Shown here piece after piece: positions 1 through 64,000 of a DNA stretch of 64,000 bases. The notes beneath the pieces are model-generated. The model saw only the letters and a program-made list of their open reading frames with translations. It had not been told where the DNA came from and made no database searches. Both the position numbers and the translations under genes were made by a program. The stretch lies in assembly GCA_945861665.1 (NCBI GenBank), contig CAMAVS010000003.1, positions 273,362 to 337,361 of the forward strand, written 5' to 3'. The stretch is from Chitinophaga pinensis. Its GTDB lineage: Bacteria; Bacteroidota; Bacteroidia; UBA4408. The first letter of the stretch is position 1. Every line of letters begins with the position of its first letter.

Positions 1-3000
1 TAACTGGAATCAATATAAGCTGTAATGGTGCTTGTACAGGAGTGGCAACGGCTGTTGCAACAGGAGGAACACCAGGTTATAATTACCTCTGGTTGCCTGG
101 TGGACAAACTACAGGTACAATTTCTAACTTATGTGTTGGAACGTACACTATTACTGTTACTGATTCAAATGGATGTACTTATACCGATTCAGTTATAATA
201 ACGCAAAATCTGCCTATTCTGGCTAACCCTATTGTAACAAATGCGTCATGTGGTGGTAACGATGGTGCAATTACTGTTAATCCAAGCGGTGGAGTAGGGC
301 CATATACTTATTTGTGGGCACCTGGCGGACAAACAACAGCAACTATTTTTAATCTATTAGCCGGAGTTTATACTGTGACTATAACTGATGCATTAGGATG
401 TAGTCAATCATTCCAAATCGCTGTGAGCAATGCGAATGGCCCAACAGTCAATAGTATTTTTACGAATCCTACTTGTAACGCAAGTTGCGATGGCTCTGCT
501 TCGGTGAATGTAGTTGCAGGAAATGCACCCTATACTTATTTATGGATACCCGGTGGCCAAACGGTCACTAATGTGAATGGACTTTGTGCTGGAACTTATA
601 ATGTTCAAGTTACTGATACTTTTGGCTGTATTACATTTATTACCATTGTGCTCACAGATCCTGCAGTTCTTGCCCCTAATCAAACGATTGTTAACGTAAG
701 TTGTTCCGGAGTGTGTACGGGAAGTATAAGTTTAATCCCGACAGGTGGCTCCCCCCCTTACTCTTATTTGTGGGCACCCGGTGGACAAACAACTTCATCC
801 ATAATCAACCAATGTGCGGGCATTTATAATGTTGTTATTACAGATGCTAACAATTGTTCTTTAAACCAAAATTTTACTATAACCGAACCCGCTCCTATAA
901 ATATTATTCTTACTTCAATTAACGTTCAATGTAACGGTGCTTGTAATGGCTCAATAAGTTCAGTAATTACAGGTGGTACTATTCCATACACATATTTGTG
1001 GGCACCTGGCGGACAAGGTATCCCGAATATTTCAAATTTATGTCCCGGAACATACACCATTACTGTAACCGATGTTTTGGGTTGTACCGCAAATCAATTA
1101 GTTACAATTACAGAACCAATTACACTTTCGTCCAGTACTACCCAAACAAATATTACTTGTAATGGAAATTGTGATGGAACAGCAACTGTTACTCCATTAG
1201 GAGGAACAGCACCTTATACTTATTTATGGTCACCTGGTGGTGCTACCACACAAACGATTACAAATTTATGTGCGGGAGTTTATAGTGTAACTGTTACAGA
1301 TGCAAATGGGTGTACCGCAGTTACAACAGCAACTATTACAGAACCAAATGCGATATTACCCAATGTGGTTTCAGTCGATGCACCTTGTAATGGTAGTTGT
1401 AATGGTAACGCAACAGGAACACCTACCGGTGGAACAACACCATATACTTATTTGTGGGCACCCGGAGGACAAACGACAGCCGCTATAAATGGACTTTGTG
1501 TAGGTAATTATACACTTACCGTGACAGATGCCAACGGTTGTATTGGTGCTCAAACAATAACAATTATAGAACCTTTACCACTTAATGCAAATGCAATTGG
1601 TGTTGATCCAACGTGCAGTGGAGGTTGTGATGGAAGTGCAACTGCAACTCCGACAGGAGGAACTGCACCTTATGTTTATTCTTGGAATCCCGGAGGGCAA
1701 AATACAGCCTCAATAAATAATTTATGTGTTGGTACGTACACTGTTAATATTACCGATGCAAACGGATGTACAACGAATCAAATAATTACCTTAAATAATC
1801 CGGTTTCCATCACTGCCATTAGTGCAGGTGCACCTGCTAATTGCGGTGTTTGTGATGGTATATTAAAAGTAATTCCGATAGGAGGTACTGCACCATATAC
1901 CTATGTTTGGTCACCAAATGTTTCGAACACAGATTCTGCTATTAATTTATGTGCAGGTGTTTATACCATTACCATTACAGATGCTTTAGGGTGTGTTGGT
2001 ATTGTAGCAATACCTGTAAATAATTCTTCCGGTCCTACTAGTGAAACAGTTGTACAAACAAACATTTCTTGTTTTGGTTTATGTGATGGTTCTGCTACAG
2101 TTACACCAATAGGTGGTGTTCAACCTTATACTTACTTATGGATTCCTGGCGGACAAACTACAAATTCAAGAATTAATATGTGTGCAGGGGCTTATTTCTT
2201 GCAAGTAACTGATGTGGATGGATGTATCCATTTTTCTCCCGTAACCATAACAACCCCCGATTCTCTTAATCCAAATGCTGCAATTATTAATGCTACTTGT
2301 TCCGGAGTATGCGATGGAAGTATAGCACTTTCACCTGTTGGAGGAACACCTCTTTTTACTTATTTATGGTCTCCGGGTGGTCAAACTACTTCAAATGTTA
2401 GTAATCTTTGTCCAGGGGCATATAGCGTTACTATTACCGATACCAACAATTGTGTGAATACGTTCAATTATACTATCAATTCCAATATTGCGATTAATAT
2501 TGCCATTACTACTGTAATCCCTACTTGTAATGGTGGATGTAATGGCACTGCCACTGTTGTAGCTTCGGGAGGTTCTCCTCCTTATACTTATTTATGGAAC
2601 GATCCATTAGGGCAAACTACAACTACTGCGACTGGTTTGTGTGGAGGTAATTATACTGTAACCATTATAGATGCCAATGGTTGTTTTTCTGTCCAGCTTG
2701 TTACAATTGTCGAGCCTGCTGCTATTTTGGCAAATCCTGCAATCACTGATCCTACTTGTGGATTGTGTGATGGTTTAATAACTGTGATTCCTTCAGGTGG
2801 AACTCCTCCATACACATACAATTGGAGTAATGGTCAAACCACTGCTACGGTTACAAATATTTGTGCCGGAGTATATACTGTTGCAATTACCGATGCAAAT
2901 GGATGTGTTTCAAATGTTAATATACCTGTGAATAATAGTTCCGGTCCAAATTCCGAAACCATTGTTATTACCAATGCTACTTGTAATGGTGTGTGCGATG

Positions 3001-4832
3001 GAACTGCTACCGTAACACCTATAGGTGGTGTTGCTCCATATACTTACTTATGGGTTCCAGGCGGGCAAACAACGAATACTGTTAATGGATTGTGTGCTGG
3101 TACTTATTTTATTCAAATGGTTGACCTAAATGGATGTATTCGTACAACTCCTATTGTTATTGCAGAGCCATCACAAATTATCACCAATCAAGTGGTAGTG
3201 AATGCTACTTGCGGAATGTGTGATGGCAGTATTTCTCTTGCCCCTTCAGGTGGATTAGCACCGTATACCTATGCTTGGTTACCGGGTGGACAAACAACTC
3301 CAAGTTTAATAAATTTATGTGCAGGCTTATATACCGTTACTATTACAGATGCCAATGGTTGTGTTCAAACATATGCTATTCCTATCAGTAATCCGAATTC
3401 TCCTTTAGTAACTTTTTCTACTAATTATGTTAGTTGTGCAGGTTCGTGTGATGGTACGGCACGAGTTATTTCTTTTGGTGGTGTTCCTCCTTATACTTAT
3501 TTGTGGAGCACTGGAGCTACAACAGATAGTATTAGTTCATTGTGTTCCGGTATTTATAGCGTAACTATTTCGGATGCATCAGGTTGCAATAGAGTTGTAA
3601 CTTTAACAATAGAGGAGCCTACAATTCTTGCTTTGAGTTTAACCAACATTATCAATCCATTGTGTAATCGTGATTGCAATGGATCACTAACAGTTGTTCC
3701 TTCCGGTGGAACTTTACCTTACCTGTTTAATTGGGCACCTACAGGTGGTAATGGAGTAACAGCAAGTAATTTGTGTGCCGGTTTATATACAGTAACAGTA
3801 ACAGATGCTAATGGGTGTTCTGTACAAGAAAATGTTACACTACTAGATCCTCTTTTGTTAACGCTTACAAATAATATAGTGTCTTCAAGTTGTAATACTA
3901 TAGCTGATGGTTCCATTGATATTACTGTGGGTGGTGGGGCACTTCCTTATGTATACCAATGGTCGGGGGCATCCAATGCTGTTACCGAAGATTTAAACAA
4001 TGTTTTGTTGGGAACTTATATCATCGAAGTTACCGATGGAAATGGCTGCCAAATAACTGATACCATCATTTTAACTTCAAGTATTTTTGTTGCTGTTAAC
4101 GCTGGGAAAGATACTTCAATTTGTGAACTCAGTTCAGTTATACTTAACGGAACAGATACGGGCGGTGTTACTTTTCAGTGGTTTGCAATACCTACAAATA
4201 CGCCAATTGGTAATGGAACTAAATCAATAACAGTTACACCTCCTTCCGGAGTTAATGGGTATGCTTTTGTTGGCTACAATGGATTATGTTCTGATACTGA
4301 TACTGTAATGATAACAACAACGCCTCTACCTGTTTCAGATGCAGGTACTGACGTTACTATTATTTTTCCACAAAGCGCTGTTTTAAATGGCACAGGAGCC
4401 GATGCCGGTGGAACGTATCATTGGTCTCCTCCTGCAGGTTTAAGTGATACTAATATTTTTAATCCAACTGCTACTCCAACTGAAACAACCACTTATTATT
4501 TAACAGTTACTAATAGTACAGGTTGTAGCTCAACCGATTCGGTTATAGTCACTGTGCTTCCTAAAATTGTATTCCCGAATGGTATTACCCCTAATGGTGA
4601 TGGTGCAAATGATAAATGGATAATTGACGGAATTGAGTATTATAAAAATTGTGTAGTTCAAGTTTACAACCGTTGGGGTGAAAATTTATTTACTTCAGTA
4701 GGATATGTTGAAAAGTGGGACGGAACGTATAAAGGCAAATTGCTGCCGGTAGGAACTTACTATTATGTTATTGACTTACACGATCCAATAAATACGGATA
4801 CGTATACCGGACCTATAACAATCTTGAGATAA
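1..4832 (+). CDS. Giant cell-surface adhesin, 5'-partial. It has about 35 SprB-type repeats and a T9SS type-B (gliding motility-associated) C-terminal sorting domain.
   Basis: The frame is open from base 1, so the listed Met at 42 is internal. An ~80-aa unit (C.G.CDG.A.V.P.GG..PYTYLW.PGGQTT) recurs throughout. The C-terminus (FPNGITPNGDGANDKW...YNRWGE...WDGTY.G...P.GTYYY) matches the type-B CTD. Confidence 0.85.
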   Translation, partial: TGINISCNGACTGVATAVATGGTPGYNYLWLPGGQTTGTISNLCVGTYTITVTDSNGCTYTDSVIITQNLPILANPIVTNASCGGNDGAITVNPSGGVGPYTYLWAPGGQTTATIFNLLAGVYTVTITDALGCSQSFQIAVSNANGPTVNSIFTNPTCNASCDGSASVNVVAGNAPYTYLWIPGGQTVTNVNGLCAGTYNVQVTDTFGCITFITIVLTDPAVLAPNQTIVNVSCSGVCTGSISLIPTGGSPPYSYLWAPGGQTTSSIINQCAGIYNVVITDANNCSLNQNFTITEPAPINIILTSINVQCNGACNGSISSVITGGTIPYTYLWAPGGQGIPNISNLCPGTYTITVTDVLGCTANQLVTITEPITLSSSTTQTNITCNGNCDGTATVTPLGGTAPYTYLWSPGGATTQTITNLCAGVYSVTVTDANGCTAVTTATITEPNAILPNVVSVDAPCNGSCNGNATGTPTGGTTPYTYLWAPGGQTTAAINGLCVGNYTLTVTDANGCIGAQTITIIEPLPLNANAIGVDPTCSGGCDGSATATPTGGTAPYVYSWNPGGQNTASINNLCVGTYTVNITDANGCTTNQIITLNNPVSITAISAGAPANCGVCDGILKVIPIGGTAPYTYVWSPNVSNTDSAINLCAGVYTITITDALGCVGIVAIPVNNSSGPTSETVVQTNISCFGLCDGSATVTPIGGVQPYTYLWIPGGQTTNSRINMCAGAYFLQVTDVDGCIHFSPVTITTPDSLNPNAAIINATCSGVCDGSIALSPVGGTPLFTYLWSPGGQTTSNVSNLCPGAYSVTITDTNNCVNTFNYTINSNIAINIAITTVIPTCNGGCNGTATVVASGGSPPYTYLWNDPLGQTTTTATGLCGGNYTVTIIDANGCFSVQLVTIVEPAAILANPAITDPTCGLCDGLITVIPSGGTPPYTYNWSNGQTTATVTNICAGVYTVAITDANGCVSNVNIPVNNSSGPNSETIVITNATCNGVCDGTATVTPIGGVAPYTYLWVPGGQTTNTVNGLCAGTYFIQMVDLNGCIRTTPIVIAEPSQIITNQVVVNATCGMCDGSISLAPSGGLAPYTYAWLPGGQTTPSLINLCAGLYTVTITDANGCVQTYAIPISNPNSPLVTFSTNYVSCAGSCDGTARVISFGGVPPYTYLWSTGATTDSISSLCSGIYSVTISDASGCNRVVTLTIEEPTILALSLTNIINPLCNRDCNGSLTVVPSGGTLPYLFNWAPTGGNGVTASNLCAGLYTVTVTDANGCSVQENVTLLDPLLLTLTNNIVSSSCNTIADGSIDITVGGGALPYVYQWSGASNAVTEDLNNVLLGTYIIEVTDGNGCQITDTIILTSSIFVAVNAGKDTSICELSSVILNGTDTGGVTFQWFAIPTNTPIGNGTKSITVTPPSGVNGYAFVGYNGLCSDTDTVMITTTPLPVSDAGTDVTIIFPQSAVLNGTGADAGGTYHWSPPAGLSDTNIFNPTATPTETTTYYLTVTNSTGCSSTDSVIVTVLPKIVFPNGITPNGDGANDKWIIDGIEYYKNCVVQVYNRWGENLFTSVGYVEKWDGTYKGKLLPVGTYYYVIDLHDPINTDTYTGPITILR

Positions 4833-4833
4833 G

Positions 4834-5754
4834 TTGAAAGTAAGATACACACATATCGTTTTTTTGATGTTTTTTGCTTTCAGCGTTAGTGCGCAGCAAT
4901 TACCGCAATACAGTCAGTATATGTTTAACAATTATGCGATAAATCCTGCAATTGGTGGTAGTACAAGTTATATTGAGGCTAAATCAAATAACCGTTACCA
5001 ATGGAAAGGCATAACCGATGCTCCAAGAACTTATGTGCTAACCTTGAATGGCCCAACCAAAACAGAAAAAGTAGGTTTGGGTGGAACTTTATTTACTGAC
5101 ATCACAGGTCCGACTAGAAGAACAGGTATATCAGTGTCTTATGCGTATCACTTAAAGCTTAATGAAGAATGGAAATTATCAATGGGGCTTGCGGGAGGTT
5201 TTCTTCAGTTTGCCATTGATGGCTCAAAAATAAAATTGCATGATGAAGGTGATAATGTTATTAGTACCGGTATTCAATCGGTAATTGTTCCTGATTTTGG
5301 TTTTGGTTTATATCTATATAATAAGAAAAGTTATTTTGGTATTTCTGCCCCTCAAATAGCACAAAATAATTTACGCTTTTTCGACTATCAAATAAGTTCG
5401 TTGAGTAAATTGGAGGATCATTATTATGTAACTGCAGGATATAAAATTGATTTGAATGAAGATTTTCAGGTGGAGCCGGGTATTTTGATAAAGTATGTAA
5501 AACCGACACCCGTGCAGTTTGATTTTGGTGGAAAAATTACATACAAACAAAAAGTTTGGTTAGGTTTAAACTACCGAACAAGAGATGCTGCTTCAATTAT
5601 GGCAGGCTACATTTATGATGATTACCTGGTTTTTGCTTATGCATATGACATTACAACCTCAAAGCTAAAGAATTACAGTGGAGGTACTCACGAAATTATG
5701 TTGGGACTTAAATTTTTTAAGAAAAAGGAAACTTCTGCAGCAACGCTTAAATAA
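4834..5754 (+). CDS. PorP/SprF-family T9SS membrane protein, the partner of the upstream type-B CTD adhesin.
   Basis: N-terminal signal peptide followed by the family signature QQLPQYSQYMFNNYAINPAIGG. It starts 2 nt after the adhesin stop. Confidence 0.8.
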   Translation: MKVRYTHIVFLMFFAFSVSAQQLPQYSQYMFNNYAINPAIGGSTSYIEAKSNNRYQWKGITDAPRTYVLTLNGPTKTEKVGLGGTLFTDITGPTRRTGISVSYAYHLKLNEEWKLSMGLAGGFLQFAIDGSKIKLHDEGDNVISTGIQSVIVPDFGFGLYLYNKKSYFGISAPQIAQNNLRFFDYQISSLSKLEDHYYVTAGYKIDLNEDFQVEPGILIKYVKPTPVQFDFGGKITYKQKVWLGLNYRTRDAASIMAGYIYDDYLVFAYAYDITTSKLKNYSGGTHEIMLGLKFFKKKETSAATLK

Positions 5755-6674
5755 TGAGCTTGTTTTTTATCCCATCCCATTGTAGATTTAGTATACTTGT
5801 TCTTTTATTTTTCGTTTCTTTTTTTGTAGAAGCGCAGCCTTTTGTAGATATTATTAGTGTAAGCAATCAACGATTTTCTTCATCGTTGCCTCAAAATAGT
5901 TCTTTAAAATTTGCAACAAGTGATTACTTCGTGAATGTGTTTGTTCCCAAAGAATTTAAAAATGGTAATACATTGCTTGTTAGGGCTGCTTATGAAGATC
6001 TTACTTGTAAGCCTATACCAGTTTCGTCAATTGCAAGTTTAAGGTTTTTTTCAATTTCAGTACCTATAGGCTTTCAGTTTCTTTCTAAGAATAAAAAATG
6101 GAAATCGATCTTTATGGGAATTCCAAAATTGAGCAGCGACTTTAAAGCAGCTTCAACTGATAATTTCCAGGTGGGTGCCGTATCAATATTCACCTATGTA
6201 AAAAACGATAACCTTAAATTCAAATTTGGCCTATATTATAACAAGGAGTTTTTTGGCAATTTTTTTGTGCCTCTAGCTGGAGTTGATTGGAAAGTAAACA
6301 ATAGATTTAGTTTGTATGGAATATTGCCTACTAATTATAAAGCAGAATACAAATTATCAAATAATTTCTACACAGGATTAAACTTTCGTTCCTTTACGCG
6401 TTCGTATCGTTTTAGTGATGGAAATCGGAATGCAAATTATTTGAGATTAGCAGAAAATCAATTGAAGGTTTTTTTAGATATCTATATTGAAAAATTTGTA
6501 ATTTTTATTGAAGGTGGAACATCTTTGGGTTGTACAACTTCTTTGAATGAAGATATTAACTATCAGTCTCAGCCTAATTATCCTTTTACTTCTTTATTCT
6601 CAAAATATAAAGATAACTTTTTGTTAAATATGGGCTTAGCCTATAGAATACGGTTTGATAAAACACAAAAATAA
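5754..6674 (+). CDS. Hypothetical secreted or outer-membrane protein.
   Basis: 306-aa ORF with a signal-peptide-like N-terminus and alternating beta-strand-like composition. Its start overlaps the stop of the sprF-like gene. Confidence 0.45.
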   Translation: MSLFFIPSHCRFSILVLLFFVSFFVEAQPFVDIISVSNQRFSSSLPQNSSLKFATSDYFVNVFVPKEFKNGNTLLVRAAYEDLTCKPIPVSSIASLRFFSISVPIGFQFLSKNKKWKSIFMGIPKLSSDFKAASTDNFQVGAVSIFTYVKNDNLKFKFGLYYNKEFFGNFFVPLAGVDWKVNNRFSLYGILPTNYKAEYKLSNNFYTGLNFRSFTRSYRFSDGNRNANYLRLAENQLKVFLDIYIEKFVIFIEGGTSLGCTTSLNEDINYQSQPNYPFTSLFSKYKDNFLLNMGLAYRIRFDKTQK

Positions 6675-7478
6675 ATGTTTTTTTTTTTAGGGAATTTCTC
6701 AGCAATTTTAATTGGAATTACATTAGGCTTGTTTGGCGCAGGTGGTTCTATTTTATCCATACCGATTATGGTTTATTTAATGGGTATTAATCCATTGTTG
6801 TCCACTTCTTATTCTTTATTTATTGTCGGTTTTTCAAGTATTATTGGTGTTGTAAAATATTATAACCAAAATTTGGTAGATGTTAAGTTGGCAGCTTTAT
6901 TTGGAATACCATCCCTATTAACTGTATTTGCCATTCGGGAGTTTTTATTACCAGCATTACCGAATATATTATTTGAAATAAGGGGGTATATCGTTTCAAA
7001 GGATTTGGCAGTGATGTTAATGTTTTCAGTACTTATGATGATAGCTTCTTTATCTATGATAAGGAGTTACAAGATGCTTAAAAACATTAAGTTAAGTACT
7101 GATAGGGTTCGATATTTACCAACAATAATTCAAGGGTTAATCGTAGGCTTTTTTTCCGGAATTGTGGGTTCTGGTGGAGGTTTTCTCATAATTCCTGCAT
7201 TGGTACTCTTATGCAAACTCCCAATGAAGAAAGCCGTAGGCACTTCTTTATTGATAATTGCAGTAAATTCGATTATTGGTTTTACAATTGATTTGTCTAA
7301 TGATGTTTTTTTCGATTGGAAATTTTTGTTCTCGTTTACTTCCTTTGCTGTTGTGGGAATTGTAATAGGGAATAAACTTACAGCCAAGATTAGCGGAGAT
7401 AAGTTAAGGCCCTTCTTTGGTTGGTTTGTATTGCTAATGGGTATTTATGTTATTTTTAAGGAGTTGATACAATACTAG
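6675..7478 (+). CDS. TauE/SafE-family (DUF81) sulfite/anion exporter-type membrane protein.
   Basis: Two-fold repeat with glycine-rich motifs GAGGSILSIPIMVYLMG and GSGGGFLIIPALVLL; polytopic. Confidence 0.75.
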   Translation: MFFFLGNFSAILIGITLGLFGAGGSILSIPIMVYLMGINPLLSTSYSLFIVGFSSIIGVVKYYNQNLVDVKLAALFGIPSLLTVFAIREFLLPALPNILFEIRGYIVSKDLAVMLMFSVLMMIASLSMIRSYKMLKNIKLSTDRVRYLPTIIQGLIVGFFSGIVGSGGGFLIIPALVLLCKLPMKKAVGTSLLIIAVNSIIGFTIDLSNDVFFDWKFLFSFTSFAVVGIVIGNKLTAKISGDKLRPFFGWFVLLMGIYVIFKELIQY

Positions 7479-7502
7479 GTTTGAATTAGAGTTAAACATT
7501 GT

Positions 7503-8684
7503 ATGCAATCAAATAAACTGAAAGTGTTATTTCTAGCAAGTTGGTATCCTAATCGAAACTGTTTATCACACGGTATATTTATTAAACGACACGCATTGGC
7601 TATTTCCCGAGTAGCCGATGTAATAACGTTGTACATTTGTTCAGATTCAACTATAAAAAACGCATTTTTTGAAATAAAAGAAAGCAATGAAGGTAGTATG
7701 AATGAAATAATCGTTTATTATAAAAAGGTAAATTCATCTATTCCATTATTTTCAGCTTCACTTAAGTTTGTAAGGTTTATTCGTGCTTATTGTAAGGGGT
7801 ATAGAATTGCAGTTACAAAGTATGGGAAACCGAACATCATACATTTGAATGTAATTTTTAATGCAGGTGTTTTTGCTTATTTAATCAGTAAACTGAAAAA
7901 TATTCCATTGGTCATCACCGAGCAGTGGTCGGGTTATTTTCACGAGGATGGAAATTATAAGGGGCTATTTATACCCTTTATTACGCGTTTGTCAGTTAAA
8001 AGAGCAAAGGCCGTCATTGTTGTTTCTGAAAATTTAAGGAATGCGATGCTTTCACACAATTTAAAAAGCAACTATTATGTTATTCCCAATGTTGTAAATA
8101 CAAGCCTTTTTAAACCCTCATTCGATAAAATGGCATTAAGTTCAATCAAAAATATTTTGCACGTATCTACCATCAACGATAAAGAAAAAAATATAAGCGG
8201 TATATTACGTGTTATAAAAAATATTTCATTGTTGCGCAGCGATTTTGTACTGAATATAGTAGGAGAGGGACCAGAAAGATTGCTTTTTGAAAAACAAGCG
8301 GAAGAAATGGGTATCAAGAACAATGTCGTTTTTTTTAAAGGCTATAAGGGTGCTAATGAAGTTGCGAAGATCATGGGAGAAGCTGATTTTTATGTAATGT
8401 TTAGTAATTATGAAACATTTTCTACTGTAATTGTTGAAGCATTGGCGTCAGGAACTCCTGTTGTTTCAACTTCTGTTGGTGTAATGCCATCCATAATGGA
8501 TAAAAATGTAGGGATAATGGTGCAGCCCAAAAATGAACTGGAATTAGAAGCTGCTATTTTAAAAATGTTAGACAACTATAGCAGTTATAACTCGCAAGAC
8601 TTAAGTAAATTCGCAAATAGTTATTTTTCGGAAGACAAAATGGGCGAACAGTTTTTAAACATTTATCAAAGGGTAATCGGATAG
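7503..8684 (+). CDS. Glycosyltransferase family 4 (GT-B fold).
   Basis: C-terminal E(x7)E-type motif FSTVIVEALASGTPVVSTSVG; 393 aa. Confidence 0.75.
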   Translation: MQSNKLKVLFLASWYPNRNCLSHGIFIKRHALAISRVADVITLYICSDSTIKNAFFEIKESNEGSMNEIIVYYKKVNSSIPLFSASLKFVRFIRAYCKGYRIAVTKYGKPNIIHLNVIFNAGVFAYLISKLKNIPLVITEQWSGYFHEDGNYKGLFIPFITRLSVKRAKAVIVVSENLRNAMLSHNLKSNYYVIPNVVNTSLFKPSFDKMALSSIKNILHVSTINDKEKNISGILRVIKNISLLRSDFVLNIVGEGPERLLFEKQAEEMGIKNNVVFFKGYKGANEVAKIMGEADFYVMFSNYETFSTVIVEALASGTPVVSTSVGVMPSIMDKNVGIMVQPKNELELEAAILKMLDNYSSYNSQDLSKFANSYFSEDKMGEQFLNIYQRVIG

Positions 8685-8687
8685 CAG

Positions 8688-9962
8688 ATGTTTAAACAAA
8701 TCGTATCTACAATAGGAGTTAAAGCATTTTCGGCAATTGCCAATTTTAGTATAGTAATTATTACTGCCCAATTTTTTGGAGCAGAGGGGCGAGGATATAT
8801 AAGTTTAATAATAGCTGCAATAACTCTTATATTGATGTTTTCAAATTTTATTGGAGGTTCTACACTTACTTATCTTGTTTCGCGCGAAAACGTATCTAAT
8901 TTAATTTTAACTTCTTATGTATGGATCATAAGTGTAAGTTCGGTAGCCTTCATTGCAGTTAATTATTTTCAACTGTTGGAGCATGATGAAAATACCCATA
9001 TTTTTTTCCTTTCTCTTTTGTTTGCGCTCACTTCAATAAATCAAAACATACTATTAGGCTACCAAAAAATTAAACGCTATAATATTATTACAGTATTACA
9101 ATCGTTTGTACAAATACTTTCACTCATTGTATTTTTGTACATTTTTAAAGAAAAAAACATATCTGTATTTTTAACCTCTCTTTATATTTCATACGGTTTA
9201 GCTTTTTTGATTAGTTGTTTTTTTATAAGAAAGTATCTATTAATATCATTGCGTACCGATATGTTAGAGGTTGCCATTACAGCCTTTAAGTATGGGGCAG
9301 TGGCTCAATTAGCGAACCTGTTTCAATTCATTAGCTATCGTTATGCCTATGTGGCTCTTAATAATCCAAATAACCAAACCGATGTTGGTATTTATTCAAC
9401 TGCAGTCTCTATTTCAGAAGCTGTATGGCTTATTTCTGGGGCAATTTCCCTTGTACAATATTCGAAAATTTCCAACACTAGCGATCCGAAAATTGCTCAG
9501 GAGCTAACCTTAAAACTTTCAAAATTTAGTCTGCTTTTAACGGTTTTGGCAATGGCTTCTTTGCTGTTGTTGCCCGATACATTTTATGTATTTCTTTTTG
9601 GTAAAGATTTTACCGGAGTTAAATCCATTATGTTTACGGTCACACTGGGTATTATTTCATTGGGCTATAGCATTGTATTCAGTCATTATTTTTCTGGATT
9701 GGGCAAGTATTATGTGAATACAATTGTATCCTTTATTGGGATGATAGTAACCATTTTTTTAAGTAAACTATTAATTCCGAAATATGGAATACCGGCAGCA
9801 GGTTGGATTTCAAGTATTACGTATTTTTTGGGTACAATTAGCCTTGTTGTTTATTTTTTATACCAGTCTAAAATAAATGTAAAACGTCTTTTGGTATCAG
9901 GTTCAGATATCGTTGATTTTAAAAGTACTTTAAACAATGTGTGGAATAGCGGGATTAGTTAA
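8688..9962 (+). CDS. Oligosaccharide/polysaccharide flippase (Wzx-like, MOP superfamily).
   Basis: 424 aa with about 12 predicted transmembrane helices, sitting between a glycosyltransferase and asnB-like genes. Confidence 0.65.
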   Translation: MFKQIVSTIGVKAFSAIANFSIVIITAQFFGAEGRGYISLIIAAITLILMFSNFIGGSTLTYLVSRENVSNLILTSYVWIISVSSVAFIAVNYFQLLEHDENTHIFFLSLLFALTSINQNILLGYQKIKRYNIITVLQSFVQILSLIVFLYIFKEKNISVFLTSLYISYGLAFLISCFFIRKYLLISLRTDMLEVAITAFKYGAVAQLANLFQFISYRYAYVALNNPNNQTDVGIYSTAVSISEAVWLISGAISLVQYSKISNTSDPKIAQELTLKLSKFSLLLTVLAMASLLLLPDTFYVFLFGKDFTGVKSIMFTVTLGIISLGYSIVFSHYFSGLGKYYVNTIVSFIGMIVTIFLSKLLIPKYGIPAAGWISSITYFLGTISLVVYFLYQSKINVKRLLVSGSDIVDFKSTLNNVWNSGIS

Positions 9963-11928
9963 TTACGGAAATTCAGTTAGTACTTCGGATGCTATTAAAA
10001 AAATGGCGGATGTTATTGCTCATCGAGGTCCCGATGATGAAGGCTTCTTTTTATCAAGTGAGAGCAAAGATGTTACCGCTTTCGGACAAGATACCCCTGT
10101 ACAAATTATTTCATCAAGTATTCATTACACACCTAATGAATCCATTACTTCGTTTCATTCAGAACAATTTGATGTTGCATTGGCGCACCGTAGATTAGCC
10201 ATTTTGGATTTAAGTCCTGCCGGTCATCAGCCAATGTGTAATAGCGATAAAAATGTTTGGTTAACGTTTAATGGTGAAATATACAATTATATTGAAATAA
10301 GAGAAGAGCTGATGCAACTTGGCTACACTTTTGTAACCAATACTGATACTGAGGTTGTGATTGCTTCATACAAACAATGGGGAATCAATTGTGTAAATCA
10401 CTTTAATGGTATGTGGGCTTTTGTTATCTATGATAAAAAACAAGGTGTACTTTTTGCTTCGCGTGATAGATTTGGTGTAAAGCCGTTTTATTACTACCAT
10501 GATAAGAATATATTTGCCTTTGCATCTGAGCAAAAAGCATTGGTTAAAATGCCTTTCGTAAAAACGGAAATCAATACAGCAGCTACATTTGACTACTTTG
10601 TAATGGGGCAAATTGAATACGAAGAGGAGGGGATGTTTAAAAATGTATTTGAATTAATGCCATCACATTCCTTTACATATACTTTTAAAAATAGAGATTT
10701 AAAAAAATGGCGCTATTATGAATTACCAAATTCATCAACATCGCATCAGTTTAACTCAAAAACGGAAAGTGAAATTGTCGAAGAGTTGCGATTGCTTTTA
10801 TTGAATTCGGTTCGTTTGCGCCTTCGCTCGGATGTTCCTGTTGGTGCTTGCCTTAGTGGTGGAATTGATAGCTCTTCTATAGTTGTTATGATGAGTAGTT
10901 TATTGGGCGACAAAATAAAAATTCCGGTTTTTACCGCTTGTTTTGATGATAAAGCGATAGACGAAAGTAGCTGGGCAAAAAAAGTGGTTGATACCACAAA
11001 TGTTAATTGGCATAGGGTTTTTCCAACATCTGCTGAGCTGTTAACGGATTTAGAAAATTTAATGTATTGTCAGGATGTGCCTATCTGGAGTACCAGTACC
11101 TATGCACAGTTTAGAACAATGCAATCTGTTAAAGAAAATGGAATAAAGGTTATAATGGACGGACAAGGTGGTGATGAATTATTTGGAGGCTATCCCCATC
11201 ATTATATTTATTACTGGCGCGAATTATTGAAAAATAAACAATACGGCAAACTGCGCAGCGAGATTTCAAGCTATCATTCATTTCCTTCAAATTATGCTTT
11301 TTTTATAAAGCAATATGCAAAACACATTGGTATTAAAAAAATGCCTGTTGCTTTTCAATCTGCCTTTAATCAATGGCATTTTAAAGAAATGCATTATTTA
11401 AGCAAAGATTTTTTGGCAATGCACAAAGAAAGGTTTGAGCTTGCTATAGAAAAGGAGAATGCATCACTGAATGCTCTTTTAATGAGTGAATTTAACAGCA
11501 GCTTGCTGAAAGGTTATTTAAAATGCGAAGACCGCTGTTCTATGTTTCATTCGGTTGAATCGCGAACCCCCTTTTCGGACGATAAAGCTTTGGTAGAGTA
11601 TGCATTGCAGATTCCATCGGAGTATAAAATAAAGCATTCGGTTAACAAATATATTCTGCGTGAAGCGATGAAACCATATTTACCCAATGAAATATACCAC
11701 CGTAAAGATAAAATGGGCTATGCTACACCTAATAATCGTTGGATAACGGAAGTTCGTGAGGGCTTAAAGGATGTTTTTAATACTTATGTCTGCAACGAAA
11801 TTATTGACTGTAAAAAAATTACAGTCGAGTCCGAAATACTTTTTAATATCGACCAAAAACCCGAAAATGGACGTGTATTTAAGTTTGTGAGTTTTGCAAT
11901 CTGGCAAAAGCTTTTTTTTAACTCTTAA
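9937..11928 (+). CDS. asnB: Asparagine synthase (glutamine-hydrolysing) family amidotransferase, AsnB-like, of the kind often found in glycan loci.
   Basis: N-terminal MCGIAG nucleophile motif; the SGGIDSS PP-loop; 663 aa. Confidence 0.85.
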   Translation: MCGIAGLVNYGNSVSTSDAIKKMADVIAHRGPDDEGFFLSSESKDVTAFGQDTPVQIISSSIHYTPNESITSFHSEQFDVALAHRRLAILDLSPAGHQPMCNSDKNVWLTFNGEIYNYIEIREELMQLGYTFVTNTDTEVVIASYKQWGINCVNHFNGMWAFVIYDKKQGVLFASRDRFGVKPFYYYHDKNIFAFASEQKALVKMPFVKTEINTAATFDYFVMGQIEYEEEGMFKNVFELMPSHSFTYTFKNRDLKKWRYYELPNSSTSHQFNSKTESEIVEELRLLLLNSVRLRLRSDVPVGACLSGGIDSSSIVVMMSSLLGDKIKIPVFTACFDDKAIDESSWAKKVVDTTNVNWHRVFPTSAELLTDLENLMYCQDVPIWSTSTYAQFRTMQSVKENGIKVIMDGQGGDELFGGYPHHYIYYWRELLKNKQYGKLRSEISSYHSFPSNYAFFIKQYAKHIGIKKMPVAFQSAFNQWHFKEMHYLSKDFLAMHKERFELAIEKENASLNALLMSEFNSSLLKGYLKCEDRCSMFHSVESRTPFSDDKALVEYALQIPSEYKIKHSVNKYILREAMKPYLPNEIYHRKDKMGYATPNNRWITEVREGLKDVFNTYVCNEIIDCKKITVESEILFNIDQKPENGRVFKFVSFAIWQKLFFNS

Positions 11929-12085
11929 AATCTTATCAATGTTCTTTGTTTATAATGTATTTGCTGCAATATACGGCTAAATAATGCCTTGATTCGATGA
12001 GCATTTTTGTTTTTTAAGATACAAGTGTTACATTTGTGTGTAATTAACATTACATTAATTCTATAAACCAAATAAAAATAAACAA

Positions 12086-14080
12086 ATGAATAAAGGTCTA
12101 CTAACGGTTTTAGCTTTAAGTACTGCTTTATCAGCCGTTGCTCAAAGCAATTTAAAATCACTTCAACAAGTCGATAAAAATCGTGTTGATACATATCAAG
12201 CTGGTTTTGCTGCAAACAAACTTCAAAAGCCAGCATCTATTTTAAGACCTCAAGGTGTAAGTGCTTTTACGCTTACTAGAATTGATATTGGAGTTTCTCC
12301 AAATGCTTATACTTGTGGATTTGGACCTAAAACTTATTTATGGGCAGATCCATCATTAAACGCAGTTTCTTTTGCACATCGTGGCACTGGTGTTCCTATA
12401 AGTTTAATCGGACTGGTTAACTATTCTGTTTCAAAGGATGGTGGCGCAACTTGGCCTGGAATTGATCTTAATGCTTACCTTCCCCAAGGCGAACCACTTG
12501 GTGTTAACTTTTCTGCAGCTCGTTACCCTCAAGGATTAATTTATAATCCAGTAGGAAATACAAACGTTGACTCAGCATACTTTGCTTATTTTGCTCCAAC
12601 GCGTAACAATACTAACCCAGGTCCAAATTCGGCCGATTGGGGTGGGATTGGTTACGGTGTTCACCAATTGAGTTCATTGTTACCTGCTAGACAAAGAGAA
12701 ATGAGATCAATAACTGTTCCTAACAAAGCTGAGTTTCATTTAATTCCTGATGGAATGTACACTTCTCAGCAAGGTGTTGTTTGGGCACTTGATCAATCAA
12801 ACAACCAAAATGCTGTAAATGGTTATAGAGATTCCTTGAATTTATTCAAAGGTTTTTGGAATGCGGGAACAAGAGATATTGACTATTTATTGAAAAAAAT
12901 TCCTGCCTCTATGACTACTCGTACTAGCGGAAATTCTATTGTATCTAACTACATTGATTGTAGAATTGCTTTTGCTCCGAACGGGCAAATAGGTTGGATA
13001 TCAATTTTAGGACATAACAGTTACATTGCTCGCCCAGATTCAGGTTTTTATCCAATATTGTACAAAACAATTGACGGTGGAACAAATTGGACTGGACCTT
13101 ACAGTGTTGATATTAATGGTTTAGCTGCTGTTACTGCATTAGGTGGAACTACCTTTACAACAGGTTTTGAACATGATTTAGTGGTGGATGTAAATGGTAA
13201 TCCTTATGTTACTTGTGCAATTGGTAAATTGGCTGCAAACTGGTCTATTTCAAGTGGACCAGGAAATTGGGGGCATTTTGTTGTATATTCTCCAAACGGT
13301 GGAACTAACTGGCATGCTGAATTGTTAGACAAAAGTCAAACATTCAGAGGCACTTTTGGTGCAGGTGCAAACGCAGTGAATGAAGATGGTCGTCCGCAAG
13401 CTTCAACAAATTGGGCAGGTGATAAATTATTCTTCGCTTGGTTTGATACCGATACATTCTCAAATGCAGGTGTTGGAAACTTAGCACCCGATTTATATGT
13501 ACGCGGCTTTAATGTTACAACTGATATGTGGACTGCAAGAAGACCGCATCCACTTCAAGGTGGTGTAATGACTTTTGGAGTTACAATTGGTGGAACCCCT
13601 TGTGAATTTGAAGTTACAATGGGTAACCTTTCTTACTATGTATTTACCAATGGAACCACTTCTGAGGTGCCGGTTTCTTATATGAAATTGGTTGACCCGG
13701 GTGATGCTACATCTCCTACAAGTCATCATTATATAAAAGGTATCACATACAATGATGTTGACTTTGTTGTGCCTACTGATACAGTTGGTCTTACAAATGG
13801 TATTAAACCATACGCAAATGATCATTTTGCTTTTGGTGTTAATCCAAATCCATTTAAAGGCAACGTAAACATTAAATATAACTTATCCTCTAACAGCAAT
13901 GTTTCTATAGAAATATATAACATATTGGGTGAAAAAGTAATGAATGTTGTTGCAAATCAAAACCAATTGCTTGGTGAACACAAATACAACGTTGACCTAA
14001 GCAAATACAATTCAGGAATTTATATTGTAAAAGCTAAATTGGGTAACGAAACTGTAACAAGAAAAATTACTCAGTACTAA
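12086..14080 (+). CDS. Secreted BNR/Asp-box repeat protein with a T9SS type-A C-terminal sorting domain.
   Basis: Signal peptide; Asp-box motifs SKDGGATW, TIDGGTNW and SPNGGTNW; C-terminal Por_Secre_tail-like region (NPNPFKGNVNIKY...IEIYNILGEKV...GIYIVKAKLGNETVTRKI). Confidence 0.75.
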   Translation: MNKGLLTVLALSTALSAVAQSNLKSLQQVDKNRVDTYQAGFAANKLQKPASILRPQGVSAFTLTRIDIGVSPNAYTCGFGPKTYLWADPSLNAVSFAHRGTGVPISLIGLVNYSVSKDGGATWPGIDLNAYLPQGEPLGVNFSAARYPQGLIYNPVGNTNVDSAYFAYFAPTRNNTNPGPNSADWGGIGYGVHQLSSLLPARQREMRSITVPNKAEFHLIPDGMYTSQQGVVWALDQSNNQNAVNGYRDSLNLFKGFWNAGTRDIDYLLKKIPASMTTRTSGNSIVSNYIDCRIAFAPNGQIGWISILGHNSYIARPDSGFYPILYKTIDGGTNWTGPYSVDINGLAAVTALGGTTFTTGFEHDLVVDVNGNPYVTCAIGKLAANWSISSGPGNWGHFVVYSPNGGTNWHAELLDKSQTFRGTFGAGANAVNEDGRPQASTNWAGDKLFFAWFDTDTFSNAGVGNLAPDLYVRGFNVTTDMWTARRPHPLQGGVMTFGVTIGGTPCEFEVTMGNLSYYVFTNGTTSEVPVSYMKLVDPGDATSPTSHHYIKGITYNDVDFVVPTDTVGLTNGIKPYANDHFAFGVNPNPFKGNVNIKYNLSSNSNVSIEIYNILGEKVMNVVANQNQLLGEHKYNVDLSKYNSGIYIVKAKLGNETVTRKITQY

Positions 14081-14097
14081 GTAAAAATTAATTTGTT

Positions 14098-14135
14098 TGA
14101 AAAATCCCCACCAATTTGGTGGGGATTTTTTATTT
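14098..14135. terminator. Rho-independent, probably bidirectional, terminator.
   Basis: A perfect 12-bp stem AAAATCCCCACC / GGTGGGGATTTT with loop AATT, flanked by an upstream A-run and a downstream T-run. It lies 18 nt after the stop of the 12086-14080 gene. Confidence 0.8.
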
Positions 14136-14166
14136 TATGCCGTATCTTCGTACAAAGCCATCTGCT

Positions 14167-16152
14167 ATGATTTTACGTTGTTTACTCTTCATTGCTTTCC
14201 TATTTAACATCCTAACTTCTTTCGCTCAAGAAAATGAAAATCCTTGTGGGGAAATAAGCAACAAAAAAGCAATTAAGTTGTATGAGAAAAGTATTGACCG
14301 AAAAGGATATGACTTCAAAGAACGAATGGTTTTTGTAAAAGAAGCGATAGAACTAGAACCTGAATACGTTGATGCTATTTATCAATTAGCAAGTATGAAA
14401 ATAACAATTGCTAAAGGCGATAATACTTCTTTTGCGCCTGCGCAAAAAGATTTGTTAAAGGTGATTGAGCTTTGTCCAGATTATCAACCCTATGCCTATT
14501 TTTATTTAGGACAAGTTGCCTATGGTGCCAGCAAATATGAAGATGCAGCAAAGTATATGACCTTGTTTTTAAAACGTCCCGAAAATGCTAAAAACGATGC
14601 GGATTATAAGTTAGCATCCGATATTTTAAAAGATTCAAAATTTAATGCCGAAATTTATGGAAAGCCAGTTCCTTTCGACCCTCAGCCTGTTCCAGGTGTA
14701 TGTACATTTGAGGATGAATACTTGGCAATGCTATCGCCCGACAATGATCAGATTTATTATACCCACAAATATTCTAAGCAAGGAAGGGGAGAGTTGGTTC
14801 CTCGACAAATAGAGGAATTTACTTTTGAAACACGTGAAGGTGAAAAATTTGCTGGTGCAAGAGCGCTCGATTTCCCTTTTAATGTTGGTGACAATTATGG
14901 AGGAGTAACTTTTTCGCTGGATAATAAACATATGTTTATTACCGTGTGTAAGCCTATTGAAATAGGCAAAATGAAAGGTAAAATGAATTGTGATATTTAT
15001 ACTTCCGATTTTGCTGATAATAAATGGTCGGATCTCCGTAACTTAGGACCAAATGTAAATACAGAGGACGGGTGGGAGGCGCAGCCAACCCTTTCGGCAG
15101 ACAGTAAAATATTATATTTTGCTACTGCTCGAGCCGACAGCAAAAAAAATTCAATGGATATTTATAAAACAGAACGTTCTTCAATTTATGCCGAGTGGGG
15201 ACAAGCTGTTAGTGTTGGAGATGTTATTAATACAAATGGAAATGAAAAATCACCTTTTGTGCATTCCGATAGTCAAACACTTTATTTTTCATCAGACATG
15301 CACCCCGGAGTAGGGGCTTACGATATTTTTTACACTAAATTGGATACGGGTAATCAATGGAAAGATCCTAAAAATATAGGCGTTCCAATTAATACCGAAA
15401 AGGATGAAGTGGGTTTTTTTGTTAGTACAGATGGTCACAAAGGATATTTTTCATCCAATCAAATTAAGGGAAAAGGGGTAGGAGGTTACGATGTTTTTTA
15501 TTTTGATTTGTACAAAGAAGCACGTCCCGAAAAAATACTTTTTGCAAAAGGTGTGTTGAAAGATGAGAACGGTGCACCTGCCCGTGCGAAAATTGAATTA
15601 AAATCAGTGAACTCAAAGAAAACGGTGAAGGTGGATGTGGATACACTAACAGGGGAGTATGCAGGAGTAATTGCAGTAATGGATAAAGAAGATGTAATTT
15701 TGAGTGTTGAAAAGGAAAATTATGCTTTTACTTCCCAATACATAAAGACTACTGGTGAAGTAATGAAACCCATTCAGATAGATTTTAACGTAAAGCCGCT
15801 TGAAATTGGAAGTGCTTACACCATAAATGATATTAATTATAATACTAATTCTGCAGATATTACGTTGGAAAGTAAAAATGTATTGAGCTCTTTTGCCGAT
15901 TATTTAAAAAAGAATGAAAACATTCGTGTTGAAATACGTGGACATACTGACAATGTTGGTAATTCCAACAACAATTTGCTATTGTCAACCAACAGAGCAT
16001 TTACCGTTTACGATGTATTGATGCAATTGGGTGTGACCAAATCAAGGATACAGTTTAAAGGATTTGGTGATAAAAAACCGATTGCCGACAATGCATCTGA
16101 TGAAGGGAAAGCTAAAAACAGACGAACAGAGTTTGTCCTTATTTCCAAATAA
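14167..16152 (+). CDS. OmpA-family protein with N-terminal TPR and PD40/TolB-like beta-propeller repeats.
   Basis: C-terminal OmpA peptidoglycan-binding motifs (TNRAFTVYDVLMQLGV...NRRTEFVLI). The start is moved to Met 14167 (MILRCLLFIAFLF... signal peptide) because the listed TTG start at 14116 lies inside the terminator hairpin. Confidence 0.75.
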   Translation: MILRCLLFIAFLFNILTSFAQENENPCGEISNKKAIKLYEKSIDRKGYDFKERMVFVKEAIELEPEYVDAIYQLASMKITIAKGDNTSFAPAQKDLLKVIELCPDYQPYAYFYLGQVAYGASKYEDAAKYMTLFLKRPENAKNDADYKLASDILKDSKFNAEIYGKPVPFDPQPVPGVCTFEDEYLAMLSPDNDQIYYTHKYSKQGRGELVPRQIEEFTFETREGEKFAGARALDFPFNVGDNYGGVTFSLDNKHMFITVCKPIEIGKMKGKMNCDIYTSDFADNKWSDLRNLGPNVNTEDGWEAQPTLSADSKILYFATARADSKKNSMDIYKTERSSIYAEWGQAVSVGDVINTNGNEKSPFVHSDSQTLYFSSDMHPGVGAYDIFYTKLDTGNQWKDPKNIGVPINTEKDEVGFFVSTDGHKGYFSSNQIKGKGVGGYDVFYFDLYKEARPEKILFAKGVLKDENGAPARAKIELKSVNSKKTVKVDVDTLTGEYAGVIAVMDKEDVILSVEKENYAFTSQYIKTTGEVMKPIQIDFNVKPLEIGSAYTINDINYNTNSADITLESKNVLSSFADYLKKNENIRVEIRGHTDNVGNSNNNLLLSTNRAFTVYDVLMQLGVTKSRIQFKGFGDKKPIADNASDEGKAKNRRTEFVLISK

Positions 16153-16157
16153 ATTCT

Positions 16158-16738
16158 GTGAACTTTCTTGCACATCTTTATTTATCAGGAAATTCGGAGG
16201 AGTTATTAATCGGAAGTTTTATTGCCGATGCTGTTAAGGGAAGTAATTTTGAAGGCTACCATCCACAGGTTGTTAAGGGCATAAAACTTCACCGCTGCAT
16301 AGATACTTTTACCGATTCGCATCCTGTTTTTTAAAAAGTAAGAGACGTTTGGTTCCTCATTTTGATAAATATTCAGGAGTACTAGTGGACATATTTTACG
16401 ATCATTTTTTAGCGGCTAATTGGAATACATACCATAAAATTTCCTTGGATATCTACACACAAGATGTATATGACTTAATGAAACGGAATACACATCATTT
16501 ACCCGAACACTCCAAGTTTATGTTGCCCTATATGATAAAAGCTAATTGGCTGTATAATTACGGATATTTTGAGGGCATACAAAGTGCCTTAAACGGTTTG
16601 TCGCGCAGAACAAAATTTAATTCCGGTATGGAGAATGGTGTAAAATATTTGCAGCAAAACTACAAACTGTACGAAATCGAATTTGCAGAATTCTTTCCCG
16701 ATATAATTGGGTATGTTAATACGGTGCTGCTAGAATAG
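16158..16738 (+). pseudogene. acpH: Acyl carrier protein phosphodiesterase (AcpH), interrupted by a frameshift in a T6A5 homopolymer.
   Basis: Frame A from GTG 16158 reads MNFLAHLYLSGNSEELLIGSFIADAVKG...GIKLHRCIDTFTDSHPVF and stops at TAA 16332-16334. The -1 frame continues with ...RRLVPHFDKYSGVLVDIFYDHFLAANW... to 16738. Both parts match AcpH in order and spacing. Confidence 0.6.
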
Positions 16739-16961
16739 TTATTAATTTATTTTGCCTTTTTTATGCGATAAATAAAATCTTCATTGTGGAGTTAATAGAT
16801 TTGTGTAGAGGAATTATTCCATTATAACTAAAGAAAACTAATAGCAACAGGTTTAATTAAGGGCGTAGCGTTTTTTATGCAATATTTCAGTAAGCCAACT
16901 TTGCAATAGCTATAACCTAGGCCCTTAATTTTCTTCTTAAAAACTCGTTTTATTGATAATG

Positions 16962-17657
16962 TTATTTATTTTTTTTATCGTTATCACCATTTTTGTTAGT
17001 CGTGTTTTTTGTATCTGTCGATTTATTTAATTCCGTCAATTTTTTATTGAATTCATTTGCTGATTGCGAAATTTGATCTTGAAATATTTCTTTAACTGTC
17101 AATATCTTGCCGTCCATTGTTTGATTAGTTTCTTTTATTTGTTTTTCAAACCTTACTCTTAACTCATCAATTTTACTATTATTATTATCATTTATTTGTG
17201 CTATATTTTTGTTTAAATCTTCCTCTTTTTGTTTAATGTTATTGTTAATAGCAGATAATTTTTTCATTACATAAATTAAATATATCAGTACAAGAAAAAT
17301 TCCACCAATAATTGCAATAATAGCATATAGTTTTCTTTTACTAAAAGATTGGCTAATGTTTTTGGTATGTTCATTTAAATTATTTATGGACTTAGAAATA
17401 GCGTTTTGCTTTTCAGCTTCTTTTTGAATTTCATTATTTGCCGTTTGAAGTATTGTAATAATACTGTCTGTTTTTCGAATTTCTTGCAATAGATTCTGAT
17501 TTTGATCATTCAATTGGTTTTTTAATAATGCATTGGATTTTTGCAATAATAAAATATCCGCTGAGTTGTTCTGTGAATCTTTTTGTGTGTTGTTAGTTTG
17601 AGCTTTCAAATAACAATTTGAAAGCATTAATGCTGCAATAAATATTGATTTTTTCAT
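16962..17657 (-). CDS. Hypothetical coiled-coil protein with a signal peptide and one central transmembrane segment.
   Basis: 231 aa, rich in Q/N/K/E, with the hydrophobic helix LYAIIAIIGGIFLVLIYLIYV. Confidence 0.5.
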   Translation of the reverse strand: MKKSIFIAALMLSNCYLKAQTNNTQKDSQNNSADILLLQKSNALLKNQLNDQNQNLLQEIRKTDSIITILQTANNEIQKEAEKQNAISKSINNLNEHTKNISQSFSKRKLYAIIAIIGGIFLVLIYLIYVMKKLSAINNNIKQKEEDLNKNIAQINDNNNSKIDELRVRFEKQIKETNQTMDGKILTVKEIFQDQISQSANEFNKKLTELNKSTDTKNTTNKNGDNDKKNK

Positions 17658-18307
17658 TGTTTTTGGGTTTTTATTAGTTTGTTTATTTTATTTCGCAATA
17701 TAATTTACTTATATATTAAGAATGTTCAATAATATATTATTAGCGACTCAATTATCAAGCTATTCTTACGAATGACCCCTACATTATCATTCTTCTAATT
17801 AATGAAACTTGCCCTAAATGATAATAACTATGTTTAATAACACCTTCAATATTTCGTAAATAACCTCAGTTTTTCGCTAACAAATGACTTGGTTTAATTT
17901 GCTGTTTTCCATTTGTTCAACATTGGTTATTCTTTTTATATTATCTAACTTATACAGTATGAGTTAATTGTAATTTATTGCTAAAATAATAAATTTTTAT
18001 TATAACCGCAATTATATTCACTCTAAGCGTTCGAATTTTGTGCGTATGCGGGGTTTCCGCATAACGTTTTAGGGTTAAGAGTTGGCGGGCATTTCGGAAC
18101 TAAATCGCAAATTAAAAAAATGTTGCGCACAGTGCACCTTTAAAAAAGCATTTTTAACTTGCAGGAGCTCCGCATTTTCTATTTACTTTTACCTTGCTGG
18201 CGTATTGTCAGCTATGTTATTGTCCGAAGTACTCGACTGTCGGCTTACTATTTTTTGCGTGAGCTTTGTGCGACTTTTAAAAGCGTTTGCAAATTAGTTG
18301 GCTATTT

Positions 18308-21300
18308 TTAAACTCGGATTCCAATTACTAAAATGTCGTCAACTTGTTCATTTCTGCCTTTCCAGCCTTCAACAAAATTATCTAAGTATTGTTCTTGTTC
18401 TTGCATTGTCTTGTTTTGAATACTGACTAAAATTTCTTTTAATTTTCTGGTCATTAATTTTTTTCCATCATGTCCGCTAAACTGGTCTGCGTAACCGTCT
18501 GTGCAAATGTAAAAAGTGTCGCCTTGCTGTAATTTTATTTCGTGCGTGTCAAAATGCTGATCATCATTTGTCAACCCACCTATAGCAACTTTAGTTCCTT
18601 TTATTTCTTCCACTTCGGTCTGCCCGTTACCGATAATCCACATAGGTCGGTTTGCACCAGCGTATTTTACAATACGATTTTTTGTGTCTACGGAGCAAAT
18701 AGCAATGTCCATTCCGTCTCTTGTTGATTCGCCTTTGCTTGATTGTTTTAAAGATGTTTTTACACCTTTATTTAGCAAGGATAATATTTCACTTGTATTA
18801 TTACTCTGTTGAACAGCATCTGTCAGTCGTTCTGAACCAACCATACTCATAAAAGCACCCGGCACTCCGTGTCCGGTACAGTCAACTACTGCGATAAAAA
18901 TAGGCCCCTCCCCAGCCCTCCCCGAAGGGGAGGGAGCATTATGAAAGAAATAAAAGTCTCCGCTTACAATATCTTTTGGTTTAAAGAGAATGAAACTTTG
19001 AGGTAGCGATAAATAAATTTCTTTTTTGTCGGGAAGAAATGCTTGCTGTATGCGAAGCGCATAGTTGATGCTGTCGGTTATTTCTTTGTGTTTTTCTTCT
19101 ACTATTTCCTTCTGCTTCGAAATTTCTACGTTAGCAAATTCAATTTTTGCTTTTTCTTCTCTTATAACAACTGTTGCTATTCGCACTTCTTCAGTAAGTT
19201 CTATTGCTCTTACTCTCAATCTTCTTCCGTTCCACCAAACAATTAAAATAACTGTTGTAATAATTAATAAACCATAAATTGAATAAGCCCACCACGTTTT
19301 CCACCATGGTGGACGAATTGTAAATGTGTAATTAAATTCGTCACTCCAATACCCTTCACTGTTCATTGCCTTTACTTTAAACGAATACTTTCCTTGTGGT
19401 AAGTTGCCATAAGGCGCTTCCGTGCGGTTAGTAATCGCGCTCCAGTTTTCATCAATGCCTTCTAATTTATATTGGTATTTTACTTTTTTACTTTGCTTTT
19501 GTGTGATGCTGATAAAATTAAAAGTTAAGTAATTGTTGTTGTATGCTAAACTTAAATTCTCCGGCAAGCTATACCATTTGGTAATTCCCTCAAACTCAAA
19601 ATCACTAACGCTTACTCCATTGCCAAGTGTTAGTGTGCTATCTTTTTTCTTCTCTAAATTTACCCAGCCAATATTTTCATTAAACAAGGCTATGCTTGTT
19701 AATTCAATATTTGGAGCAACAGTATCTGTGTTTTCTCCTTGAGGATGAAAAGCGGTTAGCCTGAAATTTGCTGCAACCCAAATAGTACCATTTTTATCTT
19801 CACAAATTGTTTTACCACCATTTACACCAATGCCTAAAAAACCATCTTCATACGTGTAGTTTTTAAAAAGTATTTCATCGGCTTGTATTTTGTTGAACTT
19901 GACTTTGTCATTTATTTCAACTAACTTCTCCTTACCTAGTCTTGCAAGACCAAAGCGGGTGCCGAACCAAAGGTTTCCGCTTTTGTCTTCCAGCATCGAC
20001 AAAACAGAATTATTACTGAGCCCTTCTTTTTCTGTAAAATGCGTAAAGGATTTCCCGTCATATTTACTGACTCCGCCATCCGTACCGAACCAAAGGTTTC
20101 CGCTTTTGTCTTCCAATATACTCTTTACAATATTATTGCTGAGCCCTTCTTTTTTTGTAAAATGCGTAAAGGATTTAACAAGTTTTCCATTAACTCTTTT
20201 AAGGCCTTGTTGAGTTCGTTGAGGAATAATCTCTCCTCTTTTCTCTGCGGCTTCTATTGCCTCAACTAGGTTCCCGTCATATTTTGATACGCCTCCGCCA
20301 TTCGTGCCGAACCAAAGGTTTCCGCTTTTGTCTTCCAATATACTCCAAACAGTATTATTGCTGAGCCCTTCTTTTTCTGTAAAATGCGTAAAGGATTTCC
20401 CATCATATTTACTCACTCCGCCATACGTCCCGAACCAAAGGTTTCCGCTTTTGTCTTCCAATATACTCCTTACAATATTATAAAATCGGTCTTCTTTTTC
20501 TGTAAAATAATGCGTAAAGGATTTAACAAGTTTTCCATTTTCTCTTTTAAGGCCTTGTTGAGTTCGTTGAGTAATAATCTCTCCTCTTTTCTCTGCGGCT
20601 TCTATTGCCTCAACTCGGTTACCGTCATATTTTGATACACCTCCGCCATCCGTGCCGAACCAAAGGTTTCCGCTTTTGTCTTCCAACATACTCCAAACCC
20701 TATTATTGATGAGCCCTTCTTTTTCTGTAAAATGCGTAAAGGATTTAACAAGTTTTCCATTTTCTCTTTTTAGGTCTTGTTGTGTTCGTTGAGGAATAGT
20801 CTCTCCTCTTTTCTCTGCGGCTTCTATTGCCTCAACTCGACTCCCGTCATATTTTGATACACCTCCGCCATACGTGCCGAACCAAAGGTTTCCGCTTTTG
20901 TCTTCCAACATCGACAAAACTTTATTATTGCTGAGCCCTTCTTTTTCTGTAAAATGCCTAAAGGATTTACCGTCATATTTGTTTACTCCTCCATCCGTGC
21001 CGAACCAAAGGTTTCCGCTTTTGTCTTCCAATATACTCCTTACAATATTATTGCTGAGCCCTTCTTTTTCTGTAAAATGCGTAAAGGATTTCCCGTCATA
21101 TTTTGATACACCTCCGTCATACATGCCGAACCAAAGGTTTCCGCTTTTATCTTCTAACATCGAAACAGCATTATTACTCAAACCTTCTTTTTCTGTAAAA
21201 TGCGTAAAGGATTTAACAAGTTTTCCATTTTCTCTTTTTAGGTCTTGTTGTGTTCTTTGAGGAATAACCTCTCCTCTTTTCTCTGCGGCTTCTATTGCCT

Positions 21301-22084
21301 CAACTCGGTTACCGTCATATTTTGATATACCTCCGCCATCCTTGCCGAACCAAAGGTTTCCGCTTTTGTCTTCCAGCATCGACAAAACAGAATTATTGCT
21401 GAGCCCTTCTTTTTTTGTAAAATGCGTAAAGGATTTACCGTCATATTTACTGACTCCGTCATCCGTGCCGAACCAAAGGTTTCCGCTTTTGTCTTCCAAC
21501 ATACTCCAAACAGCATTATTGCTGAGCCCTTCTTTTTCTGTAAAATGCGTAAAGGATTTCCCGTCATATTTACTTACTCCGCCAACCGTACCGAACCAAA
21601 GGTTTCCGCTTTTGTCTTGAAGCATGCAACGTGTTGCATCATGTTTTAAACCTTGTAATTTACTAAAAGAAGAAAAGCCTTCGGGGTTTTGGTCTTTTAC
21701 GTAAGCGTCTTTTGCAATTACAACTTCGGGTATTCCTGCTACAAAAGGGCTGTCGATGGCGGGAATTGTTTTGGGAAGAAGAAAAGTGTCTTGTCCGGGA
21801 GTAATTACTCTTGGTATTCCCGCTAAATGTATGTTTGTGTTTATTGCAATGTGAATATTTGTGTTTGTTGGAACTACTTTTGGATTTCCTGCTTTTACAA
21901 TTGTTGGTTTGCCACAAGGTATAACCTTTGGCTCCGTTACACTGTCTTTCGGTACAACATAACCTTTTGTTTCAATCACTTTTGGTGCAAAGGTGTTTGG
22001 TCGTTCCCGCTCTTCCTTTTGAGAGCAGGAAAAAAGGAACATCCCGCTTATTAAAAGAATGATTTGAATTTTTATTTTATTCAT
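18308..22084 (-). CDS. Multidomain signalling protein: lipoprotein signal peptide, Pro-rich linker, about 12 two-component-regulator-propeller (Reg_prop) blades, a Y_Y_Y domain, a transmembrane helix, a coiled coil and a C-terminal PP2C/SpoIIE-type Ser/Thr phosphatase.
   Basis: The blade motif DKSGNLWFGT.GGVSKYDGKSFTHFTEKEGLSNN recurs. The Y_Y_Y-like region is YQYKLEGIDENWS...GKYSFKVKA, followed by helix WWAYSIYGLLIITTVILIVWW. The PP2C motifs are GDFYFF, VVDCTGHGVPGAFMS, DGMDIAIC and FYICTDGYADQFG. Confidence 0.85.
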   Translation of the reverse strand: MNKIKIQIILLISGMFLFSCSQKEERERPNTFAPKVIETKGYVVPKDSVTEPKVIPCGKPTIVKAGNPKVVPTNTNIHIAINTNIHLAGIPRVITPGQDTFLLPKTIPAIDSPFVAGIPEVVIAKDAYVKDQNPEGFSSFSKLQGLKHDATRCMLQDKSGNLWFGTVGGVSKYDGKSFTHFTEKEGLSNNAVWSMLEDKSGNLWFGTDDGVSKYDGKSFTHFTKKEGLSNNSVLSMLEDKSGNLWFGKDGGGISKYDGNRVEAIEAAEKRGEVIPQRTQQDLKRENGKLVKSFTHFTEKEGLSNNAVSMLEDKSGNLWFGMYDGGVSKYDGKSFTHFTEKEGLSNNIVRSILEDKSGNLWFGTDGGVNKYDGKSFRHFTEKEGLSNNKVLSMLEDKSGNLWFGTYGGGVSKYDGSRVEAIEAAEKRGETIPQRTQQDLKRENGKLVKSFTHFTEKEGLINNRVWSMLEDKSGNLWFGTDGGGVSKYDGNRVEAIEAAEKRGEIITQRTQQGLKRENGKLVKSFTHYFTEKEDRFYNIVRSILEDKSGNLWFGTYGGVSKYDGKSFTHFTEKEGLSNNTVWSILEDKSGNLWFGTNGGGVSKYDGNLVEAIEAAEKRGEIIPQRTQQGLKRVNGKLVKSFTHFTKKEGLSNNIVKSILEDKSGNLWFGTDGGVSKYDGKSFTHFTEKEGLSNNSVLSMLEDKSGNLWFGTRFGLARLGKEKLVEINDKVKFNKIQADEILFKNYTYEDGFLGIGVNGGKTICEDKNGTIWVAANFRLTAFHPQGENTDTVAPNIELTSIALFNENIGWVNLEKKKDSTLTLGNGVSVSDFEFEGITKWYSLPENLSLAYNNNYLTFNFISITQKQSKKVKYQYKLEGIDENWSAITNRTEAPYGNLPQGKYSFKVKAMNSEGYWSDEFNYTFTIRPPWWKTWWAYSIYGLLIITTVILIVWWNGRRLRVRAIELTEEVRIATVVIREEKAKIEFANVEISKQKEIVEEKHKEITDSINYALRIQQAFLPDKKEIYLSLPQSFILFKPKDIVSGDFYFFHNAPSPSGRAGEGPIFIAVVDCTGHGVPGAFMSMVGSERLTDAVQQSNNTSEILSLLNKGVKTSLKQSSKGESTRDGMDIAICSVDTKNRIVKYAGANRPMWIIGNGQTEVEEIKGTKVAIGGLTNDDQHFDTHEIKLQQGDTFYICTDGYADQFSGHDGKKLMTRKLKEILVSIQNKTMQEQEQYLDNFVEGWKGRNEQVDDILVIGIRV
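18902..18938. repeat. GC-rich perfect palindrome inserted in-frame inside the PP2C domain coding sequence.
   Basis: CCCTCCCC-GAA-GGGGAGGG forms an 8-bp G/C stem. It is preceded by a second CCCCTCCCC copy and sits in otherwise ~35% GC DNA. It encodes the Pro/Gly-rich peptide SPSGRAGEGP. Confidence 0.7.
19890..21660 (-). repeat. Intragenic tandem DNA repeats (about 120-nt blade units with variable junctions) inside the propeller gene, including four copies of an in-frame 96-nt insert.
   Basis: The unit CCGAACCAAAGGTTTCCGCTTTTGTCTTCCAA... recurs at least 11 times at near-100% nucleotide identity. The insert encoding NRVEAIEAAEKRGE.I.QRTQQ.LKR.NGKLV occurs four times at the same blade position. 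Confidence 0.85.
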
Positions 22085-22419
22085 ATTTTTTTTGTTTTGA
22101 TCTCTTTTTTGTCAATGGAGTTAAGTAGATATTTAAATGTATAATCAAATGTATTAATTAATAATTGAATGATAGAAGAGCGGAGGAGATTTAGCTCTTT
22201 TGCAAGCCGCAGAGTTTTTGCGCCAATCTTTTAACACTTGTTAGTGATGATGCTCTAAGAAATAAATTAAGTTCAGGTGGGTGTAAAAACGTGAAGGGGT
22301 TCATCCATTATACCCCATTATTGAATAATATGAAAGTACTCTACAACAAACTACTATTACAAAAGCAAACAATAATTAAAGTATTTTTAATAACTTTGGT
22401 TGATTATTTAAATAGAACT

Positions 22420-23187
22420 ATGAAGAAGTCATTTAAAAGTAGTTTAAAGTTATTGGTTGTAGCAGTTATTTTGTCATCTTGCCATTCAATTAACCCAAGT
22501 GTGATGTTTAAAACGGGTAAGGATTTTAAATATTCAGAGCAGCCAAAAGAAGTACTTAAAGAGTATAAGATAGCAGCAAATGATTTACTGGAGTTTAAAT
22601 TGTATACGAATGACGGTTTTAAACTAATTGACATTACTTCATTAAATTCAGAAGGGCGAATTAGCTCGGGTGCTGTTTATAGTTATAAGGTGGAATTTGA
22701 TGGAACTGTTAAGCTTCCAATTGTAAATAGAATAAAGCTGGAGGGGATGACCATTCGCGAAGCGGAATTGCTTTTGGAGGATACCTATTCCAAAGAATAT
22801 ATAAAACCCTTTGTGTTGCTTAGTATTTCAAACAGGCGCGTTATTATTTTTCCTGGTTCCGGTGGATCGGCAAAGGTAATTACATTAATCAATGACAATA
22901 CAACCCTTATTGAGGCTTTAGCAATTGCTGGTGGTATCACTCAACGTGGTAAAGCACAAAAAGTTAAACTATTAAGAGGTAATTTAAAGAATCCAGAAGT
23001 TTTTTTGATAGATTTATCGACCATTGATGGAATTAAACAAGCCGACTTGGTAATGCAAGCAAACGATATTATTTATGTTGAGCCATCTGCAGACATTGCT
23101 ACAGGTTTGGCGAATCAAGTTGCACCTTACATAAGTTTAATTACAAGCGTAGTGTTTATCTATACCTACATTACTTTATTTAAATAA
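22420..23187 (+). CDS. Polysaccharide export protein (Wza-like; Poly_export plus SLBB domains).
   Basis: Lipoprotein-type signal MKKSFKSSLKLLVVAVILSSC. The Poly_export region is KEYKIAANDLLEFKLY and the SLBB region is TLIEALAIAGGITQRGKAQKVKLLRG. The start is moved from 22291 to this Met. Confidence 0.75.
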   Translation: MKKSFKSSLKLLVVAVILSSCHSINPSVMFKTGKDFKYSEQPKEVLKEYKIAANDLLEFKLYTNDGFKLIDITSLNSEGRISSGAVYSYKVEFDGTVKLPIVNRIKLEGMTIREAELLLEDTYSKEYIKPFVLLSISNRRVIIFPGSGGSAKVITLINDNTTLIEALAIAGGITQRGKAQKVKLLRGNLKNPEVFLIDLSTIDGIKQADLVMQANDIIYVEPSADIATGLANQVAPYISLITSVVFIYTYITLFK

Positions 23188-23333
23188 TTCCTGAGATGGA
23201 ATCCCAAACATTAAAAAGGCTGATTATCCAATTTTTATTTTTAGAGCAAATTGCTCCAAACGTTTTTTTTCTAAAACATAAATAACATTGTGAAGGAGGA
23301 AAAATTTATTCGGATAAGTTTAATAGTATAATT

Positions 23334-23876
23334 ATGAAGATTACAGAATCACCATTAAAAGATTTACTAATAATTGAACCGGCTATTTTCGAAGATAAAC
23401 GTGGATATTTTTTCGAATCGTACAATATCGAAAAGTTTAATTCAATTAGCGTTTCGCACCAATTTGTTCAGGATAATCAATCCTTATCTCAGAAAGGGGT
23501 CTTGAGAGGATTGCATTTTCAGAATCCTCCTTTTGCACAAGGTAAATTAGTTAGAGTAATTAAAGGAGCAGTTCTGGATGTTACCGTTGATATTAGAAAG
23601 GATTCGGAAACGTATGGACGCCATTTTGTATTTGAATTAAATGAAAAAAATAAATCAATGTTGTTTATTCCTCCTGGTTTTGCTCATGGATTTTTAACAT
23701 TGGAAGATAATACTATATTCTTTTATAAGTGTACCAATTATTATAACAAGGCATCTGAAGATACTCTTTTGTGGAGTGACAGTACTTTGAATATTGACTG
23801 GAAAATTCAAAATCCCATTATATCTGAGAAAGACATGGAAGGGAAACCATTTCATGGCTTTTTAAGTTTGTTTTAA
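23334..23876 (+). CDS. rfbC: dTDP-4-dehydrorhamnose 3,5-epimerase.
   Basis: MKITESPLKDLLIIEP..FEDKRGYFFESYN...GLHFQ..PFAQGKLVRVIKGAVLDV — the RmlC cupin signature; 180 aa. Confidence 0.9.
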   Translation: MKITESPLKDLLIIEPAIFEDKRGYFFESYNIEKFNSISVSHQFVQDNQSLSQKGVLRGLHFQNPPFAQGKLVRVIKGAVLDVTVDIRKDSETYGRHFVFELNEKNKSMLFIPPGFAHGFLTLEDNTIFFYKCTNYYNKASEDTLLWSDSTLNIDWKIQNPIISEKDMEGKPFHGFLSLF

Positions 23877-23917
23877 TTGCTATTTTTCGTACCTTTAATT
23901 CCTTATTTATTGGCTGT

Positions 23918-24976
23918 ATGGGATACAAGGATATATACTTTTATTCACTTTTTTTTGCCGGATCAATGGTGTTTTCCTTATTGATAAATGGCTTGTATTT
24001 TCGTTTTTCGAAGAGTATAGGTATGCGCAATATAAAAGAAGATATTAGTCCATTGGAGGATCAAACGAAACCTGCATTTGGCGGTATATCTTTTTATATT
24101 GTTTTTTTACTTTCAGTTTCGGCTTACTCTATCCTTTCAGGATTTGAAATTTTATTTCAAAATTTAGGATTTATTGGAGTCATCGCCTCAGCCAGTATCG
24201 CTTTTTTAGTTGGACTTGCCGATGATGTTTATAACATAAAGCCTTTCTTGAAATTACTTACTCAATTTCTTTGTGGGCTTATTTTAGTTGCTACCGGAAC
24301 ATATATTCAGTTTTGTTCAATTCAAATTATCAATTATGCCGTTACAATTATTTGGGTTATAGGAATAATGACTTCTATTAATATGCTCAATAATATTGAT
24401 TCCATTGCTTCTATTGTCTCTGTTTTTATTTTTTTAAGTGGATTAGTAGTGTTTGTTGTACTGGATACTGTAGATAGTGTGTACTTTGTAATACTATTGG
24501 GTTCTATTGCTTCTTTATTGGTTTTTTTGTTTTTTAATTGGCATCCCTCAAAAATATATATGGGCGATAACGGCAGTCAGTTTTTGGGTTTATTATTAGC
24601 TGTTGTTGGTATTATGTGTTTTTGGAATACTCCATTTGATGCCGTGAGTAAATCATTGGTTAAACAAATTATATTAACCACAGTAGTTTTTATATTGCCA
24701 CTAACGGATACAATAATTGCGATAATTGAGTGTCTAGGTAAGAAACCATCACACTTTATCGGTTGTCACGATAATGCCACACATCATTTGTCTTACTTGG
24801 GATTATCGGAAACCAAAGTTGCATTTGTTTTTATATTCTTGTCTTCCATATCTCTTTTGTTTTGTTACGCAATTGCAAGTGGGGGTCATTCTAATTTAGC
24901 ATTAGCATTTTCGGCAGTATTTTCAATAATTGTTTTTCTTTCACTTTTTATCATTACAAAAGTTAGTAAAAAATGA
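23918..24976 (+). CDS. Polyprenyl-phosphate sugar-1-phosphate transferase (MraY/WecA family, GT4); initiating glycosyltransferase.
   Basis: Polytopic membrane protein with the family motifs MGDNGSQFLG and NMLNNIDS. Confidence 0.75.
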   Translation: MGYKDIYFYSLFFAGSMVFSLLINGLYFRFSKSIGMRNIKEDISPLEDQTKPAFGGISFYIVFLLSVSAYSILSGFEILFQNLGFIGVIASASIAFLVGLADDVYNIKPFLKLLTQFLCGLILVATGTYIQFCSIQIINYAVTIIWVIGIMTSINMLNNIDSIASIVSVFIFLSGLVVFVVLDTVDSVYFVILLGSIASLLVFLFFNWHPSKIYMGDNGSQFLGLLLAVVGIMCFWNTPFDAVSKSLVKQIILTTVVFILPLTDTIIAIIECLGKKPSHFIGCHDNATHHLSYLGLSETKVAFVFIFLSSISLLFCYAIASGGHSNLALAFSAVFSIIVFLSLFIITKVSKK

Positions 24977-25992
24977 GGAAAATTATTTTTGTATGTTTTG
25001 GATTTGCAGCCATGTTGATAGCATATAGCTTGTTTAGCTTCTCATCAAAACAAAACGATGACAAATCATTTCAGAACGAATTCAATGCTAACTACAAAGT
25101 GTTTTCCTTGAATATTCCTAAGGACATTAATTTTTCTGGCGATTTAGTACCTATTAATAATTTTGATGTACGTGAAAGCTTGGATAGAGAATTGTTGCTG
25201 AATACCTATTTTCAATCACAAACAATTATGTTGCATAAAAGAGTAAATAGATGGTTCCCTATTATTGAGCCTATTCTAAAACAAAACGGAGTTCCTGCCG
25301 ATTTTAAATACATTGCATTAATTGAAAGTAATTTAACAAATGCAGTTTCTCCTGCAGGTGCAACAGGATTTTGGCAGTTTATAGAATCTACCGGTAAAAA
25401 TTACGGACTTGAAATAAACGATGAAGTAGATGAGCGCTATAACGTAGAAAAATCTACCGTGGCTGCTTGTAAGTATTTTAAGGATGCATATAAACAACTG
25501 AATAATTGGACCTTGGTTGCAAGTTCATATAATTTGGGTATAGGAGGGATATCACGTCAGTTGAACAACCAAAAAGTAAATAATTACTACGACTTATTGC
25601 TAAACCAAGAAACAGCGCGCTATGTATTCCGACTATTGGCCGTGAAAGAAATAATTTCGCATCCCCAAAAATACGGTTATATTATTCGTAAAAAAGATTT
25701 ATACCCATTTATTCCTACCTATGAAGTAAAAATTGATTCATCGGTAAGTAATTTTACAGATTTTGCCATTGCAAACAATGTTAATTATAAAATGTTGAAG
25801 CTATTTAATCCTTGGTTACGTAAAGGTACTTTAACAAATGCAAGCCATAAGCAATACATCATCAAATTACCCAAAAATGGATATACCGATTATGATAAGT
25901 TAGAGTCGAGCATAAACAATACCTATTCTTCTGAAGACTCGATTCGGTTTTTTCATTCCGAAAAACAGGGTAAAGAGAGTATTCCAAAATAG
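24973..25992 (+). CDS. Lytic transglycosylase (SLT domain, MltD-like).
   Basis: SLT catalytic region ALIESNLTNAVSPAGATGFWQFIESTGKNYGL. Signal peptide present. The start overlaps the previous gene by 4 nt. Confidence 0.75.
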   Translation: MRKIIFVCFGFAAMLIAYSLFSFSSKQNDDKSFQNEFNANYKVFSLNIPKDINFSGDLVPINNFDVRESLDRELLLNTYFQSQTIMLHKRVNRWFPIIEPILKQNGVPADFKYIALIESNLTNAVSPAGATGFWQFIESTGKNYGLEINDEVDERYNVEKSTVAACKYFKDAYKQLNNWTLVASSYNLGIGGISRQLNNQKVNNYYDLLLNQETARYVFRLLAVKEIISHPQKYGYIIRKKDLYPFIPTYEVKIDSSVSNFTDFAIANNVNYKMLKLFNPWLRKGTLTNASHKQYIIKLPKNGYTDYDKLESSINNTYSSEDSIRFFHSEKQGKESIPK

Positions 25993-26001
25993 TAAAAAGA
26001 T

Positions 26002-27273
26002 ATGTTACAAATTAGCAAAATAAGAGAAAATAAAGAATTTATCATAGAGAGATTAGCCGTTAAGAATTTTGATGGAAAAAAAACAATTGATGAAATTCTG
26101 GAAATTGACAGCAAGAGAAGAAAAACACAAAATGAGCTGGATGCATTATTAAATGAATCGAATGTGATAGCGAAACAAGTGGGTGAGCTTTTTAAAGCGG
26201 GGAAACAATTCGAAGCAAACGAGTTGAAAGCTAAAACTGTTCTCTTAAAAGAGCACAGTAAAAAGTTGGAAGAAGAATTATGTTTGCTTGAAAATGATCA
26301 ACATACTTTATTGGTTCAATTACCAAATACTCCAAGTGTATTGGTTCCTAAAGGAAAAACACCTGCCGACAACGAAACTGTTCATGAAGAAGGAGAAATT
26401 AAAAAATTATACGAAGGAGCAATACCTCATTGGGAGTTGACTTCCAAGTACGATATTATTGATTTTGAGATGGGGGTAAAGCTTACCGGTGCAGGGTTTC
26501 CTGTGTATAAAAATAAAGGAGCGAAACTTCAGCGTGCATTAATAAACTATTTTCTAGATAAAGCTTCTGCTGCAGGATACATTGAAGTTCAGCCTCCTAT
26601 TTTAGTAAATGAAGCATCGGGCTATGGAACAGGTCAATTGCCAGACAAAGAAGGACAAATGTATTATGTTGGGATCGATAATTTATACCTCATTCCGACT
26701 GCCGAAGTGCCTATTACCAATATGTACCGTGATGTAATTGTGAAGGAAGCCGATTTTCCGATAAAGAACTGTGGCTATACTCCTTGCTTTAGAAGAGAAG
26801 CGGGAAGTTATGGTAAAGACGTGCGTGGATTGAACAGACTACACCAATTTGACAAAGTGGAGATAGTACAAATACAACATCCCGATAAAAGTTATGAAAC
26901 ATTAGAAAATATGCGTGAATTTGTTGCAAGTATTCTGCGTGAATTAGAGTTGCCTTTTCGTATTCTTAAGTTGTGTGGTGGCGATATGAGTTTTGGTTCA
27001 GCACTTACCTACGATATGGAAACGTATTCAGCCGCACAGGAAAAATGGTTGGAGGTAAGTTCCGTTTCTAATTTTGAAACCTTTCAAAGCAATAGATTAA
27101 AATTGCGTTTTAAAGGAAAGGATGGTAAAACACAACTAGCACATACCTTGAATGGAAGTGCACTTGCCTTGCCACGAATTGTTGCAACACTTTTAGAAAA
27201 TAATCAAACCCCTGAAGGTATTGTAATACCGAAAGTATTGGTACCCTACACTAAATTTGAAATTATTAATTAA
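26002..27273 (+). CDS. serS: Seryl-tRNA synthetase.
   Basis: 423 aa with an N-terminal coiled-coil arm and class II aaRS motifs (FRREAGSYGKDVRGL.R.HQF.KVE; GSALA.PR). Confidence 0.95.
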   Translation: MLQISKIRENKEFIIERLAVKNFDGKKTIDEILEIDSKRRKTQNELDALLNESNVIAKQVGELFKAGKQFEANELKAKTVLLKEHSKKLEEELCLLENDQHTLLVQLPNTPSVLVPKGKTPADNETVHEEGEIKKLYEGAIPHWELTSKYDIIDFEMGVKLTGAGFPVYKNKGAKLQRALINYFLDKASAAGYIEVQPPILVNEASGYGTGQLPDKEGQMYYVGIDNLYLIPTAEVPITNMYRDVIVKEADFPIKNCGYTPCFRREAGSYGKDVRGLNRLHQFDKVEIVQIQHPDKSYETLENMREFVASILRELELPFRILKLCGGDMSFGSALTYDMETYSAAQEKWLEVSSVSNFETFQSNRLKLRFKGKDGKTQLAHTLNGSALALPRIVATLLENNQTPEGIVIPKVLVPYTKFEIIN

Positions 27274-27278
27274 TACTT

Positions 27279-27830
27279 ATGAAATATTTATTCAGAATTA
27301 TACTAAGTGCACTCCTTAGCTCCTGCTTGTTATCCTCTTGTACACATTCCGAAGTTAAGGAGTTATCGACTTTAGATACGTTTAACCTATTTATTAAAAA
27401 AGCCGATTCTATTTTTGCTACTATCGATTTTCAGAAACTAAATGAAACCGTTATCAGTATAAACAGTAAATTGAAGTTAATTGACCAAACATATAGCGGT
27501 GATACAATTAGTAAAGAAACAGCATTGATAATTGAAAATTATAAAGGCATAGGAAATGTGTTGACTCAATTCAACAACCAATCAAACAAGTTAGAGGAAG
27601 AGATTAAGGAAAGTGAGAAACAAATTGCTGATTTGAGACACGACATTGAAAAGCATATTGTAAAAGAAGAAAAAATCGAAGAGTATATTGAACGTGAAAA
27701 GGAAGCCTTAATGCAAGTTTGTACACAAGTTCAACTTACTCAACGCTCTATTGGATTAACGCTTGTTGATTACGAATCAATGATTCCAAAAATTGAACAG
27801 TTGCTTAAAAATGCTGAAATAAAAGAATGA
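27279..27830 (+). CDS. Hypothetical lipoprotein with a coiled coil.
   Basis: Lipobox LLSSC; 183 aa. Confidence 0.45.
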   Translation: MKYLFRIILSALLSSCLLSSCTHSEVKELSTLDTFNLFIKKADSIFATIDFQKLNETVISINSKLKLIDQTYSGDTISKETALIIENYKGIGNVLTQFNNQSNKLEEEIKESEKQIADLRHDIEKHIVKEEKIEEYIEREKEALMQVCTQVQLTQRSIGLTLVDYESMIPKIEQLLKNAEIKE

Positions 27831-29656
27831 AGCAAAAAGGTTTAGTTAAAATTATTCTTATTTGTTGTGTAGTTATTTTCAACTATAGCTATACTTTTTC
27901 GCAAAATGAAGACGAGCAACTTGCCAAGCAATATTTTGAAAAAGGAGAGTTTGACAAAGCTTCCGATTCATACCAAAAATTGTTTAATAGCAATCCTAAC
28001 TCCGAATATTATGATGGGTACATAAGATGTTTGCTTGAGTTAAAAGATTTTAAAACAGCCGAAAAATTTATAAAAAAGCATATAAATAGAAATTCCGATA
28101 ACTTAACGCTCATTGTCGATTTAGGTACAGTATTTAAAAAGCAAGGTGACGAAGTGAAATCTCAAAAGGAGTATGAAAAAGCAATCGATAAGCTATCGCA
28201 AAATCAAGTTCAAATATTGGATTTGGCAGCTTGTTTTATATCAAAAAAGGAGATTGATTATGCAATAAAGACCTATTTAAGAGGTAGGAAAATAATGAGA
28301 GCTTATTATACTTTTAATTATGAGTTGGCTGAAGCATATAATAGCAAAGGCGATACAGAGTCAATGATTAATGAATACCTCGACTTGTTAGAGCAAAGTG
28401 AATTGTATTTGCAAAATGTACAAAATACTTTGCAAACAGATATAAACGAAGACAATGGCGGCAAGAAAACGGAAATTTTAAAAGCACAATTACTTAAACG
28501 TATACAGATTAATTCCGAGAGAACAGCATATTCCGATATGTTGATTTGGCTTTTTACACAACAAAAAGATTTTGAATCGGCATTTGTACAAACAAAAGCA
28601 CTCGACAAAAGATTAAAGCTGGATGGTTCTAAATTAATGGCTTTGTCTAATATTTGTATAGCGAATCTTCAGTATGATGTAGCAATAAAGTGTTATGAAT
28701 ATGTAATCAGTAAAGGAAAGGAAAACTATTATTATACCGATGCAAGAATGGAAATGGTAAATGTGCTTTTTACCAAAATTACAACAATGTCTAACTACAG
28801 CAAAGCCGATATTGTTTTGCTTGAAAATACATACATATCTACAATCAATGAGCTGGGGAAATCCTCTGCAACATATAATGTTATAAGAGGATTGGCCCAC
28901 TTAAAAGCTTTTTACTTAAACAAATCAGCGGAAGCAATCTACTTATTGGAGGAAGCGATCAATATGTGTAAAAATCAAAAAGGCGCTGCCGAATGTAAGC
29001 TCGAGCTGGGAGATGTGTTGGTTTTTACAGGTGAGATGTGGGAATCATCTTTGCTGTTTTCGCAAGTAGAAAAAATGTTTAAGCAGGAACCAATTGGACA
29101 AGAGGCTAAATTCCGAAATGCACGCTTGTCATTTTATAGAGGCGATTTTTATTGGGCTCAAGCACAATTAAATGTACTCAAAGCATCAACATCAAAGCTT
29201 ATATCGAACGATGCTATAGATTTAGCATTGTTAATTGCGGATAATACTACCATTGATACTAACCTTATTCCAATGCAATTGTATGCGCGTGCCGATTTAT
29301 TCTCCTACAGAAACTTAGACAGCCTTTCCTTGCTTATACTTGATTCTATTAGTAAGGAGTTCCCAGTACATTCGTTATCAGACGATATACTTTTTAAAAA
29401 GTATAAAATAGCAATGAAAAAATTTCAATTTGAAAATGCTGCAAAAATTTTGCAAGATATATTAGACAGTTATTCTACAGATTTACTTGCAGACGATGCC
29501 TTGTTTAAGCTTGCTGAAGTCAATGAATTGTATTTAAAAAATAAGGATAAAGCAAAACAATTGTACGAAGATATGCTTATCAAATATCCGGGAAGTTTGT
29601 ACACTGTTGAGGCCCGAAAACGATTTAGAAGACTAAGGGGAGATATTATTAATTAA
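27827..29656 (+). CDS. TPR-repeat protein.
   Basis: 609 aa with multiple 34-aa TPR-like repeats and a signal peptide. Translationally coupled to the upstream lipoprotein. Confidence 0.55.
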   Translation: MKQKGLVKIILICCVVIFNYSYTFSQNEDEQLAKQYFEKGEFDKASDSYQKLFNSNPNSEYYDGYIRCLLELKDFKTAEKFIKKHINRNSDNLTLIVDLGTVFKKQGDEVKSQKEYEKAIDKLSQNQVQILDLAACFISKKEIDYAIKTYLRGRKIMRAYYTFNYELAEAYNSKGDTESMINEYLDLLEQSELYLQNVQNTLQTDINEDNGGKKTEILKAQLLKRIQINSERTAYSDMLIWLFTQQKDFESAFVQTKALDKRLKLDGSKLMALSNICIANLQYDVAIKCYEYVISKGKENYYYTDARMEMVNVLFTKITTMSNYSKADIVLLENTYISTINELGKSSATYNVIRGLAHLKAFYLNKSAEAIYLLEEAINMCKNQKGAAECKLELGDVLVFTGEMWESSLLFSQVEKMFKQEPIGQEAKFRNARLSFYRGDFYWAQAQLNVLKASTSKLISNDAIDLALLIADNTTIDTNLIPMQLYARADLFSYRNLDSLSLLILDSISKEFPVHSLSDDILFKKYKIAMKKFQFENAAKILQDILDSYSTDLLADDALFKLAEVNELYLKNKDKAKQLYEDMLIKYPGSLYTVEARKRFRRLRGDIIN

Positions 29657-29666
29657 ATTAATTTTT

Positions 29667-29966
29667 ATGATACTATATAACGTTACAATAAATATAGAGA
29701 ACGATGTGCACGATGAATGGCTGAAATGGATGCGCGAATCACATATCCCGGATGTGCTTAAAACTGGATATTTTTTGGAGCATAAAATATGCAAAGTGTT
29801 AAACGTGGAGGACGAGGGAACAACCTATTCTATACAATATACCTGTAACTCAATGGAAGATTATGAAGGATATAAAACGTATGAAGCGTCTCGTTTGCAG
29901 AAAGAAGTAATGGATAAGTTTAACGCGAAATTTGTTGCTTTCCGCTCCTTGTTGGAGGTAATTTAA
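29667..29966 (+). CDS. Small conserved protein (DUF4286-like).
   Basis: 99 aa, MILYNVTINIENDVHDEWLKWMRESHIP... Confidence 0.5.
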   Translation: MILYNVTINIENDVHDEWLKWMRESHIPDVLKTGYFLEHKICKVLNVEDEGTTYSIQYTCNSMEDYEGYKTYEASRLQKEVMDKFNAKFVAFRSLLEVI

Positions 29967-30109
29967 ACTAAATTCACCTAAGCTATTGCTCTCAATTTTT
30001 CGCTTTTTTACATTCATGTTGAATTTTTATATAGCAATCAATGGCTGTTATCAAAAATAAATTATATCCTGCCTAAAGTATATTTTATTTGTAAATTAGT
30101 GGCGTTTAT

Positions 30110-30883
30110 ATGAAAAATCATATCCCTAATTTTATTACATCTCTTAATTTAGTTTGCGGTTGTATGGCAATTGTTGCAGTCTTTCACAATCGATTGGATG
30201 AAAGTGCTATACTTATAGCTATAGCTGCTGTATTGGATTTTTTTGATGGTTTTGCCGCGCGTATGTTGAGTGTGCATTCTGAAATCGGTAAGCAGCTCGA
30301 TTCACTTGCCGATATGGTATCCTTTGGTGTTGCCCCGGGAATGATTTTATATACTATGTTAGAGCCGGGCTACCATTTTGTAGTGGATGGACATACACTG
30401 AATTTTGAACGATATGAATACATAAAATACTTAGCGCTGTTGATACCTGTTTTTTCTGCAGTACGTTTGGCTAAATTTAACATCGATACGCGACAGTCCG
30501 ATTCATTTATTGGTGTGCCAACTCCCGCTAACTGTATGTTAATTTCTTCCATTCCTGTTATTTTAATTCATCAAAATGGTTATACCATAAATCCAGATGG
30601 ATCCTTTTCCTTGTACAATTTTATTGAAATAATAGGTAATCAATGGTTTTTAGTAACGCTAATCCTTATTATGTCTTATTTAATGGTGGCTGAATTACCC
30701 TTGTTTGCGTTGAAGTTTAAAAGCTTCGATTGGCAAAACAACAAGTTGCGTTATTTGTTTTTGGCTATGTCAGCTACATTGATTGTTACAACTCAATTTA
30801 TTTCCATTCCCATTATTATCGTTTTATACATCCTACTATCTCTTGTTATAAGCATTTTTAAAATAGATAGTTCTTCAAAATAA
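30110..30883 (+). CDS. pssA: CDP-diacylglycerol--serine O-phosphatidyltransferase (CDP-alcohol phosphatidyltransferase family).
   Basis: Motif D.FDG.AAR......GKQLDSLADMVSFGVAP; 257 aa, polytopic. Confidence 0.8.
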   Translation: MKNHIPNFITSLNLVCGCMAIVAVFHNRLDESAILIAIAAVLDFFDGFAARMLSVHSEIGKQLDSLADMVSFGVAPGMILYTMLEPGYHFVVDGHTLNFERYEYIKYLALLIPVFSAVRLAKFNIDTRQSDSFIGVPTPANCMLISSIPVILIHQNGYTINPDGSFSLYNFIEIIGNQWFLVTLILIMSYLMVAELPLFALKFKSFDWQNNKLRYLFLAMSATLIVTTQFISIPIIIVLYILLSLVISIFKIDSSSK

Positions 30884-30945
30884 AATCTTCCCGTTCTTTC
30901 ATCTATAAATTATTTGCTGTAACTTTGAGAGTATATTATAGAATT

Positions 30946-33135
30946 ATGAAAAAGATACTTCTCCTTATTTTATACGTATTCTCTTTCAGTTTTTCTGTTA
31001 ATGCACAATTTTATTTTAAAAAGATAGATACCCTCAACGTTAAAATTGGCAATACCAATTTAGAGAATGCTTGGGCAGGGGGGGCGAATTTTGTTCAAGT
31101 ATCGGACATTGATTTGGACCAGGATAGTATTATGGACCTTTTTGTGTTTGATAGAACCGGAAATAAAATATCAACCTATATTAACAAGGGAACAGCAGAT
31201 TCTATTGATTATAAATACGACTGGACGTATATTAAAAAATTTCCTAAGCTGCACGACTGGGTATTATTGCGCGATTATAATTGTGATGGCAAAATGGATA
31301 TCTATACCTACAACAATGGTGGTGTAGATGTGTATAGGAATATTTCTGATGCGAATGGCCTGAGCTTTGTGCTTGCAGAAAGTTTACTCTTTTCAAACTA
31401 TCATCCCAATATGTTAAATCTATACATTACTCTTGTTGATATTCCAGCTATTTACGATATTGATAAGGATGGTGATATTGACATACTTACCTTCAATATT
31501 TTGGGAGGCTTTTTGGAGTACCACAAAAATATGTCGATGGAAATTTATGGCGTGTGTGATAGTTTAAAAAAAATATATCAGCTTGATAATGGATGCTGGG
31601 GTAATTTTAGTGAAAGCGGTATCAATAGTACTATTAATTTGGGTATTAGTTGTAAGGGGCCTGGTGGAAATATTGATCCGCAACAAGTAAACCATTCAGG
31701 TTCGGCATTGTGTAGTTTTGATGCCGATGGGGATGGCGACTGCGATTTATTGTTACATGACATTTCAAGCAATGGTGGAATTATGTTAACCAATGGTGGC
31801 GACATCAATACAGCGAGTTTGGTTGCACAAGACGGCAATTTCCCTTCCAATTCTGTTAAATTAGATATTGTTGGATTTCCTTCCAGCTATTATGTGGATG
31901 TGAATAACGATGGAAAGCGCGATTTGATAGCAAGTCCTAATGCCCAAAATTTATCCGAAAACTTTAACAGTATTTGGTGGTATAAAAATATGGGCAACGA
32001 CTCAATGCCTGTTTTTGTGCATCAAAAAAATAACTTTTTGCAGGATGAAATGATAGAAGTAGGGCAGGGAGCTTTTCCTGTTTTCTTTGATTATAATAGT
32101 GATGGTTTGTTGGATATTGTAATTGGTAACGCGGGTTACTATAACGCGGGGGCAATGAAATCGACATTAACCTTGATGAAGAATATTGGAACTATTGCAA
32201 AACCCGCATTTGAAATTGTAAGCCTTGACTATGCTAACTTATCGTTAAATAACTTTAAAGATATTTATCCCACTTTTGGCGATTTGGATGGTGATACCGA
32301 TAAAGATATGGTGGTGGGTGACGACCAAGGGCATTTGCATTATTATGAGAATATGGCAGCTATAGGTACTGCTGCCAATTTTGTTTTATCAATGCCACTT
32401 TTGGGTGGAATTGATATTGGCAGTTATGCAATGCCACAATTGATTGACTTGGATAGAGATGGTTTGTTGGACCTTGCCATTGGTGAGCAAAGCGGTAATG
32501 TGAACTATTACCGCAATACAGGCACTGTAAACAATGCTGCATTTACTTTGATGAAAGCAAATTTGGGTGGCGTAAAAACCAATTTACCGAATTACATTGT
32601 AGGCTATAGCGCACCAAAATTTATTGACGTGAATGGTTCCTTCAAATTAATTTGCGGTTCCGAGAACGGAAATATTTATTACTACAATAACATTGATGGT
32701 AACTTAAATGGCAATTTTACTTTGGTTGATTCTGCCTATTACGGTATATGGGAAGGTGTACGCTCTGCATTGGATGTTACCGACTTAAACCAAGATGGAT
32801 ATTACGATATGGTGGTGGGGAATTACTCAGGAGGACTTGGTTTTTACTTAGGAGATATTGGTGGTTCTATAAATGAGAATGTGGTGAATGATGTATTTAA
32901 TTTATACCCAAATCCTGCATACGATAATGTTACCATTGAAGTAGACAAACATTTTGATTTAAGCCACAGCTGTTTATTCATTGTAAATGTGGTAGGTGAA
33001 AAGGTGCTTGAAAAAAGTTTTAGCGAACGTTATACCGCAACTATTAATATTAGCAACCTTGCTAAAGGTGTTTACTTTGTGAATATTAGCAATGATACTT
33101 ATTCTTGTACTAAGAAAATGGTGATTGCAAGGTAG
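30946..33135 (+). CDS. FG-GAP/VCBS-repeat secreted protein with a T9SS type-A C-terminal sorting domain.
   Basis: Repeated D.D.DG..D motifs (FG-GAP-like). C-terminal LYPNPAYDNVTIEV...IVNVVGEKVLEKSF...GVYFVNISNDTYSCTKKMVI. The start is taken at MKKILLLIL (signal peptide). Confidence 0.7.
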   Translation: MKKILLLILYVFSFSFSVNAQFYFKKIDTLNVKIGNTNLENAWAGGANFVQVSDIDLDQDSIMDLFVFDRTGNKISTYINKGTADSIDYKYDWTYIKKFPKLHDWVLLRDYNCDGKMDIYTYNNGGVDVYRNISDANGLSFVLAESLLFSNYHPNMLNLYITLVDIPAIYDIDKDGDIDILTFNILGGFLEYHKNMSMEIYGVCDSLKKIYQLDNGCWGNFSESGINSTINLGISCKGPGGNIDPQQVNHSGSALCSFDADGDGDCDLLLHDISSNGGIMLTNGGDINTASLVAQDGNFPSNSVKLDIVGFPSSYYVDVNNDGKRDLIASPNAQNLSENFNSIWWYKNMGNDSMPVFVHQKNNFLQDEMIEVGQGAFPVFFDYNSDGLLDIVIGNAGYYNAGAMKSTLTLMKNIGTIAKPAFEIVSLDYANLSLNNFKDIYPTFGDLDGDTDKDMVVGDDQGHLHYYENMAAIGTAANFVLSMPLLGGIDIGSYAMPQLIDLDRDGLLDLAIGEQSGNVNYYRNTGTVNNAAFTLMKANLGGVKTNLPNYIVGYSAPKFIDVNGSFKLICGSENGNIYYYNNIDGNLNGNFTLVDSAYYGIWEGVRSALDVTDLNQDGYYDMVVGNYSGGLGFYLGDIGGSINENVVNDVFNLYPNPAYDNVTIEVDKHFDLSHSCLFIVNVVGEKVLEKSFSERYTATINISNLAKGVYFVNISNDTYSCTKKMVIAR

Positions 33136-33314
33136 AGTAATTGCCTGTTGAAAGAATCGAGTACAGTTGAAAGTGGCGATTTAAATAACTGAGTAGGAAG
33201 TGAAAACCAATAAACAATAAAGGGAAGGATAAGAATTATCTACCTAAGTTTTTTTAGAGAAAGGAATGTTTTATAGTTTATTCAAGATTCAAAAATACAG
33301 ACAAAATTGCTTAA

Positions 33315-33827
33315 TTACTTAAACTGATGTATTTTCTCTTGCAATTTACTCTGTTTTATTTCAGGTAGTATTAGCGGAAATATTTTTTTAATCGGTTCGT
33401 ATAAAAGTGATTTTTCGGTAGTTTGAGTAGTAAATAAATCGTTTTTGCTCCCCATACTATTTAATACAAACAAACTAATGCTCATCAAAATGGCCCATTT
33501 TAGTATTCCGAGTAAACCACCTAATAATTTATTAAGCCATCCCAACATAGCAAAAGTCAATGCCTTTTCTATAAATTTCCCCAGCAAATAAACACCTAAA
33601 ACGGTAGCTAAAAATGTAATGCAGAAAGCAACAAGGGGAATGTACTCTTTAGGAGATGAAAGTGTTCCGTTAATATAATCGCCAATAAAATTGCTGAAAC
33701 GTATAGCACAATAAACTCCTAAAAAGAGCGAAAAAATTGAAGCTGCCATCAGTATAGCTCCTTTTACGATTCCTCTGTATAATCCCCAAAGTAAGGGAAT
33801 GGCAATTACAATATCAACATAACTCAT
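33315..33827 (-). CDS. cvpA: CvpA-family membrane protein.
   Basis: MSYVDIVIAIPLLWGLYRGIVKGAI...; 170 aa with 4 transmembrane helices. Confidence 0.75.
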   Translation of the reverse strand: MSYVDIVIAIPLLWGLYRGIVKGAILMAASIFSLFLGVYCAIRFSNFIGDYINGTLSSPKEYIPLVAFCITFLATVLGVYLLGKFIEKALTFAMLGWLNKLLGGLLGILKWAILMSISLFVLNSMGSKNDLFTTQTTEKSLLYEPIKKIFPLILPEIKQSKLQEKIHQFK

Positions 33828-33857
33828 CCTGCAAGGATAAGCAAAAAAGTAGAAATA

Positions 33858-36281
33858 CTATTGCATCAATTTGCTAACAATCTCTTTTTCCCAATTTTTC
33901 CAGGTTTTTCCATTTATGTTATCGGCAATCATTCTTTTGTGTTTATTCTGCCCGTAAAAATATTTGATGGTTTCAGTTGCCGGTCCTGCTAAACGACCAT
34001 TACTACTCACACAAGCATTTAAACAATTATTCAACACATTTGTATCAAAGTAATTTGTTTTACGCAAGGCTGTCATAGCATTTGCACGGGTTAAAAATTC
34101 ATACGAAATAGAAGTGTAAGCTACCAATTGGTCGATATACTTTTTATCACTTGTTGTGTTTGCTGCAATCTCTAACCATTTGGTAATTACATTGCGTCCA
34201 TTCGTACCTTCAATGCCTTTGCTTACTTCTAAAAAGTGAGATGTGTGAGCAGGGAAATTAAAACACATTTTTTCCAATGCCATTGTAATTGTTTGGTATG
34301 ATGAGTCGAGCAAAAGTGTTTCGTAATCTTTTTCCAACGAAGGGTGTATAATTTCTGTGTTTGTAAGAATACCTTTTCTAACCTGCACATCGGCATCGTG
34401 AATGGCTTTCTTAACCAATGCAATACTCGCATCGTTTTTGTCGTCCAATAGCTGACTAACTGCCTCAACTTTAATTCCAAAATGAGTATTCTTAGTGTAC
34501 ACTTCTTCCAACACCGATCTTTTTAAATTTTGTGGTAATAATTTCATTGCTACAATGGCATCGTATCGGTCAATCATATTGGGTGCACGTAAGGCCTGAT
34601 CCTTTAGCATTTCAAAACTTTTTTCAAAATTAACCGTCTTCATCAAACGGCTGTTTGGGTCGAATAAAACAAAGTCGATTTTTTTATTGCCTATATTGGG
34701 TACTTTAATTATTTGCGTTTCATTTTCTACCCATTCTGTTTTACTTTCGTGTGTGCCATCAGTATAATACACTTCAAATAAAATAGGCATTTTGAAAAGT
34801 ACCATTACTTCATTCATTGGTTGTGTTTGCGTAACAGTAAATTGGGTGAAACGTTTGTTTCCTTCTTGGGTATTATCCTCTGCACTCACTTTGTAAATAG
34901 GCTCTCCGCCACGATATACCCATTCTTCCCAAAACCAATCCAACTGCATTCCCAACTCTTCGTTAAAAGCAGTAAGTAAATCTTCCGAATCTACATTCGC
35001 ATATTTATGTTCTAACAAATAACGTTTAATGGATTTGTTATAAGCTTCTCTTCCTACCACATACTTTAGCATTTCCAACACTTGTGAACCTTTTTGGTAC
35101 ACGATGGAAGTAGGTGTTTCCGAATGCGCAACCGGTTTTTTATCGGCTGTATTAATGGCTGCATTGCAAGCTTGTCTGCGCCCCCAATCAAAATGATCCA
35201 TTCCAAAACATTCTCTTTCGGCAATAAGATTGTAATGTGTGGCAAAACTTTCTTGCAGCCAGTGACCATTTCCGGCACGTGCACTCACAAGGTCGCCAAA
35301 CCATTGGTGTGCTAGTTCATGTGCATTAACTGCCACATAATTACGGTCGTTAAAACTTCTGCTGTCCACTTCAAAAAAATCGCCAAACAAGGTAGCAGTT
35401 GTATTTTCCATTGCACCAAACATAAAATCTTGTACCGGAATTTGTGAATACGATTCCCAAGCATATGGGACACCAATTTCACTTTCCAAGTAGTCAAATA
35501 TCTTATCGCTGTATTTGTAGGTTAAATCAAAACGGTTTTTCCATTCAGGGTAATACCACATTCTTAAAGGTACACCTGATTTTGACTTACTTTCTTTGAT
35601 CTCATATTTCCCTATACCCAACATCACCAAGTACGAAGCATGTGGATGCGACATTTTATAATGCCAGGTAGTGGTATTGTTCTTATTAACTTTTTCGGCA
35701 AGCTTGGTGCCGTTTGACAGTACTTTGTATTCGCTGTTAAATGTCACTATTACTTCGGTAATTAATTTATCGTTGGATGAGTCGTAACAAGGAAACCAGT
35801 GTCTGTTGTCGATGCCTTGTCCTTGTGTCCAAATTTGTTTGCGGCTTAAATTATTGGGGTCATTCCAGCCTATAAAATAAATTCCCCTGCGCGGATAGGC
35901 TTCGTAAGTAATCGCTAAACTGTCTTTATCTCCCCAAATGAGTGATTTGTCGGCAAAAAATGTGGTTCCTGTTTCGTATGTTTTAAACTTTATGTTTTTA
36001 CCATTCAGCTTCGCCTCTTTTATAACAATGCCAGGTCCATCTAAAAAGATGGTATCTACATTAGCGCGTAAAGGAGTAAAAAAGTGAGTGATTTTCCCCT
36101 TTACAAATCCTTTTTCGGGTTCAAAAGCAATTTCTAAGCGCATACGTTCAAAGTCCACATTGTGTTCGCGTGGCATTGCTCCTTCATCATACAAATAGCT
36201 TTTTGTTTTGTGCTGTGCAAAAACAACAGCGCTTGCAAAAAATGTTACAATAATTAGTAAGAGTGATAGTTGTTTTTTCAT
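33858..36281 (-). CDS. M1-family zinc aminopeptidase (aminopeptidase N-like) with a C-terminal HEAT/ARM-like region.
   Basis: GAMEN motif (FMFGAMENTT) and zincin HEXXH-(18)-E (HELAHQWFGDLV...WLQESFA); signal peptide; 807 aa. Confidence 0.85.
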   Translation of the reverse strand: MKKQLSLLLIIVTFFASAVVFAQHKTKSYLYDEGAMPREHNVDFERMRLEIAFEPEKGFVKGKITHFFTPLRANVDTIFLDGPGIVIKEAKLNGKNIKFKTYETGTTFFADKSLIWGDKDSLAITYEAYPRRGIYFIGWNDPNNLSRKQIWTQGQGIDNRHWFPCYDSSNDKLITEVIVTFNSEYKVLSNGTKLAEKVNKNNTTTWHYKMSHPHASYLVMLGIGKYEIKESKSKSGVPLRMWYYPEWKNRFDLTYKYSDKIFDYLESEIGVPYAWESYSQIPVQDFMFGAMENTTATLFGDFFEVDSRSFNDRNYVAVNAHELAHQWFGDLVSARAGNGHWLQESFATHYNLIAERECFGMDHFDWGRRQACNAAINTADKKPVAHSETPTSIVYQKGSQVLEMLKYVVGREAYNKSIKRYLLEHKYANVDSEDLLTAFNEELGMQLDWFWEEWVYRGGEPIYKVSAEDNTQEGNKRFTQFTVTQTQPMNEVMVLFKMPILFEVYYTDGTHESKTEWVENETQIIKVPNIGNKKIDFVLFDPNSRLMKTVNFEKSFEMLKDQALRAPNMIDRYDAIVAMKLLPQNLKRSVLEEVYTKNTHFGIKVEAVSQLLDDKNDASIALVKKAIHDADVQVRKGILTNTEIIHPSLEKDYETLLLDSSYQTITMALEKMCFNFPAHTSHFLEVSKGIEGTNGRNVITKWLEIAANTTSDKKYIDQLVAYTSISYEFLTRANAMTALRKTNYFDTNVLNNCLNACVSSNGRLAGPATETIKYFYGQNKHKRMIADNINGKTWKNWEKEIVSKLMQ

Positions 36282-37051
36282 TTTTTATATTTTTTTTCAA
36301 TGGACTGTGAAAGTGTTTTGTAAATATGTTGATAATCTTTGTTCTTTTTCAATAAATTGATGTGGGTTTTTAGCGTGATTTTATCGTTTCTTTTTGCAGG
36401 GCCTGTTTGTTGTAATTCGGGATTGCCTTTTATTGCCTTTTTTGTAGTCTCTTCAATAAGTGCTGAAAGTATGCTTATATCCAGTTTTTCTTTTTTAAGA
36501 ATTGTATTTGCAATGCTATACATATAGTTGGAGAAGTTACAAGCAAATACAGCCGCAAGGTGTATCTCCTTTCTTTTCTTAGAATCGGCAAAAATAATAT
36601 GCTTGGAAATATTTTTAGCAAAATGGGTGAGTATTGCAGTATTTTTTTTACTGTTTCCTTCAATTAATAGGGGAGTAGATGTTAAATCAATAGCAATGTC
36701 TTTGCTAAAGGTTTGTAATGGGTATAGTACTCCACAATTTTTAAAGTGCTTTTTTAATACACTCATTTCAGTTGTGCCCGATGTATGCAGCACATGCGCA
36801 CTCTTATGTTTGATTTTTTTGACAACAGTTGCTATGGCATCATCGTTTACGGCAATAATTATAATATCCGTATCTAAAGGAATGTCGTGTATATTAGTAG
36901 AGTGGGGGCAGTTTAATTTTTTAGCAAGTACTGTAGATGATTTACTGGTTTTGCTAATCACCATTCCAATGGAATATCCTGCTTTGCTCATCGTTAAGCC
37001 CAATTGAGTAGCAACATTGCCTGCGCCTACAAGTACTGCTTTTTGGCTCAT
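36278..37051 (-). CDS. Rossmann-fold DUF2520-family predicted NAD(P)-dependent oxidoreductase.
   Basis: N-terminal MSQKAVLVGAGNVATQLG dinucleotide-binding motif. The start is taken at this Met because the longer ORF would overlap ccmF by 35 nt. Confidence 0.55.
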   Translation of the reverse strand: MSQKAVLVGAGNVATQLGLTMSKAGYSIGMVISKTSKSSTVLAKKLNCPHSTNIHDIPLDTDIIIIAVNDDAIATVVKKIKHKSAHVLHTSGTTEMSVLKKHFKNCGVLYPLQTFSKDIAIDLTSTPLLIEGNSKKNTAILTHFAKNISKHIIFADSKKRKEIHLAAVFACNFSNYMYSIANTILKKEKLDISILSALIEETTKKAIKGNPELQQTGPAKRNDKITLKTHINLLKKNKDYQHIYKTLSQSIEKKYKK

Positions 37052-37061
37052 TTCAGAGAAA

Positions 37062-39476
37062 TTAATTACGTGCTCGAAGGCGGTTAACGATAGCAACGAT
37101 GCTACCTATTATCATTAAAAAGCAACCCAACCACAAGATGTTTATGCCTGGAAATATGATTGCTTTCATTACAATGAATTCCTTTTTATTCGATTTCTTT
37201 TCAAATAATTTAATTTCAACTTTTCCTGTTTGGATGTCAATTTTTGTGAAAGAAAATTTTAATCCCAATGCTTCTACTTTTGCATCTAGCGGACTTACAT
37301 AATTCTCCTCTATTACATATAAAGGGTCTGCAAAATAGGTTTTGTTATTGATATCGGTAATTCTTAAATGAGCTGCAACAACAATGTCGGAATCATTTAA
37401 ATTGTATTTTTTTCTGTCAATATCCTTAAGCAAGCTTTCTAGTACCACAATGCTGTTTGTTGCAAAAAGTGAATCACCTATTTGCAAGGATTGTGTGCTT
37501 TTTTCTACAAATTCATTGCTACTCGTTTCATTTTCTTCTTCCAGTTCAGCATAGGTTACGTGAGTATAAATATCTTTCTGTAAAAAATGTCGGGTATCAG
37601 GTTCTGCAATATTACCCATACGCGGGTTTGTTTGCACCAAAGGGTTGAGTGTAAAACTAAGTTTGTATTTTCCGTTAGCATCTTTCTCAAGGTAATCAAT
37701 CGCATAATATACATTAATACCTTCTTTTTTCTTGCCTTTATACGTTACAAAATACTTACCCATTTTAAGGGTATCGTTCAATGAAAGCAATAAGTTATCA
37801 TTATTGCTAAAATCCTTACCCAATTTTGAAACATCAACCGAAGAAGTATTTATGGAAATGGTTTCGCTTTGAGAGGTTGAAATAAGTGAACCCAACAAAA
37901 TCATTCCAAAACCTATGTGTGCAATAGATGGTCCGGCTTTTTTAATATTTCCTTTTAATATTCTAAATAGATAATTAAGGTTGGCAAGTATTGCAAAAAC
38001 GGATGTGAAGCATAAAGCAATAAAATAACCATTAAAAGTATTGAAGCTGAGCATTATTATAATGGAAATTACAATGCTTGCTAAAATGGAGATAAGTAAA
38101 CGGTTCAAAAACTTTTTGGTATCGGTGGCTTTATAATTGAAGTATTGACCAATTGCGATTAAACAAGAAATAATAATGGCAAAAGGGACTTGCCAGGAAT
38201 TATAGTGTTGAATAGGGTTTAAAGGAGGGGCAAGGTTGCTTCCAAATACTTTGTTTATAACCGGAATGGAAGTGGTGAAAATAATTTGAAAGGCTGATAT
38301 AAGCAATACCAAAGCACCAATAAACATCCAAAATTCGCGTGATGTGATATTGTCTTCATCTTTTTCTTGTGGCAAATGTTTGTAATGTTTTACAAGTAAA
38401 AATGCAGAGACAAAAACAAAAAACAACAGGTAAACCAATAATTGCCCGCTCATCCCTAAGTCGGTAAATGCGTGCACGGAAGTGTCACCCAATATACCAC
38501 TGCGGGTAAGAAATGTGGAATACAGAATAAAAATAAAAGTTAGGAATATGAGAAAGAAAGTAGTGACCAAAGATTGCCCTTTGTTTTTATAAATCACCAT
38601 TACGTGTGCACCTCCAACAAAAGTTAGCCAAGGCACAAGTGATGCATTTTCTACAGGATCCCAAGCCCAAAACCCTCCAAAACTAAGTGCTTCGTAAGCC
38701 CAGGCACCGCCCATTAAAATACCTGTTCCGAGTATCATTACGCCAAAAAATGTCCAAGGCAAGGCAGGCTTTAACCATTCGGTGTATTTTTTTTGCCATA
38801 GTCCTGCTATTGCGTATGCAAAAGGAACCAAGGTGGATGCAAAGCCAAGGAAAAGAGTAGGTGGATGAATGGTCATCCAGTAATTTTGAAGCAGTGGATT
38901 TAAGCCTCTTCCGTCTAATGTCTCTAAATAGTTTGCAATTTTTACAAAAGGTAAATTTGCATAATCGGGATGTTCACGTAATAATAAAAAAGGATTGCTT
39001 CCTAATTTGTAACCGAAAATATAAATGCCAAGTAGCATAGAAGAAAGGAAAATTTGCACTACCGAAACAACGGTCATAACAGACGATTCCCATTCGCCTG
39101 AATAACGTATTAATATATTTCCCAGCACAATGTGCCAAAAGGTCCACAGTAAAAAACTCCCTTCCTGACCTTCCCAAAAACAGGAAAGTATATAACGTAC
39201 AGGAAGTGCTTTTGAAGAATGTTGCCAAGCATATTGGTATTCAAAATAATGATTGAATATAATCACAAACATAGTTCCCATTATTCCCAAAACAGAAATG
39301 GAATGGATTCTAAATGAAGCTCTTCCTATCCTTTTCCAAGAAGTGTTTGCTAATTTATTTTGTGCTGAAAAGTAGTAAGCAAGTGCAGAAAGAAGTGCAG
39401 CAACAAAAGATACGACAATAAATAAGTTTCCAATGTCTCCTATCAGCAAATGCTCTCCAACGTATTGTATGTTCAT
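37062..39476 (-). CDS. ccmF: Cytochrome c-type biogenesis protein CcmF (System I heme lyase subunit).
   Basis: 804-aa polytopic protein with the WWD domain WAWDPVENASLVPWL and conserved His residues in flanking helices. It is operonic with ccmE, ccmD, ccmC and ccmB. Confidence 0.85.
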   Translation of the reverse strand: MNIQYVGEHLLIGDIGNLFIVVSFVAALLSALAYYFSAQNKLANTSWKRIGRASFRIHSISVLGIMGTMFVIIFNHYFEYQYAWQHSSKALPVRYILSCFWEGQEGSFLLWTFWHIVLGNILIRYSGEWESSVMTVVSVVQIFLSSMLLGIYIFGYKLGSNPFLLLREHPDYANLPFVKIANYLETLDGRGLNPLLQNYWMTIHPPTLFLGFASTLVPFAYAIAGLWQKKYTEWLKPALPWTFFGVMILGTGILMGGAWAYEALSFGGFWAWDPVENASLVPWLTFVGGAHVMVIYKNKGQSLVTTFFLIFLTFIFILYSTFLTRSGILGDTSVHAFTDLGMSGQLLVYLLFFVFVSAFLLVKHYKHLPQEKDEDNITSREFWMFIGALVLLISAFQIIFTTSIPVINKVFGSNLAPPLNPIQHYNSWQVPFAIIISCLIAIGQYFNYKATDTKKFLNRLLISILASIVISIIIMLSFNTFNGYFIALCFTSVFAILANLNYLFRILKGNIKKAGPSIAHIGFGMILLGSLISTSQSETISINTSSVDVSKLGKDFSNNDNLLLSLNDTLKMGKYFVTYKGKKKEGINVYYAIDYLEKDANGKYKLSFTLNPLVQTNPRMGNIAEPDTRHFLQKDIYTHVTYAELEEENETSSNEFVEKSTQSLQIGDSLFATNSIVVLESLLKDIDRKKYNLNDSDIVVAAHLRITDINNKTYFADPLYVIEENYVSPLDAKVEALGLKFSFTKIDIQTGKVEIKLFEKKSNKKEFIVMKAIIFPGINILWLGCFLMIIGSIVAIVNRLRARN

Positions 39477-39901
39477 TGTATAATTCTACTTATTTTAGGT
39501 CGAGAAGTATTGCTTGATAATTCTCCGGGTTGTCCGTTGTTATATTTAGATGGACATTTCATTAGAATTTTATCGGCTTCAAATTCAGTACCAACTATTT
39601 TTCCGCAAATAACAATTTGTTCTGATCGTTCAAAATCTTGCGGTTTTGTACCTTTGTAATTCACCTTTACTTCTTTTTCCTCGTTATCTTTCATATAAAA
39701 GCTGAATAAATTTGCATTTACTTCGGGATTGTATACCATCTCTTTTTCTTTGTTTAGTTTGCCTACAACGTGGTATTCGTCTCCTGCATTGTTTTGCGCA
39801 ATGGCAAAGGATGCATATGTGCTTGAATCGGAAACGGTTGACATAATAGCCGCAATGGCTACTGCAATAACAACGATAACTACTATGTGTATTTTTTTCA
39901 T
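39473..39901 (-). CDS. ccmE: Cytochrome c maturation heme chaperone CcmE, the variant with a CXXXY heme-binding motif.
   Basis: 142 aa: N-terminal membrane anchor, an OB-fold-length periplasmic domain, and a C-terminal LMKCPSKY where canonical CcmE has LAKHDENY (HXXXY). It overlaps ccmF by 4 nt (ATGA). Confidence 0.6.
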   Translation of the reverse strand: MKKIHIVVIVVIAVAIAAIMSTVSDSSTYASFAIAQNNAGDEYHVVGKLNKEKEMVYNPEVNANLFSFYMKDNEEKEVKVNYKGTKPQDFERSEQIVICGKIVGTEFEADKILMKCPSKYNNGQPGELSSNTSRPKISRIIQ

Positions 39902-40131
39902 TTGTTACCCTTCATTTTACTTTCCAATCTGCTTACTTTTCTATCAATACTGATTAGGTATGCAATTATGCCTAAAAATATAATACACAATACACCAACA
40001 ACTACATATATTTTGCCAGATTGTCTCATTGCATCAGCCATCTCTACTTGTTGTTGTATTTCTTGCGAAAACACTACTGTACTTAACAGGCCTAACATTG
40101 TTGTAAGGAGTATTATTTTAAGTTTATTCAT
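39898..40131 (-). CDS. Small membrane protein, CcmD-like.
   Basis: 77 aa with a single transmembrane helix (VVGVLCIIFLGIIAYLI), between ccmC and ccmE with 4-nt overlaps. Confidence 0.4.
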   Translation of the reverse strand: MNKLKIILLTTMLGLLSTVVFSQEIQQQVEMADAMRQSGKIYVVVGVLCIIFLGIIAYLISIDRKVSRLESKMKGNK

Positions 40132-40803
40132 TTAGTTTGTGTTTGAATTTAAAAAGGCATTCAATGTATGATAGCGTATTTTTATTTGCATTATCCAAGT
40201 TGCTATGAGTGTCCATCCAATAATAGCAGGATAAAATACAATACGCATATTGTTATCAATGTCCTCATAATTGCCAAAGCCGGGGTTGCCACCATTACCG
40301 GGGTGTAATGAATCAGTCAGTCTGGGTAATATTATTGTAAATACAATAAACATAACAAAGGCGAAAATGTTATAAATGGATGCAATTCTTGCTCTTTTTT
40401 GTTCTTCGTCAATGGAATTACGCAATACTAAGTAGGCGAAATAAAATAACATAGCAATAGCTACACCGTTTAATTTTGGATCGTTTGGCCAAGGTTCTCC
40501 CCAGGTGTAGTTTGCCCAAAGCATACCTGTTACAAGTCCACATAGCCCAAGAACAATTGAAATATTGACTGCTTCTTTTGCGATAATATCGTACTTAATA
40601 TCAAAACCCGAAAGGTACCTTACACTGTTCCAAACAGAAACAAAAAGTAAAATAATCATAGCAAACCACATCGTAACGTGAAAATACAGATTGCGAATAG
40701 TTTCGTGCAGAATTGGTAAAATAGGTACTTTAAATAGAAAACCGCCAATAATGGAATAGAGTACTAAAACCACAGCAGCTATTTTCCACCAATTTTTTTT
40801 CAT
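40132..40803 (-). CDS. ccmC: Heme exporter protein CcmC.
   Basis: Trp-rich WWD motif WANYTWGEPWPNDPKLNG and 6 transmembrane helices. The start is taken at MKKNWWKIAAV. Confidence 0.8.
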   Translation of the reverse strand: MKKNWWKIAAVVLVLYSIIGGFLFKVPILPILHETIRNLYFHVTMWFAMIILLFVSVWNSVRYLSGFDIKYDIIAKEAVNISIVLGLCGLVTGMLWANYTWGEPWPNDPKLNGVAIAMLFYFAYLVLRNSIDEEQKRARIASIYNIFAFVMFIVFTIILPRLTDSLHPGNGGNPGFGNYEDIDNNMRIVFYPAIIGWTLIATWIMQIKIRYHTLNAFLNSNTN

Positions 40804-40810
40804 CCTAATT

Positions 40811-41473
40811 TTATTCGCGCCAAAGGTAAGGAAATAATACAACTGAAAGTACTATAATAAGTACATTTATGAGCAGTAAGACACCAAAATAAGGATAGCT
40901 TAAGCTACGGTCTAAGCCGTCAACGCTATATTTTGATGTTTTTATTAATGTTATAAGCATTGGTACTAGCATAGGGAAACTTAGAATTGCCATTAAACTA
41001 AAATTATTGTTTGTTTTTGAGGCTATAGCCGACACCATCGTTAGAACGGATGCAAATCCAAAGCTTCCTAGAGTAATATTGAGTATAAAAAAGGGAATGT
41101 CTTGCACTATGTTCTTAATCAGTAATCCATAGCAAAAGAAGCATAAAAAAGAAAGTGAAATCATTAGCAACGAGTTATAGATTATTTTAGAAATGATGAC
41201 AGCAACAGGTGAGTGTAAAGTATAGTAATATAATTGTCGACCTTTACTTTCTTGCAAAAAACTTTTGGTTACTGCATTTATTGCTGCGAATAAAACGATA
41301 ATCCAAAAGAGAGCGTTCCAATTTGCCGGAATCAGAATTTTTTTAAATGAAAGGTAGCAAATGAAAACAGTTGAAAAAACATATAATAACACTCCGGCAA
41401 AAGCATATTTCTGTCGGAACTCCAAAAGGAATTCTTTGTGGATTAAATGTTTTATTTCGTGGATAAGTTTCAT
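40811..41473 (-). CDS. ccmB: Heme exporter protein CcmB (ABC permease subunit).
   Basis: 220 aa with 6 transmembrane helices, first gene of the ccm cluster. No ccmA ATPase gene is adjacent. Confidence 0.65.
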   Translation of the reverse strand: MKLIHEIKHLIHKEFLLEFRQKYAFAGVLLYVFSTVFICYLSFKKILIPANWNALFWIIVLFAAINAVTKSFLQESKGRQLYYYTLHSPVAVIISKIIYNSLLMISLSFLCFFCYGLLIKNIVQDIPFFILNITLGSFGFASVLTMVSAIASKTNNNFSLMAILSFPMLVPMLITLIKTSKYSVDGLDRSLSYPYFGVLLLINVLIIVLSVVLFPYLWRE

Positions 41474-41543
41474 TTAATGAAATGCAAAAGTACAAATTAA
41501 CACTGTTATGTTATCTTTTACATTAAACATTTAATTAGTATCT

Positions 41544-42116
41544 TTGGATGCATTATTAAATCGAAAAATGAAAATTGTTTTAACTGCTCTACTAGTCTGT
41601 GTCCTACATATAACTTCCAATGCCCAAACGACTATGAAAACATTGTATGATTTTAAAGTAAATGTAATTGATGGAAAGCCTTTCGATATGCTTTCTCTTA
41701 AAGGTAAAAAAGTAATGGTGGTGAATACTGCCTCTGAGTGTGGTTTTACAGCTCAGTACGAAGATTTACAGAAGTTGTATGCCTTGTATAAGGACAAGGA
41801 TTTTGTTATTGTTGGGTTTCCTTCCAATAATTTTGGTGCTCAAGAACCCGGTACGAATGAACAAATACAATCTTTTTGTGAAAAGAATTACGGTGTTACT
41901 TTTCCGATGATGGAAAAAATATCAGTGAAAGGGGATGATATAAATCCGTTGTATAGTTGGCTCACCACAAAGAGTCAAAATGGAAAAGTTGATGGATCTG
42001 TAAAATGGAATTTTCAAAAGTACTTAATTGATGAAAATGGAAATGTAGTAGATGTTGCTTATTCGGTAGAAAAACCGGGAAGTGGTAGAATTATAAAATG
42101 GATAGAGGCAAAGTAA
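41544..42116 (+). CDS. Glutathione peroxidase (Cys-type).
   Basis: VVNTASECGFT...LVGFPSNNFGAQEPG...WNFQKYLI — the GPx signature motifs. The true start is probably MKIVL at 41568. Confidence 0.9.
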   Translation: MDALLNRKMKIVLTALLVCVLHITSNAQTTMKTLYDFKVNVIDGKPFDMLSLKGKKVMVVNTASECGFTAQYEDLQKLYALYKDKDFVIVGFPSNNFGAQEPGTNEQIQSFCEKNYGVTFPMMEKISVKGDDINPLYSWLTTKSQNGKVDGSVKWNFQKYLIDENGNVVDVAYSVEKPGSGRIIKWIEAK

Positions 42117-42130
42117 TAAAAGTAATTTAA

Positions 42131-42856
42131 ATGTCTGAGATAAAATTAGATATACTGGCCTTTGGTGCACATCCCGATGATGTTGAGCTATCCTGCTCCG
42201 GCACACTTTTAAAACACATCAAACTTGGAAGTAGAGTTGGTGTAATAGATTTGACACAAGGAGAATTGGCGACACGTGGTTCGGCTGAATTAAGATTGAA
42301 AGAAGCAGCAACAGCAGCAACTATTTTAGGAGTTTCAATCAGAGAGAATTTATTGATGGCCGATGGTTTTTTTAAAAACGATAAAGAGCATCAAATTCAA
42401 ATAATACAAAAAATACGGCAGTATAGACCGCAAATCGTACTCTGCAATGCTGTTTCAGATAGACACCCGGATCATGGGCGTGCTTCACAATTAGTCTCGG
42501 AGGCTTGCTTCTACTCTGGGTTAATAAAAGTAGAAACATTTCACAATGGCGTTTTGCAAGAACCTTGGCGACCTAAATCTGTTTATCATTACATACAAGA
42601 TCGTTACATTAAACCCGATTTTGTGATTGACGTAACTCCTTTCGTAGAAAATAAGATGGAAGCAATCAAGGCATTTTCCTCGCAGTTCTATGACGCAAAT
42701 TCAAAAGAACCTGAATCTCCTATATCGTCAAAACATTTCCTTGATTTTATCAAATCAAAGATGGTGGTACTTGGTAGAGATATAAATGTAGAGTATGCTG
42801 AAGGTTTTACTTGCGAAAAAACAATTGGGGTTACCGATCTATTCCAGTTAAGTTAA
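42131..42856 (+). CDS. bshB1: Bacillithiol biosynthesis deacetylase BshB1 (LmbE/PIG-L family).
   Basis: LAFGAHPDDVELSCSGTLLKH...DRHPDHG metal-binding motifs; 241 aa. Confidence 0.75.
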   Translation: MSEIKLDILAFGAHPDDVELSCSGTLLKHIKLGSRVGVIDLTQGELATRGSAELRLKEAATAATILGVSIRENLLMADGFFKNDKEHQIQIIQKIRQYRPQIVLCNAVSDRHPDHGRASQLVSEACFYSGLIKVETFHNGVLQEPWRPKSVYHYIQDRYIKPDFVIDVTPFVENKMEAIKAFSSQFYDANSKEPESPISSKHFLDFIKSKMVVLGRDINVEYAEGFTCEKTIGVTDLFQLS

Positions 42857-42863
42857 ATATATT

Positions 42864-42910
42864 AAAAAGCGAATGAGCTGTTGGAAAACCAACAGCCCAT
42901 TCGCTTTTTA
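42864..42910. terminator. Bidirectional rho-independent terminator between convergent genes.
   Basis: ~17-bp stem AGCGAATGAGCTGTTGG / CCAACAGCCCATTCGCT with one mismatch and loop AAAA, flanked by A5 upstream and T5 downstream. Confidence 0.75.
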
Positions 42911-42928
42911 AAGTATTTAAATATTCTC

Positions 42929-44236
42929 TTACTTTAAGATATGAATTTTTCTCGTTATCGTTTCTTTTCCAGTTCTAAGTTCAATAAAATAAATACCGTT
43001 TGAAACATTGCTTAAGTCAACAGTATACTTGCCCATTTTGTTATTATCGAAAGTGTTGGTATAAAAAGTATTTCCTAAAATATCGTACACTTTAACTTCC
43101 ATTGTAGATTTATTAAAGAGCTCTATGTTTACATTTACCAAACCATTCGAAGGATTTGGATAAATGGAAATGTTTTTTTCAATATTTACCTGCTCTTCAG
43201 TAGAGGCAATTAATAAGAATCGATAAGGACTTTTTGTTAATGCGGTGTGCATTCTGGTTTTTTGGTTGTTGGTAAACATTACTACAACATTATCGTCACA
43301 ATAATCCATAAAGTTCATAAACATATCACCATTTGGGGCATTTCCGGGGCAATTGGATGTACTAGGGAAATTAGGACTGCCAAAATTTTCTTCAAATTGT
43401 GTTGGTGTATCATTGCAATAATCAGTAGCACACGTATCGTCACCCCAAATATGTCGTAAACCTAAGTAATGTCCTATTTCGTGTGTAGTGGTTCTTCCTA
43501 AATCCTCACCAAATATAACGTTTCCTGTTGTTCCAAAAGCATTGTATTTAACAACAATTCCGTCTGTAATAGATGTTCCGAAAGGTCCAAATAAGCCTGT
43601 TAAGGTAGAGTTTGGAGGAAAAGTTGCGTAACCTAATAAGGGCGAAGCTAAATTACATGTCCAAATATTTAAAAAGAGTTTAGGATTCCAAATACTATTT
43701 GGCTTTATGGTTTGAGTTACATATGTTTCTGAATAGGGTGCAGCTGACCATCCCATTGTCGTTCGATTAATTCGCTCAATTCCCGGTGTTGCCATTGGAC
43801 TCCCATATTGATCTACAGTTGTTAAAAAGAAGTTTATTTGGCAATCGGCAACTCTGGTGGTCCAAACTCCTGGAGTATTATTCCAATCTGAATTTGTTTT
43901 GGTAAAATCCTTATTCAAGGATGCGATTTGTGATTGAATTTGAGCATCACTAATATTGGAATTGGTGCCAATTGCCTCTCCATTATTAATTACGTGAACA
44001 ATTACAGGAATATTGTATATAATGGCATTAGTTTTACCTGCAAAATAGGATTCATCAACTAAATTTATTGCCATCCAATTTTCGAATTCTTCTAAAGTAC
44101 CCATTTCAGGATTTTCTGCACGCATTTTTCTATCCACATCCATTGTTGCACACCTTCCAGCGTTATGATGTTGAGCAATTACAATTGTTGAAGTAAGTAA
44201 ACTGGTAATCGCTAATGTTATTAGTTTTATTTTCAT
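42929..44236 (-). CDS. M43-family (pappalysin/ulilysin-like) zinc metalloprotease with a T9SS type-A C-terminal sorting domain.
   Basis: Metzincin HEIGHYLGLRHIWGDD; signal peptide; C-terminal IYPNPSNGLVNVNIE...GIYFIELRTGKETITRKIHI. Confidence 0.8.
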   Translation of the reverse strand: MKIKLITLAITSLLTSTIVIAQHHNAGRCATMDVDRKMRAENPEMGTLEEFENWMAINLVDESYFAGKTNAIIYNIPVIVHVINNGEAIGTNSNISDAQIQSQIASLNKDFTKTNSDWNNTPGVWTTRVADCQINFFLTTVDQYGSPMATPGIERINRTTMGWSAAPYSETYVTQTIKPNSIWNPKLFLNIWTCNLASPLLGYATFPPNSTLTGLFGPFGTSITDGIVVKYNAFGTTGNVIFGEDLGRTTTHEIGHYLGLRHIWGDDTCATDYCNDTPTQFEENFGSPNFPSTSNCPGNAPNGDMFMNFMDYCDDNVVVMFTNNQKTRMHTALTKSPYRFLLIASTEEQVNIEKNISIYPNPSNGLVNVNIELFNKSTMEVKVYDILGNTFYTNTFDNNKMGKYTVDLSNVSNGIYFIELRTGKETITRKIHILK

Positions 44237-44434
44237 AAGTATATGTTCAGTTAAATTTTATGCTGCCACTTATTTTACCAAAGTAATAAATATTTTGTTA
44301 AAATCGGAAATAAACTTTACAGGAAGTTATAAGTTACTTGATTAAATAGTTTCCAGCAGAAACCTTTATTTTATTCGTGTATACAAAAGTGTATGAAGGA
44401 ATACTTCGTTTTTTCTATTAAATTTACAAACTAT

Positions 44435-45139
44435 ATGAAATCAAACGTTTTAATAGTAGACGATGAGGAGCATTTGTTATCCACATTGGTGCTTAATTTT
44501 GAGATAGATGGCTATACCGTTTTTTCGGCAAAAAATGGAATAGAAGCAATACATTTGTTTCAATCTCAAAAAATAGATTTGGTTATTTTGGATATAATGA
44601 TGCCTTACATAAATGGAGTTGAAGTTTGCAGAGTAATAAGAGAAACGAATAAAAATATCCCTATTTTGTTCTTAACGGCCAATAATAGCAGTGCAGATAA
44701 AATAGAGGGATTGCGCAGTGGAGCGGATGATTATTTAACAAAACCATTTAATTTAGAAGAGTTGATCTTAAGGGTTGAGAATTTGTTACGTAGAACAAAA
44801 GGCAATTTACTTGACACATCATTTCAAATTCCTAAAATATATTATTTTGGAGAATTTGAGATAAATTTTTCAACCTACGAAATTATTGGTGTAAACGGAC
44901 AAAATAGATTGCTTAACAAGAAGGAGATATTGCTTCTTAAATTACTAATAGAAAGAAAAAATGAGGTGGTTTCAAGGGATGAAATAATGGAAAAAATATG
45001 GGGAGAGGATGTTACTTCAACAACAAGAACTATTGATAATTATATTCTAGCAATTCGAAAATATTTTGAACAAGATCCTAAAAATCCTATTTATTTTCAT
45101 ACAGTAAGGGGGATTGGTTATAAATATTCTGAAAAATGA
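44435..45139 (+). CDS. OmpR/PhoB-family response regulator (receiver plus winged-helix), with no cognate kinase adjacent.
   Basis: MKSNVLIVDDEEHL...DLVILDIMMPYINGVEV and a C-terminal wHTH (YFHTVRGIGYKY). Confidence 0.85.
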   Translation: MKSNVLIVDDEEHLLSTLVLNFEIDGYTVFSAKNGIEAIHLFQSQKIDLVILDIMMPYINGVEVCRVIRETNKNIPILFLTANNSSADKIEGLRSGADDYLTKPFNLEELILRVENLLRRTKGNLLDTSFQIPKIYYFGEFEINFSTYEIIGVNGQNRLLNKKEILLLKLLIERKNEVVSRDEIMEKIWGEDVTSTTRTIDNYILAIRKYFEQDPKNPIYFHTVRGIGYKYSEK

Positions 45140-45690
45140 TAGCGCTTGGAGAAATAGATAAGGCATTATTTTTGGCATTAAATGGAATGCACAATTCATT
45201 TTTTGATCCTATAATGCAATTTGCAAGCAATAAGTATGTTTGGATACCATTATATGCTCTATTAATTTGGTTGATTATTAAAACATTTAAAAAAAAATCA
45301 ATCATTATTCTGTTGTCAATTGTGCTTATTATAGCATTTTCAGATCAATTTTCAGTCATTATAAAAAATATCGTATTAAGGCTGCGCCCTTGCCATAATA
45401 AAATGCTTTTAGAACAAATTCATATCAATGGTAATTGTGGAGGATATTTTGGTTTTGTATCATCTCACGCTGCTAATACTTTTGCTTTAGCACTATTTTT
45501 AAGTTTTTTATTGAGGCGCAAGTACAATTATTTTCCACATCTTATTTTTGCCTGGGCAATTTTTGTTTCTTATAGTAGAATATATAATGGTGTACATTAT
45601 CCATTAGACATAATTGGTGGCGCATTTTTAGGATTACTAATTTCCTTTAGCATATATACCATTGTAAAATCTTATATTTATACAAAATGA
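45136..45690 (+). CDS. PAP2-family membrane phosphatase.
   Basis: PAP2 motifs KNIVLRLRP....GFVSSHAANTFALA...SRIYNGVHYPLD. Overlaps the regulator stop by 4 nt. Confidence 0.8.
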   Translation: MIALGEIDKALFLALNGMHNSFFDPIMQFASNKYVWIPLYALLIWLIIKTFKKKSIIILLSIVLIIAFSDQFSVIIKNIVLRLRPCHNKMLLEQIHINGNCGGYFGFVSSHAANTFALALFLSFLLRRKYNYFPHLIFAWAIFVSYSRIYNGVHYPLDIIGGAFLGLLISFSIYTIVKSYIYTK

Positions 45691-45911
45691 ACGTTGTTTA
45701 TGTATTCAAAGGTGGAGGCCTTGGAAGTGTTTTTCGCTTTGCTATTTCGGAATGGGTGAAAAGTAATTTTAAAGGTGCTTTTCCTTTAGCTACGTATGTA
45801 TTATTCTCTCACTTGTTTATTCATAATTTACTTTATTGCAAAAAAACACTAACTAATTATTTATATGAAAAAGTATATTTTTTTAATTCTACTTCAAACA
45901 CTTTTTGTTGA
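45687..45911 (+). pseudogene. crcB: 5' remnant of the fluoride channel gene crcB (only the first ~35 codons are CrcB-like).
   Basis: MNVVYVFKGGGLGSVFRFAISEWV...AFPLATYV matches the CrcB N-terminus. Past ~45800 the frame reads through an AT-rich promoter-like sequence into the next gene's start, and no other frame continues CrcB. Confidence 0.5.
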
Positions 45912-47517
45912 AACTGCCTTTTCGCAGAAAGTAATACCTGCATCTGTTTCAAGTAATGCTGTTTATCCTAAATTAGTTATTGGAATTGTAATTGATCAAA
46001 TGAGGTACGACTACATTTATAAATATTGGTCAAAATATTGCAACGATGGCTTTAAGCGTTTGGTGAATGAAGGTTATTCTTGTAAAAATACCAATTTTAA
46101 TTACGTTCCCACCTACACTGGACCGGGTCACGCATCAATATATACTGGAACCACTCCGGCTATTCACGGTATTGTAGGTAATGATTGGTATGATAGGGAA
46201 GTTGCATCAAGGGTGTATTGTGTAAAAGACAAATCTCAAAAAACTATTGGTACCCTAAACGAAAAGGATAGCTCAGGTTCTATGTCGCCACATAGAATGC
46301 TTACCACCACCATTACAGATGAATTAAAGTTGTCGAACAATAAAAAGTCAAAAGTGATTGGTATATCATTAAAAGACAGAGGTGCTATTTTGCCTGCCGG
46401 TCATATGGCAAATGCTGCTTATTGGATGAATGCTGAAGGGATGTGGATAAGCAGTTCGTATTATATGAAAAATTTGCCTGTATGGGTTACAAATTTCAAT
46501 GCAAAATCGCTCACTCAAAAATACCTTTCACAGGTATGGAATACCCTTTTACCTATTAATCAGTATACTGAAAGTTTATCCGACACCAATGTTTTTGAAA
46601 GTCCATATGAAGGAGAATTATTACCCGTTTTTCCCCATAATTTACTTGAAATTGTAAAAAAAGAAGGGAATGAGCTTATAAAAGCTACACCTTTTGGTAA
46701 CTCAATACTAAAGGATTTTGCTATTGAAACAATTAAGTCGGAACAGTTGGGTAAACGAACTTTTTGTGATTTTTTAGCCTTAAGCTTTTCCTCAACGGAT
46801 TATTTAGGCCATCAGTTTGGACCAACTTCGGTTGAAGTAGAAGATTGCTATTTAAGGTTGGATAGGGACATTGCTGAATTGTTAAAGTTTTTGGATACTT
46901 ACTTGGGTAAAAATAATGTACTTATTTTTTTAACTGCCGACCATGCGGCACCTGAAAATCCACTGTATTTAAAAAGTTTGGGTATAGGAGCAGGAACAAT
47001 TGATGGTAGCACATTTAAATCGGTTAATGAAACGTTAAAAAACATGTATGGTGATTCTATTATTGAAAAGTATATCAATCAGCAGTTTTATTTGAATAAC
47101 AAAGTCATTGGCCGTAGAAAATTGGATAAGGTTGACGTTGAAAATTACATTGCATCTCAAGTTGTTTTAGTAAAGGGTGTTGCGGCTAGTGTGACCCGAA
47201 CAACATTGTGTAATTCAGAATTTACTGAATCGCCTCGAATGCTTATTCAAAAAGGCTTTAATCAGAAAAGGTCAGGGGATGTGATGTTAAATTACGAGCC
47301 CGGTTGGATGGATTATGTAACCTTGGGTACTACACATGGCTCGGCTTACAGCTATGATACTCACGTGCCATTAATATGGTATGGCTACTTAATTAAGCAC
47401 GGAAGTACTGTTGAACCTATAAATATTACTGATATAGCCCCTACTTTGGCATTACTATTAAATATACAATTTCCGAATGGCTGTACAGGAAAACCTATCC
47501 AAATGTTATTCAAGTAA
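45865..47517 (+). CDS. Alkaline-phosphatase-superfamily enzyme (type I phosphodiesterase/nucleotide pyrophosphatase, PafA-like); secreted.
   Basis: Signal peptide; NPP-type motifs TYTGPGHASIYTGTTPAIHGIVGNDWYD, FLTADHAAP, TTHGSAYSYDTHVP. Confidence 0.7.
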   Translation: MKKYIFLILLQTLFVETAFSQKVIPASVSSNAVYPKLVIGIVIDQMRYDYIYKYWSKYCNDGFKRLVNEGYSCKNTNFNYVPTYTGPGHASIYTGTTPAIHGIVGNDWYDREVASRVYCVKDKSQKTIGTLNEKDSSGSMSPHRMLTTTITDELKLSNNKKSKVIGISLKDRGAILPAGHMANAAYWMNAEGMWISSSYYMKNLPVWVTNFNAKSLTQKYLSQVWNTLLPINQYTESLSDTNVFESPYEGELLPVFPHNLLEIVKKEGNELIKATPFGNSILKDFAIETIKSEQLGKRTFCDFLALSFSSTDYLGHQFGPTSVEVEDCYLRLDRDIAELLKFLDTYLGKNNVLIFLTADHAAPENPLYLKSLGIGAGTIDGSTFKSVNETLKNMYGDSIIEKYINQQFYLNNKVIGRRKLDKVDVENYIASQVVLVKGVAASVTRTTLCNSEFTESPRMLIQKGFNQKRSGDVMLNYEPGWMDYVTLGTTHGSAYSYDTHVPLIWYGYLIKHGSTVEPINITDIAPTLALLLNIQFPNGCTGKPIQMLFK

Positions 47518-47554
47518 AATAATTGTTAAATTCGCACTCATAAAAATAGAAAAA

Positions 47555-47734
47555 ATGTCTGAAGAGAAAAAAAATGAAATACTTGAATTCGAAATTCCAA
47601 TAGGTGGGTCATTAGGAATGTTGGCATTAGGAGCTGTTGGTTATTTAGCTTGGAAAAAAAAGGTAGAAGAGGCGAAAGTGAAGGGAAATAGTTTAACTGA
47701 AAATACAATAAAAGATGGGAAAGCGACTAGCTAA
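47555..47734 (+). CDS. Possible small single-pass membrane protein.
   Basis: MSEEKKNEILEFEIPIGGSLGMLALGAVGYLAWKKK...; sits between the two AlkP-family genes. Weakly supported. Confidence 0.25.
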   Translation: MSEEKKNEILEFEIPIGGSLGMLALGAVGYLAWKKKVEEAKVKGNSLTENTIKDGKATS

Positions 47735-50282
47735 AAAAGTACTTGTAATTGGTTGGGATGCGGCCGATTGGAACGTAATCAACCCACTTATAGAAAAGGG
47801 TTTTATGCCCACTCTTGAAAAGTTTATTAATCAAGGGGTTATGGGGAAAATATCCACTCTTGACCCTCCGCTTTCTCCAATGTTGTGGACATCCATTGGA
47901 ACAGGAAAAACAGCAGAAAAGCACGGAATTTTGGGCTTTACTGAACCAAATTCAACAACTCAATCTATTAGGCCTGTATCTGTTACTTCACGAAAAGTAA
48001 AAGCATTGTGGAATATTTTAACACACGAAAAGTATAAGACACACCTTGTTGGTTGGTGGCCCAGTCATCCTGCCGAACCTATTAACGGAATTGTTGTCTC
48101 TGATATGTTTACTAAAATGGACAAATCAGAAGAAGGTTGTCCGTTTAAATATCAAGAAGATTGTATTCATCCAAAAGAATTAGAAGACTTATTTGTAAAC
48201 TTGCGTGTTCATCCTTCCGAAATAGCTTCAAATCACATAACTCCTTTTATTCCCAATGCTGAAAAAGTAGACCAAGAAAAGCATCAGTGGATTCAAACAA
48301 TTTCAATTTTATTGAGTCAATGTGCAACAAATCACAATGCAGCTACTTGGATTCTTGAGAATAAAGAATGGGATTTTTTAGGTGTTTATTTTGATACGAT
48401 AGACCATTTTAGTCACGCATTTATGAAATATCATCCACCCAAAATGGACGGTATTGAACAAGAGGAATTTGATTTTGTTAATGATGTAGTAAATAGTGCA
48501 TATCGTTATCACGATATGATGTTGGAACGATATCTGAAACTTGCCGGTGATGACGCTACTATAATCATTGTTTCCGATCATGGCTTTCATTCGGGATCAC
48601 TTCGACCAAAGACGCTCCCTAAAGATCCGGCATCGCCAGCTTTTGAACACAGTCAATATGGGATTATTGCAATGAAAGGCCCCGGAATCTTAAAGGATGA
48701 ACTAATATATGGTGCTTCTGTTTTGGATATAACGCCAACCATTTTAACCTTATTTGGACTGCCAGTTGGAAAGGATATGGATGGAAAGGTATTGGTAAAT
48801 GCTTTTGATGAAAATGTAATACCAGAATTTATTGATAGTTGGGAAGATTTAGAGGGTGATTTTGGAATGCACCCCCCTGAAATGAGAGACAATCCTTGGT
48901 CGTCACAAGATGCTATGAATCAATTGGTAGAATTAGGCTATGTGGAAGCACCATCAGAAGATAATAAAGTAACGTTAAAAAGAGTTGTTGATGAGTCGAA
49001 TTATTATTTGGCTTTAACATACTCCTTTAAAAAGCAGTATAGTGATGCATTGCCATTATTAGAAAAATTAGTTGTCGATAATCCTGATACAGTACGTTTT
49101 CTTATGCGATTAGCCTCTTGTTACCAGTCTTTGGGGAACAATATTGGCTGTCGGAAAGTAATCGAAAAACTAAGAACACTTGATTCAAAAACAATTCCAC
49201 ATCTCGATTTTTTAGAAGGATCATTGTTGTTGAGCGAGAATAAGGTTCGTAATGCATTGGAGAAGTTTAAAAGTGCAGAAAAAGCAGTTCCGCATTTCCC
49301 CAATTTACATTTACAAATTGCCAATACATATTTTAAAATAAAAAAACTTGATTTGGCTTTAGGCGCCTATAACAAAGCATTCGAAATTGATCCGGATAAC
49401 CCAACTGTTCATCACGGGATAGGTGTTTGCTATTTAAGGTTGGATAGGTACGAAGAGGCGATTGACGAACTTCTTACAGCGGTTGGTTTTATACATTTAT
49501 TCCCGGCAGCACATTATCACTTAGGTGAGGCCTTGTTGAAAAATGGAAATTACGAAATGGCTGAACAAGCTTTTTTAGTTTCCTTGGCACAATCTCCCGG
49601 AAATAGAAGGGCACATCAGTGGATTGCTAAATTATATAAGGAGCATCTAGTTACACCTGAGAAAGCCATTTATCACGAAGAATTCATAAAAAATAACATT
49701 AAAGGAACTATCACTATTGTTTCGGGATTACCAAGAAGCGGAACTTCTATGATGATGCAAATGTTGAATGCGGGTGGCTTGGGTGTTCTTACGGACAATG
49801 TTCGCCAAAATGATGATAGTAATCCCAAAGGGTATTTGGAATTGGAGAAGGTGAAGAAGTTGCATTTGGATAATTCTTGGCTGAAAGAGGCCGATGGTAA
49901 GTTGATAAAGGTTGTTGCTCCATTGGTTATGAATTTATCAAACGACTATAATTATAAAATTATATTTATGTTACGTGATATGGATGAGATGATTCGCTCA
50001 CAGCAAAAAATGCTTGGAAAATCTGAGGATGTTATAAAATCTTCTTATCCGGTTAGTTTAATTGAAGCATTTAAAAAACAGTTAGAAAAAGCAGATATTT
50101 GGTTAAAAAGTATGCCTAACGTTTCCTATATGTATGTAAATTATACTGATGTAATTAACTCGCCTGAAGAGCAAATAGAAAATTTAAATTCCTTTTTTGA
50201 TAACGAGTTGGATACCGATAAAATGTTAGGCCAAGTAGACCCATCTTTGTACAGAAATAAAAGTAAGGAATTTCAGAATTAG
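47715..50282 (+). CDS. Tripartite fusion: an N-terminal alkaline-phosphatase-superfamily (NPP-like) domain, central TPR repeats and a C-terminal PAPS-type sulfotransferase domain.
   Basis: N-terminus VLVIGWDAADW...LDPPLSPMLWTSIGTGKTAEKHGILG...IIVSDHGFHSG (AlkP/NPP core). TPR-like repeats span residues ~430-640. The C-terminus carries a sulfotransferase 5'-PSB loop VSGLPRSGTSMMMQML and a 3'-PB-like MLRDMDEMIRS. Confidence 0.75.
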   Translation: MGKRLAKKVLVIGWDAADWNVINPLIEKGFMPTLEKFINQGVMGKISTLDPPLSPMLWTSIGTGKTAEKHGILGFTEPNSTTQSIRPVSVTSRKVKALWNILTHEKYKTHLVGWWPSHPAEPINGIVVSDMFTKMDKSEEGCPFKYQEDCIHPKELEDLFVNLRVHPSEIASNHITPFIPNAEKVDQEKHQWIQTISILLSQCATNHNAATWILENKEWDFLGVYFDTIDHFSHAFMKYHPPKMDGIEQEEFDFVNDVVNSAYRYHDMMLERYLKLAGDDATIIIVSDHGFHSGSLRPKTLPKDPASPAFEHSQYGIIAMKGPGILKDELIYGASVLDITPTILTLFGLPVGKDMDGKVLVNAFDENVIPEFIDSWEDLEGDFGMHPPEMRDNPWSSQDAMNQLVELGYVEAPSEDNKVTLKRVVDESNYYLALTYSFKKQYSDALPLLEKLVVDNPDTVRFLMRLASCYQSLGNNIGCRKVIEKLRTLDSKTIPHLDFLEGSLLLSENKVRNALEKFKSAEKAVPHFPNLHLQIANTYFKIKKLDLALGAYNKAFEIDPDNPTVHHGIGVCYLRLDRYEEAIDELLTAVGFIHLFPAAHYHLGEALLKNGNYEMAEQAFLVSLAQSPGNRRAHQWIAKLYKEHLVTPEKAIYHEEFIKNNIKGTITIVSGLPRSGTSMMMQMLNAGGLGVLTDNVRQNDDSNPKGYLELEKVKKLHLDNSWLKEADGKLIKVVAPLVMNLSNDYNYKIIFMLRDMDEMIRSQQKMLGKSEDVIKSSYPVSLIEAFKKQLEKADIWLKSMPNVSYMYVNYTDVINSPEEQIENLNSFFDNELDTDKMLGQVDPSLYRNKSKEFQN

Positions 50283-50875
50283 TGAATAATTTAACACCCG
50301 TTATCAGTAAAGTGTCGATGGGCCAACGGCAGAATCAGTTGCAACAAAAACCTCTTGTTGTTTGGCTTACTGGCTTTTCGGGTGCAGGTAAAACAACCAT
50401 TGCACAAGCACTTGAACAACTATTGTATCAGCATAATTACAAATCGGTTGTTCTGGATGGAGATAATATTAGAGGTGGTTTGAATAACAATCTTTCATTC
50501 TCAGAGCAAGATAGAACGGAAAATATAAGACGAATTGCAGAGGTGTCAAAACTGTTTTGCGACAGTGGACTAATTGTAATTTCAAGTTTTATAACACCGC
50601 TTAACAGTATGCGAAAAATGGCACGTAGCATTATTGGTGATGAAAAATTTGTTGAAGTATTTGTAAACTGCCCTATTGAAGTGTGTGAGCAACGTGATGT
50701 GAAAGGTTTGTATAAAAAAGCACGTACTGGGGAGATTAAAAATTTTACAGGAATGGATGCCGGTTTTGAAATTCCAAGCCAAGCCGAATTGGTAATTGAC
50801 TCGAATGGTACTTCGAGCGAACAGTCGGTTAAAAAACTTTACGATTACATTGTTTCAAAAATTAAATTGGTATAA
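50282..50875 (+). CDS. cysC: Adenylyl-sulfate (APS) kinase.
   Basis: P-loop LTGFSGAGKTTIA and SFI.P motifs; 197 aa. Its GTG start overlaps the stop of the sulfotransferase fusion by 1 nt. Confidence 0.9.
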   Translation: MNNLTPVISKVSMGQRQNQLQQKPLVVWLTGFSGAGKTTIAQALEQLLYQHNYKSVVLDGDNIRGGLNNNLSFSEQDRTENIRRIAEVSKLFCDSGLIVISSFITPLNSMRKMARSIIGDEKFVEVFVNCPIEVCEQRDVKGLYKKARTGEIKNFTGMDAGFEIPSQAELVIDSNGTSSEQSVKKLYDYIVSKIKLV

Positions 50876-50879
50876 CACC

Positions 50880-52514
50880 ATGATTATGGACATAGATTTT
50901 AATAAAAACGAAGACAAAATGAATTTACTGATTTCTGTGATGGAGCAGAAATTGGCAAAAATATATTTAGGTGGAGGCAAAGCTAAAATTGATAAACAGC
51001 ATGAGCAAGGTAAACTTACAGCCCGTGAAAGAATTAAATTTTTGTTGGATAAAGATTCGAAATCAATCGAACTTGGAGTATTTGTGGGCGATGATATGTA
51101 CAAGGAACACGGTGGTTGTCCTGCCGGTGGAGTAGTGATAGTAATGGGTTACGTAAGTGGAAGGCAATGTATTGTTGTGGCAAACGATGCTACAGTAAAA
51201 GCGGGTGCTTGGTTTCCCATCACCGGAAAAAAGAATTTGCGTGCGCAAGAAATTGCAATGGAAAATCGTCTTCCAATTATTTACTTGGTTGATAGTGCAG
51301 GTGTGTATTTGCCGATGCAAGATGAAATTTTTCCTGACAAGGAACATTTTGGTAGGATATTTAGAAACAATGCGGTAATGAGCAGTATGGGTATTTTGCA
51401 AATATCTGCAGTAATGGGAAGTTGTGTTGCTGGTGGAGCTTATTTGCCTATTATGAGTGACGAGGCAATGATTGTTGACAAAACAGGAAGTATTTTCCTT
51501 GCGGGTTCTTATTTGGTAAAAGCGGCAATTGGTGAATCCATCGACAATGAAACATTGGGTGGAGCAACTACGCATTGTGAAATATCGGGTGTTACCGACT
51601 ATAAGTGCAAAGACGATCAGGATTGTTTAACACGCATCCGAAACATTATGAGTAAAATTGGCGATTTTGATAAAGCCGGTTTCAACAGAATTGAATCAAA
51701 AGAACCAAAGAAAAATCCGAAAGAAATTATTGGCATTATCCCCGATGTGCGCGACAAGCAATACGATATGATGGAAGTAATAGCTCGTTTGGTGGACGAA
51801 TCGGATTTTGAAGAATACAAAGAGGGCTATGGGCAAAGTATTTTATGCGGACTTGCACGCATTCATGGTTGGAGTGTTGGCATAGTTGCCAACCAACGAA
51901 AAGTAGTAAAGAGCAAAAAAGGTGAAATGCAATTTGGTGGTGTTATTTACAGTGACAGTGCTGATAAAGCAGCACGTTTTATTATGAATTGCAATCAAAA
52001 GAAAATACCCTTGGTTTTTTTACAAGATGCAACCGGTTTTATGGTTGGCTCTCGTTCCGAGCACGGAGGTATAATAAAAGATGGAGCCAAATTGGTAAAC
52101 GCAATGGCAAATTCGGTAGTTCCAAAGTTTACTGTAATAATTGGCAACTCATACGGTGCTGCCAATTATGCAATGTGCGGAAAAGCATACGACCCGCGTT
52201 TAATTGTTGGATGGCCAACAGCACAAGTTGCCGTAATGGGTGGAGCACAAGCAGCGAAAGTATTGGTGCAAATTGAAGTGGCGTCTTTAAAGGCAAAAGG
52301 CGAAGTAATTACTTCTGAAAAGGAAGCCGAACTGTATAATAAAATTAAAGACCGTTACGATACGCAAACCAGTCCCTATTATGCAGCATCGCGTTTGTGG
52401 CTTGATGCCATCATTCATCCGCTAGATACACGCAAATGGATATCAATGGGTATTGAGGCTGCCAATCATTCGCCAATTACAAAGGCATATAATGTGGGTG
52501 TGATTCAAACATAG
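50880..52514 (+). CDS. Acyl-CoA carboxylase carboxyltransferase subunit (propionyl/methylcrotonyl-CoA carboxylase beta chain family).
   Basis: Duplicated crotonase-like carboxyltransferase domains (GGAYLP..., VIIGNSYGAANYAMCG). The start is taken at MIMDIDF just after the cysC stop. Confidence 0.85.
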   Translation: MIMDIDFNKNEDKMNLLISVMEQKLAKIYLGGGKAKIDKQHEQGKLTARERIKFLLDKDSKSIELGVFVGDDMYKEHGGCPAGGVVIVMGYVSGRQCIVVANDATVKAGAWFPITGKKNLRAQEIAMENRLPIIYLVDSAGVYLPMQDEIFPDKEHFGRIFRNNAVMSSMGILQISAVMGSCVAGGAYLPIMSDEAMIVDKTGSIFLAGSYLVKAAIGESIDNETLGGATTHCEISGVTDYKCKDDQDCLTRIRNIMSKIGDFDKAGFNRIESKEPKKNPKEIIGIIPDVRDKQYDMMEVIARLVDESDFEEYKEGYGQSILCGLARIHGWSVGIVANQRKVVKSKKGEMQFGGVIYSDSADKAARFIMNCNQKKIPLVFLQDATGFMVGSRSEHGGIIKDGAKLVNAMANSVVPKFTVIIGNSYGAANYAMCGKAYDPRLIVGWPTAQVAVMGGAQAAKVLVQIEVASLKAKGEVITSEKEAELYNKIKDRYDTQTSPYYAASRLWLDAIIHPLDTRKWISMGIEAANHSPITKAYNVGVIQT

Positions 52515-52519
52515 ATAAA

Positions 52520-53029
52520 TTATATCTTTTCAACTTCACCTCTATAATCAAACTGAACATCTTCGTGTAATTTTGATAAGGCAAGATTAATTTTATCCTT
52601 TTCACGATAGTATAAATTGCTAATAATACCGCTGGAATCTAAGTTGATTCTGGCCGCTCTAATTTTTGAGCAGAAATAAATTCTCAGTTCAACTTCCGTT
52701 TGTTTGTTCTTGGATGTTTTAATAAACTTGTTTAAATGCCTTACTACTTTTTGTAAGCCTTTTTTGGTGGTGTAGGTTGTTTTTCTGCTAACAGTAAGGA
52801 ATAAATCATCTAATTTTTCTTTCGATTCTTCTAAATATTGCTTTTCATCGGCCGAACCAAATAACAAGTAGGACAGGAGTTCTTTGTTTTCCTTTTTGTG
52901 TTTAGCCAACTTCATACAAATTTCCAGCACTTGCTTTTTTTCAAGTGTTGCGAGTTCCTTTTGTAATTGACTGAGGGATATAGTTTTCATTGATTGTTGT
53001 GCTTCAGGTTCTGTAATTTTTACGCACAA
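52520..53029 (-). CDS. Hypothetical protein.
   Basis: 169-aa ORF overlapping the start of the downstream acyltransferase; no recognisable motifs. Confidence 0.35.
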   Translation of the reverse strand: MCVKITEPEAQQSMKTISLSQLQKELATLEKKQVLEICMKLAKHKKENKELLSYLLFGSADEKQYLEESKEKLDDLFLTVSRKTTYTTKKGLQKVVRHLNKFIKTSKNKQTEVELRIYFCSKIRAARINLDSSGIISNLYYREKDKINLALSKLHEDVQFDYRGEVEKI

Positions 53030-54387
53030 GGAACTATTTTCAAGTACTCTCTTTTATAACTTTCCATTTCAGTTATCAGCTTTTCTCTTAATTCAAAAAG
53101 TGCTTTAGCTTCTGATGGTTTGTTTTTCATAAAGGAAGAAAGTGCCATTTTGCCTTTTGCCTTTTTCATAAAAACGGTAAAGTTGTGAGCATACCAAGCC
53201 GATAAAGGCAATAATACTATGTAGTACAATAGAATTACTTTGCCAAATAGTAAACCTACAATGCTAATTTGAAGTATGTAAAAAATTAAAAACAGAAAAA
53301 ATCCTGCTCCAAAATTAATGGACGCAAAGAACTCCACTTTACGCACAATTTTTTTTGCCAGCTTATAGGGTAGTATGTAAGGCGTGTAATTATTTATAAG
53401 TCCAAATAAATAAAAAGGAAAACCCAGTACTATAAGAATTACATCCACTATGTAACTTGTTTTTTTAGTTCTCATCAAATGGTCTCTCACACCGATTTTT
53501 GATAATTGCTTATAGTATTCTTTTAAGCTTACATCCAATTTCATTAGAGAAGTGGAGTCCTGTTTATAAAAATAGTTTACTGCACTTGCAATGCCTTTTG
53601 TAACATCAAAATCACTTATGTTGCTATTCTTCTTTACATTAAATTCAGTTAGTAGTTGTTTTTTATAGATGTCCTCAATATTGCTTACAAGTATGTCGGT
53701 TTCTTTGTTCTCAATAATCACCATTTGCTCGGCAATGCCTGTTTCAATTTTTTTCGTCAATTCATTAGTAGCAATAGCCACATTTTTTTCATAAAGCGAC
53801 TTGTATTCTTGAACACTAATAGGTGCTGAAAGTCGCAAATGCACTTCGCTTCGAAATAGTGACGGCTTTTCATAGCTCAATCCAACACAAACTACTTTTA
53901 AATCCATATCAAAGTCTGTTGATGCTTCTGCCCCAAATACAATACGTGACGTGCCTTTTTTTAATTTCCTCAGTCTTCTTTCCTGAACACAAATACCCTC
54001 AGAGAAAATAATGATGATTTTATTTTCTCCAAGCATTCTGTAACACTTTTTAAAAACTTCTTCATTCTTGTTTAGTTTATCAGCTCCCTCCTGAATTCGG
54101 TATATGGGCATTAAATTCATTTTGCCGAGCAGCCACATTTTAAAAGGTGTATTAAATACATCAGAACGAACCAAAGAATAAACGGGCTTATCAACAGCGG
54201 CTTTTATTACCAATGCATCCATAAAGGAGTTAGGGTGATTGGAGGCAAGTATCACAGGCTTATCAAATGGTATATTATCAAGTCCGTGAAGGTGTATTTT
54301 TTTAAAATACAATTTAAGGGTTATTTTACCAATAAAAATCTTTAAAAATGAATATAGTGCGGATTGTTGAAGGAAATAACGAAACAT
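53020..54387 (-). CDS. Lysophospholipid/glycerol-3-phosphate acyltransferase family protein (PlsC-like) with a C-terminal two-helix membrane extension.
   Basis: HX4D acyltransferase motif ASNHPNSFMDAL and block III FSEGI; 455 aa. Confidence 0.65.
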   Translation of the reverse strand: MFRYFLQQSALYSFLKIFIGKITLKLYFKKIHLHGLDNIPFDKPVILASNHPNSFMDALVIKAAVDKPVYSLVRSDVFNTPFKMWLLGKMNLMPIYRIQEGADKLNKNEEVFKKCYRMLGENKIIIIFSEGICVQERRLRKLKKGTSRIVFGAEASTDFDMDLKVVCVGLSYEKPSLFRSEVHLRLSAPISVQEYKSLYEKNVAIATNELTKKIETGIAEQMVIIENKETDILVSNIEDIYKKQLLTEFNVKKNSNISDFDVTKGIASAVNYFYKQDSTSLMKLDVSLKEYYKQLSKIGVRDHLMRTKKTSYIVDVILIVLGFPFYLFGLINNYTPYILPYKLAKKIVRKVEFFASINFGAGFFLFLIFYILQISIVGLLFGKVILLYYIVLLPLSAWYAHNFTVFMKKAKGKMALSSFMKNKPSEAKALFELREKLITEMESYKREYLKIVPCA

Positions 54388-54500
54388 AGTTTTTAATTAA
54401 TGTAAAGATATTTAATCTTTTTTGAAATTTTTTAAATATTAACCGAACTTATTCGTCTACTATAGTAAACAATAATAATTTTGTGCTCTTATTATAAAAT

Positions 54501-55739
54501 ATGAAGTTTAGGTTTTTAATTGTGTTGGGAGTTTTATTGTGTATCGATTGGTATTTCTATCAGTCAATTTCTACTGTAATGAAAAATAGTAGCGACAACA
54601 AAAAAAATATTGCTGCTTATCTCTATTGGGGATTCTCTATTTTTTCGGCATTGCTGATTTTAGCGGCTGTGTTTTTTAATTACACCTCCTTTCCAAAGTT
54701 TATTCGGATTTATTGTTGGGCAATTGTACTTGTTATTCTGCTTGTGAAAATTGTGGGCTGTTTATTTATACTTACCGATGATCTTATCCGATTATTCCGA
54801 TGGGGCTTTAGTTACATACCTGCAGCCGATGGAATAGAAAAGTCACACAGCATTAGCCGTCTTAAATTTGTAAATCAAATAGGTTTGCTTGTTGCTGCCT
54901 TGCCATTTACAGCCTTAATATATGGAATGTTAAAAGGGGGTTTTGATATACGCATAAAAAAGACACGGCTTGTTTTGCCTAATTTACCGGATGCTTTTAA
55001 CGGATTACGCATAGTGCAAATATCAGATATACATTGCGGTAGTTTTACCAGCATCGCTCATTTCGAAAATGCTGCCAATATGATTGAAATGCAAAAGCCA
55101 GATATTCTCTTTTTTACAGGCGATTTGGTGAACGACCTTGTAAGTGAAACGGATGGTTTTATTGAGACCTTTAGTAAAATGAAAGCGCCTATGGGAACTT
55201 ACTCTTCCTTGGGTAACCACGATTATGCCGACTATATTACGTGGGACAGCAAAGAAGCGAAGGCGAAAAATTTGGAAGATTTAAAAGCTGTTCATGCCAA
55301 AGTTGGATGGCGTTTGTTGCTGAACGAAAATGTGGCTTTGGAAAGAGGGGGCGAAAAAATTGCCTTGATAGGTATTGAAAACTGGGGAGCAAAGGGTTTT
55401 ACCAAGTATGGTAATTTGAAAAAAGCCTATCAAGGAGCAGAAAACTATCCTGTAAAAATTCTGCTGTCGCACGACCCTTCACATTGGGAAGCGCAAGTAC
55501 TTAAAGAGTATCCTAAAATTGACCTCACATTTGCCGGACATACACACGGTATGCAGTTTGGAGTTGATTTGCCCCATTTTAAATGGAGTCCTGTAAAATA
55601 TTTTTACAAACAATGGTCAGGTTTATACGAACAAGCAGGGCAATATTTATATGTAAACCAAGGTTTAGGATTTATCGGTTATCCGGGTAGAGTAGGGATA
55701 TTGCCTGAAATAACGGTGGTTGAGTTGTATAATTCTTAG
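54501..55739 (+). CDS. Membrane-anchored calcineurin-like metallophosphoesterase.
   Basis: N-terminal transmembrane helices; phosphoesterase motifs DIHCG, GDLVND, GNHDY, GHTHG. Confidence 0.8.
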   Translation: MKFRFLIVLGVLLCIDWYFYQSISTVMKNSSDNKKNIAAYLYWGFSIFSALLILAAVFFNYTSFPKFIRIYCWAIVLVILLVKIVGCLFILTDDLIRLFRWGFSYIPAADGIEKSHSISRLKFVNQIGLLVAALPFTALIYGMLKGGFDIRIKKTRLVLPNLPDAFNGLRIVQISDIHCGSFTSIAHFENAANMIEMQKPDILFFTGDLVNDLVSETDGFIETFSKMKAPMGTYSSLGNHDYADYITWDSKEAKAKNLEDLKAVHAKVGWRLLLNENVALERGGEKIALIGIENWGAKGFTKYGNLKKAYQGAENYPVKILLSHDPSHWEAQVLKEYPKIDLTFAGHTHGMQFGVDLPHFKWSPVKYFYKQWSGLYEQAGQYLYVNQGLGFIGYPGRVGILPEITVVELYNS

Positions 55740-55905
55740 AGGGAATTAAGACTAATAATAGCTTATTACTCTTTTAGTTATCGTCTTTGGTTTGAAATAA
55801 CTAAACGTTATTTTTTTAATCCAGTTACAGGTCTCATCTGTTTCATACTTGTAGTTTAACCTACGGCTGCTTAAATTGTTTTTGTCAAATAATTGTTCCT
55901 CTGTT

Positions 55906-56577
55906 CTAAAGTCCTTCCCTATCGTATTTATACTTATCAGTCCAGAATAGAGTTTTCATTGTACTATAATAGACGTATTCACTTATATTACCTAAGCTAT
56001 CGTAATTGCTGGTGAATCTCGAATCAAATTTTCCTAGTTTATTGTATCTAATATCTTCAATCTCTTTCCCTTTATTATTGTATTTGTATACGCATTTTAC
56101 ACCTAATATTCCATTACCATCGTAATCAATTCTTTCAACAAGGTTTCCTGCACTATCGTATCGAATGATAGTTTTTGTTACAAGTGTTTTATAAAAATCG
56201 TAATAATTACTTTCGCTAAGCTTTCCCTGTTCGTTATATCCAAATGTATAATGTCCATCTAAGCTTCCATCAGGATTGAAAGTTTTTTTTTCAATATTTT
56301 TCCCTTGCGAATCATACAAAAAAGCAGTTCGGTATTTTATGTTACCATTGGGTTCGTAGCCAATCGTTTCAATAATATTTTCTTTGTCGTTAAAGGTAGA
56401 ATAAAATTTAGCAAGTAATTTACCATTCTCAATGTTTTTTGATTTTGGATTAACTTCATATTCGGATTGAACCAAGCTCTTTACTTTCCCTTTCAGTTGA
56501 TAATCGATATTGTCATTTTGAGCTTGAGTATTAGATACCGTAATTATAAATGAAGAAATTAAAAGTAAACCTCTCAT
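55906..56577 (-). CDS. Hypothetical secreted protein with short YD-like repeats.
   Basis: Signal peptide; repeated Y.YD..G.L/I-type motifs (RYDSAGNLVERIDYDGNG, YNEQGKLSESNYYDF). Confidence 0.4.
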   Translation of the reverse strand: MRGLLLISSFIITVSNTQAQNDNIDYQLKGKVKSLVQSEYEVNPKSKNIENGKLLAKFYSTFNDKENIIETIGYEPNGNIKYRTAFLYDSQGKNIEKKTFNPDGSLDGHYTFGYNEQGKLSESNYYDFYKTLVTKTIIRYDSAGNLVERIDYDGNGILGVKCVYKYNNKGKEIEDIRYNKLGKFDSRFTSNYDSLGNISEYVYYSTMKTLFWTDKYKYDREGL

Positions 56578-57452
56578 TACTTATTATTCACCAAAGCAAT
56601 GTGCTTTCCGTCTTTGCTGAGCGCAAGGCGACTGATGTTTTTAATGCCGTAAATATATAGGTCGGCAATGGGTTTCCATTGTTTGTCTTTTTGCATATCG
56701 AACATAAACAACCAACCGCCTTTTGCCATAAAAAACGTATGGTCATTGGGCATTGCAATGTCCTCGCTTTTATCAATTGTTTTTACAATTTTCTTTATAT
56801 CCTTTGTTTCAATGTCAACTGAACATATCCATCTAACGGAATCAATTAATTGCGTAAAAATAACAGAATGTCCATCTGCACCTTTTATAATCGCGCGACC
56901 AATATCCTTTGCCAATAGCGTAGTTTTATCACTTTCCACATCCATTAATTGTAAGGTAAATGGTTTTGTAAGCAGGAATACAGCAATTTTTGTATCGTTT
57001 ATCCAGCAGTGGTATCCAATGGAGTCGATGTGTTTATTTACCAACAAAGGTTTTTTAGTTTTTACATCGAATTTCCATAAGCGTTGTGTCGAATCACTTT
57101 CTACACGAACACTTGAAATAAATTTTCCATCACTGGTAAATGTAGGGGAATACTCACTTTCGGGCGTTTGTGTATATTTTTCTGTTTTTTTTGTTGCAAT
57201 GGTGTATTTGTAAAAGTCGGCTTGTTTGTCTCCAAAGATGGCAGTGTATAAAATATACGAAGCATCGGGTGCAAATGCTGGTTGATTGTCGTAACCCTCC
57301 CGGTTGGTAATGTTTATACCATTTTTAAAAGTGTATTCATTTTTCTGGTTTTCCATATCCAGCAGCCAAATTTCGGTACCTGTTGGTATTTGTGACAACA
57401 ACTTACTGCTTGAAATCACAAGGGAAAATAATATCCTGAAAATATTTTTCAT
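56577..57452 (-). CDS. Hypothetical secreted beta-propeller-like (TolB/PD40-like) protein.
   Basis: Signal peptide; 291 aa with repeated hydrophobic-strand/turn patterns. The stop overlaps the downstream gene's start. Confidence 0.35.
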   Translation of the reverse strand: MKNIFRILFSLVISSSKLLSQIPTGTEIWLLDMENQKNEYTFKNGINITNREGYDNQPAFAPDASYILYTAIFGDKQADFYKYTIATKKTEKYTQTPESEYSPTFTSDGKFISSVRVESDSTQRLWKFDVKTKKPLLVNKHIDSIGYHCWINDTKIAVFLLTKPFTLQLMDVESDKTTLLAKDIGRAIIKGADGHSVIFTQLIDSVRWICSVDIETKDIKKIVKTIDKSEDIAMPNDHTFFMAKGGWLFMFDMQKDKQWKPIADLYIYGIKNISRLALSKDGKHIALVNNK

Positions 57453-57461
57453 CTATTCTAT

Positions 57462-58664
57462 TTATTGTTGTTTGTAAAATGTGCTACTTGGATGAAATGT
57501 TTTCCACGAATTGTAATATTCCTGTGATGCAATAATAGCTTGTAGTTTTTGCCCTTTCAGTTCACCTTCGGTACATTCGCCTTTCCAGTTCCAATTTGAT
57601 CTTGTTTCTGTATCAAGCAAATTGTTTGTGTTATCCAATGAAAAAGCAAGTGTCTTTCCATTCACAATGCGGTTCCAAGAATGAAAGGAAAGGGTATCGC
57701 TTTCCAAAGCAAGTACAATTGGCGTATTGTTAAGTATATCATTAATGCTTCTTTCTTTTACTAAGTCCGACCATAGATAGGCTTTGGCTTCATTGTTTAC
57801 TTCTATACCTACTACCCAGTTGCGTGGAAAAATTCTATCAGCACTTTCTCGTTTTCTGTCTCTATATTTATCAAAGGATGCAAATCCAAACATTTTATAA
57901 CCCTCACCGCTATTTGGGTCGGGTTGCATAATAAGACTGTTAGGATGTGTGCTTAACCAAGATGCCAAGGTAACTTGCTCACACAAAATTTCATTTAGTT
58001 TTTCGCCTTTTAAAGGTCCTGCAATAAAATCACCAGTTGCTTGACACCACCAACTGCCTGTTTCTTTTTCACGAAAAGTAGCATTGTATTGTAGTGCACC
58101 GATAAGATCGAGTTCTAGGTTTTTATTGTTGAAAATTGTAGAGAATATATTTCCTGTACGGCACATAGTACAATAAGTTGCAATGATGTTCTCATCTCCA
58201 ATCTTATCTTTTACCTGATGGTGGTATGCTAACAATTTAACGGGGTAAGCTTTTGCAATACCATTCCTTTCAATTCCCAATACTATAGTAGATGCAGGTA
58301 ATTGATTTTTATCTGGTGTTAAGAAATTTGTCTCAACAGGTTCTTTAAAGAGGGTAGGAGCCGAAAACTTTCTACTTAAAACACTTGTTGAAACGCAAAC
58401 GAGCGTTAAGAAAAATAGCCATACTTTTTTCCCTATACTTCCATAAATGGCAATATTCAATACGGGGATTATTACAAGTATCACTCCAATTAATATATAA
58501 AATGGTTTAAAATTGTAAATGAAGTAAGCCGGTGATACAGACCTAAATTCTTGACTTCCAGGCATAGGCATCATCAAATATAGCAGAAGTATATTTGGTA
58601 GAATAATTAAAAGAACCCCTATTGTTAGAAGTAATGTTTTGTATTTTAAGTAGGGTAAATTCAT
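57462..58664 (-). CDS. Hypothetical membrane-anchored protein (three N-terminal transmembrane helices plus a ~300-aa soluble domain, possibly DUF3179-like).
   Basis: 400-aa ORF; the DUF assignment is from memory and weak. Confidence 0.35.
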   Translation of the reverse strand: MNLPYLKYKTLLLTIGVLLIILPNILLLYLMMPMPGSQEFRSVSPAYFIYNFKPFYILIGVILVIIPVLNIAIYGSIGKKVWLFFLTLVCVSTSVLSRKFSAPTLFKEPVETNFLTPDKNQLPASTIVLGIERNGIAKAYPVKLLAYHHQVKDKIGDENIIATYCTMCRTGNIFSTIFNNKNLELDLIGALQYNATFREKETGSWWCQATGDFIAGPLKGEKLNEILCEQVTLASWLSTHPNSLIMQPDPNSGEGYKMFGFASFDKYRDRKRESADRIFPRNWVVGIEVNNEAKAYLWSDLVKERSINDILNNTPIVLALESDTLSFHSWNRIVNGKTLAFSLDNTNNLLDTETRSNWNWKGECTEGELKGQKLQAIIASQEYYNSWKTFHPSSTFYKQQ

Positions 58665-58767
58665 AGTATGTTTTATTTAATTGTGTTTTCAGTATGATGA
58701 TTTTGTAATTGTTGAATGAATACTATTTACTTAGATACATAACAAAAGTGCAAAAAGGAGATTTTAT

Positions 58768-60543
58768 TTAAAAGCAATATTTATTTTCTTTAATCAATTT
58801 GTCTGCAATTCGTCTTCTTGCTTCTTTAGTATTTAAAGGTTCTGTTTTGGTAAATCGTTTCAAGCCCATTAGCATCATGCGTTGTTCATCGCCTTCAGCA
58901 AAGGAATTGATGGCATCTTTACCATATTTGTTTAGTCGGTCGGCAGCATCGTTTATGCATACGTGCATAATGTCAATCTGTTGAGTGCAATTTTCTTCTC
59001 TCCTCAAACTTACTAATTTTTCTACTCGTAACTGCAAGGATTCAGCAATGTATAATTCAATGAGCATATCGGCAATGTTCATCAATATTTCTTGCTCCTT
59101 TGATAATTGCATCATTAGCTTTTGTACTGCCGACCCCGCAACCATTAAGGTAGCTTTTTTGAAATTGGCTATGTGTTTTTTTTCTGCTGCAAATAGGGTA
59201 GTGTCCTCTGCTTCAAAATCGGGAATGCTCATTAGCTCTCCTGCAACTTTGTTAGCCGGACCCAATAAGTCGAGTTCACCTTTCATTGCGCGCTTAAGCA
59301 TCATATCCATAATGAGCATACGGTTTATTTCATTTGTTCCCTCAAATATTCTATTGATACGAGAGTCTCTGTATGCTCTTTCCATTGGCGCTTCTGCCGA
59401 ATAGCCCATTCCACCATATATTTGTACACCTTCATCTACAACATAATCCAATGTTTCGGAGCCGTGAACTTTAAGAATAGCAGCTTCAACAGCAAATTGT
59501 TCTACCCCTTTTAATATGGCTTTTCCTTTGTTTAATCCACCTGTAATTAATGTGCTAATCGCATCTTCAATATTTTGTGTTGCTCTGTATAAAGCTGCTT
59601 CACAAGCATAAATTCGTATTGCTTGTTCGGCTAATTTATAACGAATGGCTCCATACTTTGAAATGGGTCTGCCAAACTGTTGACGCTCATTCGAATATTG
59701 CACCGATTGGCTTGCAACTTGTTTAGACGCACCCAAGGCAGCAGCAGCCAATTTAATGCGTCCCATATTCAAGATATTTACTGCTATTTTAAATCCATTT
59801 TGTCTTTCAGATAATAAATTTTCAACGGGAACTTTACAATCATTAAAAAACACTTGTCTGGTAGAACTTCCTTTGATTCCCATTTTATCTTCTTCCGGAT
59901 TCAGTGTTATTCCACCGAAATTTTTTTCTACGATAAATGCACTTAGGGTTTCATCGTTGTCAATTTTCGCGAAGACAGTAAATATATCTGCAAATCCACC
60001 GTTGGTGATCCACATTTTTTGCCCGTTTAACAAGTAGTGTTTTCCATCTGCTGAAAGCACAGCTTTCGTTTTACCTGAGTTTGCATCCGATCCGGCATTG
60101 GGTTCGGTAAGACAGTAACAGGCTTTCCATTCACCGTTTGCTAATTTTGGAATATACTTTTTCTTTTGTTCTTCGTTACCATAATACAAGATGGGCAATG
60201 TTCCTATTCCTGTATGCGCTGCAATGGATACAGAAAATGAATGTCCGGCTCCTAAACTTTCTGTAGCCAACATACCCGTTACAAAGTCTTTTTCAAATCC
60301 ACCGTATTCTTCTGGAACATTCAATCCTAATAAACCAAGCTCAGCTGCCTTGTCTAGTAATTTTACAGCGAGTCCATCTTCTTGCGAATCCAGTCTATCC
60401 AATACCGGGCGTACCTCTTGTTTTAAGAAGTCTTCACAAGTTTGAATAATCATTTGTTGCTCTTCAGTACTTTCTTCCGTTATGAATATTTCTTTGGCTT
60501 CTGTTTCTTTGATTAGGAATTCTCCTCCTTTTGTTGTTGGCAT
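58768..60543 (-). CDS. Long-form acyl-CoA dehydrogenase.
   Basis: ACAD motifs (CLTEP.AGSD, YRDSRIN.IFEGTNEI) plus a C-terminal extension. The start is taken at ATG 60543 (MPTTKGG...). Confidence 0.9.
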   Translation of the reverse strand: MPTTKGGEFLIKETEAKEIFITEESTEEQQMIIQTCEDFLKQEVRPVLDRLDSQEDGLAVKLLDKAAELGLLGLNVPEEYGGFEKDFVTGMLATESLGAGHSFSVSIAAHTGIGTLPILYYGNEEQKKKYIPKLANGEWKACYCLTEPNAGSDANSGKTKAVLSADGKHYLLNGQKMWITNGGFADIFTVFAKIDNDETLSAFIVEKNFGGITLNPEEDKMGIKGSSTRQVFFNDCKVPVENLLSERQNGFKIAVNILNMGRIKLAAAALGASKQVASQSVQYSNERQQFGRPISKYGAIRYKLAEQAIRIYACEAALYRATQNIEDAISTLITGGLNKGKAILKGVEQFAVEAAILKVHGSETLDYVVDEGVQIYGGMGYSAEAPMERAYRDSRINRIFEGTNEINRMLIMDMMLKRAMKGELDLLGPANKVAGELMSIPDFEAEDTTLFAAEKKHIANFKKATLMVAGSAVQKLMMQLSKEQEILMNIADMLIELYIAESLQLRVEKLVSLRREENCTQQIDIMHVCINDAADRLNKYGKDAINSFAEGDEQRMMLMGLKRFTKTEPLNTKEARRRIADKLIKENKYCF

Positions 60544-60570
60544 TTTCTCTAAATTAAGTATTTGTTTGAC

Positions 60571-60594
60571 CACTAAGGCACTAAGTTCACTTAG
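60571..60594. promoter_or_regulatory. Palindromic motif copy (CACTAAGGCACTAAG-TTCA-CTTAG) in the fadA-ACAD intercistronic gap.
   Basis: Contains CTAAG-GCA-CT(A/T)AG palindrome units; one of four related copies. Confidence 0.35.
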
Positions 60595-60666
60595 TTTATT
60601 TTAAATGTGATTTAGTATTGATTTTTTTAATTGACTTTATTTTAGTTATGTAAATTTCTAAGTGTT

Positions 60667-60689
60667 ATAAGTGCCTTAGTGGTGGTTTT
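60667..60689. promoter_or_regulatory. Inverted copy of the motif (ATAAGTGCCTTAGTGGTGG).
   Basis: Reverse complement of CACTAAGGCACTTA with one mismatch, 85 nt from the first copy. Confidence 0.35.
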
Positions 60690-60700
60690 AAAGCGGTAAT

Positions 60701-61894
60701 CTAAAGCATCTCAAACACTCCCGCAGCACCTTGCCCCGTTCCTACACACATCGTTACAATTCCATATTTTTGCTTTCTTCTTTTTAGTTCATTGAATAGT
60801 TGTACTGACAGTTTTGCTCCAGAACAACCCAACGGATGACCCAATGCAATAGCTCCACCATTCACATTTATAATATCTTGGTTCAGCTTTAATTCTCTGC
60901 AAACGGCTAATGATTGTGATGCAAAGGCTTCATTCAGTTCAATCAGGTCGATTTGATTAAGATTCATTCCCGCTAATTTTAGTGCTTTTGGAATAGCGGC
61001 TACAGGACCAATTCCCATAATGCGCGGAGGAACACCTGCAGCTGCATAGCTTACCATCCGGGCTATAGGATTTAAGTTATTTTCTTTTAGGAATGTTTCG
61101 CTTACGACCATTACAAATGCAGCACCATCACTTGTTTGTGATGAATTACCTGCAGTCACACTTCCTGTCGTATCAAATACAGGCTTTAACTTTGACAGGG
61201 CATCCAATGTTGTATCGGCTCTCGGACCTTCATCTGTTTCAACAACATAATCCCTTATTTTCTTTTTTTCATTTTCGTCAATGTATGTTTCAGAAATATT
61301 TACTGGTACAATCTCGTCCTTAAACTTACCTTCCTGAATAGCTTTGATTGCTTTTTGATGTGAGTTGAAGGAAAAAACATCTTGGTCTTCACGATTTATT
61401 TTGTAATCATTTGCAACAGCTTCGGCGGTTAAGCCCATTCCCCAATAATGGTCGGGATGCGCTAATGCAACACCTGTGTGAGGAACAATTCTCCATCCAC
61501 CCATTGGAATTAAACTCATACTTTCAGCACCACCTGCAACAATGCAATCGGCCATACCGGCATTAATTTTTGCTGCGGCAATAGCGATTGTTTCTAATCC
61601 AGAAGAGCAATAGCGATTTACAATCATTCCGGGAACTTTATCTGTATTGAATGCCATCAATGAAATTAATCGAGCCATATTTAGTCCTTGTTCGGCTTCG
61701 GGCATTGCATTTCCAACAATTAAATCGTCTACCTGCTCATGTGAAACATTTGGAACAGTAGTCATTAGATGTTTTATTACATTAGCAGCTAGATCATCGG
61801 GACGAGTGAATCGAAACCCTCCTTTTGTAGCTTTTCCTACAGCAGTTCTATAACCGGCAACAATGTATGCATTCATATGTTTTATTTTTATCAC
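60701..61894 (-). CDS. fadA: Acetyl-CoA C-acyltransferase (3-ketoacyl-CoA thiolase).
   Basis: Thiolase active-site motifs (NRYCSSGLETI, NEAFASQ, GHPLGCSGA); 397 aa. Confidence 0.9.
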   Translation of the reverse strand: MIKIKHMNAYIVAGYRTAVGKATKGGFRFTRPDDLAANVIKHLMTTVPNVSHEQVDDLIVGNAMPEAEQGLNMARLISLMAFNTDKVPGMIVNRYCSSGLETIAIAAAKINAGMADCIVAGGAESMSLIPMGGWRIVPHTGVALAHPDHYWGMGLTAEAVANDYKINREDQDVFSFNSHQKAIKAIQEGKFKDEIVPVNISETYIDENEKKKIRDYVVETDEGPRADTTLDALSKLKPVFDTTGSVTAGNSSQTSDGAAFVMVVSETFLKENNLNPIARMVSYAAAGVPPRIMGIGPVAAIPKALKLAGMNLNQIDLIELNEAFASQSLAVCRELKLNQDIINVNGGAIALGHPLGCSGAKLSVQLFNELKRRKQKYGIVTMCVGTGQGAAGVFEML

Positions 61895-61943
61895 TAAGGC
61901 ACTTAGATTACTAATTTTAAGTGTACTTAGTGCCTTAATGGTG
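61892..61943. promoter_or_regulatory. Pair of motif copies (CACTAAGGCACTTAG ... CTTAGTGCCTTAATGGTG) in the HAD/ECH-fadA gap.
   Basis: A perfect CTAAG-GCA-CTTAG palindrome followed 20 nt later by a near-inverted copy. Confidence 0.35.
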
Positions 61944-61948
61944 AATTG

Positions 61949-64000
61949 TTAGTTTCGTAATATCTTGCTACCTATTAAAATACTCTGTAATCTTTCCAAT
62001 GTTTTTCTTTCTCCACACAAACTTAAAAATGCTTCTCTTTCTAAATCCAATAGATATTGCTCACTTACTAAAGTGGGAGCAGACAAATCACCACCACATA
62101 ACACCCACGCTAATTTTTGTGAAATTTTTGCATCGTGTTCGCTGATATAATGTCCGGATAACATCGAGTTTGCCCCCAAATAAGCCAATCCCAACGCTTG
62201 TTTTCCTAGCACACGAATATCTTTTCGGTGCAATGGCTTTGTGTAACCCGCCTCGGCTAATTCAATACAATTTAATTTAGCTTCACTTAATAGTCTGTTA
62301 CGAGAAACAACAACAACATCTTTTCCTTTTCGTAAATATCCCAAATCAAATGCTTCATAAGCAGATGTTGAAACTTTTGCCTGACCGATAGTTAGAAATT
62401 TATCTCGAAAATTATTCAATTCAATATCTCCTTCTTGTAACCCGTCTGATAAGCGAACAGCAAATTCTTTGGTGCCTCCGCCACCGGGAATTAATCCAAC
62501 GCCAAATTCTACCAATCCCATATAAGTTTCTGCGTGTGCAACAACCCTATCGGAATGCATAATCATTTCGCAAGCACCGCCTAATGCCATATTATGAGGA
62601 GCTACTACCACAGGAATATTTGAGTAACGAACACGCATCATTGCATTTTGAAAGGCTTTTATGGCAAAATTGAGCTCATCATATTCCTGTTCAACTGCCA
62701 TCATAAATATCATTCCCACATTCGCTCCTGCACTGAAATTTGCACCTTCGTTCGAAATAACCAATCCTCTAAAGTCTTTTTCGGCAATTTCAATAGCAGT
62801 GTTTATTCCCTGAATTACTTCTCCACCAATGGCATTCATTTTTGTATTCCATTCAAGGTTTAGTATACCATCGCCAATATCTGTTAGTATTGCGCCACTG
62901 TTTTTCCAAACTGTTTTTTCTCCACGAATGGTATCTAGTTGAATAAAGGATTCTGTCCCAGGAATTGTTTTGTATGATTTGGATGGAATGTCGTAATATT
63001 TTTTGTTCCCATTTTCCACTTTATAAAAAGTGGTTGCACCAGATGCAAGCATATCGTAAATCCATTGTGAAGGTTTATTTCCAACAACTTCCATTGCTTT
63101 AACAGTATCATAAACACCCAATCCATCCCAGGCTTCAAAGGGGCCTAATTTCCAAGCAAAACCGACATTCATTGCCGAATCAATTTTGTGTAAATTATCC
63201 GTAATCTCAGGAATACGATTGCTTACATAGGCAAATAAACCAAAGAAAGAAGCCCTGTAAAATTCACCTGCTTTATCTTTTCCGGCAATCAATATTTTCA
63301 TTCGGTCACGCAAATTATCAATTGATTTTGTAGCTTCAAGCGTAGCAAATTTTGGTTTTGTAGATGCTTTGTATTCAAGTGTTTTTAAGTCTAAGGAATG
63401 AATTTCCGACTTGCCATCAACACCTTTAACTTTCTTGAAAAATCCTTGTTCTGTTTTACTTCCCAACCATTTATTGGCTACCATTTTTGCAACGTAACCA
63501 GGGATCTTAAATACCTCTATGGCTTCGTCTTTCGGACAGCTTGTTGAAACACCATTTGCAACGTGAACCAATGTGTCTAAACCCACAACATCACAGGTAC
63601 GGAATGTTGCCGATTTTGGTCTTCCTAAAACAGGTCCTGTTAATTTATCTACCTCATCAATGCTTAAGTCCATTTTTTCTACTAGATGGAATAAACTCAT
63701 TATCCCATAAACACCTATTCTGTTTCCTATAAAGGCAGGAGTGTCTTTGCATAAAACAGTTGTTTTACCTAAATACAATTCACCGTAATGCATTAAAAAA
63801 TCAATTACTTCGGATGAAGTATTGGGTGTTGGAATTATTTCCAATAATCTTAAATAGCGTGGAGGGTTAAAGAAGTGTGTGCCACAAAAGTGTTTTTGAA
63901 AATCTTCGCTTCTGCCTTCATTCATTAAGTGAATAGGGATTCCTGAAGTATTTGAAGTAATAAGTGTTCCGGGTTTTCGATAGAGCTCTACTTTTTCAAA
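61949..64000 (-). CDS. Multifunctional 3-hydroxyacyl-CoA dehydrogenase (N-terminal) plus enoyl-CoA hydratase (C-terminal), 5'-partial.
   Basis: The ORF is open to the window edge. NAD-binding/HAD region ...HFFNPP...; crotonase fold ISNEGANFSAGANV downstream. Confidence 0.9.
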   Translation of the reverse strand, partial: FEKVELYRKPGTLITSNTSGIPIHLMNEGRSEDFQKHFCGTHFFNPPRYLRLLEIIPTPNTSSEVIDFLMHYGELYLGKTTVLCKDTPAFIGNRIGVYGIMSLFHLVEKMDLSIDEVDKLTGPVLGRPKSATFRTCDVVGLDTLVHVANGVSTSCPKDEAIEVFKIPGYVAKMVANKWLGSKTEQGFFKKVKGVDGKSEIHSLDLKTLEYKASTKPKFATLEATKSIDNLRDRMKILIAGKDKAGEFYRASFFGLFAYVSNRIPEITDNLHKIDSAMNVGFAWKLGPFEAWDGLGVYDTVKAMEVVGNKPSQWIYDMLASGATTFYKVENGNKKYYDIPSKSYKTIPGTESFIQLDTIRGEKTVWKNSGAILTDIGDGILNLEWNTKMNAIGGEVIQGINTAIEIAEKDFRGLVISNEGANFSAGANVGMIFMMAVEQEYDELNFAIKAFQNAMMRVRYSNIPVVVAPHNMALGGACEMIMHSDRVVAHAETYMGLVEFGVGLIPGGGGTKEFAVRLSDGLQEGDIELNNFRDKFLTIGQAKVSTSAYEAFDLGYLRKGKDVVVVSRNRLLSEAKLNCIELAEAGYTKPLHRKDIRVLGKQALGLAYLGANSMLSGHYISEHDAKISQKLAWVLCGGDLSAPTLVSEQYLLDLEREAFLSLCGERKTLERLQSILIGSKILRN

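Follow-up and report, generated by a model that had tools for sequence, protein, structure and literature searches.

The window, a stretch of 64,000 nucleotides from the Chitinophaga pinensis contig CAMAVS010000003.1, contains at positions 18308-22084 a single open reading frame for a protein of 1258 amino acids (ORF list, Pfam, NCBIfam), which is identical in sequence to the database protein P0002. The gene and all features described below are located on the minus strand. Its product comprises, in this order, a lipoprotein-type signal peptide, an N-terminal region, an array of Reg_prop blades, a Y_Y_Y domain, a transmembrane helix, a coiled-coil linker and a PP2C domain. The signal peptide with its lipobox (MNKIKIQIILLISGMFLFSC; 22025-22084) was read from the sequence, and the lipobox Cys20 forms an invariant column in an alignment of 71 homologs. 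A conserved N-terminal region (aa 21-152; 21629-22024), recognized by its conservation among homologs, has short beta-strands before blade 1, partly ordered in the AlphaFold model. Repeat alignment and blade counts delimit an array of 11 near-identical Reg_prop blades (19877-21628), matched eleven times by Pfam Reg_prop (PF07494) with an E-value of 6.6e-77 and 243.9 bits against a cut-off of 20.4. The blade units span 41-42 aa in the plain form and 73-75 aa with an insert. A divergent last blade (…KNYTYEDGF…GTIWVAAN…, aa 738-781; 19742-19873) is evident from the sequence, the homologs and the model; the helix-containing linker ahead of it is constitutive across the family. The 11 blades with the motif GNLWFG and the single divergent one agree with the number of about 12 given in an earlier sequence-only reading of this DNA. 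The Y_Y_Y domain (aa 865-923; 19316-19492; Pfam E 4.2e-14, 52.6 bits) aligns with the C-terminal domain of 3V9F. A transmembrane helix (AYSIYGLLIITTVILIVWW, aa 933-951; 19232-19288) was read from the sequence and is followed by a charged helical linker. Pfam and this helix thus confirm the Reg_prop/Y_Y_Y/transmembrane/PP2C architecture proposed in that reading. Placed between signal peptide and transmembrane helix, the array is predicted to be periplasmic, not surface exposed. The gene product is an inner-membrane receptor and belongs, as a typical member, to a very large sensor family of the Bacteroidota.

The cytoplasmic part (18311-19132) resembles the phosphatases SpoIIE, RsbU and SiaA, as indicated by Pfam, PDB, NCBIfam and motifs. 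Pfam SpoIIE (PF07228) matches aa 1060-1258 with 76.3 bits against a cut-off of 25, and the motifs DCTGHG, DGMD, TDGYAD and VDD are all present in the sequence. With a match above threshold and the conserved Asp motifs, the domain is a predicted phosphatase of the PP2C/SpoIIE-RsbU type. RsbU, SpoIIE and Pseudomonas aeruginosa SiaA (6K4E; E 7.9e-35 to the PP2C region) have the domain and its Asp motifs in common with the window protein and differ in the sensor domain. The NCBIfam model for SiaA (NF038263) covers the PP2C part only, with 184.5 bits against an equivalog cut-off of 700, so the protein is not assigned to SiaA. No STAS, SiaC-like or anti-sigma gene was detected in the window ORFs that were scanned. 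The scan took in every ORF of 150 aa or more as far as position 60573, together with three free-standing shorter ones; it was confined to this DNA and left out the ORFs 60701-61894 and 61949-63925. A tblastn search with RsbV yielded only weak chance matches. Within the scanned parts, the lack of a nearby anti-sigma antagonist observed in the sequence-only reading holds, and the scanned ORFs contain no partner-switching module of a cognate STAS/SiaC-type substrate and an anti-sigma kinase. A downstream ORF of 231 aa was considered as conserved partner and rejected, as it was found in the same population only. Scans for Rfam families, tRNAs, promoters and terminators in the region revealed nothing relevant; periodic sigma-70-like matches are by-products of the repeated codons.

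Reg_prop repeats, two seven-bladed propellers, a Y_Y_Y domain and a transmembrane helix are common to the family and to the Bacteroides thetaiotaomicron sensors BT4663 (4A2L/4A2M), BT3049 (3V9F) and BT4673 (3OTT/3VA6), which are matched in sequence with E-values of 6e-54 to 2e-38. The window protein has the multiple Reg_prop repeats and the Y_Y_Y domain followed by a transmembrane helix of HTCS-type sensors. However, it carries only SpoIIE/PP2C C-terminal of this helix, in place of the histidine kinase, receiver and AraC domains of the Bacteroides proteins and of HTCS proper. It differs further in far more uniform blades, in an N-terminal lipobox with a 130-aa extension, in the optional helical inserts of 28-32 aa in the strand 3-4 loops of its family, and in a count of only 12 blades. 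Some homologs carry kinase or cyclase outputs, and homologs are labelled 'serine phosphatase RsbU' at JGI. PorZ also has two seven-bladed propellers, with a beta-sandwich at the C-terminus (Foldseek E 1.6e-20; a partial NCBIfam match well below cut-off), but is a secreted T9SS cargo with a CTD, lacking the transmembrane helix and the phosphatase domain. A literature search for the architecture of the window protein retrieved only papers on HTCS/PUL systems and PorZ.

Family members normally have 14 blades, arranged in two seven-bladed propellers like those of the Bacteroides sensor BT4663. The blade HMM matched 13-14 times in 100 of the 120 top homologs and in most loci from other genomes, including a MAG of Ca. 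Opimibacter with contigs named tig… and the genome of Chryseolinea sp. T2. An AlphaFold model of a 14-blade sensor (pLDDT 84.5) was aligned by Foldseek with 4A2M, 4A2L and 3V9F at E-values of about 1e-44 over some 945 columns (4A2M, 2.4e-44). The 12-blade model fits the PDB sensors worse, with an E-value of 1e-36 and a TM score of 0.37 versus 1e-44 and 0.47 for the 14-blade model. The window copy departs from the norm with 11 + 1 = 12 blades, while its sibling of the same haplotype (L085; protein P0122) has 14.

The blades are alike at the DNA level. The repeat unit quoted in the sequence-only reading, the reverse complement of GAAGACAAAAGCGGAAACCTTTGGTTCGG, matches nine of the 11 blades exactly and the other two with one mismatch; shuffled sequences gave no match. 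The blade identity of near 100% stated there proved too high: the core blade DNA is 81-95% identical (mean 88%) and the inserts 91-96%. In a 14-blade allele (L001) the mean blade identity is 87% for amino acids and about 90% for DNA. The longest exact intragenic repeat measures 73 nt in the window gene and 89 nt in a 14-blade gene. Among the blades pS is 0.22 and pN 0.088, with no variation at 20 of the 43 codons; blade DNA identity across family members ranges from 58% to 93%. Synonymous divergence, invariant codons and the range in relatives support a recent or ongoing homogenisation, in keeping with the recent duplication or concerted evolution suggested before. Recent amplification or gene conversion in the lineage of the window would have held the blade DNA at about 88-90% identity. 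The residues at blade positions 16, 18 and 33 (of 42) are the most variable within single proteins. A median blade identity of more than 60%, as in the highly repetitive beta-propellers described by Pereira and Lupas (2022; PMC9218822), was found in the window gene. The low synonymous divergence among blades is shared with those propellers and points to recent amplification or homogenisation, whereas blade forms with and without insert are interleaved in a fixed total of 14 in the family considered here. No mention of the Reg_prop/two-component lineage was found in the main text of that study.

The missing blades are accounted for by a single segment. Over 15,777 nt the sibling L085 matches the window at 100% identity, apart from a stretch of 345 nt that the window does not have. 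This segment, a higher-order unit of one insert blade and one plain blade, is flanked by a perfect repeat of 71 nt. The tract occurs twice in L085, 345 nt apart, and once in the window, at 21046-21116, the probable junction of a collapse or deletion. Twelve assemblies of the population comprise five genes with 14 blades, one with 13, two with 12 and four with 8. Blade counts thus differ between assemblies by contraction only; no expansion was seen. Seven different structures occur among the 12 assemblies, with flanks of 99.8-100% identity. Four shorter variants were compared with the 14-blade form at the DNA level, and each differs from it by one in-frame deletion at an exact tract, the tracts measuring 36-71 nt. 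The four sibling contigs retrieved from ENA all bear names of the type k141_…, as short-read metagenome contigs. A short-read de Bruijn assembly would most likely have skipped across the 71-nt perfect repeat and dropped one 345-nt unit. Such a collapse is the likeliest cause of the two missing blades and probably the true one; in that case the complete gene of the window strain would most likely encode 14 blades with five inserts. The recurrence of one 8-blade junction on two haplotypes and the poorer 12-blade model, with its low confidence at aa 496-535, likewise speak for collapse. The warning of an assembly collapse in the earlier reading therefore looks right, since removal of 345 nt at a perfect repeat turns a 14-blade sibling contig into the window sequence. 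An exact search of JGI metagenome contigs with deletion-specific and reference-specific 107-nt junctions gave zero matches for each, the population being absent from that collection.

Alternatively, the in-frame alleles with 13, 12 and 8 blades may be real, formed in a near-clonal population by recombination or replication slippage between in-register repeats and common in some of the samples, and the 12-blade allele of the window would then be genuine. All junctions are located in exact homology tracts long enough for RecA-dependent or slippage deletion, and one 8-blade junction is common to three assemblies on two haplotype backgrounds, which could indicate a recombination hotspot. With at most 89 nt, the length of the longest one in the 14-blade gene, all exact repeats fall below the final k-mer of 141, and collapse is therefore not forced; a well-covered assembly should resolve the array, as five assemblies did. 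The 12-blade form is modelled by AlphaFold mostly with confidence (mean pLDDT still 84.6). On the other hand, 14 is the modal count in the population and strongly conserved family-wide, two seven-bladed propellers are impossible from 12 or 8 blades, and the window haplotype is also present as a 14-blade form. Contractions occur without expansions, the number of structures between nearly identical flanks would need a very fast turnover of alleles, and the protein is periplasmic without obvious diversifying pressure. This explanation is conceivable but doubtful. If it were true, the length alleles would encode non-canonical propellers or sensor variants with loss or change of function; a natural population in which a double-propeller receptor occurs as in-frame alleles of different length, continually made by recombination between homogenised blades, is rather improbable. 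Far less plausible is a programmed contingency locus, in which expansion and contraction of the blades cause phase or antigenic-type variation, as suggested in the sequence-only reading. Tandem in-register repeats with long exact cores and a copy number differing between assemblies agree with it. However, the array lies between signal peptide and transmembrane helix and would thus be hidden in the periplasm, all variants keep the reading frame, so that there is no on/off switching, and the counts from short-read k141 contigs contract from 14 only. An invertase, recombinase or mobile element is not adjacent among the window ORFs scanned, neither an expression switch nor an altered surface epitope is seen in the array, and repetitive blades are general in many beta-propeller lineages (PMC9218822).

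Four in-register copies of the insert of 96 nt, encoding 32 aa between …KYDG and KSFTH…, were confirmed by repeat alignment in blades 3, 6, 7 and 9. In the AlphaFold model, copy 1 (NRVEAIEAAEKRGEVIPQRTQQDLKRENGKLV; blade 3, 21215-21310) consists of a helix of 12 residues, another short helix and a short pair of beta-strands, with a pLDDT of about 92-95. Copies 2 (blade 6, 20747-20842; pLDDT 85-93) and 4 (blade 9, 20177-20272; pLDDT 87-91) are similarly well modelled. Copy 3 (blade 7, 20525-20620) is followed by the aberrant KSFTHYFTEKEDRFYN, and in its region (aa 496-535) the pLDDT of the 12-blade model drops to 24-46. In the 14-blade sensor model the insert has a pLDDT of 72-94. The 120 best homologs have 0-7 insert copies per protein, and 52 of them contain it; it is never seen after blades 1, 2, 7 or 13. 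Relatives whose outputs are adenylate-cyclase or PAS/GAF domains carry it as well. An insert-only phmmer search (40 aa against 1.84 billion representatives) gave nine matches, the query being too short for statistical power and the number no measure of prevalence. An hhalign comparison of the optional insert with the constitutive helix that separates blades 13 and 14 covered only 24 columns, most of them in the blade part. It was proposed earlier that the insert is an unusual, separately acquired cassette. As a mobile mini-element it would have entered in frame and spread recently among the blades of this gene; the identity of the four copies, their common exact core of 36 nt and the differing number and position of insert-bearing blades between homologs agree with such a spread. 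Yet the copies are as alike as the surrounding blade DNA, and the insert was therefore homogenised together with the blades. Sought in distant relatives, it proved to be a standard optional blade variant, located in the same loop with the motif GNR[VI][ED]AIE…QQDLKK.NGK[LF][VI]KSF in proteins of 42-67% identity, with DNA only 58-68% identical to that of the window. Terminal repeats and target duplications are lacking, the 36-nt core has no match elsewhere in the 64-kb window, and the insert folds confidently as an integral part of the blade, against a foreign origin. A mobile element is thus highly improbable, and the insert is no foreign cassette. It represents an alternative form of the blade that is old and found family-wide. 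This form has the strand 3-4 loop decorated by helices, which, judged by the fold topology, would be placed on the rim or exit side of the propeller. Both the repeats and the 32-residue insert of the window gene are standard for the family. Taken jointly, a family receptor with an old insert form and homogenised blades, whose 14-blade gene collapsed in assembly, is a quite probable explanation.

HTCS sensors consist of two seven-fold propellers and a Y_Y_Y domain and bind their ligand on the entry faces (PMC5121618). By analogy, a periplasmic and probably glycan-like ligand would bind the propeller entry faces of the window receptor, where, according to the fold topology, the three most variable blade positions would cluster. 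The signal would cross the membrane and alter the PP2C activity on a phospho-protein of the STAS or SiaC type encoded elsewhere. These suggestions on the ligand and the phosphatase substrate, and any on the function of the insert, rely on family analogy and fold topology.

Seven structures among twelve siblings call for caution, as short-read metagenome assemblies give wrong sizes for genes made of homogenised propeller blades. Without repeat-spanning reads, neither the number of blades nor 'strain variation' from such data is trustworthy. The analysis further outlines a class of Bacteroidota receptors that is very large and unstudied, in which a glycan-sensor fold of the HTCS type is wired to PP2C, or to kinases and cyclases in relatives. 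The class has a fixed 14-blade scaffold, three hypervariable positions per blade and an optional helical decoration varying in number and position. These variable positions and the decoration open no long-standing question and provide a handle for work on ligand specificity.

The minus strand at 18308-22084 of the window contains a single long ORF of 1258 aa, in which Pfam recognizes Reg_prop repeats (11 copies, E 6.6e-77), a Y_Y_Y domain (aa 865-923) and a SpoIIE/PP2C domain (aa 1060-1258). The N-terminal signal peptide ends in a lipobox Cys, invariant across 71 aligned homologs. A transmembrane helix lies immediately C-terminal of the Y_Y_Y domain and is followed by a charged helical linker and the PP2C motifs DCTGHG, DGMD, TDGYAD and VDD. 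A PDB sequence search matched the periplasmic portions of three hybrid two-component sensors from Bacteroides thetaiotaomicron: BT3049 (3V9F, E 6e-54), BT4663 (4A2L/4A2M) and BT4673 (3OTT/3VA6). The C-terminal part matched the PP2C domain of SiaA (6K4E, E 8e-35). Domain order, fold match, the elements of membrane topology and the PP2C motifs are established by these data. Sensors of the BT type are dimeric and combine two seven-fold beta-propellers with a Y_Y_Y domain; in BT4663, the ligand is bound at the entry face of each propeller (PMC5121618). Database searches yielded more than 7,800 relatives, in some of which the same sensor is fused to histidine-kinase or adenylate-cyclase outputs. 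Many carry the JGI name 'ligand-binding sensor domain-containing protein / serine phosphatase RsbU'; the architecture is therefore already known and annotated, and a literature search found no experimental study of it.

The GNLWFG motif occurs in 11 copies, spaced by 41-42 or 73-75 residues, and is followed by a divergent twelfth blade (…GTIWVAAN…). The near-identical blades are located at 19877-21628 on the minus strand. Tandem Repeats Finder reported periods of 123, 222, 345 and 468 nt in the gene. A 29-nt blade core (coding strand) is exact in nine blades and has one mismatch in two, with zero matches in shuffles. Blades 3, 6, 7 and 9 each carry a 96-nt insert (32 aa) between …KYDG and KSFTH…, in register every time, and the four copies share an exact 36-nt core that is absent from the rest of the window. 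The repeats, the 12 blades, the in-register inserts and the 29-nt unit described in the sequence-only reading were thus recovered, whereas its 'near-100%' blade identity was overstated: core blade DNA is 81-95% identical (mean 88%), the insert copies are 91-96% identical to each other, and the longest exact intragenic repeat measures 73 nt. Periodic sigma-70-like matches (TTTACA…AATAAT) and terminator-like hairpins within the gene (20009-21544, minus strand) were rejected as regulatory sites, being by-products of repeated codons (HFTEKEGLSNN and the insert).

Blade counts and insert positions were determined with a blade HMM in the best 120 homologs of the more than 7,800 relatives. The HMM matched 13-14 times in 100 of these 120, corresponding to 13 canonical blades and a divergent last blade that is detected inconsistently. 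Most loci of other genomes gave the same count, among them Chryseolinea sp. T2 and a MAG of Ca. Opimibacter whose contigs carry tig-style names. Against BT4663 and BT3049, the 14-blade model scores E about 1e-44. Proteins near-identical to that of the window are known in several lengths, and five contigs carrying them were fetched for DNA comparison. Over 12 kb, the flanks of the sibling contigs match the window at 99.8-100% identity. The four sibling ENA contigs retrieved bear k141 names in MEGAHIT style. Every shorter form compared in DNA represents one in-frame deletion relative to the 14-blade gene, with junctions in exact homology tracts of 71, 46, 40 and 36 nt. Among 12 assemblies of the population, 14 blades is the modal form (five assemblies), while 13 blades occur in one, 12 in two (by two different deletions) and eight in four (by two deletions). 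Expansions beyond 14 blades were not found in these 12, and the proposed phase or antigenic variation of the receptor is unsupported. One 8-blade deletion (aa 282-626 of protein P0001) was found identically in three sibling assemblies, on the two haplotype backgrounds R707L and G1341C; the coordinates given for this observation are 21046-21116 in the window and 6969-7313 in the 14-blade sibling contig L085. It reflects either a reproducible assembler path or a recombination hotspot in insert DNA of 93-98% identity.

L085 (ERZ27280278, contig k141_1953656, protein P0122) contains the diagnostic substitutions of the window and is 100% identical to it over the gene and 6 kb on either side, save 345 nt missing from the window. 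The missing segment comprises one insert-bearing and one plain blade and is flanked by a 71-nt perfect direct repeat, the tract at the junction in the window (21046-21116). This finding supports the warning of assembly collapse in the sequence-only reading. Most likely, the gene has 14 blades and five inserts and was shortened in the window by repeat collapse; the length seen there is probably an assembly artifact. Collapse, or the choice of a minor path by the assembler, accounts for the 12 blades with fairly good probability. The 12-blade AlphaFold model has a mean pLDDT of 84.6, dropping to 24-46 at aa 496-535, i.e. the third insert and the next strand. It fits the PDB sensors at E 1.3e-36 and TM 0.37, versus E 2.4e-44 and TM 0.47 for the 14-blade form.

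That the window carries a genuine deletion allele is rather unlikely. Such a polymorphism would nevertheless give a junction signature identical to that of collapse, and every exact repeat is at most 89 nt long, under the assembly k of 141; collapse is on these grounds inferred rather than observed. Under collapse, reads would be expected in which the first copy of the tract is joined to ...ACTGTTTGG, and reads in which ...GTATGTCGGAGG is joined to the second copy.

The insert is a feature of the family. Homologs at 42-67% identity carry the segment at the same loop, e.g. GNRVEAIQKGDKEAQRTQYDLKRENGKLVKSF, GNRVEAIESGENIPPQLQKDLKKINGKLVKSF and GNCVDDMINGTNIYPQNQQDLKKNNKNIVKSF. At least one long insert is present in 52 of the 120 best homologs (0-7 per protein); it follows blades 3-6 or 8-12, and the positions behind blades 1, 2, 7 and 13 are free of it in every case. 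In distant loci the inserts fall into length classes of 28 and 32 aa, and their DNA is just 58-68% identical to that of the window insert. Such divergence in distant taxa is the outcome that the sequence-only reading had itself set as refuting its suggestion of a separately acquired cassette, which is not supported. Since shorter inserts, mostly of 6-12 residues, occupy the same loop in 35 of the 120 homologs, the strand 3-4 loop is a general hotspot of length variation beyond the 28-32-aa helical form. Short inserts such as PSAKLRTVSE occur in P0015, P0012, P0065, P0081 and other homologs. In an AlphaFold model of the 14-blade sibling (71-row alignment, pLDDT 84.5), each insert forms a 12-residue helix (NRVEAIEAAEKRG), then QQDL as a second, short helix, and finally a short pair of beta strands that runs on into strand 4; pLDDT over the inserts is 72-94. 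By standard propeller topology, the loop would lie on the exit or rim side; at a guess, the inserts might form a contact surface there for dimerization or for packing against the Y_Y_Y domain or the membrane.

In the 14-blade allele, 20 of 43 codons do not vary among the 11 full blades, and pS is 0.22 and pN 0.088. Within-gene identity of blade DNA ranges from 58% (Chryseolinea) up to 90-93% in the clade of the window; homogeneity is therefore lineage-specific and reflects no general constraint. These values lend support to the earlier remark on concerted evolution. The blade similarity fits a recent amplification of the blade DNA or its gene conversion, processes documented in many propeller lineages (PMC9218822); a mention of the Reg_prop sensor lineage was not found in the main text of that paper. 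In the compared locus L011, the segment from Y_Y_Y to PP2C is 56% identical in protein, yet the blades are 89% identical in DNA to those of the window population. A paralog-like gene at another locus, L005, lies in a different genomic context. Leaving the repeat array aside, its DNA is 77-91% identical across the sensor but only 61-72% identical across the PP2C domain, which suggests an exchange of sensor modules between receptors of different output subtypes. The sensor that L005 (3442-7359, protein P0007) shares with L085 includes an odd KSFTHYFTEKEDRFYN blade.

The most variable blade positions within one protein are 16, 18 and 33 of 42, i.e. the x in NNxV, VxS and GTxGG (about 2.2 bits, versus at most 1.4 elsewhere; 120 homologs). 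Hypervariable positions on a near-invariant scaffold resemble the recognition surfaces of other repeat proteins. By propeller topology, they should fall where strand 1 begins and within the loop between strands 2 and 3, on the entry face, the face on which BT4663 binds its ligand.

Neighboring genes for SprB, PorP/SprF and several Por_Secre_tail proteins place the window in the Bacteroidota. The closest genome loci belong to MAGs of uncultured bacteria that bear the label Bacteroidetes/Bacteroidota and whose sample names suggest lakes. A gliding-motility adhesin cassette (42-5754, plus strand) consists of a 1596-aa ORF, which has 16 SprB repeats together with a CHU_C T9SS signal, and of PorP/SprF behind it. 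Further Por_Secre_tail cargo genes are located at 12086-14080, 30925-33135 and 42929-44236. The acyl-carrier-protein phosphodiesterase gene (AcpH, PF04336; 16153-16738, plus strand) is split: a 129-aa ORF spans profile positions 67-183 only, an in-frame stop lies at a T6A5 run just upstream, and two fragments are annotated in sibling contigs. Either pseudogenization or a homopolymer error would explain the split. The region downstream of the receptor (16962-18307) comprises a 650-nt AT-rich gap and then, in the orientation of the receptor, a coiled-coil membrane ORF of 231 aa. The ORF has no Pfam or NCBIfam match, the gap no Rfam match, and among the fetched loci the ORF is restricted to the window's population. 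An 855-aa fusion of type I phosphodiesterase, TPR repeats and a sulfotransferase domain directly upstream of an APS kinase gene constitutes an unusual sulfation-related pair (47715-50875, plus strand).

A STAS- or SiaC-type partner or an anti-sigma kinase was absent from the scanned ORFs, which cover the window to 60573 and end before the ORFs at 60701-61894 and 61949-63925. In the proposed mechanism, the two propellers would sense a ligand in the periplasm, probably a glycan or an oligosaccharide, through their variable residues on the entry face. The Y_Y_Y domain, the transmembrane helix and the coiled coil would relay the change to the PP2C domain, which may then dephosphorylate a STAS- or SiaC-type partner encoded elsewhere.

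Follow-up and report, generated by a model that had tools for sequence, protein, structure and literature searches.

A large family of NPP-like, TPR and sulfotransferase fusion enzymes, encoded beside a micro-protein and exported proteins, may represent an unrecognised pathway of secreted-protein modification

The window considered here is a stretch of 64,000 nucleotides from a Chitinophaga pinensis assembly, within which four open reading frames named in an earlier note (a PafA-like gene, a tiny ORF, the gene of an 855-residue protein and cysC) were all recovered where that note had placed them. The 855-residue protein, referred to below as the enzyme, is built from three domains (Table 1), and Pfam returned each of the domain calls made for it above cut-off. 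The N-terminal domain matches Phosphodiest (PF01663) over residues 9-294 with 94.9 bits (cut-off 23), in an alignment spanning model positions 1-224 of 342 only, and both profile score and fold place it in the NPP / type I phosphodiesterase clade. Residues ∼415-645 are matched by many TPR Pfam families, and an AF2 model has helices across 415-661. The C-terminal domain is matched by Sulfotransfer_3 (PF13469, 40.8 bits, cut-off 27) and, over residues 667-846, by Sulfotransfer_1 (PF00685, 23.4 bits, cut-off 22). Every significant match in a PDB sequence search with its profile is a sulfotransferase, so that the last 200 residues fall inside the sulfotransferase families, as had been proposed. 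A fold search with the full-length protein was dominated by TPR matches and gave nothing on the domain arrangement.

Table 1. Features of the locus, in window coordinates
Feature	Position	Strand	Remarks
Micro-protein, 59 aa from ATG 47555, PEP-CTERM-like core and K/E-rich tail	47555..47734	+	mechanical ORF from 47477
855-aa three-domain enzyme, NPP-like + TPR array + sulfotransferase	47715..50282	+	predicted cytoplasmic, without signal peptide
N-terminal NPP/PafA-like alkaline-phosphatase-superfamily domain, aa 1-410	47715..48944	+	
TPR array, aa 415-661, about 7-8 helical repeats	48957..49697	+	TPR Pfam families, AF2 helices
C-terminal predicted PAPS-dependent sulfotransferase domain, aa 664-855	49704..50279	+	Pfam, PDB sequence matches, residue invariance
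cysC, APS kinase, 197 aa	50282..50875	+	TIGR00455 246.7 bits; GTG start, alternative in-frame ATG 50318

The enzyme starts directly at its first beta-strand, which already begins at residue 8; it therefore lacks a signal peptide and is read as cytoplasmic. This sets it apart from the characterised NPP, PafA and PhoK enzymes, which are typically secreted or periplasmic. The N-domain shares only 15-19% identity with the solved members of these groups, is always joined to TPRs, and lacks the Asn found after the nucleophile of NPPs, other residues taking its place (here S-P-M-L-W).

Residue conservation was assessed over 79 homologs of the enzyme from several phyla. The candidate metal ligands of the N-domain are D15, D230, H234, D288, H289 and H312, and S54 (nt 47874-47876) is the candidate nucleophile, aligned with Thr64, which has that role in phosphonoacetate hydrolase (PhnA); ligands and nucleophile are thus retained, as the earlier note had supposed. 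All but D15 are invariant in 79/79 homologs, and D15 is invariant in every homolog whose N-terminus is present. The motifs that had been quoted are likewise present, with their key residues invariant: D15 and D18 lie in IGWDAADW, D288 and H289 in SDHGFHS (quoted as DHGFHSG), the 5'-PSB loop GLPRSGTSMM at nt 49725-49754 (GLPRSGTS being residues 671-678) and the 3'-PB motif R754...S762 at nt 49974-50000. In the C-domain, R674, G676, T677, S678, R754 and S762 are invariant across the 79 homologs, and a further invariant block reads D694-R697-D700-N703-G706-Y707-E709. Both predicted catalytic centres are shown by this alignment to be strictly conserved in the family. Conservation is highest in the N-domain. 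The PSB loop is degenerate in a single homolog, P0314, where it reads GLPQTGTE.

The catalytic base of sulfotransferases is a His in cytosolic SULTs and a Glu in TPST and heparan-type enzymes. The C-domain has no conserved His, with V or I two residues past K732, and E709, kept in 78/79 homologs, is its sole invariant acidic candidate. The likeness to TPST1/2 is confined to the PSB loop (E 0.05-0.5), and for this reason no tyrosine specificity is claimed.

The earlier note regarded the three parts as not normally fused, a view that the size of the family overturns. The family of the enzyme comprises ∼4,000 clusters at 50% identity; ∼4,070 representative clusters carry the N-domain, mostly at fusion length, and members occur in at least 584 species genomes spanning Bacteroidota, Planctomycetota, Nitrospirota and Proteobacteria. 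Fusion of the three parts is the norm in this very large, broad, uncharacterised family, whose sole annotation is "alkaline phosphatase family protein". Literature searches on PEP-CTERM with sulfotransferase, and on TPR, sulfotransferase and alkaline phosphatase together, returned nothing on it. A split form is encoded at L088/L089, where an NPP-TPR gene overlaps, via ATGA, a separate sulfotransferase gene whose product is 35% identical to the C-domain (E 5e-37); in split forms the TPR array goes with the NPP-like domain, not with the sulfotransferase. The idea that two-domain variants without a sulfotransferase make the N-domain independent was rejected for L088/L089, given this overlapping downstream gene; it may hold for the two-domain homologs P0328 and P0342, in which the contig ends or a pilin-like ORF comes next.

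Upstream lies a 550-residue protein that scores as a PafA equivalog (NF042991, 753.6 bits, cut-off 650) over residues 1-549, and whose N-terminus, MKKYIFLILLQTLFVETAFSQ, reads as a signal peptide. PafA is a known phosphate-scavenging enzyme (PMC8812569). The secreted character that had been proposed for this protein is supported, but it is not the close paralog it was taken for: BLASTP against the N-domain of the enzyme gives a best E of 0.04, with no significant similarity. PafA was accordingly rejected as a member of the module, being found beside the enzyme in 0/80 reference loci and only in the two closest relatives, as part of a PAP2-CrcB-PafA synteny of the lineage. By its profile score and N-terminus, the protein beside the enzyme is an unrelated phosphate-scavenging enzyme, predicted to be exported.

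The gene directly 5' of the enzyme is the most constant partner in the loci compared, a micro-protein of about 60 residues whose motif occupies this position in 73/81 loci by family HMM (the 81-locus counts here and below include the window locus). The two genes often overlap; in the window, the likeliest micro-protein start is ATG 47555, beyond the PafA stop, and the micro-protein stop and enzyme start overlap by 20 nt. The core, IPIGGSLGMLALGAVGYLAWKKK, is followed by a K/E-rich tail; its Ser and Trp are nearly invariant across the family and Tyr is not conserved. The family has 2,044 members and no Pfam domain, and stand-alone copies have 45-105 residues. At least eight homologs (P0099, P0109, P0262, P0314, P0356, P0361, P0375 and P0377) have the micro-protein fused in frame to the enzyme N-terminus, with cores such as GDQGLRAW and GHEGLDLL. 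Reciprocal sampling from the micro-protein found it inside the cassette in 3/4 cases.

The core pattern, IP.EGSLGLLALG..GL.AWR..R, parallels the PEP-CTERM pattern VPEPxxLxLLxxGxxGLxxxRRR, with similar hydrophobicity and charge asymmetry (-0.8 before the core, +2.7 after). Unlike PEP-CTERM signals, which sit at the C-terminus of a passenger bearing a signal peptide, the micro-protein stands alone or is fused N-terminally, without signal peptide or passenger; its core is often charged, and it remains below the family thresholds (PF07589 14.0-14.8 bits, cut-off 20.7; no match in an NCBIfam search). A further difference is its occurrence in Bacteroidota, in which the exported proteins have T9SS tails. 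The micro-protein HMM nevertheless matches PEP-CTERM tails of upstream exported proteins in Planctomycetota and Gammaproteobacteria loci, and outside Bacteroidota the motif forms the tail of a 200-300-residue exported protein in the same upstream position. The tiny ORF described in the earlier note is present, but its portrayal as a single-pass membrane protein does not fit well. Charged residues occur in 48/57 cores and the classical transmembrane threshold is reached by 0/57; the window copy, the most hydrophobic at 1.58, is still under it. Hydrophobicity and the fused variants disfavour a classical membrane protein, which is possible for the window copy.

The other recurring neighbour is a family of exported proteins, termed cargo here, which adjoins the enzyme in 67/81 loci in three types of arrangement and with tandem paralogs; in most genomes the cassette holds one to four paralogous cargo proteins. 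Micro-protein and cargo family are the only neighbours that recur. Cargo tails are of T9SS type in Bacteroidota and of PEP-CTERM type elsewhere, and a Pirellulales cargo tail passes both relevant profiles (PF07589 32.6 bits, cut-off 20.7; TIGR02595 29.9 against 16). The window is among 14/81 loci without a cargo gene within 6 kb. A search of all its six-frame ORFs with the cargo-family HMM found no copy, only the shared T9SS tails, at 12059-14077, 30871-33132 and 42932-44257. The earlier note had missed both the constancy and natural fusions of the micro-protein and the cargo as usual third gene.

In the window lineage, the cargo slot is occupied by cysC, whose product scores 246.7 bits with TIGR00455 (cut-off 138.7) and 218.4 with PF01583 and carries the P-loop GFSGAGKTT. 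At the junction ...AAT TAG TG..., the TAG stop of the enzyme and the GTG start of cysC share one base, as the earlier note had observed. The juxtaposition had also been expected to persist in related genomes, and does so in the immediate lineage only: the nearest relative (L081, 68% protein identity) keeps the overlapping arrangement. Across 80 independent reference loci, cysC is found within four against ∼0.36 expected, an enrichment of ∼11-fold (P ∼5e-4), and the cysC-bearing loci show five different arrangements. A gene that is rare but enriched, in several arrangements, supports the use of PAPS, and a functional tie of the enzyme to PAPS supply is plausible on this evidence from gene neighbourhoods. 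That much of the proposed link between PAPS-making and PAPS-using genes stands; the description of the module as self-contained does not, as cysC is the only gene of the PAPS route present. A Pfam sweep of ORFs of at least 150 aa found no cysD, cysN, sat, cysH or cysQ in the 64 kb, in agreement with the note on the lack of a sulfate adenylyltransferase. A whole cysQ-like/cysC/cysD/cysN set is found in Dokdonia (L067), the sole such case among the 80 related loci. A promoter and terminator scan gave nothing above shuffled expectation.

The reading preferred here, tentatively and with a little less than even confidence, is that the enzyme is a cytoplasmic PAPS-dependent modifier dedicated to exported proteins of the adjacent family. 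It is based on the domains and motifs, the constancy and fusions of the micro-protein, the adjacency of the cargo, the enrichment of cysC and the placing of TPRs beside a transferase domain as in OGT and SPINDLY. Using PAPS, the enzyme would O-sulfate a hydroxyl on the cargo in the cytoplasm before export; in the window lineage, the overlapping cysC would convert APS from elsewhere in the genome into PAPS on site. The TPR array may dock the protein substrate or a PEP-CTERM-like element, and the micro-protein could be a recognition element acting in trans or in cis, as subunit or activator, retained after Bacteroidota cargo changed to T9SS tails. The target of the NPP-like domain might be either the substrate docked by the TPRs or a nucleotide by-product. 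A bolder and rather unlikely version is an undescribed multi-phylum system for sulfation, possibly with a phosphoester step, of dedicated exported surface proteins, in which the TPRs would first have read the PEP-CTERM tail of the cargo, the tail later surviving as a free or enzyme-fused micro-protein for recognition or activation. Such a remnant would be a natural counterpart of the leader-peptide-in-trans activation of RiPP enzymes.

Few cases of protein or surface-molecule sulfation are known to us in bacteria: RaxST/RaxX, Nod factors, mycobacterial sulfolipids and Bacteroides cholesterol sulfate. One close parallel is RaxST, for which we know of no micro-protein partner. Like the enzyme by inference, RaxST of the Xanthomonas tyrosine sulfation system (RaxST/RaxX with RaxPQ) is a cytoplasmic PAPS-dependent sulfotransferase for an export-bound protein (PMC4646787, PMC4892823), is functionally tied to PAPS-synthesis genes and has a PSB loop of the GxPRSGT type. 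It differs in being single-domain, with neither TPR nor NPP-like domain, and its substrate is a small peptide using type I export rather than a Sec/T9SS or PEP-CTERM protein. The cholesterol sulfotransferase BT_0416 of Bacteroides thetaiotaomicron is likewise a Bacteroidota sulfotransferase encoded beside PAPS-biosynthesis genes, in a known near self-contained sulfation cluster (PMC9417993). There BT_0411-0415 supply the whole PAPS route, whereas the window has cysC only, and BT_0416, a SULT that stands alone and takes a sterol as substrate, has no TPRs or NPP-like domain and no accompanying micro-protein or cargo genes. A superhelical TPR array directly before the transferase domain is shared by O-GlcNAc transferase and SPINDLY, and OGT, SPINDLY and APC/C TPR domains are the natural proteins with the best structural match to the TPR region; the two transferases differ in transferring glycosyl rather than sulfuryl groups, in their catalytic fold and in lacking the N-terminal phosphoesterase-like domain. 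Iyer et al. 2010 predicted hydroxylase-sulfotransferase-PAPS synthetase operons beside secreted collagen-like/tail-collar proteins (PMC2938197). The idea of a sulfotransferase with co-encoded PAPS synthesis modifying co-encoded secreted proteins is shared, but enzyme families and substrates differ, neither NPP-like domain, TPR fusion nor micro-protein is involved, and 'alkaline phosphatase' occurs 0 times in that paper. At one locus (L082), an Asp/Arg beta-hydroxylase-family gene and a Sulfotransfer_2 gene adjoin the cassette.

Several observations count against sulfation of the cargo. Its signal peptides look ordinary, so that a cytoplasmic enzyme must act before translocation; the cargo motif VY[ST] has Phe in one Pirellulales protein; one micro-protein homolog occurs alone; the 14/81 loci mentioned above lack a nearby cargo gene; the C-domain is nearest in sequence to small-molecule SULT1 enzymes; and the fold matches of the enzyme include the TPR-scaffolded capsule polymerase 8qoy, an example of TPRs that serve as scaffold only. 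The last two also favour a non-protein acceptor: a small metabolite, a lipid or a lipid-linked glycan would be sulfated by the enzyme, and also processed by its NPP-like domain, at the cytoplasmic membrane face. The micro-protein would serve as a weakly hydrophobic, PEP-CTERM-like tether to the membrane and the TPRs as a scaffold linking both catalytic domains, while the exported proteins would only share regulation with the enzyme, for instance as proteins that bind or use the product. The PEP-CTERM-like hydrophobicity and charge asymmetry of the micro-protein, glycosyltransferase or sugar-transferase genes near L083 and L084, and the action of the Bacteroides cluster on a lipid, cholesterol (PMC9417993), point the same way. 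Glycan or lipid biosynthesis genes are not conserved neighbours, however; the charged and sub-threshold cores, fused ones included, suit a tether poorly, and the grouping of tandem cargo paralogs around a single enzyme recalls clusters of an enzyme with its substrates. On balance this alternative is possible but somewhat unlikely.

The self-contained unit of the earlier note, in which a PafA-like paralog and a tiny membrane ORF would join the fusion enzyme and cysC, and the NPP-like domain would recycle PAP, is improbable. Its genes lie close together in one direction, with cysC overlapping that of the enzyme, and L081 keeps the PafA-micro-enzyme-cysC order; sulfotransferases are known to be inhibited by their product PAP, and NPP-family enzymes hydrolyse nucleotide phosphoesters. 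The exported, dissimilar and non-recurring PafA and the missing ATP sulfurylase speak against it, as does the N-domain being the enzyme's most conserved part, and the pairing of TPR array and NPP-like domain in split forms suggests that the N-domain acts on a docked substrate rather than on free PAP. It is more doubtful still that the micro-protein itself is the substrate, as a RiPP-like precursor sulfated or otherwise modified by the enzyme. Tight translational coupling, a conserved core with its Ser and Trp, and the peptide binding of TPR domains would fit such a precursor; yet the recurrent fusion to the enzyme N-terminus is more easily explained by a subunit or recognition element than by a released product, the neighbourhood has no conserved protease or exporter, the core has no conserved Tyr, and the same motif tails larger exported proteins in other phyla. 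The absence of cysC from 76/80 reference loci counts against the preferred reading too and, with the degenerate loop of P0314, favours an incidental cysC beside a sulfotransferase domain that is not catalytically relevant here. This is very unlikely, given PAPS-binding residues invariant in 79/79 homologs, the enrichment in five arrangements and an overlapping start and stop that persist at 68% protein identity.

The enzyme family with its constant partners may thus represent an unrecognised pathway modifying secreted proteins. Enzyme, micro-protein and cargo are presently annotated as 'alkaline phosphatase family protein' or 'hypothetical', and a 'tiny membrane ORF' of this kind is worth keeping rather than discarding in annotation. 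The cassette is carried by cultured Flavobacteriaceae (Psychroserpens, Lacinutrix, Bizionia, Dokdonia, Marinirhabdus and Gangjinia), which makes the family directly testable. If the cargo proteins are substrates, the family would reveal that T9SS and exosortase cargo undergo a widespread modification that has gone unrecognised, and would illustrate clearly how the remnant of a sorting signal can be recruited as a subunit of an enzyme.

The cassette is organised around an 855-aa enzyme in which an NPP-like domain, a TPR array and a C-terminal sulfotransferase domain are joined in one polypeptide. ORF calling recovers every reading frame of the earlier note where it was placed, on the plus strand. 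A small ORF encoding a micro-protein lies directly 5' of the enzyme gene, and cysC follows it, the TAG stop of the enzyme and the GTG start of cysC having one base in common in a TAGTG junction (an alternative cysC start is the ATG at 50318).

Cassette genes, their neighbours and other features of the window (positions in the window)
Feature	Position	Strand	Basis
Partial giant SprB-repeat adhesin, 1,596 aa, CHU_C T9SS signal	42-5754	+	
TauE/SafE-family anion (sulfite/sulfonate) exporter-type permease	6675-7478	+	
T9SS type-A protein	12086-14080	+	
1,258-aa protein, Reg_prop beta-propellers, Y_Y_Y, C-terminal SpoIIE/PP2C phosphatase domain	18308-22084	-	
T9SS type-A protein	30925-33135	+	
T9SS type-A protein	42929-44236	-	
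CrcB-like ORF, 74 aa	45687-45911	+	
PafA, 550 aa	45865-47517	+	Full-length equivalog, NF042991 753.6 bits vs cut-off 650 (profile scan)
Micro-protein, small ORF	47477-47734	+	ORF call
Enzyme, 855 aa	47715-50282	+	ORF call, profile scans
cysC (APS kinase), 197 aa	50282-50875	+	TIGR00455 246.7 bits (profile scan)
Carboxyltransferase ORF, listed TTG start 50796	50796-52514	+	

The N-terminal domain is of the NPP kind, with metal ligands and nucleophile, as had been read from the sequence: Phosphodiest (PF01663) matches residues 9-294 with 94.9 bits in the profile scan, and S54, D230, H234, D288, H289 and H312 are invariant in 79 homologs from several phyla (38-60% identity). By sequence, the best solved relative of the family profile is phosphonoacetate hydrolase, with S54 aligned to its Thr64 nucleophile. 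The invariant residues and this alignment make it an NPP-clade fold, distant from every characterised member. The enzyme has no signal peptide and is thus predicted to be cytoplasmic, whereas known NPP and PafA enzymes are not.

The C-terminal domain is a sulfotransferase, again as proposed, with Sulfotransfer_3 (40.8 bits, cut-off 27) and Sulfotransfer_1 (23.4 bits, cut-off 22) both above threshold and the PAPS motifs invariant in the 79 homologs: R674, G676, T677 and S678 in the 5'-PSB loop and R754...S762 in the 3'-PB. The block D694-R697-D700-N703-G706-Y707-E709 is likewise invariant. Every significant match of this domain in a PDB sequence search is a sulfotransferase, the SULT1 family at E about 1e-5 and TPST1/2 over the PSB loop only. 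The homolog alignment holds no conserved His in the domain, and E709 is its sole invariant acidic residue that could be a candidate general base. Between the two domains, the expected TPR repeats are matched by many TPR families over about residues 415-645, and a full-length model (pLDDT 80.4) has 16 helices within residues 415-661. Among natural proteins, the model is structurally most similar to the substrate-binding TPR arrays of OGT and SPINDLY and to subunits of APC/C; a capsule polymerase built on a TPR scaffold is also among the matches. The enzyme is thus cytoplasmic, and its TPRs connect two catalytic centres that are both intact.

The three parts had been described as not normally fused, but the fusion is widespread. 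Fragments aside, the best 120 of 120 matches in a 5.8-billion-protein collection are full-length (841-892 aa, 51-60% identity) and the name they carry, if any, is 'alkaline phosphatase family protein'. Relatives are encoded in at least 584 GTDB species genomes, among them those of cultured Flavobacteriaceae and of members of Planctomycetota, Nitrospirota, Desulfobacterales and Gammaproteobacteria. With the N-domain profile by itself, 4,070 representative clusters (50% identity) are recovered at E <= 1e-30, and about one fifth of the best matches are merely about 660-700 aa long, ending after the TPRs. At two loci, L088 and L089, the sulfotransferase has its own gene, which overlaps the end of a preceding gene of this shorter kind in an ATGA; the 188-aa product is 35% identical to the window C-domain (E 5e-37), so the NPP-TPR unit and the sulfotransferase are kept together, fused or split. 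Because the TPRs remain with the NPP-like domain in split forms, and because this domain is the most conserved region of the enzyme among the 79 homologs, it would more likely work on a docked substrate than merely on free PAP. The split pair occurs twice in one 6.4-Mb contig, each copy directly preceded by an FGE-sulfatase-family (formylglycine-generating-enzyme-like) gene (L088 4089-4996; L089 4010-4996); upstream of one copy there are also genes for a PpiC rotamase and a large sulfatase. The micro-protein motif was not found at either pair.

When ORFs within 6 kb of the enzyme were called in 80 reference loci and the window and then clustered, only two families recurred: the micro-protein and an exported cargo. 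The micro-protein motif lies upstream of the enzyme on the same strand in 73 of the 81 loci (HMM), with gaps mostly of -20 to +20 nt; its consensus is [IV]-P-x-[ED]-G-S-L-G-L-L-A-[LY]-G-x-x-G-[LIV]-x-A-W-R-x-x-[RK], with a K/E-rich tail after it. For the window copy, ATG 47555 is the most plausible start and gives 59 aa. At E <= 1e-3 the family has 2,044 members, all of 46-105 aa, unannotated and with no Pfam domain. Four freshly sampled members comprise two that precede the enzyme, one in a reordered enzyme-cargo-micro-protein cluster and one standing alone. In eight homologs (P0099, P0109, P0262, P0314, P0356, P0361, P0375 and P0377), six of them different 50%-identity representatives, the micro-protein is fused in frame to the enzyme N-terminus. 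It is a near-obligate partner, sometimes a covalent one. One fusion, the 873-aa P0314, has a degenerate PSB loop (GLPQTGTE vs GLPRSGTS), and in some lineages the NPP-TPR part may be retained beside an inactive sulfotransferase domain.

A single-pass membrane protein, as this ORF had been called, is not what the family looks like: all of 57 cores stay below the classical hydrophobicity threshold, and charged residues occur in 48 of them. The charge asymmetry is shared with genuine PEP-CTERM tails, whose hydrophobicity lies in the same range. The micro-protein HMM matches the PEP-CTERM tails of cargo in Planctomycetota and Gammaproteobacteria, for example that of L090 (IPEPGSLALLAAGALGLASARRRK, against IP.EGSLGLLALG..GL.AWR..R); the micro-protein itself fails PEP-CTERM membership tests. 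It resembles such tails and probably derives from them.

The exported cargo, of about 280 aa and often present as 2-4 tandem paralogs, adjoins the enzyme in 67 of 81 loci (38 with it downstream and co-directional, 12 upstream and co-directional, 11 upstream and divergent) and is a family dedicated to the cassette. No Pfam or NCBIfam domain model exists for it. The C-terminus of Bacteroidota cargo is a T9SS type-A tail, which scores above cut-off with PF18962 and TIGR04183; in Planctomycetota and Gammaproteobacteria, where the cargo lies directly upstream of the enzyme, it is a bona fide PEP-CTERM tail (PF07589 32.6 bits). Members share L-x-x-Y-S-x-A-A-G-A in the signal peptide, [IV]-[VI]-Y-[ST]-[DG] where the mature protein is predicted to begin, a DxDxDGxxD loop, HYGW.R and D[YW]AY[DE]. 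The signal-peptide motif (K/R-L-x-x-Y-S-x-A-A-G-A; for example L004 12638-13480 and L090 345-983) is conserved across phyla, its Tyr in 96% of 54 members; unusual for signal peptides, it might be a recognition determinant.

An HMM search of the window finds no cargo-family member, T9SS tails alone matching. The three T9SS type-A proteins of the window (one of unknown function, one with FG-GAP repeats, one M43 metallopeptidase) all lack the N-terminal domain of the family. SprB, PorP/SprF and several Por_Secre_tail proteins mark the host, by gene content, as a T9SS-bearing, gliding member of the Bacteroidota; with PorP/SprF and a DUF6268 protein after it, the SprB adhesin forms an adhesin cassette typical of gliding motility. 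Elsewhere, the SpoIIE/PP2C domain of the 1,258-aa protein stands where a histidine kinase is the usual partner.

PafA, which the earlier note had counted as a module member and a paralog of the N-domain, is supported as neither: it occurs in 0 of 80 reference loci and has no detectable similarity to the N-domain (BLASTP E 0.04). Only the two nearest relatives keep it, within PAP2-CrcB-like-PafA synteny: L081 (enzyme 68% identical), as PafA-micro-protein-enzyme-cysC, and L082 (60%), as PAP2-CrcB-PafA-[Sulfotransfer_2, Asp/Arg hydroxylase]-micro-protein-enzyme-T9SS cargo. Since PafA is also known as an exported, phosphate-insensitive phosphatase of Bacteroidota (PMC8812569), it is treated as an unrelated neighbour. 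The 74-aa ORF between the PAP2 gene and PafA resembles a CrcB fluoride channel at its N-terminus (MNVVYVFKGGGLGSVFRF...) but not further on, with no Pfam match at 1e-5; L082 has a similar short CrcB-annotated ORF at the same place (tblastn 42% over 50 aa), and the ORF may be a truncated crcB remnant conserved in the lineage. The Sulfotransfer_2 and Asp/Arg beta-hydroxylase-family genes inserted in L082 (2318-3510, minus strand) are reminiscent of predicted hydroxylate-then-sulfate systems for secreted proteins.

The link to PAPS synthesis drawn from cysC holds as an enrichment: cysC is present in 4 of 80 loci against about 0.36 expected from one copy per 4-Mb genome (P about 5e-4). It lies directly 5' of the micro-protein in L015 and L022 and after the cargo in L047; in Dokdonia (L067) cysQ-like/cysC/cysD with cysN adjoin the cassette. 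This recurrent, independently arranged association supports PAPS use by the enzyme. Overlap with the 3' end of the enzyme gene occurs in the window and L081. The window's arrangement is therefore a minority one, with cysC at the place where cargo is usually found. A Pfam sweep of the window's other large ORFs detects no cysD, cysN, sat, cysH or cysQ in the 64 kb, in agreement with the earlier report of no sulfate adenylyltransferase. The TauE/SafE-family permease lies 40 kb from the sulfotransferase. The carboxyltransferase ORF overlaps the cysC end by 80 nt as listed; it probably begins instead at an ATG further 3', near 50876-50880 (MIMDIDFNK...), because its Pfam domain begins at residue 67.

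In the model that we tentatively favour, at somewhat under an even chance, the enzyme would move sulfate from PAPS onto exported proteins before translocation. The TPRs would dock the substrate or the PEP-CTERM-like element, and the micro-protein would be that recognition element, kept in trans or in cis once Bacteroidota cargo took up T9SS tails. RaxST/RaxX is reportedly a precedent for cytoplasmic modification of a protein exported later, and sulfatase maturation before export is another. In other operons, secreted proteins encoded beside a sulfotransferase have been predicted to be sulfated (PMC2938197). In the main rival to protein sulfation the acceptor would not be a protein, the micro-protein would tether the enzyme to the membrane and the TPRs would serve as a scaffold; we consider it less likely than the favoured model.

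The sulfation-module reading was right about the sulfotransferase and plausible on PAPS, wrong on PafA and the unusual fusion, and it missed key partners. The parts belong to known superfamilies, and no description of this architecture or cassette was found in the searchable literature; it is best classed as a sulfotransferase system whose architecture and partners are novel and conserved. Lacking a cargo gene, the window is not typical of it. The protein-sulfation model is coherent yet unproven, and the family is large, unexplored and testable.
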